A DNA stretch of 64,000 nucleotides, taken from the NCBI RefSeq assembly GCF_040938485.1, contig NW_027271292.1, forward strand, positions 124,001 through 188,000, read 5' to 3'. Under the pieces are notes generated by a model. It made no database searches. It was given only the letters and a program-made list of their open reading frames with translations, and had not been told where the DNA came from. A program made the position numbers and the translations under genes. The DNA is from Diadema antillarum. Lineage: Eukaryota. Shown here one piece after another: positions 1 through 64,000 of the stretch (position 1 is the stretch's first letter; every line of letters begins with the position of its first letter).

Positions 1-89
1 TTGGTTGATATCCATCCATCTATAAGACATAAATGTAAAGTACCCAGTTATAAAGGTCGAAAGGTGTAAATCAATTCAAATGCCGATAC

Positions 90-395
90 CTGATCCTGAA
101 CACAAGATAGCGACCTCCTCAGAGTTACCACATCCCCCAGATTCTTTAAATGTACAAGATCGTAAGTGGGTGTAGTCTTTCGCGCACGAGAAGTATCCTT
201 TCAGAACCGGCAAGTCACTCGGGCTAACTTTGACCTCCCGGAGAAAGCCACCGTATCCTTTAGTATGGCAAACCAAGTTATAGAACTCGTAATCAGCTGG
301 TGTATCACACAAGGTGTACCACTGCTTGTCGGACTCGAAATAAATCTCTATTCTGCCCTCATATGAATGGTTTCCTCCGCGGAGTCGCACATCTC
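90..395 (-). CDS. Exon encoding one group-A-type SRCR (scavenger receptor cysteine-rich) domain; the gene continues off the left edge
   Basis: Translation DVRLRGGNHSYEGRIEIY...WYTLCD...LVCH...FSCAKDYTHLRSC...GCGNSEEVAILCS has the SRCR signature and 6 Cys. The acceptor (gatag|GA at 396/395) and donor (G|gtatcg at 90/89) give a 306-nt phase 1-1 exon, typical of SRCR exons. Confidence 0.9.
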
Positions 396-738
396 CTATC
401 AATTGGGAACAATGAAAAACATAGAAATGAAAACAAATCAACGCCCTAATCACACAACATAGAGAAAGACTAAGCTCTACGGACTTGTTACTCAAAGCAT
501 CCCGAAACGGTATAATGATAAAATAGATTGATATGCATTCATTCTTAATAGTTAATTCAAACAATGGGAACTGGGTACACCATAGTTGCTTTTGAATTGA
601 ATATAGAAAAGAAAATAAACTTTAACGCATGTTCTTGTAAAACGAACATTTTCATTGTAAGCTTTGGACTTTCATATTCTTTTACTGCAGGAGCACTTCC
701 ACTCGTACACACTCAAACACACATGTATAAAGTATCTA

Positions 739-872
739 CAGTAAACCTCGCATGAGTCGAAGCTCTCGGGACTGACGAAAATGCGTCGACTTAAGTGAAA
801 TTCGACTCTCGCGAGAGTCGATTTTTTTTCGACTCACAGTTATGTACATGTATTATAGTACATTTGCAGGCT

Positions 873-906
<34 letters not shown>

Positions 907-1654
907 CGTATGTGTGTTTGCATTCAAATTTGTCTGTTCTTGAAGATAATGCTCCTTTTTTATTCTAAATTGAACATGGAATTTGTATCAATACTAGTAG
1001 TTAAACGTAGTTCCGAGAATGTCTGCGCTGTAATGTGGCAATGTGCATGTGCTATGTCTATGGTGCAACATCTCTGTCAACCTACCTTGAGACAAACACT
1101 CTCCCAGGCCCATCCCACCTCCATTGAACAAAACTATTCAGCCAGCCAGGCACGCACAAACAAGCTCCGCCCACTTGGCCTGTCACTAAAATATTAAAGC
1201 AGCGATTGGTTGACCAAGAAGTTCTGGCTTGACATGGATAAAGTATGGATGTGCTGTGTGTATGGATAAAGTATATGGATCGATGTGCTGTGTGTATACA
1301 TGTATACATGTGTATGTATTCGACATGCGTGCAGAGCGGTACGGTGAGTGTGCATGCTTACCTGCAGCAGGCCAGGGACGGGGTTCTGCGACATGCCGAT
1401 TTTTTTTTTGTTCTCCTCTAAATGTAATGAGAATGCCAGACAAATCTTCTTCGGCTCAAGTGATGTAAACTACGTGTATTTTGTACAAAAGGGACTGAAT
1501 GTTTTACTTCGACACAGCCGAAATTCGACTCTCGTACTTCGGCTTATCCAAATATTTCTTAAAGAAAATACATAGGGAAAATCGGGACTTTTTATTTTGC
1601 TTCGAGTTAAGTGATTTTCGACTCACTCGACGTCGACTTATCCGAGGTTTACTG
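739..1654. mobile_element. Non-autonomous Tc1/pogo-type element (MITE) containing a (GT)n tract
   Basis: TA|CAGTAAACCTCG...CGAGGTTTACTG|TA: 12-bp perfect terminal inverted repeat (TIR) with TA on both sides. Confidence 0.8.
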
Positions 1655-3049
1655 TACTACTATAATACTCGAAGTTGTTGTTGTTGTCGTGGCCTTATGT
1701 ATTTCCTGTTTTATTCCGGCGTTGCTGGTTTGTCTATCTCCTCCCGAGCCGTCGGCTCCGGGCAGCTGCGACCGGTGCCGTCGGCTGCAGGAGAGTATCC
1801 TACATCGAATGGCGCGGGTTTCGTTCCCGCTCCGCCTCCGCGTCGACGTCGAGGACGAAAAAGAAAAATTAATTAGCTAGATGCATAATGCATTTTTGTG
1901 CGTGACGAAAGAGCCGAGCGTTTCAATATTCACCGATCCTGCGCTGGCCTCCTGCTTTCTCGATCGTCCATCTTTTAGCTTGCAGAGACATTGGGGGGAT
2001 ACTAAAGATGATGGTGCAGCGAAATCTCTGACATTTTCCGGCGGACGCGCACGCACACACACAATGTACCTCACATAACTCTACACACTCTACACTGTGT
2101 GTATTAGTTCTGTGATGTACCTTTGCCTCCGCCTGTTGTACGTGTATACGTAATGTATTGACGATGGTTACACGAAGCACTATATCTGCGTGCGTGTGAT
2201 ATGGACTACAAGGGCATTTACGTACAGTTCGCCATTGGCGTTCCTAAATGAAAACAACGAACGTTGTTATTTAATTGTATTTTGCACAACTGCAGAATAC
2301 TATGCAGCAGCTGCTCAGGTACGTCATTTAGTTTGCTCGCCGTTTGCTCTCAAGTCCGATGTCATTGTACGCAGACTGTTTAGGACGGCTAAATATATTT
2401 GCCGATCGTACCCTTCCATATCAGATTACAGGCGCAGCTGTGTCCATTCGTTTACTGCAAAGCTGCTGTAATCATACATATTCATAAGATGAGCGGACGT
2501 AGGGGAAAACCTCGCTTTGCCGACCGCCTATTTTTAAAATTACAAGTGGAAATAGAATGTGTGGTTCTATGGTCTATCAAACCAAGTCTTGGTGACAATA
2601 AAAAAAAAGAGGGAGCAAATGAAGACGAATATATATTCTTCTTTCTTCCATAACATGGGAAAAATATTTAAAAAAAAAACGAGGTCGTGAGACCCTACTC
2701 CCACGGGTGCCTATTAAACCTGATGACTATGATCTCCCCCATCCCAAATAACAACAATGATAATAATGATAATAATAATAACAATAATAGGAGCAATAAC
2801 TGTAGACCTAATATTAATTATGATAATGTATACAGTCTGAAGCAGATGATGGTTCTATGAGTTTGGGTGATTGAAAACAAAAAGGAGGGAGCAAATGAAG
2901 ACGAAAATATTTTATTTTTCCGCTCTCATAATAACGTGGGGAAAAGAAATATGAAAAAAAAAAAACATCAAACAAACCGAGGCCTTGAGACCAGCCGTGG
3001 ATTCCCGCGGGTGCCTGCGTGGATGCAAGAGCAGGGGGCAATCAAAGTC

Positions 3050-3521
3050 ATAGTGTTAATATCTTCCCGTTTCGACGGCAACAATCTGTGGGCAGAACTT
3101 ACGGGGAATCTCAGCGTTTTTGGTAATTTTCCCCGAATGTTTTTGTTTTTTGCCCTACGGAGGTGGAAATGTGTGTGCGCGTGACGGGGGGGGGGGGGGG
3201 GGAGGAGGAGGGGTGAGGGGCAACAAGACAATTGTTGGACTTCAACGGGTGTAAATAACCCCTCGAAACCCAAGTTCTATAATAAAAATAAGTAGTGGCA
3301 GGAATTATCCCTACCAATGGACCGGATCGCCGGGCACATACTACAAAAATGTATTACATGAATTAAATTTCTGGGAAGGGTGGTCATTTAGAAGACAGCA
3401 CAATTAACGAAAGAATGAGAAGACTTTTCTTTTTATTTCTTCAATAAAAATGTGCAAAATCGTATTATGAGAAAAAAAAATAAAACCCCTCAGACCCGTG
3501 GATTTCCACGGGTGCTGCTAG
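3050..3521 (+). mobile_element. Non-autonomous Helitron-like element; 3' end defined, 5' end approximate
   Basis: Hairpin ACCCGTGG-attt-CCACGGGT (3494-3513) followed by CTAG (3518-3521) and then T, the canonical Helitron 3' terminus. Confidence 0.6.
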
Positions 3522-3773
3522 TTGTATTATAAACGCTGGCTGAGCACAATGTTTACATTTCTTGCTTTTCCTATGATTGATTACCTCTGAAATCCAAAGT
3601 CTGCATAGAGGTGTTACGTGCAAGAAAATGCAATAAAAAGACAAAATAACACAAACACACGCTTACATAGGCTAGAAAAAAAAAACACCCGAAAGATGTT
3701 TTTGCTGGCTCACTCTGCCAGTATTTTGGTTTTTTGAATAGCGAAATGCAAAATAGAATAGTACTATACCCAC

Positions 3774-3849
3774 GCAGTGGCACGCACGCACTACTGCTGA
3801 TGATCAAGAGAGATGTGACGACTACAATACATTCCAAGGATTCAACCAT
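3774..3849 (-). CDS. Candidate signal-peptide first exon of the SRCR gene
   Basis: aaagccATG context; MVESLECIVVVTSLLIISSSACVPL; phase-1 donor C|gtgggt compatible with the phase-1 SRCR exon. Confidence 0.45.
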
Positions 3850-4393
3850 GGCTTTGACTTCCCTGTCTGCCTTCTCCCTCTTACATTTATTGTCTGAGTA
3901 TGCTTTAACTGTCTGTGTATGAACATTATGTTTTTAAGTAGGGGAAGGAGAGAAAGGAAGAATAGCAGCAAAAAGGATCACTCACATCGTCAAGATTGGT
4001 AGGTATCCTTATACACTTTACGTGCTGTTTCAATTTATACCATGCAGCGTCTCCTATGTTTGATATATCAGACTACAAAATCTTAGAAGATTTATTTTGA
4101 AAAAAGAAAGAAAAGAAATTACACCAACACAAATAAATGAATCAAAACTTTAAAAATTGATCAGTAAATGTGGTGTCTAACTAAATCAATAGGGCTAAGG
4201 GCCAGGGCTTAAAAACGTGAGAACAAAATAATAATAGTCCCATAAGGTGGCTACAACCCCACCCAAATGACGCTTACTGGGCCACTGTACCGTATAGGCT
4301 ACAGCTTATATTCTGCAGTGTGCAGGTATACTGCAACCACCAGTAGCTGCATTCCAATACAACATCGAAAATAATGCTCTATAAGTCAGTTGA

Positions 4394-4727
4394 AGGGTGT
4401 GTACTGTTCTGGTTGAGGTGAGGATTTAGCTTTTAACGTTTTGCGAGATATTCAGAAATCACTCTATGAGATATCACAGAGCATGCAATTCTAAGGGGTA
4501 TCAAAAGTTTATTTGATGAAAATCGGTTTTGAAATGGCCGAGATATCCAAAATCAAGGTGAAACAAAGAGATCCTAATTAAAGGCGAGGCCTGTCGCCTT
4601 TTATTATTATCACTTTTTTGGATATCTCAGCCATTTGAAAACCAATTTTCATAAAATAAACGTTGAATCCTTCTTAGAATTGCATGCTCTTTCATATTTC
4701 ATAAGAGGTTTCTCATTATCTCACTTA
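4394..4727. mobile_element. Partial copy of a TTAA-flanked (Kolobok-like) MITE family also at 38577-38941 and 61971-62151
   Basis: Shares gaggatttagcttttaac, gatgaaaatcggttt and accaattttcat..aataaa..tgaatcc with the 38577 copy; right end missing. Confidence 0.65.
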
Positions 4728-5161
4728 GGAATAATAATAATAATTGACAGTGCTTATATAGCGCATAACACATAGTGATAATGTCCCTATGCACTCAAAA
4801 AATGTTATGTTATGATAATGAAAATGAATGTTATGATAAACCTGAATCCCCACCTCAAGCAGTGCTGTACAGTCCCTTTAACCCAACAAACCATTCAGCG
4901 GTGTATAGGAAGGTTTCAGGAAGTGAGCGCTGAGTAATACCGGACTCTCAATACCGTTGTGTACGTTAAATGCAATGTGTTCAAGGTATCAAACATAGCT
5001 AACTAAGAATAAACAAGTGTAACTAAAATACATGTAAAGCGTCAATAGTGTTCATACTTTACTGAATGCCTTCAATGTGCAATAGAATATGACTTAGGTG
5101 ACTATATAACAGATCCAAACATAAGGAAAACTACACTGTTGTATATGGTAGGCGTACTTAC

Positions 5162-5306
5162 GATCTTGCGGCTTCTGCTCAAAGGGCTTTGGCTTCATAA
5201 TTTCATTTTCAGCAGAAATGTATGAGATACTACAAAGTAGTAGGATGACTGCAACTGCTGCATTTCGCAACAAGAAAGAGAGGGTGGAAGATTTGTTAGT
5301 AGACAT
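5162..5306 (-). CDS. Candidate signal-peptide first coding exon, probably of the SRCR gene
   Basis: caaATG; MSTNKSSTLSFLLRNAAVAVILLLCSISYISAENEIMKPKPFEQKPQD; consensus phase-1 donor C|gtaagt. Confidence 0.6.
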
Positions 5307-5526
5307 TTGGTTGTCCCGAGGCGTCAAGCTTTTAAGAGTCAAAAAACGAAACATACTCAGCACCATAGTCCTATTGTAAGTGACATTTTTGATGATAGCG
5401 GCCTCCAATACAGCGATACTAAGTATAGTGTGCAGAGCATGCAGAGGGCGGTAAGCTTGAAATATGTTCGCCTGGGAGAACGTGAATGGGAATTCCCTAC
5501 AAAACTTGTTCATACACCTCATATAC

Positions 5527-5650
5527 TAGTCTGGTTTCCAGACCCTTTGCCGAAGGCAAATCGACCTAAACCTACACCAGTTTCGACCTTGAGGGCGTCA
5601 ATATCTTGTATAGCAAAATAGTAAGAGCAGAGGGTCTGGAAGCCAGACTA
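5527..5650. mobile_element. 124-bp mini inverted-repeat element with self-palindromic arms
   Basis: TAGTCTGGTTTCCAGACCCT ... AGGGTCTGGAAGCCAGACTA (19/20 inverted match); no clear TSD. Confidence 0.6.
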
Positions 5651-5853
5651 CTCGTATACACGACGCACACGACGCACCACATTATTTTGCTCAAAACACT
5701 GTTATCTATTCTGGCCCTAATAGAATTTGGAATAACTTGTCAATTGATGTAAAATCTCCCCTCATTCTCTGTATTCAGGTAGAGACTAAAAAGAAACCTC
5801 CTTGCATCTTAATATGTTGACTGACTATGACTATTATGTGGCATAGTGGCTCC

Positions 5854-6416
5854 CATGGGCGTAAATCCCGGGGAGGGGGATGGGGGGATATATCCCCCCC
5901 CCCCCCCCCCCGAAGTGGAGCAGGGGGGGGGGGGGGATGGCCTGTACAATCATCCCCCCCCCCCCCTGAAATTTGAGGGGAAAAATGGAGGAAGCAGAAA
6001 TGTGATTGTATTAATTTTGGCATATTGCATGACGTTCGTACGCCCGCCTCCAGACAGGTAACAGAGCTGAACAGTCTTGTAGGATAATGTATACATAATT
6101 TTCTCAAGCGCTCGCTCGCTTCGCTCGCTCGCAAAGACAGTAATATCGACATAAGGTATATGGCCTAGATGTTGACAACGTCAAATAGTATAGGCCTACA
6201 TATAAGCATGTAAATCCAAAATTTCACCAAAAGTGTGCACCAGATCGCTTAATTTCAGGTCTGAAAATGCAAAATCTTCCTCGTCTCAGAGGGGGGGGGG
6301 GGGGTATCCCCCCTCCCACACCCTCCCCCCACTCGGTCGCTCCGCTCCCTCGCACAGATATTCCAACTCCAAGTCCCTCCCCCACCCACCATCATTAAAA
6401 CAGAACGATGCCCCTG
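5854..6416. repeat. Dispersed non-autonomous element with poly-C/G tracts
   Basis: Starts CATGGGCGTAAATCC, ends GATGCCCCTG (weak inverted match). Contains the motif aattttctcaagcgctcgctcgcttcgctcgctcgca, shared with the 7.5-9.1 kb array. Confidence 0.4.
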
Positions 6417-7471
6417 GGATGATTGCTTTATTGACTTAAATCAAGAAAATAGAAAAATACAATACCTACAGGAAGATGATACCGGTACGTTATTACATAC
6501 AAAGAAATGGAGATCCATATTACCATTTTATTGCATATGGGCATTATTCAGGGCTATGCTACGTTTTTAAAGAGGGGGGGGGGGGTCAAAATCACCTGTC
6601 AGTCAAGAAGAAAGAAAATCAAAAGATAAGAGAAACAACAAAAAAATTCTTCGTTCTTTCAAGGTCTGATTTTCCACCAGAAGTCGGCTGACAAGCAAAA
6701 GAAAAGAAAAAAAAACCCAAACAAACAAAAACAAAAACAAAAAGTCTTCATATTTTTGCTGCCACTTCCCTCATACTTTATGTTTCATGCAAAAGAGTGG
6801 TACATTCGATCCCTGTTAAGTGTGTGTGTGTGGGGGGGGGGGCGCCAAGCTTCCCCCCCCCCCCGTCCGCTGGTAAAAAAAAAGAATAAAAAGCTTACCA
6901 AAATGGTAATTCAAGGGTTAGTAAACTGCTTTTGAAATCGACATGAAAGAGGGATCAAGAAATAAGATATTTTTCTAAGATTTCTTTTAACGATAATTAA
7001 AGAGGTATAGCGTGAAACATTGTTCAAAAAGTCCGGAGCCGACAAAATATTGCGATTCAGCGTGATTCCTGGTTGGCATTCTGAATATAAGCAGGATGTG
7101 CGCAGTGTACTCAGAACATCCGAACGGCAACAAGAGTCGCTGCAATGTTGCGCAATGTGATGTAGAATGTACACCTTTGTACCTTGCGCTTCGTTATATC
7201 AAAGCTAGATCATTAATGATTTTGCAGTGTTGCTTTACATATTAGTCTATATCAAAATGCCTTGCATTGCCAATAATAAGATTTGACCTGGGCTATTTCC
7301 TAACTTTTTCATGTATATAAAACACACACACACACACAAACACAAACAATAATATTAGAGGATGTTCTAAAGTGCAGATTTTGGATATCCTTCCCCCATT
7401 TGGTCACTTCGACGCCCCCTCGCTGGTCATACCTCCCCAAATCATGAACATAAACTGACACCCTCGACTAC

Positions 7472-9116
7472 CAGTGGCGGATCCGCCCCCCCCCCCTCTT
7501 AATTTCCAAAGCGAAAAAATATAGCTACAAAAGGCAGTTTTTGGACTGCAAAATGTCACAATTTTCAAGCTCGCTCGCTCCGCTCGATCGCATTTAATCG
7601 CTATGTCATTCTCCTGATGTTGCTGCCAATAATTGCCAGCAGTTGCGCCCTGTGCGCCCCCCTTATTCCAAAGTATAGCTACAAACGGCAGTTTTGAGAC
7701 TGGAAAATGTCAAAATTTTCAAGCTCGCTTGCTCCGCTCGCTCGCATTTAATCGTTATGCTGTTCTCCTGAGGTCACTGCCAGTAATTGACACCAGTTGC
7801 CCCCGTTGCACCCCCCCCCCCCTTAATTTCCAAAGTCAAAAAAGAATAGCTACAAACAGCAGTTTTGGGACTGTAAAATGTCAAAATTTTCAAGCTCACT
7901 CGCATTTAATCGCTATGCCATTCTCCTGATGTTGGTACCAGTAATTGCCAGCAGTTGCGCCCGGTGCGCCCCCCCCCCCCTTAATTTCCAAAGTGAAAAA
8001 TTACAGCTACACAAACGGCAGTTTTTGGACTGTAAAATGTCAAAATTTTCAAGCTCACTCGCTACGCTCGCTGGCATATAATCGTTATGTCATTCTCCTA
8101 ATGTTGCTGCCAGTAATTGCCAGCAGTTGCACCCGGTGCGCCCCCCCCCCCCTTAATTTTCAAAGCGAAAAAATATAGCTACAACCGGCAGTTTTGGGAC
8201 TGTAAGATGTAAAAATTTTCAAGCTCGCTCGCATATAATCGTTATGTCATTCTCCTAATGTTGCTGCCAGTAATTGCCAGCAGTTGCACCCGGTGCGCCC
8301 ACCCCCTTAATTTTCAAAGCGAAAAAATATAGCTACAACCGGCAGTTTCGGGACTGTAAAATGTCAAAATTTTCAAGCTCGCTCGATTCGCTCGCTCGCA
8401 TATAATCGTTATGTCATTCTCCTGATGTCGCTGCCAGTAATTGCCAGCAGTTGCGTCCGGTGCGCCCCCCCCCCCCCCCCCTAATTTCCAAAGCGAAAAA
8501 ATACAGCTACACAAGCGACAGTTTGGGGACAGTAAAATGTCGAAATTTTTATGCTCGCTCGCTTCGCTCGCTCGCATTAATCGTGATGTCATTCTCCTGA
8601 TGTTGCTGCCAGTAATTGCCAGCAGTTGCGCCCGGTGCGCCCCCTTAATTTCCAAAGCGAAAAAATATATCTACAAAAGGCAGTTTTTTTACTGTAAAAT
8701 GTCAAAATTTTGAAGCTCGCTCGCATTTAATCGTTATGCCATTCTCCTGATGTTGCTGCCAGTAATTGCCAGCAGTTGCGCCCGGTGCGCCCCCTTAATT
8801 TCCAAAGCGAAAAAATATATCTACAAAAGGCAGTTTTTTTACTGTAAAATGTCAAAATTTTGAAGCTCGCTCGCATTTAATCGTTATGCCATTCTCCTGA
8901 TGTTGCTGCCAGTAATTGTCAGCAGCAGTTGCGCCCGGTGCGTCCCCCCCCCCCCCCCTTCATTTCCAAAGCGAAAAAATATATAGCTACAAACGGCAGT
9001 TTTGGAATTGTAAAATGTCAAAATTTTCAAGCTCGCTCGCTTCGCTCGCTCGCATTTAATCGTTATGCCATTCTACTAGGATGTTGCTGCCAGTAATTGC
9101 CAGCAGTTTGCGCCCA
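7472..9116 (+). repeat. Tandem array of about 10 units of 140-190 bp, beginning at a CAGTGGCGGATCC transposon-like end
   Basis: Repeated unit cccc-ttaatttccaaagcgaaaaaatatagctacaa...aaaatgtcaaaattttcaagctcgctcgc...ctcctgatgttgctgccagtaattgccagcagttgcgcccggtgcg. The units at about 8641 and 8781 are nearly identical. Confidence 0.9.
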
Positions 9117-9491
9117 TAATCCATAAGGAAAAAATGACTGCGCAGTGGAATGTATCACATTCCGTTATGTACTGCAGTCCCCATTACAGTTTCCAGACTG
9201 ACAGCACACGCACATACGCGCACACACATACACACGCACGCACGCACAAGCATGCATACACACCCTCAAAATTACTTTTCCACGAGGTGCCCCCCCCCCC
9301 CCCCCATGTCTTGACCAACCCGCCACGGTACGCCACTGGCTGCACCCGTCCGGTTATGGGCTTGTAATCGTGGTGATGGTAACTATCGCCGATCATCCCC
9401 CCACTCCTCAGCACGGATTTACGCCGTTGGTGGCTCCGCCCACTTTTTTTTTGCACCATACATAGGGTGTCACCACAAGCTTTGTGCTTCT

Positions 9492-9519
<28 letters not shown>

Positions 9520-9522
<3 letters not shown>

Positions 9523-10035
9523 TTTTTTTAACCCGAAACTTTGACCTTTGACTTTTGACCTCCTAACCCAAAATTCATATTTTGCTCTCTAACTTCATGT
9601 AAAAACAGTCCCTGAAATCCGATTACCCGTCCTTGTGTTATTGGGAGATTAAGCTTATTATGTCCTTTATGGCCCCAATGATCTTTGACCCTTGATCTCA
9701 TGACCCCCAAATTAAATTGAGTCTTCTAAATTCATTATAAACACACACTTAGCAATGTTATTGAAAATCCAAACATAGATTTATTCTCATATATTGGGAG
9801 ATTATTTCACACCTATAACCCTATAATCCCTATGATTTTGACCTTTACCCTCATGAACCCGAATTTAGTCGTTTCTTTCTTATCTCATTATAAACACACC
9901 TTGCAAACTTGGTGAAAATTCGTTCATATCTTGTACACAAGCAGAGAGACAGACATACAAACGTACGGAACCGAAAACATAACCTCCGCCGACCGTATAT
10001 AGGTTTCACCTACTGTCTATGGGGGAGGTGATAAT
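9520..10035 (+). mobile_element. Probable non-autonomous rolling-circle (Helentron/DINE-like) repeat
   Basis: tgacctttgac...tgacccc motifs and an end structure acataacctccgcc...gggggaggtgataat resembling such families; assignment is by resemblance only. Confidence 0.35.
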
Positions 10036-12536
10036 GATCACCAAGAATTCTCTGTATAACACATATAGGCTTTACATACGAGTAGTTATGGGAGTTTTAA
10101 TAGATTCGTTTCTCAATTGGTAACCAGTGAAGTTTGCATATTTTGATTGTCTGGAGTACTGCAAAGCTGCATGGAAATAATATGAACAGCAGAAATCCCG
10201 TGTTCGATACCTTTTTTTCTCTTCGTTTATAGTGATTTACTATCAGTATTCAGTGCGATTAAAGGTCCCAGTTCGGACTCAAAAGGTCTTTTTGCCTTTT
10301 GGTTTCAAGCTCATGGGCTGTATATGACGCGAGAACTGTTTGACTTATGAATCTTTTTTCAGTGTCGAACTCGTGGGCCGTGACTCGTGGGTGTTGGTCT
10401 CATGGAGTGACCCCGTTACCTTGTATCTTGTACCTATAGTACGCCCTTATGTGTTAGATGGTGGCAATTAGATTGACATTATAAAGTGAAAACGATGACT
10501 GCAGTAATTTGATGCTCAAGGGAGATCTAGGGTGATTTTCAGACTTTTACATTTTTGAATATCTGTGAAGTGGTTATACCGGGTACAGATATCATAATAC
10601 TCGACTAACATCTCATGTACTCCTTCACATTCAACACCAGAAAGTGATCAACCTGAAAGAGGTGGTTGGTATCTTCAGCAACACAAATGCAAGGATGATG
10701 CTGAACTTGGTATAGATAACATACAATTCAGTATATTCTAGGTACGAAGAGAGACCACGTCAAAGACAGCACTATACCAGGAGCACAAGTCATAGGTGCG
10801 GGGGGGGGGGGGTATACTTACAGAGAATTGTCTCTCTTTTCCAAAAACACAATTACTTTTGAACAATTAATAGTAATATTGAATATGATTATAGAAAGAT
10901 ATACTAATTCCAATTTTGGGCCCTCTTTCCATGAAAGCTTAATTACGCGCCTGATAATAATAACGGTGATAATAGTTATATTTGTGCTGTGGGTAATGTT
11001 TGTGCTGTGGATTTTATATTCCAACTCCAACATCCAGATCATCATTAAGTGTCAATGAAAATACTAATACACAAATATTTTCCTACGTACTAGTTCAGGC
11101 ATAGTGAATAGTATGTTTTCCTGATCTCAACAACAAACCAGAGAAATAATTATGTGCTTGTTTGCTCTATTCTATAAAGAATCAAAATCTGAGGAAAATG
11201 TACATTTTCTATATTCGGCGTTTTACTGTTCTGACATCCTCGCAAATTGTATTAAAGCTTTCACCTGTACAGGGAGAAACGAAAATTACTAAAAGCTTAA
11301 GAATATTCAAAACAGATGAACAAGTTGTCAGACTTTCTAATATTACAGCATGAACCTATTCTAATTTTTCTTCATTCACTGCATCCAATTCTCCTGGTGC
11401 TCTAGTGTGAGTTTAGGTAAACTTTCCCCCTGCGAATGGAGAATAAAACCCCAATAAAATTATGTTTTATGTGGATTGACTGACAGCTCACGGACTATAG
11501 CAATAATAGGGCCCGTGAGTAAAGTTTAAAGAAAAGCGAACATTCGTTAAAGGGGTACGGTTTTTTTGTTTTGTTTTGGGGGGGGGGGGGGGGGGGGTGA
11601 GGGGTTTACGTTTTGGTGCCACCATTGCTAGAATGACAACCATCATATCCCCTGTTGAGGCCTCTTATACCAGAATGTGTGTGTGTGTACATTGTATTTT
11701 TGTGTGCATAGAGTGCTGTCTTTTGACCTATCAGTATACTCATATTACTCAAAATCTGCCTCTATCCAATAATAGACTTAAATGTTTTGGTGGTATTTTC
11801 CTCACTTTCGGACTGCCTAGCTAGCTCGCGGCCTCATGACTGTTGTATCTAACACCTACCTCAACACGGTGACAGTAACTTATAGACCATCATTCTACTC
11901 GTGAAAGTCTACAAAAATAAAATGGAGATCTATTTAACTCCAACCAAACGTTATGAAAATATTTCCTCATAAATCATGTTACGTATACCTTTTAAGACAT
12001 TAATATCAACATGGTATAAAGGCACCATCTATTTAAACGGGAGAACAAAAAAAAAACTTTAACAAGCCTATAAGTACGGATTTCAAGCTGCTATTTACTT
12101 ATTGCATGATAACATTTCTACGGTGAAAATACCCCTTGATGCACTACCTTTTGGATATATATGTCCCGTGACAAGTGTTGCAAACGTATAGTATACATTA
12201 CCCCAAAGGAGGACTGTTTTATAGATTGTATGTTTTAACCAAAAACGTGTACCTAGGGATACGTGTGTGTGTGTCGGGGGGGGGGGGGGGTCTCCTCCTA
12301 CTCCCCCTTGTTGGGACTCGCACCTCATGTTGACTGGCCAGAGACACGCAGGGAGGTCACCTCCGACACATGCATTTTTCTATGGCCTTCCGGTGCATGA
12401 TCAATGACTAATTTATTATATAAAAACCTTATCCTATAATTCGAGAAACGAGGACATTCATATTTTCTATTTTCAAAGAAATCAATAATATGCGACCCAT
12501 AAATAGCGAATTCACTTGACAAGTATGATGCGTTAA

Positions 12537-14150
12537 AGGGGAAATCCGGTCCAAATATAAGTTAGTCTTGACTTACTTGACTTAAGTCGGGTAGGTATTC
12601 CCGAGATCCATGGATGGATGTCCCTCCAGCGCTGTCTGTTCTCCATTACACTCGCAATGTCCTTTGTGTCATGCAGACCAGTGTCATTTCTAAGTGTGGC
12701 TACATAATGTGCGTCGAGGCCGCCCGCGTCTTGCTCTCCCATGTAGTGGTTCCCATAGTAAGACTGAGTGTAGTGTTAGCTCAGGGTGTCTTTGGGCATG
12801 TCCAGCGAGCCCTAGCCTCCTCTGAGCTATCATTGGAGCTAACTTTTGGTAGGGTCCCATACAGTTCTGAGTTAGTGATCCTCATCGTATATTGGTTGAT
12901 GTTTAGAGCCATCCTGAGCATGGTTGTGTAACAACCATCTAAGATTTTAGTGAGTCTTCTCGTCATAAACCAAGTTTCAGACCCATACAGAAGTACTGAC
13001 TTGACTGTTGCGGTGAAAAGGCGAACTTTAAGGTCCTTCCGCAAGTCTGATTTCCAGACAGTTTTTAAGCTGTGACATGCTGCCCATGCTTTTCTCTTTC
13101 TTGCGTCTACGTCCTCCTCAGAGTTTCTGATTTTGGCTCCAAGATATAGGAAGTCATTTACTAGCTCTATTGGCTGCCCACCCATACTTGTGATCCCTCC
13201 TGGCTCATCAATATTCTCGACCAGATATTTTGTCTTTTGTTCGTTCATTGTAAGTCCTACGCTGGCAGATACCACCTCTACTTCCCTCATGAGTTCCTCT
13301 GCATCCTTCACGGTGTTTGTCAACAGGGCAATGTCATCTGCGAATTCTGTGTCGGATATTTTCTTGGCCTTTACTCTCCTGCTCCGTGCTGGTGTCAAAG
13401 TAAATCCAAGATCTGGCTTCTTCTCTAACGCTAGGCGCATACAATAATCTACTGCAATTACGAAGAGGTAGGGGCCAGTGTGTCACCTTGGAGGTACTCC
13501 AGCAAGAATCTCAAAGTACTCTGTATTTCCATCAGGCGTGATGATCGTAGCTCTAGTGTTGGTGTAGAGCAGGAAGATCAGGTCGACAATCTTCTTTGGG
13601 ATGCCGTAAGCCAGTAGAATTCTCTTGAGCGTTCCCCTGTCGATGGAGTCAAAGGCTTTCCTGAAGTCAATGAAGACCATGACAGCAGAAAGGTTCTTTG
13701 CTCTGGCTCCCTCTAGAATTCTTCTGAGTGTAAGGATGTGGCTAGTTGTAGACCTGCCCTTTCTAAATCCATTTTGGTTGGCCCGGAGCTTCGTATCCAC
13801 TTCGTAGTTAGTCTAATAGGAAAAAAGTAAAGTTTTACCAGTTCAATGGTTAAAAAAATGACTGAAATCGGATGAAAAATAAGGAAGTTATGAAATTTTG
13901 AAAGTTTGTTAATTTCTGCAAAAAGTTCTTGTACAGTGGATATGAATATATGCATAATTGCTTTTTAATGAAAGACTGGAAATTTCACAATTTTATGTAC
14001 AAATGGCAAGTTGTGAGGGGATGACATGCTCACTTTGCCATTTACATATATTCATATTGATCGTTCAACAACTGCATGTTTCCTGAAAAATTAGCGAAAC
14101 TTCCAAATGTCATGATTAACTTTCTTATTTTTCACCCGATTTCGATCAAA
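12537..14150. mobile_element. TTAA-flanked (Kolobok-like) MITE interrupted by the RTE insertion; right end not found
   Basis: TTAA|AGGGGAAATCCGG at 12533. The sequence resumes after the LINE (aatagg...tgaaatcggatgaaaaataaggaagttatga), and an internal inverted copy ttcttatttttcacccgatttc lies near 14125-14145. Confidence 0.55.
12569..13805 (-). mobile_element. 5'-truncated non-LTR retrotransposon (RTE/RTEX-type) with a frameshifted reverse transcriptase
   Basis: RT motifs NQNGFRKGRST, FIDFRKAFDSI, GV[L]QGDTLAP, EFADDIALL, FLYLG; C-terminal LAGHAQRH...LLWEPLHGRARRGRP; 3' microsatellite-like tail (aagtcaagtaagtcaa on -); 9-bp TSD AGTTAGTCT at 12560-12568 and 13806-13814. Confidence 0.92.
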
Positions 14151-15526
14151 ATCTGCGGTATAAAATCTATAATTTTGACAAAGATGATAACAATGATGAT
14201 CAGTTGCCTTCAGATGTTATTTTCAGAAAAAAAAATAAAACGTCAGTATGATCGAGTAACTGGCAAATTATTCGAAGGTTTTTTTTTTTTTCAGATGTAG
14301 CAATCTATCAAGATACATTGAATGAGTGTTTCCCCAAGCTATGATACCATTATTAAGATAATGCAAAATTCAAACTGAATATAAAATAACTAGGGTTCAC
14401 GGGGTGGGGAAAACTTTATTTAGGACACCAATGTTTATTAGACAGAAATGTTTATTTAGGACACCAAAACAACAACGACAACAACGCCAATGTTACAAGA
14501 CTCTTTTAATGACAGATATCATCAATATGTACGTGTCTTCCACGAATGTTCATTGTCAATAAAGTCAATCCAAAAAACTTCGTTGACGAAACGACATCTA
14601 TACCAGTATCATCATAGGAAAATTATTCTTAAGAATTACTAAATAACATACACTTATAGTTTTGAAAATGCTCAAAGACAATTAATTTTGTTTGATCTTA
14701 TCTATAATAAAGCAACTTTTTGAAGTTCTGAATTTAAGGTTTCCATCAAAATGTGAGGATCTGGATGTGAAAAAAATACGTTTGATTCATCTGCAAAGAA
14801 CAAACAAACAAACACACACGAAAGATAAAGCATCAGAAACATTTTTTTTTCTTAATATCTTTACACACGTTGTAAAAGATCAGGGACTGTTGAACGTACG
14901 TTTTTTTCAAGGGGGAGTACAATTGACCCCCTTTTAGACGGTAAGAATGGTCGGAACCTTAGGCAAGAGTGGGTGCTGTGATTTTATTTTTTAATATCTA
15001 TTTTTTTATTCAGATTTGTTTTACAAATGCCACCACCTCCCCTGAGAGGATCGACCGATGTCAAAACTCCATGAGAGCTACTTAGTATCAGGAAAATGAT
15101 AGTTAAAAGAGATTACATACATACGTAACCTGTCTGCTGCACGAAAAAAAGAATAGATCTTCAGTACTAGTATCCCTTATACATTTTTTAGCTGTCCCGT
15201 GCTTTTGTCTTGTCTTTTATCACCAGTCCCGATTGACACACCCCCCCCCCCCCCCCCCCCCCCCCAACCACCCCCACCCACCACCAATAAAACCCAAACC
15301 TTGTTTTGTGATAACCTTGCTGCAAGTTACTCAACGAACGTGTTACGTGTGGTACTGAGGGGTTTACATGTATGTACACGTACGTGATCCTTCATTCACG
15401 AACGAACAGATTGCACGTATACTGTACCGGCACAGTGACTACTGCGCTATTGCACTATATTTGGTGGCTTTCTTTCTTGCTGCTGTTGCGAAATCCCAAG
15501 GCTATCATTCATCAACGATCTGTAGG

Positions 15527-15550
15527 ATGGAAGACAAAAATAAATATATG
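15527..15550 (+). CDS. SGPL1: Preferred candidate first coding exon of SGPL1a (MEDKNKYM)
   Basis: ATGGAAGAC start identical to exon 1 of SGPL1b; phase-0 donor ATG|gtaagc fits the phase-0 exon at 22545; lies in a CpG-richer region. Confidence 0.5.
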
Positions 15551-16605
15551 GTAAGCTTATCGCGTTCACGTCCAACTAATGAAGAAATACAATATTAGAT
15601 TCAGACTTCTGAATGCTGGTTGGTTGCAGCGCAGCATACAGTATACTAGCAGTACGCCAGTCGGCTTATCTGAACGGATAAGAAAAGACACAGTCCCATT
15701 CGTTTTCTTATGCGTTACGTTAACTTCCTCGTTTTATTGCTAGCCAGCATATCTAGCCAGACGCCATGCGACTTCTGTAATTTACAGTATCTTTACAGCG
15801 GACAGGGCTGCGGGCTGTGTAGATTCTACCTCTAGTTGCGTGATTACATGGCACCTTTTGTACTTTCATTCATCATGATCATGCTCAGTAGAATGCTATA
15901 GAATTAGAAACTGGTTCTAGATCTACATCCTTGCTAGTAAACGTAAACTTACAGTTAAATAAATTTACGGCAATTGCGTAAAGTTTAGCTCTAAAGTATT
16001 AAATTTATAGTATAGTAGGCCCTAAAGTTTATTAAAGATACAGCAATCGTAGATTTTAGTAGATTGTACCTTGTGTAGTTTAGACAGAAAGATCCGTCCG
16101 TCCGGAGGAGTCTTTTATTTTTTGTCGTTATCGCTCTCCTCCGGAGCTGAGGGGATTGGGATCCATCACGCCAGCCAGACGAAGTCTTTAGCTCCGCTCC
16201 GCGGAACATATCCCCGACGACCAGATACAGTGTTACAGACCGATCTTTCGATCAACTTGTAGTTGTGGCATGTGCAGACACCTTGACTCTGAGAATGCCT
16301 CCACCATTGTCAGCAGAGCTCTACATGTGTAGATCTAAATCTGATGAAAGTGTAGACTAGATCTAGATCGGCAAAATTAGGCCCCACACTGTACACACAG
16401 GCAAAGTAAGGAACCCCCAAAACCAATTAAATCTGCCCCATCTTCGTTGACCTCTTTATGGCTTTAAGCTTTCTAATATGGTTGTTAACGTGGTTGGCCA
16501 TTCACAATTGACGCATTTTTGTCTGTCCAGGACATATTAGCCATTCATACATGTACGTACATGTATGTATTTAATACGTTAATGTACTAAAAGCCACTAC
16601 ATAGT

Positions 16606-17117
16606 ATGGTTGGGGCACCACCTATCGACAGGGCACCTTCCCATCGACACCCTGCGTATCATGGCTGTTTGCGTATAGAACAAAAAAGTACGCGCGGGAT
16701 TGTGTCATTAGCTATAAAAACAATAAAAACGAAGAAACGAAAATCAAACTCAAACAAACCAAGCTAAAAATTACACATCCGATCAGTAACGACGCATGGC
16801 TGTGAAATTCACGTGTATTACCTATGGCCTGTGAAATTCACGTGTATACCTATGCTGTGAAATTCACGTGTATACCTATGGAGGAGAGGGGGTGTCGATC
16901 GCAAGGTTCCCTTTTTAGCTGCGCGAAGAAAACGGAACGCACGCACTAAAATTGCGCTATTTTAAAACGGAGATTCATAATCAACGAGACGGTCACGACA
17001 TTCAAAACTGCAGTATTTATGGCATATTTGAGGTAAGAATTAGGCGGATTTGTATTATATTTTTAGAATAAACAAGCTACAGATCCTTAGGGTGTCGATA
17101 CGTGGTACCCCCAACCC
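16606..17117. mobile_element. MITE with imperfect ~30-bp TIRs and an internal triple tandem repeat
   Basis: Left gtatggttggggcaccacctatcgaca vs reverse complement of right gtagggttgggggtaccacgtatcgaca; gtgaaattcacgtgta(t)tacctatg repeated three times at about 16801-16880. Confidence 0.6.
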
Positions 17118-17889
17118 TACAAGGCAGAGAAATGTTTTTGTTCGTTTGTTTGCTTGTTTGTGTGGCTTTTTGTAGAACAGTAAAGTAATGTTAGGTCCCT
17201 AGATTTAGAACATTGATAAGAAATCTTCAGAACGTTTATAGGCCAATCAGTTGAAAAATAAATTTAACATTTATTATTTGCCTTCATATGTTGTAACATC
17301 AATGTCCGTCCAGTGTTTAGTACAAACAGACATTAGTGGATTTTTTTAATAAAACAAAGATTTTCATTTCAGGTTATGGCAAAAATTCTGCAAGATTGCT
17401 TGTTCTGAAGCAGTTTTTGGGCAAAGTCACAAGTTGCATTCTCTTGTGAAAATGTTCGAACAGATTGTTTTTTTTTTTTTTGGGGGGGGGGGTTGATGCA
17501 CATTGGAAACAGAAAATAACCCAACATCCCTGTACTGCTGTAGCTGTACCCTTAAAGATGGGCCATCCTTTTTGCATTCCTTACCAAATAGGCGGGGGCG
17601 GAGTGATGTCACTTCCGCCTAACGACGAACTCGCTGCCCTTAGTGCGATGAAAACAATAGCCATCAAACGAGCGTGCAACAGAGCATGCAATGCCGTCAT
17701 ACAATACACGAATTGCAATATATGGGACCGTTCATTAGCACACATAAATGGAGTTTACGTGGATCTACACTGGAGCTGTCAGTGCACGCTGTGTTACTAC
17801 TGTCGCGTTTAACGCTGTTCATTTCACTGTTATTTACTGCTGAATCTAGTTCATTGTTTCAGTTAAAAGATGCTTTCATAGATTTTAAA

Positions 17890-18678
17890 ATGTCTTTCGA
17901 TTACTGTGATAAACTTTCACGGGAAGCAAAGGAGAGATACGGGACTAAACTGTCCTCCATCGGCCTTGCAGTTTGTCCTTACCGTGTACCCGCAGACTCG
18001 TGGATCAATGACCCTACGTCATGGCCAGACATTCAATTCGCCGATATGTACATGAACCTAACGAGTAGAGTAAGAACCCCAATTTTCGGCCGGCCTCCAA
18101 AATCCGGACACTTTTCCAAAGCGCACACGAATTAGGTCCCGTGTAAAGAATCGGGGTCGCCGAAAAAGCTAAAAAATTGAAAAATTATGCCGTTCTGTTG
18201 CAAGATTTTTTGCTTGTCGCAAGCTCAGAGTGCGATGGTATCCTCAAAAACACAAAAGAAAAACAAAATCTCTGTACGTACCGATGCAGTGAATAAATGT
18301 ACAGGGGCTGAATGCAAGTGCAGAGTCCCCAAAATTCGGACACGAACGGGCGCCGCAATGTCCCCGATGCAACCTTGCGCCAACAAAGTATGGCGCACGC
18401 GGATTTTACAGCGGCCTTGTATGCGTATTGACATTGCGCGTGTGTCCGAATTTTGGAGACGCTGTCTGAATTTTGGGGCATTGACAAGGTGATAATATTT
18501 GGGGATTTCGTGAAATGTTATGATCTGCTTGACAAAATCAATATTTGGAAAAATTTTCTAGGTTGATATATTCAACATACATTATTATAGATATAATTTT
18601 GTAGAGTATTATTTGAGTTGAATAAATATTGCAAAAAAGCTTAAGTGTCCGAAAATTGGGGCTTTTACTCTACACCTG
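17890..18678 (+). pseudogene. N-terminal remnant of the ISL2EU-type second ORF, split by a MITE
   Basis: aaaATG; MSFDYCDKLSREAKERYGTKLSSIGLAVCPYRVPADSWINDPTSWPDIQFADMYMNLTS, continuing TPG|gttagt once the 18068-18670 insert is removed. Confidence 0.6.
18068..18670. mobile_element. 603-bp TA-flanked MITE nested in the ISL2EU-like element
   Basis: TA|GAGTAAGAACCCCAATTTTCGG ... CCGAAAATTGGGGCTTTTACTC|TA. Confidence 0.8.
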
Positions 18679-18742
18679 GTTAGTAGGTTATCATTTACTT
18701 TCAGTAATTTGAATTTAGCGTGAAAGCCATAAGCTGACGTCT

Positions 18743-18886
18743 TCATTCTCCCGGCTGATAGCAGCTAACCACCGGTTCCTTCTTTTTTTGGCTGCGATCA
18801 CGCTTTGGAAGTTCAAAGAAAGATCGTTTTTTGTCCAACATTAGACTATGATTATGGCAGCGAAACACAACACAACTTCGAGGCAT
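18743..18886 (-). pseudogene. THAP zinc-finger N-terminus of a transposase, frameshifted
   Basis: MPRSCVVFRCHNHS...RSFFELPKRDRSQ, then a shift in an A-run to RRNRWLAAISREN, matching the THAP C-x-x-x-x-C ... F-x-x-P ... R-R-x-x-W-L-x-A-I-x-R pattern. Confidence 0.75.
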
Positions 18887-19883
18887 TGTGAGGATGTGAA
18901 ACAAACGATGAAATGATGTACGAATCTGCAGTAAAAATGTCAGAAAGCTGTGCAAAAATCCCGATAACAATGTCAAAATGATAACCGATAATAATAGCAC
19001 ACTAGCGTATAGCGTTCATTCAGTGCAGTGCATGTGTGTACCGTGCGTGTATTATGCATGCGATGCATTGCGGAGCGCTGCACTAGGGTATTGTCGCTAC
19101 GCATTTGTTTTCATCGGCCGGTCAGTTACTATGGCTCGATGTCGAAAATGCCCGGATGTTCGCCCCCGCCTATAGCACAGAACATGATATGTTCCACCAG
19201 AATGACAACACTATTGTAGAGCTATAACATTTCTGTGATATTTGAAGGTTGTTAGCCCTTAAAATTAAAATAATGCACTAAATGCTCACCGCAACGTATT
19301 CTGTGTACCAGTCACATCTACATACAATGCATGCTAATCCTCCTGTGGTTGTAATACTTATACTTCAAGCAAAAGATATGCGTGTTAAAGGTGTCAGAAA
19401 GGAAGAATTCACTAGCTTCTTTTACTTTCTTATCTACATGTATGGCAAATAACAACACACCACTTACATGAACTACATAGTGCATCACGCAGGTCTGTAA
19501 AACTAGACTTTTAGTAGTTTAGATTTGTAACTTTTTCGTAGTACGAAAATATTATTTGAATCTTAACGGTCAATTCAACTCAACAAATACAGACCCTCTT
19601 GAGTTCAAAATTTACAGGAGGTTTCCAAATAGTGTTTTCTTCAATGCCTATTTTTTAAAAATTTGCATGCAAAAAGGATGATTTTTATGTCTTTTTAAAG
19701 TGAAAATGCCCAATTCTATTGTGATTGTTATACATTGTATCTCCTTGGAAAGTGTCCACTCCATAAAACTCAGCTAGCAGCTGTGACACCCTTAAAATAC
19801 AAACACAGTTGGGAGGTACTGACAATATGCACACAGTGTAGGCCTACAGTGTATTCTAAAGACTTATCAGGAAAGAGGGGCAT

Positions 19884-19929
<46 letters not shown>

Positions 19930-21461
19930 TGTGCTCTTGGAGGCTGTGTCATATCAGCAAGCTTTGGATCTGCTACGCGAACACTAAAAATGACACGGCC
20001 TCCCAGGTTGGACAATGGGAACAGGCTGTCTCGCTCATGTGCAGGACAACTTTTTTTGCTAGTAATTAGCATCATATTACTGTTTGCAGTGCTCACAGAT
20101 CTAAAGCTCGCTATTACCTCAGTTTGACTACTACTTTATCGCATATCTTTTGGAGGTTCTCCAAAAGAAGGGACTCTAAACAGGGTATTCAACTACAGCT
20201 GTATGTATATGATAATAATTGCTGCATTGATGAAAGTCCTGAAGGACTAAAACTGTAAGTCATGGATCATGTAAAAATATGTTCTCAAAGTTACTGTAAA
20301 AACAGATACGTGTGTGCATTTTAATTTCACAAATATCTCGATAGCAGAGATTCACAGAATTAAAATGCATGCAAAATTTGTCTTTGTACACTATAATGCA
20401 TTGGATTCCAGCACTTGGCAACTTGCAAAAATTTAATGCCATTAAAAAGGTTTTTAGCATCACTTTGTGAAAATTTCATAGCATGAACATTTCTTCCTTT
20501 GCAGTACAATAGCTAATTCTTAGTTTTCATTGAATCTCCCAACTACAGTGTAGAAATCATGGGCTTAGGTTATAGCTCAATGATAAAAACACTTCTGCCA
20601 AGCATTGTAGTATTAAACAAAGGAAGTTGAACGCAGTTTATAAATGAGCTCATGGTTTTGCTTGTCCTAGCCAGAGCAAGCACTAGGTAATAAGTATTCA
20701 AGTACCTGAAGAAAACTCAAAATGGGTGCACACACTTTCTCTCTGAAGAATAGAGTAAGCTTGCTTGCTACATTGTTCTATTGACTTTTTGTATTAGTCA
20801 TGCAGGTATTATGGCATGCTTGTAGCAGTACCTGCTGTCTCCCACTAGATCTGTCTGTCATGGTGTGAAGTTCGTTGCTCAATCATGTTATCATGCTGTC
20901 TTGAAGATGATTAGGCCTACAGTTTGTTTGATATGTGTCAGCTAGTGAGATATGATTAGATATTCTAAACTGAGAGGTATTGCTGGTGGGTGTTGCCCTA
21001 ATGTTTATCTTAAAAGATTTCAGATATTGTTTGATATTTTCAATAGATGTTTTTTTTTTTTTTTTGCTGGGTTGATGTGCATTCTCAAAGTGGATGTCCA
21101 TGATAGTGTAAGGACCCCCATTGCCTCATGGACTGGGTCAAGTCAGCAAATACTCTCCCATCAGAAAGTTCCAATTCTGTTTAGCGCTTACCGATATGAA
21201 AGGATGAATTACAATGTAAATTTCAAGGACTCCTAAATGACACACACATAAATTCTGTTAAATGTACTACATGTACAGTAGGTTATCATTTTGTAGGAGC
21301 CATCAGTAAATTGAGCGTGAATATTAATAGTGTATTTGGAGTGTCTGAGCTCAGAGTTCAAGATTCTGTCAGAGATTTCATATATTGTGTATTTAGTGGC
21401 ACAGTATGTTAGACAAAATGGTAATTAGTGTCACTGTGTGATAGACATGGCACATTAAAAG

Positions 21462-21595
21462 NNNNNNNNNNNNNNNNNNNNNNNNNNNNNNNNNNNNNNN
21501 NNNNNNNNNNNNNNNNNNNNNNNNNNNNNNNNNNNNNNNNNNNNNNNNNNNNNNNNNNNNNNNNNNNNNNNNNNNNNNNNNNNNNNNNNNNNNNN
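21462..21595. other. Assembly gap (N run) upstream of the first firm SGPL1a exon
   Basis: 134 consecutive N. Confidence 1.
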
Positions 21596-22544
21596 GAGTT
21601 AATATCAGTGGCCTTTGCTCAAAGCTTGATGTAGCCACAACTATTTCATGATATTATGAAGCGATGAAAAAAGACTTTAAAACAGTAGTTTACACTGTGT
21701 GGTATTCATACTTGGATACGCAATAGCTGTAGCTTCAGCATTAACCCAATGCATACGACAAGTGATAAATTGAAGTCTAGAGAGATTTCAAAAACTTGAA
21801 TACGTAGGAAACAGCCTGAGCAAGAATGAAAGAGAGAGAGAGAGAAAGAGTGTACCGTACTACAAGTATGTAAACATACATTGGACAATGCGTATTACAA
21901 CTTTAGGGTAATTGACACTTTTATACAGTGTAGTTCAAGCTAATAAAGCAGTCAGTCATGTTAGACCTACAGGATGACTCAAATCTATTTCCCACAATTG
22001 ATTGTCACTATCATGGAAGTTAATTTCCTTTTGGTTAACGGTTTACCGCAAAGTGTGTGTGTGTGTGTTCATTTATTTGGGGGGGGGGGGGGTGGCGTAG
22101 GGAGATATCTGTAAGAAATGGTGACAAACTTTCAAAGTTTCAGTTTCAAAGTTTCAGTTGCGTGCGTCCAGATTTGCGAGAGTTCAGGAAATTTCCCTTA
22201 TCTTAGTGGGAAGATTTGCGAGAAGTTTCCAGGAAGTTTGAGGTCACACTGGCGAACTTTTGAGAAATTAAACTTCAAAAACATAAACATCGTGAAGTTA
22301 GTGTGGCTATGGATTATGTGTAGTAATTGAAAACTCTTCCATAATGTATTTGTTGCAATCAATCTAGTGTGACATGTAGAAACCTTGTCTACTGTATATT
22401 TATGACGATGGCTTTATGATTTATTTATGATGGCTTAATCGTATGAATATCTAGCAAAATCACAGTATATACAGTTTAACCCAGAGTATTACTTAAGTTT
22501 TACTAATTGTTTTTCTTTTTATCAATTTTTGTCTGATCTTAAAG

Positions 22545-22692
22545 GAGGTGGTACTTTTGTACCTTGACCAAGCAAGGCACCAGGTCAATGAACTATGCTC
22601 TGGACTGGAAGCATGGCAGGTCATTGCCTATTCAATTGGCATTACCCTGATTCTCACATGGCTCTACAGTTTCCTTGTCCATCCCAGACTCA
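22545..22692 (+). CDS. SGPL1: SGPL1a exon with the N-terminal membrane anchor
   Basis: aaag|[49 protein letters not shown]|gtaagt. Confidence 0.9.
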
Positions 22693-25600
22693 GTAAGTTA
22701 CATGTACATACCTTGTTGTCAACACTTTGAAATTAGCATGGTTTACAAGTACAGTAGCATGGTATTATGTTCCATGCAAACATATCACAATATCAGTTTA
22801 ACTGTATAGTACCATCCACATTGTAACAATGTTCACATGTGTACATCACAAAGACCCCAAAAAGTTGCAGTGTTGATTTTCTTGCCAGAAATGTGATATG
22901 GGTCTACATGGTTTTGCCCTGTCTTTTGATAATTTAAACATTATGGAAGCCTTTTCCTGTTGAAATTTTTATGTTCACAAGTTCAGTTTTTTTCTTTTTG
23001 ATTGTTATTACTTATCTCTTTAATAATTCTTTGTAGACATTTTGTTTTTCACCTTAAGTTATTTTTTTATTTTCTGAACCTGGTAAATATTCTTTTATCA
23101 ACACTAAAGTTTGGAAGCATGCACAAGTACATGTAATTAGGTGAGAATAGTGTTCTTCCTATTTAATAGTGTACATTTTGTATAATTATGTTTCTTCTGT
23201 TTGGTATTCTTGTTCTCTGTAATGCACCCATTAGGCACCAGAAAACCCTGCAAGAACTTGTCAGAATACTTTGAAGAAAAAAAAAAATGGACAGAATGTG
23301 TTCAGTGATATTCAGTGGAAAAATATGTGTGTACACTGCTTAGTGGAGTCAGTTTACTTTCTCTCCAAAATAATGTTCACAGAGCTTACATTTTCTATCA
23401 CTTATATTGCAGTTTGATGGGAACACAAAAAGACCTATCTCATGACTTTCTTGTATCATATATGATGCAAGTTTACATACAGTGGGGTTTGTGATGAAAA
23501 GACGAATCAATTGATGTGTAAATGGTACAAAGGTTGTGTCATTGACATTTTGCTTGAACTTTGACACTTAATGACATTATTTGCCCTTTGCAGATGAAAC
23601 AAAAACCCAGCTTTAGTGCTTCAAAATTGTTTTGAAATGTGAGATAGGGGTAGAAACAACCACTGTAAACATTTTAATCATAATAGTCAATTTTAAGTAT
23701 AGTACCGGTAATACAAAATGTGAACAATAGTTATGATATAACTTTTCCTAGACTAAATCATCTACCATTATGGTTTAGTGAGAAAAATAGTGATATCTCC
23801 TTGTATTTTAGGCTTTATTGCAAAATTGTTATGTGGTAGGACATCATGTGATACAACTGACCTACACATATATGCATCAAATGTGATAACTCGAATATTT
23901 TTTCAAAGAACTGCCCGCAATGGTAAACAGTACCTTTAAGAGAGGGGAGTTTTGACATACTTTTATGTTAGATCTAGTTACTTGAAAGGTGGTGAATTAG
24001 AGCAGCAAAAAACTAAGTCAAGAATAAAATACTACAATTAAAGTGAATAGTGACACTTCATGAATCATTTTAGTTTTTATCATGTTGTTAAATGGGGGAA
24101 ATATTAAGTTAAGTACATGCTATCCCTTTATAGCCTGGAGATTGTGGTTACACTGTACCTGTCATTTCACTTTCTGCAGCTCTGAAGGAAAGGATTGTCA
24201 AAAACTTCTTCAAGTTCTTTAGAAGTCTTCCATATGTCAAGGGCAAGGTTTGTTTTTCTATTCTTCTACCAACTAGACATTGCTAATTTTACAACCTCCG
24301 TAATGACTCACCATCTAGAGTAACTGTGCCATGCAACATAGTGCCAAAGAACTTCTCTGACAGTGCATTGATTGAAATTTACTGTAAAACCAGGAATTTT
24401 TGTGTGCATGCAATTTTCAGCATTTCCATAGGATACGAAAGGCGTGAAGCAAAGCCTTTGTAAATTCAGCAAGAAAGTCTAATCAGTGTTTTGTTATTTG
24501 CTGTTAAATTTTCCATTGTGTATATTGTATATTAGTGAATTCATTTGAAAAAGATTTGGTAACAATTCCTTTTACCGTGCAAAGAGGTTGAAAGATCAAT
24601 CCATTAGGTTAGTTGTCAAGACAAATGATGTGCCACGTTCCCATGCCAAACTCAGTCGATGGCTTGCCAACATTGCATATTTGCTCAAATGCACAAGTGC
24701 ACATAAACTGATTGATGAATGGCTCTAAGCCATAACACTGACACCATCCTAGCCATAGCTTTGTCATGAAATTTACGTCACAGCAAAACTTGCAATTTTC
24801 TCTACAAAGTTGCTGTACTGCAATTCTAGCAAGAATTTAAAAAGGTAGATGGCTTTGAAAAAGGGATTGTTTTTCAAAAGCGCTTGTGCATTGCGGTTTC
24901 AGAATAATGTGGAAGGGGGGGGGGGTTACACCTTGGCATACAAATAGTTTTACCTGTTGAGGATGAGTCCAAAGTATACTCTTGGGCAAGCGTCTATGGG
25001 AAATGCGTGTTGTAGCTTTATCAAACCGTCCTCAATGGGTTAAGTGTAAGTGAGGGGGCCATACTTGTGGCAGAATATAGTGATTGCGTGAAAAACTGGA
25101 GGCATTCCAGTCAATTGCCTGCTGCAGAAGAAACACTCTAACTCGTCTTGTTGTCCTCAATTTTATAAATTCACTTTTCATCGGACTGTTAAGATCAAAG
25201 AGGAGATTGACAAGAACATTGCTGGGATTGCAAGGGATCTGTTTCCCCTGAAGCCAGGAGATAGCTATGTCCTTCAGCTTCCTGCCAAGGGACTGACCAG
25301 GGAGGACATCATGAACAAGGTCAACAAGTCTTACAAACCTATGAGTAAGTCTTTCCAACTGATTTCATGAATACTTTGCATCCTTACGGAAATATTGCAC
25401 ATGTTTGTAGAAGGAAAGTAAGAAGAGAAATAAAGACACTTTATGAGTGATGAGAAATAATTATACAGACTAAACTGCTTCACATAATATATGATGCAGT
25501 ACTTCCTATCAAAGAGAGGTACAAATTGTAATGACTACCTTTTGTAAGATTATTAACTTCTGAGATTTCTTTCAGGATTAAATGAACTGTATTTGTTTAT

Positions 25601-26190
25601 GGGGAAGAGGAATTTCATCTTAAGAATCTTCTACCTCTAGGTTTGAATAGGTTTACTCTTTATCTGTTAAAACCAGGGAAAGAAACACACTGCATTTAAA
25701 TGTCTGTGAATATTCATGAGACACTGTATTTATATTTATGGCTGTAAATAACTATGGCATGTGATCATGACAATGGGGCAGTAAATCTAGTAAGTTTACT
25801 TGTATGACATTAAGTTACCAAAACAAGGCTGCTCTTCTTCCCACTGTGACGTTCTAATTGAACTGATTTTGATGCAAGTATTTCATTTTCTGCCAAAGTA
25901 ACAGGAAGTCTTTGCCTGCCCGAAACTAGTAGAGTCACCAAACTGCTCTTTTGATGCAATACTTGTAGATTTTCCAGTACTCTTGCATGAATAGAAGGCT
26001 GTCGCTTAGAATTCTTGATATGTACAACATATGAAAAGTTGCAATTACACTGTTTATATGCAAGAACTTATGCCCATTGATACAGCAATTGTTCACATTC
26101 AGAAAGCTTGTAAAAGTTCTATGACTTTGCTGGACAGTTTGGTTGATTTCTCTTCACACAATTGAAGTAATATTTAAATTATGATGCATT

Positions 26191-26253
<63 letters not shown>

Positions 26254-29200
26254 TGCACGAAGACAATAAACTATGTGCTGGTCTCTCAAATTGATTTAAT
26301 AGGCCACTCAAAAGATTCAGTACTTCAAGTGTGAAGAGTTAAAGGACCTCACATGTCTTTCAGCACTGGATTGTAATGTAAACTACAGAGATGGTATACA
26401 AATGTATGTTGCCTCTTTGCAACTAGGTAAAAATGAATGTCTGCAAACCATTTGAAGTGATCTGATTTCCACCATCACATCTGTAGGTAGCATTGATTGG
26501 AAAGGAGGCAAGGTTTCTGGGTGTGTGTATGCAGGAACAGATGAAATGGCCTCTCTAGCTGCACAGGTTAGTTATAACAATAGTTGTCGTGTGAACTCAA
26601 GTAATTACACTGTAAGTCGTACACTCAATACCATATCCACAAAGAGCTGGGGTTTCTTTTCACTGCATTCCATCAGTGGCAAGTTCAGGATTATATACGT
26701 GATTGTGCAGGTATGAAAGAAACATGATGAAACCTGTTTAAAGAGGTTATTAGCTCTCATTACATGTTTCTCTATGCTTCCTCAATATAAGAATATGGCA
26801 TAGGTCTGGTTTCTCATGTGAGCCGTGTGTGTTAATGTTTGAACTACCTGCAATAATTCAAGTGTGAAATGTAGATATTTTTTTTTATTGAAGCCACCTA
26901 CTAGCCACATACACACTATCATACAGTATGTAATGTAAAAGCATGTGTTGGGTTAACATTAAACTTTTTTTCCGTACGTATGATATCCTTTCACATTCCC
27001 CCCCCCCCTCCCGATTTGTTTAATGGCGCTTCATTTTCTAGTTCTTTTGTTTCATGCATTTACAGTCAATTGATGTATTTTCTCATAATGTTTCCTCTTC
27101 TCTTCTACTTGTTCTAGATGTACGAAGACTTTGCCTGGACCAACCCTCTGCACCCAGATGTCTTTCCTGATGTACGTAAGATGGAGGCAGAGATTGTATC
27201 CATGACACTGAAAATGTTCAATGCCTCCAAGTCTGGATGTGGAACGGTGAGTGTATCAGAAAACTTGATATTGGTATGATATGTCATAATGTATGATGTC
27301 TTAAGTATGATGTCATGTTCACAGAGACAATTCAAGAATGAGTGCTTTATCATTGAAGTGTCATATGATTTCATAGTGGTCTCCCTGAAAGAGGAGAAGG
27401 GTGATATGTTTCTGTTTGATCAGTTTTTATTTGTTTCTTCTTACTAGTATTTTGTGTCTTCTTTTGTGTGTGTGTGTGTGTCAGTATAATCATACCCAAA
27501 AAAATATTCGGAGCAATACTCCGTTAACTTATGCCAGAACATATATCAGATAAAAACCCTCTTGACTGGCTATTAAGAATGGTGAAGATGACATTTAGTC
27601 TCCAAAGGGATTTCATCAGTTATTGCCACATGACACATAAACCGTATGTCCCACCTCACAAATACTGTGTCAGAATATTATAGACACAGAAAACAAGGAA
27701 AGTTATGGAAGATCTATGCAAAAAAAAGACAGCAATCACTAAATGTACATGTATGTATGTAAAATGGACTTTCTTCCTCTAACAAAGAATTTGATACATG
27801 TGACACATACATGTATTCCTTGGTTCTGACTTGGTGCTCCCTGTCTTCAACTGAACACAGATGACAACAGGTGGGACTGAGAGTATCCTAATGGCCATGG
27901 CATCCTACAGAGATTTAGCAACAGAGAGAGGAATTGAATTCCCAGAAATGTAAGTTGAAATGGACTGAAGGCTCTGGCCAAACAAGAAATAGAATACAGG
28001 GGAAAGTTCTGCATTTATAACAAGGACCTCAAAAATGTGACAATTGGGACTGCCTTGTAATATCAGGTTCCTCACTATATCAGGTACAACAACAAAGGAA
28101 TATGAAAAGTCTCTAGGTAAGTGATACAAGTAGCACTACAAGTATTAACATTGTTTTAGTAGCAGGAATGGTTAGTGATAATGGTACAGATAGTGGAAGT
28201 AGTGCTCATGATAGTGCCAGATGTAGGCCTAGTTGTTTATACATAAAATGATACACTGTGCAGATATAGTATGGCTGTTTTATTACCATTGGCACTTAAT
28301 TGATCACATACAACATGTTTTGTGGGGATTGTGTGGAGAAGGGTGATGCAGACAAGTAAATTTGTGTAAGTAAATTTGTGTAAATAAATTTGGGTATGTG
28401 AATGTGAATGTATGTCTATAGTTTCTTGAATACATCAGGGATAGATCTGATTGCCTTTAATATAGAAGTAGATTTCACTATCAAGAATCAGTGCTTAAAA
28501 TGCTAGATTAGATAGACTGTGTGTAAAACTTAATATTTAGACATTATAGTGTGTTCTAGCCTTTCATGGGGATGAAATGGTTCCTATTGTGTGTATGTCT
28601 TTCTTGGAATGTGCATACAGCCTTGCCCCTGTGACTGCCCATGCAGCCTTTGACAAGGCAGCTCACTACTTCAGAATGAAGCTGATTCATCTTCCTGTGG
28701 ATCCAAAAACACACCAAGTCAGCATTAGGGTGAGAGTAGATCAACTTTCCTACAAACACCAACTATACCAGATCTCACATTCACTGCTATCCTGATATGG
28801 TTTAGTAAATATATGATATATCATCCTTGTTGCATTATGTGATTAGATATCAGCAATCATCAATGTCATACTTTAAAATGATACAATGCCTAGACCCAAA
28901 TGACAATGATAATATGCAACAGTGAAATAGTGAGAAAATCACTACTGTGGTTCTGCTTGCAGAGAGAGAATAGCTGAAATGTATCAAATCTACCACTCAA
29001 TCAAAGGTGACAAGTCGGCTTGAATGACCAACATGTCTGTGTCAGGCACAGAATGTCAGACAGTTATATGAGAAGTTACAGTTTAACCCTAACTAGGCCG
29101 GGGGTGGGGCTCCGTGGCCCCCCCCCCCCCCTCGACGTTTCACGCGATGTATCGCTAACGCGAAAAGCTAACGCCGCGACGTTTCATTACTTTTTTCTTT

Positions 29201-32200
29201 CGAGTCTCCCGCATCTTTTGACACCAAATTTGCGATGCCCGGGCGCACGGTTCCGAAGTTTCGCATAAATATGTACGTGCATGTCAGACCAAATATTGCT
29301 CAAAAACGTGAATTCGTGTACAATTTCAATGCAAACTGTGCTTACAGGCAAATTTCATAAAAGCATGATTATTTTGGGGTTTTATTGACTAAAATCAATT
29401 AATAACATATTTTCTTGTTCGGAACAATGTCGCGGACAAGTTTCATCGAAAAAAACAATGAAAAACATAAAGTCGAAAAACAAATAAATACATAGAAATT
29501 CAAAAAACAATAAAATACTTAAGAAATTTTTTCAGATGGCACAATTTTTTTCTCTTATATTTGCTCAGGACACTAAAAAGAATATTTACACTAAAAATGT
29601 GCCCATTTTGAGCTTTATTTAGTGATTTATACCAAATTGTCTGATTTCATGCATTATTATGCATAAATTAGCATAATTAAGCATAAATGATAGGTTTTTT
29701 TTTAATTCAACTTCATGGTACTTTAGATTACGTCATAGGCAATGTGTGTGCGAATTTTCGTCACGATCACACGGTCGACGGCCGAGATCTGGAGGGGGGG
29801 CCTGGGAGGCCCCCCCACCCCGGCTCTATGATCTACCTAAATAGCCCAGCCTAGTTAGGGTTTAACTAGTAGCAATGCCATACATTGAATTTTGTACCAC
29901 CCTCAACGTAACACTACTTTCAGCCTCATTCTTAGAGGGGACACAAAATGGTGGAGACATCTAGGCAGTGTGGTCTCTTAAGATTTACTTTTTTTATTAC
30001 AACAGAGACCAAAGAATGCTTGGAAACTTCTTTGAAATTATAGAGATGGTGAATCTTTATTTCTACACTGTCTTTCGTTGAGAGCTTGATTTGAGCTGGC
30101 AGTGTTAATTGTTTCTGCCCATTTTATGTGTTTGTATCTAAGTTGTATCATGCAGTTTCTCAGTCAGAATTACGCAGCTACTCAAGATATGCACAAATGG
30201 AGCCTGGATAACATTCTTTTCCAAACTCGAGGCTCACTGCTTCATGTTTTTACATCATTGAATGTGACAACTCTCCTTAAACCAGGAAGTCTGCAAACAA
30301 GGAGTGCTGTCTGACTTGAAATTTCTTTTTTCTTTTTGCATCTGAAAATCTCTTTTTCCTTTTCCTTTAGGCAATGAAAAGAAAAATCAGCAAGAGAACA
30401 GCTGTCCTCGTTGGATCGGCTCCCCAATTTCCTTTTGGTATCATGGATCCAATAAAGGATATTGCAGAGGTGAGGCTTTCGAGTGTGATTAGATATATAT
30501 TCAAAATATTTCAAGACACAAGCAAGCCCACAATAAAAAGAGTTATGTACTGTTGTAAAGATAACTTACATCAAATATGTTTGTTAATTTTGTCAGTATT
30601 TAATTGGACCTGTGGTTGTGTGTTGACTTTGCCATTGTTTCGATGAAAACCACTTTGTATGTGTGCGTCTTTTTAATACCAGGTAGAAAACAAGACCGTA
30701 CTACAGTCCAACTTGCCTTACGACCACCTGTCTATAACAGCCACTGAAAAATCCCCCCGAGAGAAAATCCCTGTGAGAGACCCTGTGTATAACAGCCACC
30801 TGTCTAACGCGGCCAGCGGCCACAAATTTTGTTTCCCGCAGTAGATTTTAACCTGTCTATAGTGGCTACAGACCCGATGGAGCGTAAAGGGGTATCTCAC
30901 TGGGTGGCGAACGTTTGCGAACGTAGTGAATTCGGGATTTCACCAGGGTTCATAAAGGGTTGCAAAAGGTTCGTTAACAGTTGCAAGAAAGTTCGCAAAA
31001 GTTTTTATTGTCACAAGCAGTTTTTCTTGTGGCAAAGAAATTTTGAACATATTCAAAAAATTTTTGCGACTTTGTATTCTTGCTAACAGTTGCAAACATT
31101 CGTCAGAAAAGTTGGCGAATCTCAAATTCGCTGCGTTCACAAACATTCGCCGCTCAGTGAGATATCCCCTTTAGCCGTGCCGATAATTCAGCATGTTTTT
31201 TTCTGCTTTGTAGCCATGCTAGTCAATCATGGTCAACATTCAGTGATAGCCACCACTGCATTCATCACTCATTTAGTCATAACAATTAATGCACTAGTGT
31301 TAAACTTTCTTCGCGACTGTACACATGCTACTGTGCAACAATTTCGTAAACACCGGCATTGCTCAATGCATGAAACACACGTGTGCATACGTAAACATAT
31401 GCATACAAACATGTACATGTAAGTACTTGCAGATACTCATGATGCATGTACATGTAGGCAAAAAGTTGGATAACCTGTCTATAGCAACCACCTGACTATA
31501 ACAGCCACTCTTTTTGTTTCCCTTGGGTGGCTGCTAGAGACAGGTTGGACTGTATTTATAATTCTCTTAGCCTCATTGTGGTGACATATGGCTGCAGTTC
31601 CTCCTCTTTGCCTTCATTGTGGATTCTCAGTCCTGTCTCATTAACAATTGAAAGGCTAAAGCAGTGTTCTATTGGTCTCACAGCTAGGTGAATACTACAA
31701 CATACCAGTCCATGTGGATGCATGCCTTGGAGGCTTCCTTATTCCATTCATGGAGAAGGCTGGATTCCCCCTACCTCCCTTTGACTTCAGACTCAAAGGA
31801 GTAACCAGCATCTCAGCAGACACACACAAGGTAAACACTACAACTTCACAGTCCAACAAGTTTGTTTGCAGATCATAAAGCTCTCCTTCAAAACCCTTAC
31901 AGAATCTGACATACCGTAAGCTTGATATGAACTAATGATTCTCAACTATTTGATGTATGTACCATAATGTTCCACCTGACGTAAAACAAGGAAGTGATTC
32001 CTCTGTTGAGTATTTTTCATTTGTATGGTCATTATGGACTGATGGCAAAAATGCATGATATGCCCCAAATTAGGAAAATTGGAAATATTTCATTTACATT
32101 GTATGCTGTCATGTTCTGTGGTTGGTAGGATGGTGCCGATGACAAGGTGATATTGATAGGAATACCACGGGTTCTTTTCAAAAGTAAAGATTATTAATTC

Positions 32201-35200
32201 TTACATTCGATATAAGCAACGATGTATTTAGTGATATTAATATAAGATTCATGAGGATGACCATCACCATCATTAGTTTATTATTGATGAAATACTCACT
32301 ACTATCAGTGTTTTTAAGGACCTCTAATATAGTTGTGTTGACATATCAACAAATTTCTGATTCTTTATTCATCATTTGCTGTGTTGCAGTATGGTTATGC
32401 CCCCAAAGGATCTTCAGTGATCATGTACAGTGAGCAGAAATACCGTCATCCTCAGTTTTTTGTTTCTCCTGACTGGACTGGAGGTATCTATGCCACGCCC
32501 ACAATTGGAGGTGAGAAAAGAAAGACTTGTAGTTTGTATCTCTTGACTAGGATGCAGTGCCACTTTGTCTGTTAAATAAGTGTGGCGATGTGTGAATTCT
32601 CCCTAGGGTATAGATGTGCCTTTGCACATCAGAGTCTGTATTCTTGTTTGCTGTAGGTTGTAAACAAGTATGGAGAGCGGTGTTGTGAATAACCAGTGTG
32701 TTTGTTTGTGAAAACAACTACTGTACATTTGCTTCCTTGCACTTTGTAACTCCAGCACCATCGGATGCACGAGGCAGTTAGCTTCCTTCAGTTGGGTGTG
32801 TCAGTGGTTGCATCTTTAATGTCTTTTCTTTTGAACTGTTCATTGATGTTTTAATAGCAAATACTGAATTCCATGGTCTGAAAATTGTATTCATCAAACT
32901 GAAAATATAGATTTAAAGTTGAACAGCTTTGACGAAAGAATTAGCATGCTTGCACAGTTTGTTTAGGTCAGACTGGTGCACACCAAAAATATGTGGGTCA
33001 ATGCAACATGGTATGACTATGCCTTTCAGTCAACAATGTAATTATTCAATACTGCAGATATGTTTTTTAAAAATATGATATATGAAATAGTAAGGTCACT
33101 TTTATGTTATTTTATGTGCTTTGTGCATTAGGAAGCCGTGCTGGAGCCATTATTGCAGCCTGCTGGGCAACCATGATGTTCATGGGTGAAGATGGTTATG
33201 TTGAAAATACTCGCAAGATTGTCAGTACTGCAAAGAAGATTGAAGAAGGGTGAGGAACTACTTGCTATCTAGTACAGTGAATGTACCTCACACAGTCTCC
33301 TTGGTTGTGATGGGAATCACAGTTTGGTTTTTACCATAAAGCATGGTGTAACATGAATTTAATTGGTTTCTTTCTTTCTTTCTTTCCTTATGTGTGTATG
33401 TGGGTTTTTTTATGTGTTTTTTTGTGTGTGTTTTTATTTATTTGTTGTTGTTGTTTTTTTGGTTTTTTTTGGTTTTTTTTTTGGGGGGGGAGGGGGTTGG
33501 AGTTCAGCTCACCTGACCCAAGACCCCAAATGAACTGTTGCAGTGTACTTCACATGCCTTGTGCCTTGTCCATAAACTTTTTTACTATATTTTCATCTTT
33601 AAAATGTAGGGGTAGACGATCAACAAATATCCAAATGATTCAGGTGATCCACATGAGGGTCCAGAGGTAGGGCCCAAAAGTAGAGTAAAAAAGACCCAAA
33701 AGTGAGATGATTTCAAAGATCTTCTCCAGATCCATCAGTAGGAAAACAAGTTGTTGCATTAAGATTTTTAAGTATGAGGATTTTAAGGTTATAAAGTATT
33801 TAAGGTATTCATGACCGTGGCAGTAAGTAGTACATAGCTGGATTATGCACCCACATTTATAAGAGGGAGAGAGTGAAGAGTTGAAGTGAGGCCCGAGGGC
33901 TAATCGTAATACACTATTCTTTTCCTTGATATTGCACGAACAGACTTCGAACAAGCTTAGCAGGAATCATTCTTAGGTGTCAGGATTAAAGAGAAGTTAA
34001 TACAAATGAGGTTGCCTTATGTGTGTGTGTGTGTGGGGGGGGGGGGGGGTGGAGGGTTAAGTTGCCTCTGTTGGGGCCAAGGGGCATGGCCAAAAAGACC
34101 CAAAATGATGTGAAATTCGTCAGCTCTTCAACTCCAAAACCAGAAGTAGTAAGGAGTTAGACACCGTCATTAACTCTGTTACATGGGCGTGTGAGCTTCT
34201 CATGATATTCACAGTAATGACCCAAAGTTGTACTTAGGGTACTGATGATAAATTTTGGGCCCTAATCTAGTGCCGCTATAATGCTGCTGTTCACGCAATA
34301 ATTTTGGCAACGTGTTATGCAATGGAATTCTGATTCAGTGCGTATTTAGTAAAATGATTTATGCATTTGAACATATAGTACCCATTCATCCAGTAGTAGT
34401 TCAAAGAAATATAAATCTGCACACATCTATGCATTACAATGTATCTCTTACTTATCCTAAATAGCTGGGGGGGGGGGGATATTTGTCTTAAGTTGCAACA
34501 CCATCACTGAGTGTGAATTCCTCCATGAAAAGAAATTTGTTTTTATGTCATATAAAACAGAATGACATATATTCAGTCTTGCGCTCACATGCTTTATTTT
34601 CTGCAGAAAGAAAAAAGAAGTCAAGTCTTGTCCAATCATTTGAGCCTCTATTTTCAGAAGATGTGAGAGTGCCTTGTCCGATTTGCATAGGTTTCACATA
34701 CAGTTACATGAGACAATGAAGAAAATAGCTATGATTAGAATCAGCCAAAAGGCAACACTTGACATGTATAGTCAGTCCTTTACAAGATATGAATCCAATA
34801 GAGATGAGATATGTTATACATCTACATCACATGCCTGTTTCAAAATAATGATATTTACATTTTATTCCTTGCATAGTTGCATCTATACTTTTTGCAATTG
34901 CGTTTGCTGGTTTTCGCTGTCGACTTTGTCTGGAAGAGACAATGTTAACACGTGGATTAATTTTATCAAAGGATACTTGAGATATGAATGAACCCAGAAC
35001 AGTTTGCTAAATTCAAGTTTATTTGTTTAAGAGCTATTCATCGTTATTTGTGTACAGGCTACGTAAGATACCAGGCATCTTTGTGTATGGCAAGCCTGAT
35101 GTGAGTGTGGTTGCTGTAGGATCCAAGGATTTCAACATCTACCGTCTGTCTGGTGATCTGACCAAACGGGGATGGAACCTCAACTCACTCCAGTTTCCTT

Positions 35201-37175
35201 CAAGGTAAACACTTCACCTATATCAAAAAGGATTAATTTTGGCAATATTCTCTCATAATTCCCTTTGATTTTGTTTGTTGGTGTGTATTTTTATGGCGTA
35301 TACATGTACATTTTTCACATTCCATGTATAAATCATTCATTAGATTTTGCCAATCGTACAAATCTGAGTATGATATCGCTTTAACTACCTGATTATACAT
35401 CACATTAAAGATGTGTTTTAGTCAAGGAGAAAGACCCAGTCTTCAAATGAATTTTTTATGATGCCTCATAATGTAGAGTATTACCTTTGAAAATAATACC
35501 TGCAAGAGTGAACTCATCATCTGGAACTAACTGCATGATACCTACAATTGAGGTATGTTCAAGCATCTCGATTTGCGTGACTTTAGAATAACATGATATC
35601 TTTGGCTTCCTGTCCAACTTGAATGATGACAGTGTTGTACCTTACCTGTATGTGAAGCCCTTTGATGTCATCTGTAATGATTGTATTCATGATAATATTA
35701 TCCTTATTGGCTCTCAGCTTCCACCTGTGTGTGACTCTACGGCAAACCGTCTCAGGAGTGGCAGAAACCTTCATCAAGGATGTTGAAGAGTGTACTGCAG
35801 AAATCATGAAAACACCCAATGAGAAGGCACAAGGAACTGTGAGTGTGTAGTTGTTGCTACTTAATCCACTCATGTACACTCCCTTGTGTATGCAGAGCCC
35901 TTGTTTATTCACAAGGTTTGGATGGAAGTTTTATTTCAGTTTATAAAATGTTTTAGCCCAACAAATGCATAAGCTGTGTGTGAATAGTGTCTTTGTTACT
36001 TACAAAGGGGTAAGGTGGTTTTGGGAATTCTCTTATTGTGTGAATCTAGATTTAGTATGACAATCATTTTTTAGGGGATAAAAAGCTGTTTCAGCACAAT
36101 ATTTCAAATTACTCAAGATAGGGAACACTTATATACATGTAGTACAACATGACAAGAACAGTGCTTCACAATGATGGTTTGGAAAGTGCATAATGACAAG
36201 GGAATCGTGAAAAGTTTTGAGTTAATGATTGTGTGTGCTGTAAATAATTACTTGAAAAGGAAATGTGGAAGGAAAGGGAGTCAAATACATTTCTTGAATT
36301 CATAAAAAGCCAACAATGTACATTGAAACATCATTGTATTTTTGACTGCTGTGACTAGGTACCCAAGAATATACTGTCCTGTCTCCTCCTTTGCATTTTA
36401 TGATCTACAGTATCAATATAGACAATCATGTATTCATTCTGCAACCAATCTATTATCCTAACCATCTGTTCCCTTTCTACTCATGCATCCATCCATCAGT
36501 CAGTCAACATACCTTTTGTATTAACCAGCTATCCATTGATAAGCAAAAAATTCAGGCAATGATTTACCACCAAATAGTTCAACCATCCATCTGACATATC
36601 AAGCTATTAACTTATTTTCTCTTGGTTTTTTCAAGGACTATTCTAGAAGACACACATGTAGGAAGGATTGATGAAAACATTTCTACCTCTGCAGCAAAAT
36701 TCTTCCCGCAAACAATATGTGAGGAGTCCAAGATAAAGAAAAAGAAATGAAAGAAAAGGCCTGTTTGTCAGTTTGTCTTGAAATCTTACAAGATTATGTT
36801 TCACTTATGCCATTCATAGTTCTTGATTCCAAATACATTTTGTTTTTGTTTTTTTCATGTTCTGCTGAAGTTTTCTGTATGTGGCAAATGATCAGTTGTC
36901 CAGTTTGTGGTATCTCATGGTGTGAATTGTTTCGCCTCCCTTGAACATCAATTTGAGTGCTTGTTTAGAAATGTATTTCAAATGCCAAGACTGCCTTGAT
37001 GTAACATAATGGATAGACTCTAGCTGTGATTGAACCGATGTGTGATATGCATTTCACTCTATTTCAACAGGCCGCTGTGTATGGCACTGCCCAATCCATT
37101 CCTGATCGGTCTTTGGTTTCCGACCTAGCCAAGGGATACCTTGATGCCTACTACTCTACCGACCCACTGGATTAG
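22545..37175 (+). CDS. SGPL1: Sphingosine-1-phosphate lyase 1 (SGPL1a), 14 exons after the ATG exon; complete to the stop codon (about 544-551 aa depending on the first exon)
   Basis: Exons 22545-22692, 24180-24247, 25194-25344, 26487-26566, 27118-27246, 27861-27949, 28621-28729, 30371-30469, 31684-31830, 32390-32510, 33132-33249, 35058-35204, 35718-35838, 37071-37175. All introns are GT-AG and the phases chain without stops (1632 nt). Motifs [49 protein letters not shown] (PLP lysine), [15 protein letters not shown]. Confidence 0.95.
24180..24247 (+). CDS. SGPL1: SGPL1a exon
   Basis: ctgcag|(T)[22 protein letters not shown]|gtttgt. Confidence 0.9.
25194..25344 (+). CDS. SGPL1: SGPL1a exon
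   Basis: ttaag|[11 protein letters not shown]...[22 protein letters not shown]|gtaagt. Confidence 0.9.
26487..26566 (+). CDS. SGPL1: SGPL1a exon
   Basis: ctgtag|(S)[26 protein letters not shown]|gttagt. Confidence 0.9.
27118..27246 (+). CDS. SGPL1: SGPL1a exon
   Basis: [43 protein letters not shown]|gtgagt. Confidence 0.95.
27861..27949 (+). CDS. SGPL1: SGPL1a exon
   Basis: [29 protein letters not shown]|gtaagt. Confidence 0.95.
28621..28729 (+). CDS. SGPL1: SGPL1a exon
   Basis: [36 protein letters not shown]|gtgaga. Confidence 0.95.
29087..29860. mobile_element. piggyBac-like MITE in an SGPL1a intron
   Basis: TTTAA|CCCTAACTAGGC...GCCTAGTTAGGG|TTTAA; CCCT/AGGG termini. Confidence 0.75.
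30371..30469 (+). CDS. SGPL1: SGPL1a exon
   Basis: [33 protein letters not shown]|gtgagg. Confidence 0.95.
30704..31552. mobile_element. pogo/Tigger-like MITE carrying a nested MITE
   Basis: TA|CAGTCCAAC...GTTGGACTG|TA with repeated acctgtctataacagccac subterminal motifs. Confidence 0.75.
30887..31172. mobile_element. Nested MITE with ~38-bp imperfect TIRs
   Basis: taaagggg-tatctcactgggtggcgaacgtttgcgaacg vs reverse complement of right end taaaggggatatctcactgagcggcgaatgtttgtgaacg. Confidence 0.75.
31684..31830 (+). CDS. SGPL1: SGPL1a exon ending in the PLP Schiff-base lysine
   Basis: [49 protein letters not shown]|gtaaac. Confidence 0.97.
32390..32510 (+). CDS. SGPL1: SGPL1a exon
   Basis: [40 protein letters not shown]|gtgaga. 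Confidence 0.97.
33132..33249 (+). CDS. SGPL1: SGPL1a exon
   Basis: (G)[38 protein letters not shown](G)|gtgagg. Confidence 0.95.
35058..35204 (+). CDS. SGPL1: SGPL1a exon
   Basis: [48 protein letters not shown]|gtaaac. Confidence 0.95.
35718..35838 (+). CDS. SGPL1: SGPL1a exon
   Basis: [40 protein letters not shown]|gtgagt. Confidence 0.93.
37071..37175 (+). CDS. SGPL1: SGPL1a last coding exon
   Basis: caacag|[34 protein letters not shown] (TAG at 37173-37175). Confidence 0.95.
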   Translation, partial: AAVYGTAQSIPDRSLVSDLAKGYLDAYYSTDPLD

Positions 37176-37986
37176 GGAGACTCTTAATATATCATCATGC
37201 CCTGTAGCATCCTCCAGTGGTACTTACTCTAACGAGCATGTTGATTTATCATCATAAGCATACTTTCACAACTTATACAGCACACATGGCGATAAAATTG
37301 TGAAGGCCAGAGAATAATGAAGTTAGTCAGGTACAGTGTATTTCTCAGCATTCCTATAAAACTTGCATGTTAGTTCACAAGACTTTTTGCATTATCTGTG
37401 CAGTGCAGTGGTCCAGCAAAAGGCTTTTGTTCATACAAAAATCATATTGAAATCAAATCAGAATTCATTATCTGCTTCTTGATGTTTCCTTATAGGATGT
37501 GCAGTATATTTGTGGAATGGTGTGTTCATATGAGACAGAGAAAATTATTCCAATTTTTGCAATGTGAAAAAGTTGTGATAGCTGTGAATATTGAATGTTG
37601 TGGCAGATTCAGGTCATATCTTATGCAGTGCGAATGGGTTTTGTGCGGTTGGGTTACTTTAAAGTGAATGTAATGAACAATATGGAATGTGTTGTATCTC
37701 ATATTTCAAATGTTGTAGGGACCCTTTTTTGGTTATTTTCCAGGCACTGACACAAAAGCCAGACGTCATGTTCCCGTTCTGATCACTATATCAAACTTGT
37801 GACTGGCAGTGAATTTTCTGTATTTCTTTAAAAAAAAGAAAAGACTAGAGCACATTTCCACCAATTTTGTATGTGATTCTGGCATGCACAGTGCAAATTT
37901 TTGTTCATCATTTTCACATCATGAATTGTTTCCTTTGACATCAAGAGATTGAAAGGCTTTGCTTTGTGTACTTTCTTGTGTTTGCT

Positions 37987-37992
37987 AATAAA
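37987..37992 (+). terminator. Candidate polyadenylation signal for SGPL1a (another AATAAA at 41253-41258)
   Basis: AATAAA about 0.8 kb after the stop codon; usage unknown. Confidence 0.3.
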
Positions 37993-38576
37993 TCTACAGA
38001 ATTTGTATGTAAATTGGACATTGTGCCAATTGGTCTAAAGTATAAATGTAAAGTAACCTGAAGCAGCAAGTTGATTCATACCTTCCTGTAGCCCAAGATG
38101 ATACCAATGCACACAAAATTGCAATGTGGTTTAATGTTCCACCATTCACCCATGCACATAGTTGTTATGGATTGTATTGTGATTTTGTCGTCACAATCAA
38201 ATGCCTCAAGACCTTGGTTGTGATCTAAGTTGAATAATATAAACCCACCCATGTAGGTATACCAATTGGACAGTATCAAAGTAAGATCACTAACCCAGTA
38301 AAGCTGATCACACATTCCCTATGTATCCATTGGCTTTCAGTTTCAACTTCTAGCATTATATGCCTTCTATGAGCTTTGACTTTTGATACAACTACAAATA
38401 CTAGTATAATTCATACCTGATGCACTCCAGTGCTTGCATAGACTCATATTAAGTACAATCAGTAGAGTTCTGAAAAGAATTTAGCAATTTTTCTGGTTTA
38501 CTGGATCATGTTAGGACTGGAGTTGGTCACTATTACACATGATTTGATAAGTTGACAAAGCATAGCTACCTTTTAA

Positions 38577-38941
38577 AGGGATAGTTTAGTAATGGTGGAG
38601 ATGAGGATTTAGCTTTTAACCTTCTGCAAGATACCAAGAAACCACGTATGAAGTAAATGAGAGTATACCATTCTTGAGGAATTCAAAGTTTTTTAGATGA
38701 AAATCGGTTTTGGAATGGCTGAGACATCTAAAAACAAAGTAAAACAAAGCAATCCTAATAAAAAAGTTGGGATTTCTCTTTTTTGGATATCTCAGACATT
38801 TCAAAACCAATTTTCATCAAATAAATGCTGAATCCATGTTGGAATTACATGCTCTTTCATATTTCATCACAGGTTGATCATTATCTCCCCAAAAATGTTA
38901 GAAACCTGAAGTTGGGTCTCAACAAAAACTATACAATCCCT
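38577..38941. mobile_element. TTAA-flanked (Kolobok-like) MITE
   Basis: TTAA|AGGGATAGTTTAG...CTATACAATCCCT|TTAA. Confidence 0.75.
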
Positions 38942-41900
38942 TTAAGGACTTACGGACTTTGAGCTTTCTGATTTTATAGCATAACTACAGTAAATTAAGT
39001 GGGATGCAGTTTATAAAACAAGCATCAACTGCTTCTTTTAGGGTCACAATTGAAATTATTTGCCCTAAGTGATTTCTCAATGGTGCTATACCCCTTGACT
39101 TCACTCTTGGCATAGCACTGTTGAGAAATCACCTCTAGGCAAATATATTTAACCATGCCCCTCCAAACAGTCACTATTTGTACATTATCGTTAAAGATTT
39201 GAATGCATTTTTGGTTCATGAGTACATCTGAAGTAACCATGACAGTTTTATTGGTTGCAAGACATTAATGAATACCTTGTGAATTAAAATGAAAACAGAC
39301 ATCTATTTAAACTACAGTCACATGAAGGAAGCAGTATCTAAGATGGTTAGAATTAAACATCCAGGTCTTTTATAGTATATGTTCTGACACAGTGATAGTT
39401 ATTTAATACCATACGTTGAGAATGAATCCCTTTTCAAGTTATGATGCATTGAGAACACAAGAGTTATGCTTTTAGAGGTAGAGTCAAACTTGTCTATGGC
39501 GGCCACCTTATGGAGATGAAAAGAGTGGCTGCTAAAGACCAGTGACTGCTATTGACAGGTTTTATGACATTTCATGTATAATTATCACATACATATTCCC
39601 TATATTGTCGTATACAAGAAGTTATATGTACATACGATTCGGCACTCCGTACACTGGGGTACTGTTGTAACCCGGGGTACAGTGTTGTGTTGAGCCATCT
39701 CGTTTCAATTATCATACAGTTAGCAATGTTGTCATGGCAACTATTTTCTCATCATCAGCACCAATATAAATCAGTGTGGCAGTAACGATCGTAATGTCAA
39801 TTTTCCTTCCATGTTAACTTTTAAACAGTGAAGATTACAACAGAGCTATAAATGAGAGAAAAAAAATCCATTACATGTATTTACATGCATTAATTGTTGC
39901 ACAATCACAAATGAAAAAAAAAACATGTTTGTGTATAATGATACTATAAATTATTTTTCCACATTTCTGGTAACCCAGGGTACAGTGCTGAGAAAAATAT
40001 AATTCAACAAAACGGTAAATCTTTGGTATTCCAGGGTGCCAAATAATGCATCATATGCATTGTACTATATGTGTATAATTTATGTGCAGACGTGTTTCAT
40101 GCACTGCAGTGCTGTTATTGTGTGCATACAGCAAACAAGCTCTTCATGGGTTCATTGCCATGCCTGTTTGCCATTTGCAAAACAAAAACAAAAACAACAA
40201 CAAAACAAAGCAAAAACAAGACCAAAAAAAAAAACAGTCAAAACAAACAAAGCAAAACAAAACAAAACATGGCAGATTATCAGCTTTCCTGTGACTCCAT
40301 AAAGTGTCTGCGGTTGCCACACACAGGATAGAATATAACATGAGAAACAAAATTGGTGGCCCACTCGCCACACCACGATAAGAGACCACTGTGCACAGGG
40401 TCTTTAACTTTGCTTTTATTAGAAGCGATACAAAAGATGGCCACTGTAGACAGGTGGCCGCTAAAGCAAGTTTGACTGTAGGAGTAAACATTCAGTATGA
40501 GCAAATTGAACCATCACTGATAAATCATAGGTGCTGCACTGATGCTAGAATCTCACTTTGTCCAGGATATGATGATGATAATTATATATATATATATTAC
40601 CTTTTTTGTTAAGAGTAAAGCTGTAACAAGTTGTGAAATCAAGAAGTGGATGAGATCACACACAAATTGTACAAATGTTTGCATCTCTACATGGCTGAGA
40701 AAAGATGCTGTGGCTAGGTCTTCTGTGAAACTCTCTTTTCTCTCCATATGTGATTCACAATCAGTGTACATGTTCAGGGTTAGTCCTACGCTACGAACAA
40801 CAACTAATACTTTTGTTTACCATAGGTGTTGTACATGATGATCATTCTAGCACTTTTGAATCAAAATTATAATTTTATTTTTGTAATATTACTCGTCTTT
40901 GGTGTAACTTTGCAGTGTTGACTTATATTTTCCTGATGATGCCTTGAAACTCTTTAAAACATCTTCCTAAGTAATATGTGAATACGTGTACTCAAATATA
41001 CATGAATGAAATTCATATATAAAAATGCACATATGATATGTCTGTATATTTTGGATCAGAGGGAACCAAAATTTGCGCAAAATGTGTTATGCTAATTGTG
41101 CAATGTACTAGTGCCACTTGTGTGCAGAGTGATAAAAGTCTTGTACATCAGTGATATTCATGTAGGAAATGATGTCTATGGAAGAGGTATAGTCTTGAAT
41201 GTGAATTCTTTAATGATTTTGTGGGTGTAAGAATTAATCTGACATCTAATTCAATAAAGTCTGCCTTGTCACAGTCAACAGAAATTGGTTTATAAAGCCC
41301 CAGAAATTTCTAAAAAGTGTGTTTCATATGTTTCACACCAGAAAGCATGGGAATCATTCATACAAGCTGTTGAGTTGAATGTTAATCTTCTGTTAGTAAC
41401 AGGTCTGTAGACCTGGTTTCCCATGTCTGTTTACCTTCATACAGTTGTATTTCATGCTTAGGCCAATTTCACCTCATACTGAGGCCAGTATACTGGCAAG
41501 CTACATGATTATGGGATATATCCTATGTTTTCTGCCATTTCAACAAAAACAAATGTTGGTGTATTGTGCAATTGAAAAGCATGGGTATCAGCTTTAATGG
41601 GTATCATTCTACTTTAGCACCAGAGATTATGGTTCTTGTGAGTGATCAGAATTTTTATTACATTTGGTATACTGTGAAATTTATTTTGTATCTTCATTAA
41701 ATCAAAGCTGTTGAATGAAGAAAAGTATAATTTTCTGGTTTGCCTTGTTTTATTGTTTTGTTCTTCCATATACATTGACAACACTTCTTATTTTTGAAAG
41801 TAGCATGTGATTATAGGTTTTGATGCTCACAAAAACAAGATCTTATATTGAAGACGCTTTGCTCCAATGCTATGTATTTCATGCCTGTCTTCATCCTTGC

Positions 41901-42551
41901 ATACTTTCTTTACCTAATTCTCAAAGGTCAGGGAAGCTGTGGTATTTGTCAGTCCAAAAGCTTGACAGTGTGTCATGTGCAACAATGATATTGCTAGTTA
42001 TGCAGTGGACATTGAAGAAAGTGTTGTGGAGACATGACTGGAATTGATAATACCATAACCCAATGAGTACGGAATGATTTTGCTACAACACGCATTTCCC
42101 ATAGACACTTGCCCGAGTATACTCGTCACTCATCCTCAACGGTTTACTAAGCATTGTGATGTGCAAAAGCTTCCAGCCAGCTAACACCATTGAGAAGAGC
42201 TTGGAGTGTGAGTGTAGATTTGTGTGTATGGTGTCATTTTACCATTTTCAAGGTGACAAGTTTGTCAAGTGTGCTGAAATTGCTGGGATTTGTTAATGAC
42301 TTTCTGACCATTTTATTTTTTCTTTAATTTCCTTTCCTTTTTGCTGGTAGGTATCTGTATTTATTATGATCTAGCAGGAAATGTGCCTTTGTTCTCATCA
42401 GTGGCATCAAATTCAGGAGATGTTGCCTTGTCGCTCTGTAATCGGACTCTTTGTTTTTCAGTGAGAATTACTTGACGTTATGCTCCATTAACTGTCTGGG
42501 CCGTATCTTCCGTTCTTACCAAGCTGTAATTTGTGAGTAACTCTTAATTAA

Positions 42552-43110
42552 AGGACAAGTTCACCTTCATATACATGTGGATTGAGTGAAGGCAACAATA
42601 TTAGTAGAACACATCAGTGAAAGTGTGGGGAAAATCCGACAATCCGTTCAAAAGTTATGAATTTTTAAAGTATCTGTGCAATCACTGCTGGAGTAGAAGA
42701 CTACTACAGTGTATGATGTCACATGCATACAACAATATAAAGAAAATAAAATGAGAATTTCACAAAACTTGACTTTTTGAATAAAGTGCACATTTCTTCG
42801 ACCTGTTACTGACTTATGTTAGGGGTAATATTATTTCCCCTGACTTCTGAAAGAGAGAAGTCGAGTGTTCTTTCATTATGTGAGAAAAGTGAGAATATCT
42901 TGAATTTTCTTTATACTTTCTTTATGTAGTTGTACTCATATGACATCACAAGCTATAGTAGTCTTTTCATCCAGCCGTGACTGAGCAGAAACTTCAAAAA
43001 TTCATAACTTTTGAACGGATTGTCCGATTTTCCTCAAACTCTCATTGATGTGTTCTACTAAAATTGCTGCATTCACTCAACCCACATGTTTATGAAGGTG
43101 AACTTGTCCT
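42552..43110. mobile_element. TTAA-flanked (Kolobok-like) MITE with long TIRs
   Basis: TTAA|AGGACAAGTTCACCTTCATA...TATGAAGGTGAACTTGTCCT|TTAA, plus inner inverted blocks (ccgacaatccgttcaaaagttatgaattttt / aaaaattcataacttttgaacggattgtccg). Confidence 0.85.
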
Positions 43111-43968
43111 TTAAATGGTATAATGTATAATCCTATGCCATTGTTGTTCCCTCGTTTTTCTTTAGTAGAAATGTCTATGGTGGAAGAGCTGCTTTGTAGA
43201 AGTTATATGAAATACAGATTCTGTAGAAGGCTTTTTTTTTTCTTCCATTTTGTCCTGCATTGTTACCTAACTGGGACAATTCAATTAGCTTAATTACCAA
43301 GTTGTTAATGTTTGTAATAACAAGTGTACTTTATAATAACAAGCTTGTCTTGTATTGAAGGAGTTAGTTTCTCATTGAATCCCTAAAATGAACGCTGGTG
43401 TGGAATTTAATCACACACACAGATGACAAAACGGAGGGACAGAATTTATCTGTTTTGTGTATTTCATTATATTGTGCCTTGCATTATTGTATTGTACCAA
43501 TGCATAATCTTATTGACATCCATATTGACGGAGACACAATTGGCGACGAAGATGTGTATCTCTTACGAGTTCCTAAGAGGTTACTATGCATAAAATCCTC
43601 GGACAGTGTTCTGTACAACCGTAATCACAGTTTCGCAACACTTTGTCGACAAGACTTAAACAGTAAAAGGGTATTGTCATCATAATTATGCAACGGATTT
43701 GAAGAAGATGCCAATATTACGATAGGGGTTGGGCAATGTTGTCATGATATCGATAGAGCAGAGATAATGTCTCCGTCCACAGGAACTCACAAGCCATTTA
43801 TGAGAACAGACGAGGGTTTCATAAAAATCAAAGGTATGCCATGTCCATCTGTTGACATTGTTGAAACTTTCCATTTCGAGAGACAACTTCCAAAACAATT
43901 TCCTCTACTTCTTCAGGTGTGTAAATATCTCTCTAGACGGTGGCCAACATATCTTTGGTTATCTCATC

Positions 43969-45324
43969 ATGGATACGACGGAGAAGCTGATGATGGAGTC
44001 AAAGACCCGGCTAACCAAGAGGCTTGTTGTGGTTGCCATCTTTTTAGCTGTAGTCATGGACAACGTACTTTATATGGTGGTTCATGCCATTCTTCCAAAC
44101 TACCTTCGATCTATCGAAGCATTCCAGCAGGAAGTGGATATCACATCCCGACTAAACCGCAGTGACTCGTGGTACGTCTCGACCAGTGGACTAGATCATA
44201 ACATTGATGGAGGTAAACCCTTCGGGATCCTGTTTGCTGCGAAAGCCATCTTTCAGCTCGTTATGAACCCTGTTTCGGAGGTCCTGATCGATAAGACTGG
44301 CTACACTCCTCCTATGATGATCGGACTTGTTGCTACTGTCCTTGCGAACATGTTTTTCTCCTTCGGAAAGAGTTACGGATTACTGTTTGTCGCCAGGAGT
44401 CTGCAGGGTATCGGATTTGCATTTATCGACACAGCGGGTTTCGCTATGGTAATAGATCGTTACCCCTGCAGATCAAAACGAGACCTCGTCGTAGGGATAA
44501 GTCTGGTTTGTGCCGTTGGAATCCGACTGACTTTTACGTCATTTAGATTCCTCATGATGCAACCATTTACAGGATTGCTGTTCTTGGCAGGAATGCTTGC
44601 CTCCTTGTTGATTATTGCATTTGTCCCCGTTCCTAGGGGTACTTTGTGTCTCTTGGCCTGTAAGCACTGCACAGAGGACAAATGGCAAAGGCCGGGGACA
44701 ATGCGATTCTTCAAGTATATCGTGAATCCCTACATCGCCTTTGCCGCTTGGGTGTTGTCCGTGTCGAACGTCGCAGTAGCGTTCCAGGAACCCACCATGT
44801 CTGTTTGGATGGATGACACCATGTGTGCTCTAAGCTGGCAGGCTAGCATAATTTGGTTACCAACATTCCTCCCATACATCATAGGCGTTTCGACCACTGT
44901 AAAGTTGGCAACTCAATCGTCTCAAAGGCTATTGAAGATGGCAGTAGTCACGGGCACAACGATCATTGGAATCAGCTCTTGCTTTAGTCATCTTTGCAAA
45001 ACTTTCTGGACATTAACGTTACTCCTCTGCGGTATCGGCTTCGGCAGTGCATTGGTCACTTCCTCCCTTTTCTCAACCGCACGCCATCTGGTCGAGCAAC
45101 ATAGGTTAAGGAGTGTCTGTGCCATTGCTCGCATCTTGCATTCAGTATCATACGCAGTTGGCCCTGTCTTCTCTGAACAACTTGTTCAAGATATGGGCTA
45201 TCCTAAACTCAGTGTTATTGTTGGCGTCTGCGCTCTTATTGCTTACATGCCAATATTATTCATTCTCTTCAAAGTCCATCAGGCGTCTTCAGAATCTGAT
45301 GTGATTGTCGTTTGTATTCAGTGA
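43969..45324 (+). CDS. SLC18A3: Divergent vesicular acetylcholine transporter-like protein (SLC18/MFS), 451 aa from the first Met; may extend 5' via spliced exons
   Basis: Uninterrupted ORF collinear with VAChT: VMDNVLYMVV, GILFAAKAIFQLVMNP, ARSLQGIGFAFIDTAG, NPYIAFAAW..SNVAVAFQEPT..WMDDTM, WLPTFLPYIIGV..TVKLA, SVSYAVGP. Strong splice acceptor tttcctctacttcttcag| at 43916/43917 just upstream. Likely a paralog rather than the canonical ortholog. Confidence 0.85.
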   Translation: MDTTEKLMMESKTRLTKRLVVVAIFLAVVMDNVLYMVVHAILPNYLRSIEAFQQEVDITSRLNRSDSWYVSTSGLDHNIDGGKPFGILFAAKAIFQLVMNPVSEVLIDKTGYTPPMMIGLVATVLANMFFSFGKSYGLLFVARSLQGIGFAFIDTAGFAMVIDRYPCRSKRDLVVGISLVCAVGIRLTFTSFRFLMMQPFTGLLFLAGMLASLLIIAFVPVPRGTLCLLACKHCTEDKWQRPGTMRFFKYIVNPYIAFAAWVLSVSNVAVAFQEPTMSVWMDDTMCALSWQASIIWLPTFLPYIIGVSTTVKLATQSSQRLLKMAVVTGTTIIGISSCFSHLCKTFWTLTLLLCGIGFGSALVTSSLFSTARHLVEQHRLRSVCAIARILHSVSYAVGPVFSEQLVQDMGYPKLSVIVGVCALIAYMPILFILFKVHQASSESDVIVVCIQ

Positions 45325-45380
45325 TGAGAGCAGATAGGCCTAATTTGTATCACGTCGGTGGTGTAATAGACATGTCCTTT

Positions 45381-46443
45381 ATACCCCCATCCCACTATAG
45401 ACGGCGATTCCGCTACGATCATCAGAAATCGACAAAGCGCGGCGGATCGTGGCTTGATCGCTTTAAATCTCTCCATCGTATCTTGAGCGTGTCAGAAGCG
45501 CGGAGGGTCGCCACCATCGCCGCCAAGTTTTGAACATGTCCAAAACTTCCGTAGCGAGAGCGCCGTGGTTTTAGAGCGTATTACCATTTCAATCGCCTCA
45601 CAAGCGCATTTAAAGCGCCATATTCGTAGCTCTGACGGGGTAGCAACGCGTAAAGCGTAACTCACGCGCATCGAAAGCGGCCGGCCCCCATCGCTCATGA
45701 AAATTACCACTCTTTTATACGTAGTACTAATATACGTACCAGGCACCAACCATGGACGAAAGAGAGTAATGCACCCGATCAGCTTAGGAAGTGGATATGG
45801 AGTAAAGCGTATAAATTTCTCTTTCCACGTACACTCCGTACGAATCTACTCTGTTTGTTGAATTGTTTGTTTGTCTTTTGCAAGTCAATGCAAGAAGATG
45901 AAGTTGCAATCTTTTCAAATAATTTATGTTTAGATTTACCAATACGCCATATAATCTTCGTTCTGTTGGTACTCTTGTTCTCCCCACACCCAAAACTCAA
46001 TACTGCTGCAAATCTTTTAGTTATAGAGGATCGTGTATATATAATAGTATCAAATTTTCAACTTAAGTGTATATGTACTTTTTTTTTCTTGTTCTTCTTT
46101 TTTCTTTGAAGCATAGATGTATATATATTTGTTAAATTCATTGATTTGGTTTATTGCCATTATGGCAATGGTATGTGTTTATGTAACCGAAATGTATAGT
46201 AGTGGATGTTATTTTAAGTTTGTGTAGTGTAGTTTTTGTTGATACAAGTTTGTATGTTAATTTCAGATATACCGAGTGTGTTTTCTTCTGGACCCCTCGG
46301 TAGAACAGCTCCATCATGAGGGCGGAGCTGAGTAGGGCCATCCAGCCGCAGTTTCATGTACTTTTGTGATAATTTCTTCGCATTTTTCAATAAGAAGTGG
46401 TGTACATATTTTATTTTGCGGAAATAAAATCAATAAATCAATT

Positions 46444-46495
<52 letters not shown>

Positions 46496-47039
46496 TTCAT
46501 AAAATTGGCTCCTTGTAGCTCGGATACGATTTGTAGTTTGCTCGTAAGCCGGTTCTTTCATACACTTTTCATCCTTTATAGTAGAATGAATGACTTAACT
46601 AATAGTGCAATTTCACATTAGGTTCTACCTGGTGTGTTCTTTGAACGCTTAAGATGTAAGGGTGAAACCATATCCTGCATATCCATGTTGGTTTGACACT
46701 GACATCAGACTGAAGAAATTCAATCATGAAACCCATTTTATACTCCGATCGTAGAATAGCGAGGTCTTGATAAGCATACGAATATCTCAACACAGTCGGT
46801 TTGATCGCAGAAGCAGCGCGTCTCGTCGGCCTGGGAATGCGGCAACGTGGCAGAGTCGTATTATAATCGTGGCACTATCGCCTACAGCGCAGAGTGAGCA
46901 GAGAGAAACCGTTGTGTAGTCGCCTTGCAAGCCAAAAATGGAGATGGAGCACGATTTGCACCACAATTTCTAAATTTTTCACAGATCGCCATGGTAGCAA
47001 TGGTAGCCATGGTCGCCTTCCTATGAGATGGGGGCCTTA
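45381..47039. mobile_element. Possible Harbinger-like non-autonomous element just downstream of the VAChT-like stop
   Basis: Imperfect inverted ends acccccatcccactatagacggcga / reverse complement aggcccccatctcataggaaggcga with GC-rich subterminal blocks; the two ends could belong to separate elements. Confidence 0.35.
46428..46494. repeat. (ATCA)n microsatellite
   Basis: Direct reading. Confidence 0.9.
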
Positions 47040-47493
47040 GGGAGATGGCGACGTACGTGATGTCAATATTGTCACGATAATGTTGCCTGTTGAATATGTT
47101 GTATATTAATGGGTGTGAGCATAATAAATGATAGAAATTCACAAATTTTATGAAGTATGCTAAATCAGTGTATGTTGGCCCTATATCAACGTGATATACT
47201 ACTTATCTATCAGTAGTTTTGACCAGTGTCGTATCACTCCTCTGACAAGGCATCCCCATTATATACCGATACTGGTAGGCCGAATCCTTTTTAGAATGTA
47301 AGTATAGGTCATTATTATTTTTATACCTAATAACCTAAATGGACTTTCGTTCAGCCTTTCGAAGACGATGATAATTATTGCATGTTTTCCAAGATGACAG
47401 GCCTAATGGGCAGTGAGCAGAGTACAGTGAATAAAATTAGGCCCAAGGCGTTTATGATATAGGCCTATAGCTGCAGCGCCCCCCCCCCCCTGC

Positions 47494-47535
<42 letters not shown>

Positions 47536-48146
47536 TTTTGACTTTTCATTAAAAAAAAGTAATAACCACAACAAAACTTACGACTTTCTGAAGGTTCAAA
47601 TCAAAAAGACGAAAAAAAAATATAACATTCACGGAAATTGCAAATGACTAATCTGTCACCTCTTTTCCAATGAACCAAAAGGTCGGGTGTGGAGATTTTG
47701 CATTTTTAGAGCTAAAATTCAAAGATCTGGTGCATATTTTTCGGGGAATATATTGAAAATGTTGAATTCCAAGTAAGGAAAATGAATATTCATGCAGTGT
47801 GAATGGCTAAATAATTATTGTGGCATCTTTAACCTCTTTTCCGCTTGTACACTGTATACTGTATACTATAAGTCTTTTGAAGTGGACAGAATGGGGAGGG
47901 TATGGGAGGGGGTATGCTTCTACCATGCACAAGACGGAGCTTTTGCATAATTATTGAGCACTAACATTCAACGATCAGGAGCATACTTCGGGGAATATCA
48001 TATAGAAATTTTAAATAAAAACAAACAAACAAACATGAGAAACAACTATTTGTGAGACCATTCAGACACGAATGACTGTAGATGAATAGTGTAGATCGTG
48101 ATATTTCTACGTGTACCTCTTTCCATTCTCCTATACTACACTATAC

Positions 48147-48320
48147 TAGTAGCGGATCCAGGGAGGACCGCACCAGGCGCACCCCCCCCCCCCCCTCCCT
48201 TATTTTTTTGTTGGAACAAAATAAATTTAAAAAAAAAATGGGGGAGGGGTGCGTGCGCCCCTCCTCCATTCAATTTTGTAAACGCGCCCCCTCTTTACAG
48301 AATTCCTGGATCCGCCCCTG
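48147..48320. mobile_element. Short MITE of the CAG(T/G)GGCGGATCC family
   Basis: tagtagcggatccagg ... cctggatccgcccctg inverted ends. Confidence 0.65.
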
Positions 48321-49206
48321 TACTGATTGTTTCCTTTGAAGGCGGTGGAACTGACGGGGGGAAAGGTGTGGGATGAAATTTCTCCTTCCTTCACGTGAGA
48401 GTTAATTAATTTTTAGAATTAAAATTCAACAATCTGGTGCACTCTTTTGGTAAAATTTTGTGAAAGTTTACAAGAAATTAAAAAGCAAGAAAATTAGACA
48501 GTGATATGGTTACCGAACAGTTGAGTATTTGTGCAAGGTTATTTAAAGTGCATGCGCTGACGCGCTTTGAATGATAAAGGCTCTCGCTTACTGTCTGCTA
48601 GTTTTCAAGATTACAAGAAAAGTATGCCTACCCATCCCCGTTGTATAGGGGAAGTGTGGGACTCACAGTTGAGCCACTTTTCACATTTAGTGATACTGTT
48701 CAATAACTATACACAATAATTCATGGATTATTCGTTCGCTGGTACATACTACAACAACTATAGTCAGGCATCATGATAACCCAATAAGACACACACAATA
48801 GCACAAACAACTTGGGGGTAACACTTCAACAAAAATATTTTGCAAAATGGCTCAACTCTCCCTAGATGTGCATTGTGGTGAGAGTTGAGCCCCGGGTTTG
48901 GGAGAGTTGAGCCATTATGCTATAGGCCCTATACAAATTAAGAAGTTCAGGCTTATGAAGGAAAATGACTGGAAACCTATCTAAAGGAAGGATGGTGTGT
49001 GGTAACAGAGGGGGCGAGGGCGTCTGTTCGACGTACGGGTTATCGGATGGATAATGTGGATGTTGCTGGGGTCCACCCACGATCACTATGATCAGGATTT
49101 CTAGATGCACCCGGAGTGGATTTGCGTGATAAGTCAACTGTTGGTGTCGAAGGAAGAAGAAACCACCCGTGGGGCTTCAGCCTTGGCGAGAACACCACAT
49201 ACCTTT

Positions 49207-49590
49207 ATAATAATAATAATAATAATAATAGCTGGTTTTTATATAGCGCATTTCACACTTAAGTGTCTCAATGCGCTTTACAGACTATTATTACCCCGGT
49301 CACTGGATACATGATTTCCAACCAGCACTAAACAGTGCTCATTCTCCACTCCCTGGGGAGCATTCCAGCCAGTCGCAGCCATTTTACAGGCGCGCACATG
49401 CTGATCAACCAACATAAGCTTTCTCATCCTACCGGGTACCCATTTATACTCCTGGGTGGAGAGCAGCAATGTGGATAAAGTGCCTTGCTGAAGGGCAAAC
49501 GTGTCGGGCTTGGCATGGGCTCGAACCCACCATACCACGCTCATGTCGTTCACAGACGAGCGCTCTTATCCACTCAGCCACGACACCTCC
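49207..49590 (-). mobile_element. tRNA-derived SINE with a conserved central core and an (ATT)n tail
   Basis: On the - strand: A-box TGGCTGAGTGG, B-box GGTTCGAGCCC, core CCCTTCAGCAAGGCACTTTATCCACATTGC...CCCAGGAGTATAAATGGGTACC (Meta/V-SINE-like), 3' end GCGCTATATAA...(ATT)n. Confidence 0.85.
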
Positions 49591-50002
49591 ACTTTTCCAA
49601 TATTCCACCTTTCCAATATTCCTCACCTCATCCAATTGCAGATCCCTTTCTTTGACCAAAAAATGACGCTCATTGAGCCACTTGAGGGCTGAGCCACTGG
49701 AATGGAGGGTTGAGCCATGGCACAACTCTCCCTCAACACGTTGGCTCAACTCTCCCCACAGCCGCCTTTTAAACTAACCCTCAAAGCTTACGAAAGTGAC
49801 CACATCAAACCTGTTGAAATTTGTTGAAAGAAACAAGTGATATACATACTATAATTATCTGCCCTGATTCACAATTATCCTCTACCATATAGGTGTGAGA
49901 GAAAACCACATTTCTGACAAGTGGATATTCACTTTTGGTGACCAGAAATGGTTTTTCTCTGACTATTTTTTGTCATGCTTCGTCCAACGTGGATGCCTCA
50001 TA

Positions 50003-51363
50003 CACTCAACCAAAAAAGTAAGTTCCCCCTGGCATTTTTGGATATATCTCAAAAAGCATTATACCGATTTTCATAATTCAAAACGGGAATGGATAGGGAA
50101 TTTTATTATTCATAACACGAATGGCATATCATTGCCACCAGATATCATTATTGGTGTGAAAAAAAAGTATGCATTTTGTGTCAAAATGCATGGAAAAAAT
50201 CGCACTTTACAGTGATTTGCTTTGACTTTTACACAAATAATTAAACAATCACTCATTATTCTGAATTTTTAAGCATGGTCTAATTGCATATTTCTCTATC
50301 TCTTTTCATGAGCATATAGGCCAACAGTGAAGTATTATTGATATGTCCACCATCCGCTTCAATGGCCACCCGGCATCTTTTCCTCATACTGTTAACTAAA
50401 AGTAATTGTACTTGGCGCTGCTCAATGTTGGCCCATGCTCTCTGCAAGATGCGCTGAAATTCTTGCAGTGAAGTGTCATTGGATCTTTCACCTTCTTGCT
50501 CGCTTTCCACTTAATGATATCCCAAAGATTCTCTATTGGATCATACTGCCCTACTTTGGCAAAAGGAAGCAAGTGACATACCATCCGAATTTGAGTTATT
50601 GATGTTTTCATAATTCACATAATGAGCCCTTCTTCCAGGCAAAATTTCATGCAGAAACACCCATCCTACTAAGCAATATGATAGATAAAACATCATAATC
50701 CATTGACGTCGACCAGTGTAAATAACAGACACTTTTTGCTCTTTTACGAGAAATGTCACTTTTGTCACTTGCTTCCTTTTGCCAAAGTAGGGCAGTATAG
50801 TCAGGGGATCTTGCAGGCCACTCCATACGTTAATTCGATGCCATTTCCCTCAACGAACTGATCTACAACTTGAACGCGATGAGGTCATTGTCATCCATGA
50901 AAATTTTGCAGACGCGGCCGCATCGATGCAAAATGGCCATTTTGAAAGCACATTAATGTGATCAACCCAAATTGGAATTAAAAAGCACATGGCTTCAACC
51001 AACAATTTCATACGAAATGGTCTATTGTTTAAAAAGTATGCATAATATCTGTTTAATAGGGAAGCACAATGTACCTGAAGAAATTCCTGAGAATTACATA
51101 ACAATTTAAAAAGGTCATTCGCTAACTTGCAGAGGAAATGTACACAATAAAATGCTTCTTTTTCCCCCATTTTGAAATAAAATGCATTTTCTCACACAAA
51201 TAATGATATCTGGTGGCAATGATATGCCATTCATGTTATGAGTAATGAAATTCTTTATCCAATCCCGTTTGAATTATGAATATCGGTAAAATACCCTTTG
51301 ACTATAGTTTGAGATGTAATTATCCAAAAATGCAAGGGGGGGACTTACTTTTTTGGTTGAGTG
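50003..51363 (-). mobile_element. Deleted Tc1-family transposon with long (~200 bp) inverted repeats and a transposase C-terminal remnant
   Basis: TA|CACTCAACCAAAAAAGTAAG...CTTACTTTTTTGGTTGAGTG. On the - strand: WPARSPD, PIENLWDII, LQRAWANI, LVNSMRKRCRVAIEADGGH. Confidence 0.88.
50546..50795. mobile_element. 250-bp MITE inserted into the Tc1 catalytic motif
   Basis: 33-bp TIR CTGCCCTACTTTGGCAAAAGGAAGCAAGTGACA; flanks CATA / TATA. Confidence 0.85.
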
Positions 51364-52085
51364 CATAGTTATCATAGGCATGAACAAGAAATGGCAGCAG
51401 CTATTAGTCACTATGAAGATGTGAGGTGACCTGGCTCAACTCTCCCACACTTCCCCTAGGTTTCTTCATAAATTACATTGGGGGCAGAAGAATGTTGTTG
51501 TTTTTTTTAACACCGAATTATATGGAAAAAAGACGAAGTGACGATGACGGCAAAATGGTCATTTCGTCGACGAAATGACTGTTTTTGTACCGAAGTATGT
51601 CATGCGTCGGCGCCACAGAACTCTTTCTGTGGTCGGCGCCCCCATGGCCATGGACAGCTCGCACCAGCTCGCAGGCTACTGCATTAGTATCACACAGATC
51701 TAACACTCACTGTGCAACGTACGCAGTTCCAGTGAATATTACGTAAGTTGAGTAGTTTACGGAGTTGAAGTTCATCCTCTTCTGCCTACCAAGGAGGCAT
51801 TGGATTGACGTTCGTGAGGTGTCAGAGTCCAACATTTAGATAAAATGGGAGCACTGCATGCTGCAGAAACACCCTCGGACGCTGTACGTATAACCGCCCC
51901 CTGTTGAACAGATGATTTGCCTTTCCGTCAGAGAAGGCAATCGCCATTCGTTTATAGTTCGAGACCACAAGCACAATAGTCGCCCGATCTTTCCCGATCG
52001 CTCTCCCCGACCGGCGATCACCAGCCACGGCCGCTGTCCAGCCCCTACGCCTACATACATGTTGTAAAGTTTCCATAGAGGCGAA

Positions 52086-52121
52086 ATGGAAGACTTTCTT
52101 CACACACTTGTGGACAATGGA
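52086..52121 (+). CDS. SGPL1: SGPL1b probable first coding exon
   Basis: gcgaaATG MEDFLHTLVDNG|gtaagt, phase 0, at the 3' end of a CpG-rich stretch (about 51.5-52.1 kb). Confidence 0.7.
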
Positions 52122-54534
52122 GTAAGTATGATTGCCTACTTATCAAATGGCCTAAATGTGGCATATGATACAGATGAATATTTGACTTTTCTCCATAAGT
52201 TTTACCGGTAGGCCCTATGCTAACAAGTGCAGATTGTTTGTTGTGCCATGCTACCGCTGTCTAGATCACGTTGATTATGTTGATATGCGCTACTTCCGCA
52301 AGCATGCATGATGACACAGATTGATGAGCACAGAAGAATAATCGAAGAATTCTAAATTGATTTCTAGTATCTTAATTAGACCCCCCCCCCCACCATCGCT
52401 GCATGCATGTTGTATGCATGTTGTCCATTGCCTTCTTTTTGATGCAATGACAATTCATTTCAAGAAGTAGGAATCTATTTGTATTGCTTGTTTGTAACTT
52501 GACCCCCCCCCCCCCAGTTTATACTCAAGATTGCATCTTTAATTGGCCCAGACAATGCCAATGGATGGCATTGCTGTTCATTTGGTGGTTGTTGTATTAA
52601 AACCTGTCCAACACACAAGCATTAGTAATGATGATGTCAGATGGTGATGATGATGATGATAATGATAATTAATGGTAATGATAATAATAATAATAATGAT
52701 AACAGCAACAATAATACATGTATCACTAAGAATAAGAATAAGAATGATAATGGTACCAAGGGTAATTATAATTAAAAGGGTATTTATATTGTATAATGCC
52801 CATTACTGCTCAATCTGAGCACTCAAAGCTAGAAGAGGGTATGAAAAAACTCACACACATCATAAAGAAAAGAGATAGGGGAAAGAAAGAGAATTCAGAC
52901 ATTGAATCATCGATAATCATAATGCTAAAAGTGTGGCCAGAAGCTTCATGTCTGCATATCATGCCCGAAAAGTAAATAACCCAACCAAGAGAGACTATTG
53001 TAAAAGGAAAAAAAGTATAAAAAAGGAAGGAAATTTATGATAACTGACATGATTACAAACATATAAAAAAGACCAACATTAGGAAAGATTAGAGAAATTT
53101 CAAATGGCACTATTATAGCAAGAATTAAGAGGGTATCAATAATAATGTCAGAAAAACAAAGGATATGCCAATGATACACACTGTAGGTGGAAAATAGTTT
53201 AACATAGGGAAACAAAGGTCAATTACAAGTAGAGTATGATCAAATGGAAATTGATAGAATTATGACAAGAAATAAAAGGGAAAGAGTCTACTTTTTGTAC
53301 AGATAAAGATATTTTTAGCATCAAGATATTCTCATTTCCTACACTTGTTAGAAAAAAAAAGAAAAAAAAAATCTAAATTGGTATGACCAGTGTAGGATGA
53401 CAGCAATCACCCCACACTGCCCAGTTATGTTTGTAACTCTCTCGCTGGAAACTAAGGGCACTAGGTAGCACATATGTTCAAAGATGATGTCATGGAAATC
53501 AAGAGGACTTGTGAACAGTGGGAACGGTGAACTATCAAACTCTAATGAGGCAGTCCCTAGTGAATACAGTACCAGGTCTACAGGTCTACAAATGTTAATG
53601 ACTGCTAAGCTTCTTTGTCTTACAAGCAGATCTTGGGACATGAGTCTGTTTAAGGCAGCTCTTGTGGACCCAACAAGTTTAGATAGGACTGTGTGTCTAG
53701 ACTAGCTGGTGTTAGAATCAGATGCAGTTTGTACAAGTGACATCCAGTCCTGCCTGCCATAATATTACTTTGGTGCTTATTGAGTCATATTTCACCAATT
53801 GTAATGAGAATAGTTTATTGTGACTATCAGGCATAAATGAAATAGTTTCACAAGTTATGTGTGTTCTCCAGTAGTTTTCTGCAGCTCTGGTAGTCGCCGA
53901 AACCCTTGATCATGTTGACGATGTCCTTTCGGAATGGCCACCTGTCCAGCTGGTTCTGATTACTGCCATTGCTGTCATTGCCCTTCTCTCTCTTCACAGA
54001 TGGGTATGGGACTCACATTTGAGTGAGTAGACTGATTTCCACAGCATATTCCTATTTTACCACAACATTAATAATAGGATCTATTTTGAAGATTTTTTTT
54101 TTCTAACCTCCCCACCCCAAACTTTCTACCCCTGAAGTTTACTCGTAAGTGTTATTTGTTCATTATCACTGTACAATGTGTATCTTCATCAACAAGCATC
54201 TAAATGTATAGTAATATTAGGGGTAGGGTGTTTAGTCTACAAGTTAATACACATTCAGTGACAAAGTAATGATCTCGGTCATGATAATTTGCATATAGAC
54301 CAGCCATAACTGATGCTGAATGTTTGGTCTATCTACTCGATGACCTCAGTGCATTACAACATATTATATGCTTTTTGTATTACATCTTTATTTATGGCTT
54401 TGTTTAAAGCCATACAACATTTACTTGTTTGTTATTCTTCCATGCCCCCTGGCGGGGCCGTTCAAAAATAAAATTCATTGTCGTTGTCATTGTCATTGTC
54501 ACAACATATCATGCTGACCAACAAGGAGATATGA

Positions 54535-54579
<45 letters not shown>

Positions 54580-57500
54580 GCAACCTCACGTCAAGGGAAG
54601 TCATAGTACAAATTATGGCTGTCTATCTATTCATTGTGTGTAACATCTTATACACCTCTTGGAATGTTCAAAAAGCAATTTTCCTTAGATTTTGTGTGAA
54701 TTTAGCATGAGAGATGAAAGACTACATATCAGTATTTGTGAAAGCATTCTCTTAACGTATGTTTATTACCGGTATTCTTTTAGCCTTGCTTGAAAGAGGA
54801 AAGAGGAAATTCTTCAGGATGCTTCGAAGCGCCCCATACATCGGCAGAAAGGTAATACCAGATGACATAGCAACAATCATATTGTCCTGAACATGATGTG
54901 GACGCTGACATCAAAAGTGTACTGTATACATGGCATATTTCACAATGTTTTTATTTTTCAGGCCATTGGTACAGCTTTCTGCTTGAAGTCCCCCCCCCCC
55001 CCCCCCCTTTGTTCATGTTGTTGTTATTTCACCCCTTTCCTATCCTTCACCTCTTTGTTGTTCCTGATCTTGTTTGATGTTGCCTTCCTATTCATCCTTA
55101 TCCTTCACAGGTTGCCCTCTTTATAATCCCATCACTGGCCTTTCCCCTCCCTTTTGTTTGCTCTACCCTTTTCTTTAATCCCCCCCCCCTTTATACCCAT
55201 TTGGCTCCCTAATTGACACCTAACCTTCCCCATTTGTTTTCTGTGTTCCATGTCCTCTGTATGTTTGTCATTTTGCCTGTGATGAAGATTCTGCTGGGAT
55301 TGAAAGCTAATTCCCCACAAGACTCCTGTTTTTATTTTTGCAAATTTTGCAAGTCAGCTTATACATGTATTTGTGAAAATCAACTCATGAGGATAGTACC
55401 TACTGTAATGCAAATGCTTTGTATGACATTTTCCAATCTTAGAAATCTTAATTTTTTTTCCTGAAAAGGGATAGACTTTGTTCTCATTCTATCACTATGC
55501 GTCTTGATTGTAAATTAAACCACATGCAAAAGTGTCATGCAAGTCCCAGTTCACAAAATATTACACTTCAAAAGGAATATAAATGGCATATATAGTGCAA
55601 CCTCAGTTAACCTAATGATACAATTACTGCGTGTACTATTTATGAATGAAGATTTATCTGCAATACTGCAGGATTTGTCGATGTAATGACTACATGGGCA
55701 GAGTAGTGATAAGTGCAGAAGATTTGTATAATACAAATGTTTGCATTAAGACGACTATAGGGCTACAGACTCTCAAGGAGTCATTTCTAAGAGATATGGA
55801 TTACTTCCAATAATTTGCTATGCAGCTTGTAGGCTAACAAAGTTGTTTGACTTCATTGTTTGATTGCAAATGTCATATGCTCTGTTGTATTTTGTCTTCT
55901 CTTTTTTTTGTGATCATTTTCAAGATTCAAGAGGAGCTGACCACAACAAAAGCCAACATTGCAAAGTCATCCTTCAAGCTTCCCAAGGGACAGAGCTACC
56001 AGACCTGCCTCCCACAGACAGGAATGGGGAAAGATGAGCTCATGGATTGCATTAAGAAAAACTACAAGAATGTTGGTAAGCAAAAGGTTATCATGAGTAT
56101 ATTATACTGAACCAAAAAACAAAGAAATGCAAAGAAAGAAAGAGGCACATCGAATTACTCTACAGAAACAAGTTACTGTAAAACCAGAAATTTTTGTGAA
56201 TTTCGTGAGGAGCCAAGTGCTCAAAATTCAATATGCAGGAAACTTCTTGTCTTAACTATGCATTGAATACCAGTGACAATTTTTGACAATTTCATCCTGC
56301 CAGAAAGGCCGTCTGCTCCAAATCGCGAACATTTCTGTCTGTGACTATTTCTGCTCTTACAGTAAACTTTCCCAAATTAGTCATCTGTCTATAGCTACTA
56401 CTTTTAAGAGGCTGGGCATGTAATCCATGCATCTGACATACAATGCCATACCGCATATCTGTGGTTGTGTTGGTATTAAAGCATAATACCATGTACAGTT
56501 AAGTCTGTCTATAGAGGCTACCTAAGGAGACAGTAGGAGTAGATATTATAGACAGGTGACTGCAATAGACATGCTATCTGACATTTTGTGTGTATTGCAT
56601 GCATGTTCATGTATTGTCATTGCATGCATCTGTAAGCATCTACTGAGCTCAACCTTGATTGTACATCTTCATATGAGTTTAATAAAAAACAAGCACACAC
56701 TACGTAAGAAAAAGGCGATAAAATTCTGCGATGCTTGCACTTTTCACACGGAAAGATAACAAATATTGATAGAAGAAACTTTAATCTTTCTATTGAAAGT
56801 GTTTTCTGGCTCTGTCTCTCTTATGAGATGTTGGCAGTATGTCTTTATAAAAAGCAATACTTTCTATGGGACAGCCCCTTTGTGCAACACAATATGGGTA
56901 GTCATATCCATGTGTGCTGGTTGTGCCTCGTTCCATGCGTCTACACCATATTCTTATGATTTGATATTTTATGTATTAAAATCAGCAGTCCTTCAGACCA
57001 ACGAAGATTGCATTTATGTAGAGGACTGACTGTTGGCACTTGTCCTGTCTTTTTTTTCTGTGCAGAAGAGATAGCATGGCAGGAGGGCAAAGTATCAGGA
57101 ACAGTTTACATTGGAGATGAGAACAAGGAGCTCATGGGCAAGGTAAACATGTCATGAAATAATGTGATGAGCATGGACTGATTCTTAATTTACATTTTGT
57201 GACCAGAAAAAGGCAGTCTTGTGAAAGTAATGCATTTAATGACAATATGAGAGAAGTATAGGAAATGTGTGATGAACATACAAATTTGATGTGATGTGTA
57301 TGACTGGGGTGCACGTCACGAGACCAACACCCACGGGTCGTATACAACCTACAAGTTTTACAGCCCACAAGTCATACAGCTCCCGAGTGAAACAGCCTAC
57401 AAGTCATACAGCCCACAAGATTGACATCAAGTAAAATAGGCCTACGAGTTATACAGCCCATGAGTTCGACACTTACGCAAAAAAAGGCTCACAAGACCGA

Positions 57501-60500
57501 CACTACGTAAACAAAGACACAAAGTAAACTTGCTTCCGTACAGGCACAGTATGCCTGTAATGGGAGAGATTGTAGGGTATTCTTGAAGAAGTGTAATGCA
57601 ATTGATTAATATAGATGGATGATTTAGAGTGAAGTGGTACTGCAGTCCCAAATAATAAATATAGTAATGATGATGATCATGATAATGATTGTGATCAATG
57701 TAGTGATGAGAATAATAAAAAGATTCCCGAATACTTTGCAGGATGGTTGGTATGGTCTATCTGTTTGAGGTTAGGGGTCATGTGCCATTTACAAGCAATC
57801 AACTCTGCAGATTTGTATAGTATTGAGCATTTGCCATCCTGCAACAATATTTTGGGATATTTTGCAATAGCATTTCACATGATAACGTGTCATGTCTTGC
57901 ACTATTAGGCAAATATCAGCATACTGGTGACAATATGTACCTTTTTTCATGACAATCTATGCAGCCATATTGAATAGAACACACAAAGCACATCTTGGCA
58001 TCAGATTTGTAATTGCAATTGATTGACCTCACATTTTATCTGTGATATCAGACTAACTCTGTTCATGCCATGGAATTGCAAACAAATGCAAAGTTGCATT
58101 TGATTCATATGGCTCAAGTAGCAATTGTAATCAGTTGTAACTTTCTAGGTAATAGACCCTTATTGATTTAACTCATCATACTCAAACAAAGAATTATAAA
58201 ACCATAAGGTTAGGGTACTTGAGAAAAGGTCAGAACCAGTTAGACATAACAATTCCAGTAATATTCATGAATCATGGAAGACATTACCAGCGTTGTATAA
58301 CTTGAGTTATTTGTATATTTTCTGCAACTTGCCAAGTACTGCAGTCACAAATATCTTGATTCCAACTAAAGTTTTGATAACCTTTTCAACTTATAACACT
58401 TCCACTTTTTGTCATTGTTAAACTGTTATTCCTCAACTTGCGCATATTAACCATAAGACAGCAATCTATCGTTATTTAGAACATACAGATGTGGCACTTA
58501 CATCAGTGTATGTAGAAGAGTGATGGTAATCCTTGTTGATTATAGGTTTTTGAGATGTTTTCTGGAGCCAATTTGCTACAGCCTGGTGTCTTCCCAGGAC
58601 CACGAAAGATGGAGGCAGAGATTGTGGCAATGTGTTGCAATCTCTTCAAGGGAGGACCTAATGCTTGTGGAACAGTGAGTTGATTGGACCTTTATGGTTT
58701 ACAAGTATGTCTTTACATGTGTGTGACAAATACTACAGCCTAGATTGTGAAGTTAATCTATCATATTTAGCTCTGATAAGTATAGCTCTTGGCCATAATG
58801 AAGTTTCAATACTAAAGTTGTGATTGTATGAAGTGTAGAGTAGTTATATGAGAGGAGATTTGCCAGAATTTTGTGGAACTTAATACATTGCTTCACATGT
58901 AAGAATACATCTCCATTTCTTCCCCATTTGTGGATTAGGGTATACTTTCTCCTTTTTCCTTTTTTATATTACTATTGTTTTGTTTGTTTCTTTGTTGGAG
59001 GGGGAGCACTGTTGATCTTACTCTATCTTGTACAGACATGATGAAGATATGATGAATGTTTAAAGTATATTTACAGCAAAGATCACGAGCATGAAACTGT
59101 TGTGAATATTGCAAGGAGCCAGAATTCGCGTAAAGTAAAATGCACATGAAAGTTTTTATCTACACAATACATTACTTGTAAATGCAAGTCTCAAATTCAT
59201 CCATTTCATGAGAGTTACATGCTGCAAAAAAGGCTGTCAGGATTGTTGATTTTCTAAATTGTGTAGGTGTGATTTATCGTCCGTGGAATATAGTTCAACA
59301 TGATATGAATGAAGCCTGATTATTTCCTGCTATTTTATCTTCGATGGATAAATCTGTGCTGAAAGATTTGTACAGGTACTCCAGGAAATCCTATGAGCTT
59401 GTAGACATGTTATTCAGTATTGTAGCTGGTGTAGAATCGTTTATCATACACATGTGTTTGACAGACAACTTCTGGAGGTACAGAGAGTCTCCTGCTTGCC
59501 TGTCTGGCCTACAGAGAGTATGCAGCAGCCAAAGGGATCACCAAACCTGAAATGTAAGTTATTAGCCTCTATTAGTTTAACAGAGAAACACATCATAGAC
59601 ATTAAGCTCACTACAGTCATCTGATATGTGATACACATTAGGGACAAAGGCCTACATGATACACATTGACCAAGATTGCATGCCTGGATAATGTATCAGT
59701 TTGTGTATTAGCATTGAGAGGCAGATTGGGGAAGACTGATTTCATACCTTTGTCTCCAATCTACTTTCAATATTTTACAGCCAAACATTATTTGATATGA
59801 CCCACACCTTAGTATATACCAGAAAGCACACTGTGGAGACATTTTACTGTGTGACATTATGAATATCAATACTGTGTCTTGCATGTCTTCAACTATCAAG
59901 AAGGGATTTGTCTGCAAATCTTGTCAAAGACTGAGTTTTGCCGCATTTGATTATAACATTTGTGAAATTCTGCAATCACCAGACATTTACACAGGATCAT
60001 TTGGAAATCCTGGGCAACAAATTATAAAAAGTACAGTCTGGTATATGTTGGGTAAACTACAGGAACAAGTCTATGGTTGGTTTTGAAATGAAAATAGAGT
60101 TGATCTATATATTTTTTTTGATTTCTGACAATTCAAATGAAGCATCGTAACTATGGATTATTTCTTTGAAGGAAGCTGGCAAGATGAATTCTATGTCTAT
60201 GGTCCTAGCTTGGATCATTTTATCCTTGTCTTTATAGTCTCCTACCAGACTCTGGACATGCCGCATTTGAGAAGGCAGCACACATGTTTGACATGAGAAT
60301 TGTTCACTCACCTTTGGAAAAGGAGTCTTACAGAGCTGATGTCAAGGTTCGGGACATTAATTTGCCATTTGAAAAATTTTCTGTACTAATTTGACGACCA
60401 CATATGATCCATGTATAGTCTGCATTGGATAGAGTAAAACAAACAATCTCCACTCCCACTACTGTACTCCTTTATGCAATGCATGTCAAGGGAGAACCTC

Positions 60501-61067
60501 AAGCCTTTAACACATAGAAGACTAGTTGCAAGTATTCTTGGGAGTGCTTTAGCAATATCAGCTTGTCCTCAACAGATTATTCCTTGGCTCTGCGTAACTG
60601 TACAACCAATTTCTGTTCAAAGCATTTCATAATGTAACTGTGCAAACCTAGTAGTAAAGGAAAGGAGGTGTTTTTGTATTTCTTGCCATACATACAAATG
60701 AGCTGAGCAATGCACAGCAATACCTTATTCTTGACCCTTGATGTGAATAGAAAGGTACTTAACTCTGAATTCTGTGTGTTGTTACAACTAGTGCGCTATT
60801 TTTGCACGCACACAAGTAGATATTGTATGAAAGAATGTCAACAAAACATGTGAGTATTTTGGTACACGTGAGAGAAAATTATCATTGAAGAATGCTTGGC
60901 ACTGGCTTTCATCTCATTAATGCCAGTTCTGATGCATGGTTTGGTATTGATATCCTTTTATTATGCAGGCCCTGAAGAAACTGATAAGTAAGAATACCTG
61001 CATGATAGCTATCTCAGCTCCATGCTTCCCTCATGGCATCATCGACCCTGTTGAAGACATTGCCAAG
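52086..61067 (+). CDS. SGPL1: Second sphingosine-1-phosphate lyase-like gene (SGPL1b), first 9 coding exons; the remainder lies beyond the window
   Basis: Exons 52086-52121, 53875-54022, 54784-54851, 55925-56075, 57066-57142, 58546-58674, 59465-59553, 60238-60346, 60969-61067. GT-AG introns, phases chain without stops. Lengths 148/68/151/77/129/89/109/99 mirror SGPL1a (148/68/151/80/129/89/109/99). Confidence 0.92.
53875..54022 (+). CDS. SGPL1: SGPL1b exon with the membrane anchor
   Basis: cagtag|FSAALVVAETLDHVDDVLSEWPPVQLVLITAIAVIALLSLHRWVWDSHL|gtgagt; 148 nt as in SGPL1a. Confidence 0.8.
54784..54851 (+). CDS. SGPL1: SGPL1b exon
   Basis: (T)LLERGKRKFFRMLRSAPYIGRK|gtaata. Confidence 0.9.
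55925..56075 (+). CDS. SGPL1: SGPL1b exon
   Basis: IQEELTTTKANIAKSSFKLPKGQSYQTCLPQTGMGKDELMDCIKKNYKNV|gtaagc. Confidence 0.9.
57066..57142 (+). CDS. SGPL1: SGPL1b exon
   Basis: (E)EIAWQEGKVSGTVYIGDENKELMGK|gtaaac. Confidence 0.92.
58546..58674 (+). CDS. SGPL1: SGPL1b exon with the altered NPLH motif
   Basis: [43 protein letters not shown]|gtgagt. Confidence 0.93.
59465..59553 (+). CDS. SGPL1: SGPL1b exon
   Basis: TTSGGTESLLLACLAYREYAAAKGITKPE|gtaagt. Confidence 0.95.
60238..60346 (+). CDS. SGPL1: SGPL1b exon
   Basis: LLPDSGHAAFEKAAHMFDMRIVHSPLEKESYRADVK|gttcgg. Confidence 0.92.
60969..61067 (+). CDS. SGPL1: SGPL1b exon
   Basis: ALKKLISKNTCMIAISAPCFPHGIIDPVEDIAK|gtttgt. Confidence 0.93.
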
Positions 61068-61970
61068 GTTTGTACCGATTGAGATACGTTCAATTCAAAT
61101 CTTAGGGATATGAAACTTGTAGTTTATATCTTTTATTGCTTTAACTTCTTTCTTTTTAAAGTAAATCTTATTCATTTGAAGTCCTGAGTGGTAACAGCCT
61201 CTCAGAGTGAGAAAATAACATTTGTGATGTAAAATTTCCTAACAATGTTTATATGAAAGTCACTTTGAAAGTCACTTCTTTTTTTTTTTTGGACAGTGCT
61301 GAGAATTCAAAGTTGATACCTTGACTGCTTGTTTGATGCCACAGCTGTGATGTGCATCTGAGCAGATAGCTGATATTAAAGGAAAGTAATTATGACCATG
61401 CATTATTTTTTGGGGGGCGTAGTGATAGGATAATGTGATAATGTGATGGCACAGCCATTCTTAATCACACTTATAATCACATATCGTCGCTGGGGTGTCA
61501 AGACCTCGTATCTACACAATGTCAAATGTTCAGGAGAGCCAAAAAAACATGGCGGCCAAAGCACTGTGGCGAATGGGATAGCCTTTCCTTTGACATGCCG
61601 TGGTGGCTTCATTTTTAGAGTAAGACAGTTGGGATTTGGACAGGACATCACTCAACCCATTATTTGACCATTAATCCAAAAAAGTCATTTTCACCAAAAT
61701 TGCAGATACAAGGTCTCGTCACCCCAGCGACAATATATGCTTTAATGTCTTTAAAGTGCAACACACATTCAGTAGGAGAATGTCACTGCTTATTGGGAAG
61801 TAAAGTAGGATCTTACGTATTCCAAAAAGGAATGCAAAGATAAATGTAAATTTTAGCATGAGAGGTAAAGTAAAATGACTGCTGGTAAGCTTCAGTTTCT
61901 TCAAGAAAAAGATAATGAATGATGTCATTTGTCAGAGATGAGATTTAGTGGACCACAAATTGCACTTTGA

Positions 61971-62151
61971 AGGGATGGTATAGCATTGGTTACATATCTC
62001 AACCATATCAAAACCAATTTTCGTCAAATAAACTTTGAATTCGTCTTTGAATAGAATTGTATGTTCTTTCACATTTCATAAGAGGGTTCTCATCTCACAA
62101 AAGATTGGGAAATCTGAAGTCAGCCATCTTAACCAAAACTATACCATCCCT
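61971..62151. mobile_element. Short internally deleted copy of the TTAA-flanked MITE family
   Basis: TTGA|AGGGATGGTATAG...CTATACCATCCCT|TTAA, perfect 13-bp TIR. Confidence 0.7.
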
Positions 62152-63200
62152 TTAACAGAAGGTTAACTTAAGGTTTAACGGAAGGATTCAAGCCCAAATG
62201 TATATGTGATTGGAAGCCTGATAATGAAATGGTAAAATCATTTACACAGTGTATGTGCCATAGAGTTTCAGTGGGACTGGAATTCTTCCCAAGATGAAGT
62301 AAGTGCACAGTCCCTGTAGGTGTGGGTTTGATGTACGTAATGATCCACCGTTAAGCTCTTTACCACTATCATATGATGGAAAAGTGCTGTGTATCACAAC
62401 AACTGTCCCAAATGTGAGTTAGGCAATATCTGTAGTTACTGTAGTTGAAGAACTAAAAAGACTAAAAAGGTACATTGGTTGATATCCTGCTTTTTTCATT
62501 AGTTGTGTGTACAGTTTTCAGTATTATACACATAGATACATTATCTATGTCCGAGTGTTTGTTTGATATTATGGAGTCAAAAGGGTCCTGAGCTTTTGGT
62601 CGTAGCAGAATCTTTGTCAGAGGCAAAATGACAAACATGTAGGGAAAGCAATCACAGATATGGACTACATACAACAAGTCACATACACAGTCTGAGGAGG
62701 GCTAGGGACATGGAACGATGAAAACAAAAGGGATGGATTTAAAATTTGAGGCAGGGAATCAAGCAGGTATTAAAAAGGGCAATTAAGGCTACTGGGTGAA
62801 CAGACAAAAGGCAGAGGTGGGCCAGTGATAATCTCAAGGATCATAGGGGGCAACCTGTGAAGGATAAAGATGAATAGGGAGGCAACATCAAACAAGATTT
62901 GAAGGTACAACAGGAGGATAAGGGGTAGGAAAAGAGTGAAATAGCCACAGCAAGGGTGGGGGGAGTACTGAACAAGTAAAGAGCCACCTCTTTTGTTTGC
63001 ACTGTTCTGTGTCCCCAGCCCTCCTCAGACTGCTTCTTGTATGTAGTTCATAAATGTGATTACTTTCCTTACTTATTTGTCATTTTGCCTCAAGATTCTA
63101 CCAGGATTGAAAGCTCAGGCCCATTTTGACTCCATTTGTAACCCTGCACCTCAAAACAAACAAAAAGTAGCCAGACATGAATTTTTAGTTAAGACCATAT

Positions 63201-63966
63201 GTGACCCGCTACAACAAAATGATCCTAAAGTCGGGCGAGGTCGATTATTTGAAAATTGCATGATATAATCCCCTAATCTTTCTGCTTTAAATTGATATAC
63301 AACACATTTTATAAAAATAATGGGCTGCGGAGATATCGATGGTTAAAAGAGAGCATGTCGAGACGTCTGGAAAATCACTGTTTCGAGAAAAGCGCCCTAA
63401 AAGTCTTCCTTTCGACGCAATCGCGATCAAGGGACACGCTAGTCAGTTTTCACCTCTGGACAATAGAAGGTAAGCCCTTGCAACCCCCGAAGAGTTCATT
63501 CAAGCACATCAGCGTCGGCGGTCTCCTCACCAACCAATCAGTGACCAGGACGTGAGAAGCGGGTGAGCATAGCGCACCCCGCCCGCACGCACCAGTCGAC
63601 TGGGCAGTGTGCGAGCTTCACGCTTCGGTTAGCAGCAAGCAGCAAACTGACCAATGAGATCACTCTGGTCGTTGTTAGGGGCGGAGCCTATCTGTGGCGC
63701 TCAATCCAAATTTCCGAACCAGTTTCTGCTTCGTTGAAACGCAAAAAAAAAAAAAAATGGCTCAGAAAAATGCTATTTTTAAAATCTTTCCTTTGATCAT
63801 TTTGCTTCAAAATGTGGACAGATGATAGAAGACATGTTAGACTCCAATAATATATCAAAATCAGAAAATCGTAGGTTTTGACCAATTTTAATGCTCTGAC
63901 TTCAAACTCGATTTTCACGGCTTCGACCGTGCGCGACTTTAGGACCTTTTTGTTGTAGCGGGTCAC
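63201..63966. mobile_element. MITE with ~45-bp imperfect TIRs flanked by ATAT, in an SGPL1b intron
   Basis: ATAT|GTGACCCGCTACAACAAAATGATCCTAAAGTCG ... CGACTTTAGGACCTTTTTGTTGTAGCGGGTCAC|ATAT. Confidence 0.8.
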
Positions 63967-64000
63967 ATATTCTGAAAGAAAAGACTTTAAGCTTTAAAAT

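Follow-up and report, generated by a model that had tools for sequence, protein, structure and literature searches.

An intact, constrained VAChT-derived gene in Diadema that has lost residues required to bind acetylcholine and vesamicol

Introduction

At the cholinergic locus, the gene for VAChT (SLC18A3) lies nested within the first ChAT intron, and within the VAChT protein the TM11 aspartate D425 is the proposed partner of K131. Substrates vary across the wider family: SLC18B1 (VPAT) offers a precedent for an SLC18 paralogue with a different or unknown substrate, and Drosophila portabella is another orphan or divergent member of which the same can be said. Among the SLC18A transporters themselves, D398 and its equivalents are regarded as indispensable in every case, this position being where the amine is bound in each of the three SLC18A proteins (PMC11369146). 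In VAChT, where four acids make up the negative pocket, D398 is located at the ammonium of acetylcholine, its replacement in D398A and D398N abolishes vesamicol binding, and D398H causes myasthenia (PMC11369146). An older model instead had E309 as the acetylcholine-binding acid, and motif C has been described as the antiporter motif (PMC5138259).

Here, we describe a VAChT-like gene in a 64,000-nucleotide stretch of the Diadema antillarum genome (the window; positions 124,001 to 188,000 of contig NW_027271292.1, forward strand), in which an earlier note had read an intact transporter with rewritten transport residues. The gene is intact, constrained and derived from VAChT, and residues required for binding acetylcholine and vesamicol are missing from its product.

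Results

The open reading frame extends over 43852–45324 (+) and encodes 490 aa when counted from a TTG, as in the ORF list, whereas its first ATG gives the 451-codon product of Table 1, in agreement with the roughly 450 open codons of the earlier note; both the ATG and the stop are identical in D. setosum and on a second D. antillarum contig. As in VAChT, the gene has a single exon. The upstream exon that had been proposed to extend the N-terminus (43783–43833, +) was rejected, as its frame is broken in other copies by an indel of 31 nt at 43951 and by the loss of one nucleotide at 43786, the latter present in two of the three D. setosum-like contig sets compared, and the D. setosum ORF begins at the same ATG. 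NCBI models at the locus are 291, 296 and 256 aa long and differ among near-identical copies. We discount real internal splicing as their source, since two near-identical D. antillarum copies were given different donors and the C-terminal part that would be skipped is as constrained as the remainder. The RefSeq models of this gene (256–296 aa in two Diadema species) are truncated relative to a conserved product of 450–451 aa.

Table 1 Features of the VAChT-like gene and its neighbours, in window coordinates
Feature	Position	Strand	Basis
SGPL1a, sphingosine-1-phosphate lyase, multi-exon, upstream neighbour	25092..37175	+	Exon translations; PF00282
VAChT-like protein, single-exon CDS, 451 codons plus stop	43969..45324	+	ORF; PF07690 MFS_1; HMMER; AF2
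N-R-S glycosylation sequon in shortened luminal loop 1	44155..44163	+	Translation
8-codon insert VGISLVCA before TM5	44491..44514	+	HMMER gap placement
TM5 "antiporter" motif C, degenerate: G224R (44545-44547), A228M, P229Q, G232T	44518..44574	+	HMMER
Tyr (codon tac) at the H338 position, TM8; VMAT state	44875..44877	+	Codon read and HMMER
Thr (codon act) at the D398 position, TM10; loss of the Asp that binds the substrate amine	45058..45060	+	Codon read and HMMER
Arg (codon cgc) at the D425 position, TM11; K131 retained	45130..45132	+	Codon read and HMMER
C-terminal SESDVIV, compared with the human SERDVLL dileucine sorting motif	45289..45309	+	HMMER
SGPL1b, second SGPL1-like gene, downstream, towards window end	52086..64000	+	Called gene with PF00282

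In addition to matching the PF07690 MFS_1 domain, the protein has VAChT (human 8ZMR, 8ZMS, 8XTW, 9KKN) as its best match in both sequence and fold. By HMMER, the entire ORF matches human VAChT with E 1.5e-71 and its principal 361-residue segment with E 1e-66, at only ~34–40% identity, and bit scores fall from 245 for human VAChT to 184 for VMAT1 and ~160 for VMAT2. AlphaFold (AF2) yields a 12-helix MFS fold (pTM 0.81, pLDDT 79.9) whose best Foldseek matches are the human VAChT structures 8xtw and 8zms (TM-score 0.88–0.89, normalised by target length); the model thus gives the Diadema protein a 12-TM MFS (DHA12) fold. Evolutionarily, in a quick tree in which they form a long branch, the D. antillarum and D. 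setosum proteins are placed with the VAChTs at the VAChT/VMAT split (SH-aLRT 100), with a stem branch of 4.6 compared with 0.3–1 in typical VAChTs. Strongly conserved VAChT columns are replaced at 88 of 197 positions (45%), against 2–20% in other VAChTs, and all 88 replacements are identical in the two species.

No relative outside Diadema above ~40% identity was recovered by protein searches, including an exhaustive representative search. The whole-protein search matched only Diadema and insects, and a search restricted to TM2–TM4 gave five matches, the best of which (P0330 and P0331) were rejected as close kin, being 36–38% identical over their full length. The top representative (P0047) is protostome-like, and among its matches listed (at least 120) all were protostomes. 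No echinoderm VAChT was named in searches with the whole query or with TM2–TM4, in the exhaustive representative search or in cluster look-ups; we assume that Diadema also retains a canonical VAChT, to which the present gene is paralogous.

Residues were compared through HMMER alignments to the PDB chains of human VAChT, with the codons at 338, 398 and 425 read directly. These bear out the earlier assignments, made by eye, of both kept and changed residues. D46 (VMDNV), K131 (AAKAI), D193 (FIDTA), E309 (FQEPT) and W331 are retained, D193 and W331 being VAChT-specific residues where VMATs have S and F. The acetyl-side pocket residues N47, Y50, M51 and N302 are identical to those of human VAChT, and Y432 and the prolines of motifs D and G are also retained. 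H338Y, D398T and D425R were found at the codons that had been named (Table 1), with the Thr at 398 common to D. setosum and all D. antillarum copies. Further pocket-side changes are Y428H, I394S and S225F, and arginines have been gained at the G224 (TM5) and A406 positions. The earlier note had allowed that a proper alignment might place acids at 398 or 425; both residues are non-acidic, and neither TM10 nor TM11 of the Diadema protein contains an Asp or Glu, so no realignment can put an acid back at either position, and we reject that option.

Across 101 aligned SLC18-type sequences, every full-length canonical VAChT has the signature D-K-D-E-W-H-D-D, whereas the Diadema signature is D-K-D-E-W-Y-T-R; T at 398 is unique in this set, while R at 425 is shared with a single further sequence. 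Although VMATs (SLC18A1/A2) have their fold and family in common with the Diadema protein, which is in the VMAT state at four sites of TM8/TM10 (Y338, G391, S399 and S400, VAChT numbering), they keep the TM10 and TM11 aspartates that it has lost. The residue aligned with D425 is Q in SLC18B1-like representatives, so this position can vary within the SLC18 family. Orphan and divergent SLC18 members mostly keep the acid at the D398 position, unlike the Diadema protein, and are ancient and widespread, whereas the Diadema gene occurs in a single genus and derives from VAChT itself.

These residues bear on whether the protein could still be an antiporter of acetylcholine or another amine against protons, with the cation bound through, for example, E309 or D46. 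The retention of E309, D46, D193 and the acetyl-side pocket would fit such a protein, as would the four VMAT-like residues counted in TM10 and the former proposal of E309 as the acetylcholine-binding acid (PMC5138259). However, D398A, D398N and D398H are all loss-of-function changes (PMC11369146), an Arg in place of the TM11 Asp and an extra Arg in TM5 would repel a cation, and D or E in the 398 column is the rule among the aligned SLC18-type sequences, from which ~13 divergent representatives differ. We consider continued amine transport highly improbable.

Replacement of the TM5 antiporter motif, as previously proposed, is equally evident in the alignment. Human GVALAFISFGSLVAPPFGG pairs with Diadema GIRLTFTSFRFLMMQPFTG, and eight extra residues lie immediately N-terminal to it. 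P230 and G233 are the sole glycine or proline positions of motif C that are kept, and the positions changed are 96–100% conserved in VAChT and VMAT-type sequences. The insert may have arisen long ago as a tandem copy of the eight codons that follow it (VGIRLTFT), though by our own count the likeness between the two units is weak (14 of 24 nt identical). Towards the cytosolic side, a 3-residue deletion takes out the gate residue Y417, and Y421 is Cys; in motif A, the glycine is Glu, and many Gly and Pro residues conserved across all SLC18 proteins have been lost.

Such damage would be expected of a transport-dead VAChT relic that has been retained in a different capacity, such as trafficking, scaffolding or regulation, with selection acting on fold and sorting signals, and the breadth of loss among conserved VAChT positions may leave room for such a protein. 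Beyond the changes in motifs A and C, at the cytosolic gate and at the two lost acids, the predicted structure drops to pLDDT <50 at residues 189–205 (TM5, motif C), and the tail motif is conserved. Human RSERDV(LL) aligns with SSESDV(IV), keeping the acid and exchanging LL for IV, much as had been noted by eye; SESDVIV is identical in all Diadema copies, may act in sorting, and is followed by only four residues, in a tail shorter than that of VAChT. Loop 1 is also shorter than in VAChT, and its N-R-S sequon, which could be glycosylated, lies in a low-pLDDT loop (residues 63–79). What such a relic does not account for is the retention of N47, Y50, M51, N302, Y432, D46, D193, E309 and K131, unexpected if the cavity were irrelevant, or of the motif D and G prolines. 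We regard a transport-dead relic as fairly unlikely.

Evidence of selection comes from five open copies. In D. setosum, the ortholog has an open frame of 450 aa with the same replacements as D. antillarum, and these also occur in three more intact copies on the second D. antillarum contig. The copies belong to a 9.2-kb unit whose multiplication may be a genuine tandem amplification, a haplotig or an artefact of assembly. A comparison of the two species gives a dN/dS of 0.32 (dS 0.064), significantly below 1 (binomial p 2.6e-4; p 0.006 in a simulation using the ts/tv ratio of the flanks), with similar values in the N-terminal (0.33) and C-terminal (0.30) parts, and it ranges over 0.32–0.40 in the comparisons reported against pseudogene status. 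Divergence is 6.2% in the flanks versus 2.8% in the ORF, and the flanks show 8.6 indel events per kb, whereas the ORF shows a single 3-nt, in-frame event versus 11.6 expected (Poisson p 1e-4). This deletion, at 44943, is also present in D. setosum-like genome contig sets, with no other ORF indel among the rows listed; the D. setosum-like contig of these sets is DNA, since non-coding flanks are spanned. None of the features of a pseudogene (stops, frameshifts, dN/dS near 1 or a flank-like indel rate) was found in the five copies, and the earlier view that the gene is not simply decaying is upheld. The gene was found in two congeneric species only, and the constraint test rests on a short branch.

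Constraint is looser within D. antillarum, where dN/dS is 0.63 and three of three tandem-copy differences are nonsynonymous, which makes it weak for a transporter. Together with the restriction to Diadema in protein searches and the truncated gene models, this would suit a young duplicate under relaxed selection, heading towards a pseudogene and still open for want of time. Against this stand ~60% amino-acid divergence from every VAChT with no stop or frameshift in 451 codons, the near absence of indels since the Diadema split alone, dN/dS significantly below 1 in both halves, the five open copies, and the same 88 changed positions in both species, so that we judge a gene on its way to decay to be unlikely. 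The lax dN/dS (0.3–0.4) also suits the transport-dead relic, while the equal constraint on N- and C-halves speaks against it.

Genomically, the gene lies between two S1P-lyase genes (Table 1), with SGPL1a exon 31660–31875 matching human SGPL1 (E 2.7e-21) and SGPL1b exon 60209–60391 matching S1P lyases (E 8e-5). No ChAT gene was called within 10 kb of the VAChT-like gene, the remainder of the window having been spot-checked. As at the cholinergic locus, an intronless SLC18A3-type gene adjoins enzyme genes on the same strand, here of amine and lipid metabolism, but the Diadema gene is intergenic rather than nested. A transporter of zwitterionic or anionic cargo could in principle form an enzyme-plus-transporter unit with the flanking SGPL1 paralogues, comparable to ChAT/VAChT, with phosphoethanolamine, a phospho-base or a sphingoid phosphate as example cargoes. 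The D398-to-Thr and D425-to-Arg changes, the kept K131 and the extra TM5 Arg would be its basis. The SGPL1 linkage is known in one genus only and hence is no evidence of functional coupling, and we hold such a unit to be very doubtful.

Discussion

We posit, with somewhat better than even confidence, that the Diadema gene is a lineage-restricted SLC18A3 offshoot encoding an orphan transporter of VAChT origin whose substrate site is altered and less cationic. Such an offshoot would have arisen through duplication of a VAChT gene, followed by a burst of change at nearly half of the conserved positions and, since then, by moderate purifying selection on the Diadema product. The 12-helix MFS fold is retained, as are the part of the acetylcholine pocket that the N-lobe provides, the buried acids D46, D193 and E309, K131 and a dileucine-like tail, while the C-lobe cation site has been dismantled through D398T, D425R, Y428H, I394S and S225F, the addition of Arg and the degradation of motif C.

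Functionally, the protein most likely no longer carries acetylcholine and is most likely still a membrane transporter of an endosomal or vesicular compartment, with any proton coupling that persists probably running via E309 and D193. The lost and gained charges may indicate a different substrate or coupling, as the earlier note had suggested. With the net charge of the cavity raised by three or more, a substrate that is neutral, zwitterionic or anionic would be favoured over a quaternary or primary amine cation, a preference that we infer from charge counting by homology to 8ZMR/8ZMS rather than from coordinates.

The significance of the gene is limited by its confinement to one genus. Nevertheless, both TM10/TM11 aspartates have been removed and the antiporter motif damaged in a protein that is yet kept under selection. 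The Diadema protein could separate the SLC18 features that serve folding, sorting and alternating access from those that serve cation recognition, and may point to an echinoderm vesicular transporter with a new cargo.

Origin and annotation of the VAChT-like gene

The VAChT-like gene is derived from VAChT and is intact and constrained in Diadema. The window, 100% identical to D. antillarum contig JBFRCO010000404.1 (GCA_040938485.1), carries one long ORF here, whose product has MFS_1 as its only Pfam domain. In a HMMER search of all PDB sequences its best match is human VAChT at 245 bits (E 1.5e-71), with VMAT1 scoring 184 bits and VMAT2 about 160. A quick tree, read with long-branch caveats, separated VAChTs from VMATs with an SH-aLRT of 100 and put the two Diadema proteins with the VAChTs. 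Structurally, an AlphaFold2 model from a 40-sequence alignment (pLDDT 79.9, pTM 0.81) has twelve transmembrane helices; only luminal loop 1 and the altered TM5 (residues 189-205 of the Diadema protein) fall under a pLDDT of 50. Foldseek matches the model best to PDB structures of human VAChT containing acetylcholine or vesamicol (TM-score, normalised by target length, 0.88-0.89), followed by VMAT1 and VMAT2. RefSeq names the gene 'vesicular acetylcholine transporter-like'; its models are 256-296 aa long, with internal splices that differ between near-identical copies, and are considered unreliable, likely mis-annotations. A literature search found no paper describing this Diadema paralogue, and protein searches, including an exhaustive one over 1.84 billion proteins, retrieved no canonical echinoderm VAChT.

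Coordinates of features at and around the VAChT-like gene (window positions unless a locus is named; L001 is the orthologous D. setosum locus)
Feature	Position	Strand	Basis or remark
SRCR-domain exon at window start	76-561	-	PF00530, E 3e-12
Satellite array	7484-9115; also L001 13511-16491		period about 154/330 bp, ~80% matches
Reverse-transcriptase fragment from a decayed retroelement	12781-13437	-	just below Pfam cut-off
Upstream S1P lyase paralogue	25092-37175	+	exon 31660-31875 against human SGPL1, E 2.7e-21
Self-complementary foldback, MITE-like insert, 567 bp	42548-43114		~850 bp 5' of ATG
Long ORF	43852-45324	+	ORF listing
VAChT-like product, 451 residues	first ATG 43969 to TGA 45322-45324	+	sequence reading
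RefSeq XP_071496662.1, 291 aa	43969-47026		truncated or internally spliced; conserved 450-451-codon ORF there
RefSeq XP_072165324.1, 256 aa	L001 10001-11491 (D. setosum)		truncated or internally spliced; conserved 450-451-codon ORF there
VMAT-state sites	44875-44877 (TM8), 45043-45066 (TM10)		VAChTs 88-96% conserved at the four positions
Downstream S1P lyase paralogue	52086-64000	+	exon 60209-60391 against S1P lyases, E 8e-5

Genomic context and copies

Unlike canonical VAChT, which sits in a ChAT intron, the Diadema gene is intergenic, flanked on the same strand by two multi-exon tandem paralogues, both sphingosine-1-phosphate (S1P) lyase homologs. A lyase likewise lies upstream in D. setosum, where related satellite arrays occur downstream of the VAChT-like gene. 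A cluster look-up found a second D. antillarum RefSeq protein on contig JBFRCO010001480.1, which has the same SGPL1-then-VAChT-like order at ~97% identity and is probably the other haplotype. On this contig a 9,196-bp unit, the counterpart of window 38099-47743, is repeated in tandem at least three times. The ORFs of three units are all open and keep Tyr, Thr and Arg at human VAChT positions 338, 398 and 425; a single base separates units 1 and 2, and the unit 3 ORF carries three substitutions, all nonsynonymous. These units may reflect copy-number variation between haplotypes, a paralogous region or, in part, an assembly artefact.

The upstream exon proposed in the earlier note (43783-43833) is not supported, because none of the indels in this region keeps the frame: 31 nt are missing from the window copy at 43951, 18 nt 5' of the ATG, and present in D. 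setosum, JBFRCO010001480.1 and the read-derived contigs (from a D. setosum-like animal), and 1-nt deletions occur at 43786, within the proposed exon, in two of three DNA runs and at 43766 in all three. The D. setosum ORF starts at the same ATG. Lacking the 31 nt, the window allele could have an altered 5' UTR or promoter. The MITE-like insert is absent at this locus from D. setosum, JBFRCO010001480.1 and the read-derived contigs; the DNA runs contain the element in extremely high numbers.

Selection on the full-length protein

In D. setosum the ORF is intact (450 codons), with start, stop and the Tyr, Thr and Arg residues unchanged. Between these two congeneric species, which together with haplotypes are the scope of the constraint test, dN/dS is 0.32 (Nei-Gojobori; dN 0.020, dS 0.064; 20.5 nonsynonymous versus 19.5 synonymous changes; binomial p 2.6e-4), and simulation with the transition/transversion ratio of the flanks gave p = 0.006 for 20 or fewer nonsynonymous among 38 changes. 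Flanking DNA, compared over 5.9 kb, diverges by 6.2%, which matches the dS of the ORF. Those flanks accumulated 8.6 indel events per kb, and the 1.35-kb ORF shows a single 3-nt indel against 11.6 events expected (Poisson p 1e-4). As the ratio is equal in the N-terminal 278 codons (0.33) and the C-terminal 172 codons (0.30), selection acts on the full-length protein and not on the truncated RefSeq models. Divergence of ~60% in amino acids from every known VAChT, with zero stops and zero frameshifts, is moreover incompatible with neutral drift.

The window copy and JBFRCO010001480.1 give a within-species dN/dS of 0.63, which is not significant and is ordinary for polymorphism; it also fits rather lax constraint. 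A slowly dying duplicate is a serious rival, though a rather improbable one given the intact ortholog, the interspecies ratio and the indel depletion. In the same quick tree, subject to long-branch caveats, the Diadema stem spans 4.6 substitutions per site and the two tips lie 0.07 apart; at the present rate such a stem would take much more time than the whole history of echinoderms provides. The probable course is therefore a rapid early phase of change, either adaptive or under relaxed selection, with constraint thereafter.

Substrate pocket and proton coupling

Residue for residue, HMMER alignment to human VAChT reproduced the by-eye reading of the earlier note: D46, K131, D193, E309 and W331 are retained, and H338, D398 and D425 have become Tyr, Thr and Arg, with codons exactly at 44875-44877, 45058-45060 and 45130-45132. 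Motif C of TM5 is altered (GIRLTFTSFRFLMMQPFTG versus human GVALAFISFGSLVAPPFGG) and preceded by 8 additional residues, and the C-terminal SSESDVIV aligns with the human SERDVLL sorting motif, the protein ending 4 residues further. Since TM10 and TM11 contain zero acidic residues, the acid loss at 398 and 425 is not an alignment artefact. Among 101 aligned SLC18-type sequences (Diadema, named VAChTs and representatives from the exhaustive search of 1.84 billion proteins), these eight positions read D-K-D-E-W-H-D-D in all full-length canonical VAChTs, D-K-S-E-F-Y-D-D in VMAT-type proteins and D-K-D-E-W-Y-T-R in both Diadema proteins, with Thr at 398 exclusive to Diadema and Arg at 425 shared with one other sequence.

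Pocket and gate residues named in the human VAChT cryo-EM study (PMC11369146) were transferred through the HMMER alignment. The acetyl-side contacts N47, Y50, M51, N302 and Y432 are retained and the choline/cation side is replaced (I221T, S225F, L305V, I394S, D398T, Y428H). Of the cytosolic-gate residues, R210 is retained, Y417 deleted, Y421 Cys and A406 Arg. The residues absent here sit at the substrate's ammonium, and mutating them abolishes vesamicol binding (PMC11369146). By homology, D398T and D425R would cost the cavity two negative charges and add one or more positive ones; Arg also replaces G224 and A406, and His replaces Y428. D46, D193, E309 and K131 remain. In contrast to VAChTs, the Diadema protein has the VMAT residue at Y338 (TM8), G391, S399 and S400 (TM10; human VAChT numbering), which makes its pocket VMAT-like in part, though the Asp is missing.

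Change extends well beyond the pocket. Of 197 columns at least 80% conserved among 24 VAChTs, 88 (45%) are replaced, all identically in D. antillarum and D. setosum; other VAChTs, fast-evolving rotifer and nematomorph sequences included, change 2-20%. Among the losses are glycines and prolines invariant in both VAChT and VMAT: the Gly of motif A, which has become Glu, then G224R, P229Q and G232T, and several prolines of TM8-TM10. A transport-dead protein retained for another role is also a serious rival, albeit unlikely.

From these replacements we infer that the protein cannot be a canonical-type acetylcholine/proton antiporter. The earlier note had proposed a different substrate or coupling rather than simple decay: the ortholog, dN/dS and indel depletion support the latter part, and a change of substrate or coupling is plausible, though unproven. 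We somewhat favor an orphan transporter of the endosomal or vesicular membrane, in which E309 and D193 would carry the proton coupling, if that is retained, and whose cargo would now be something other than a simple cation.
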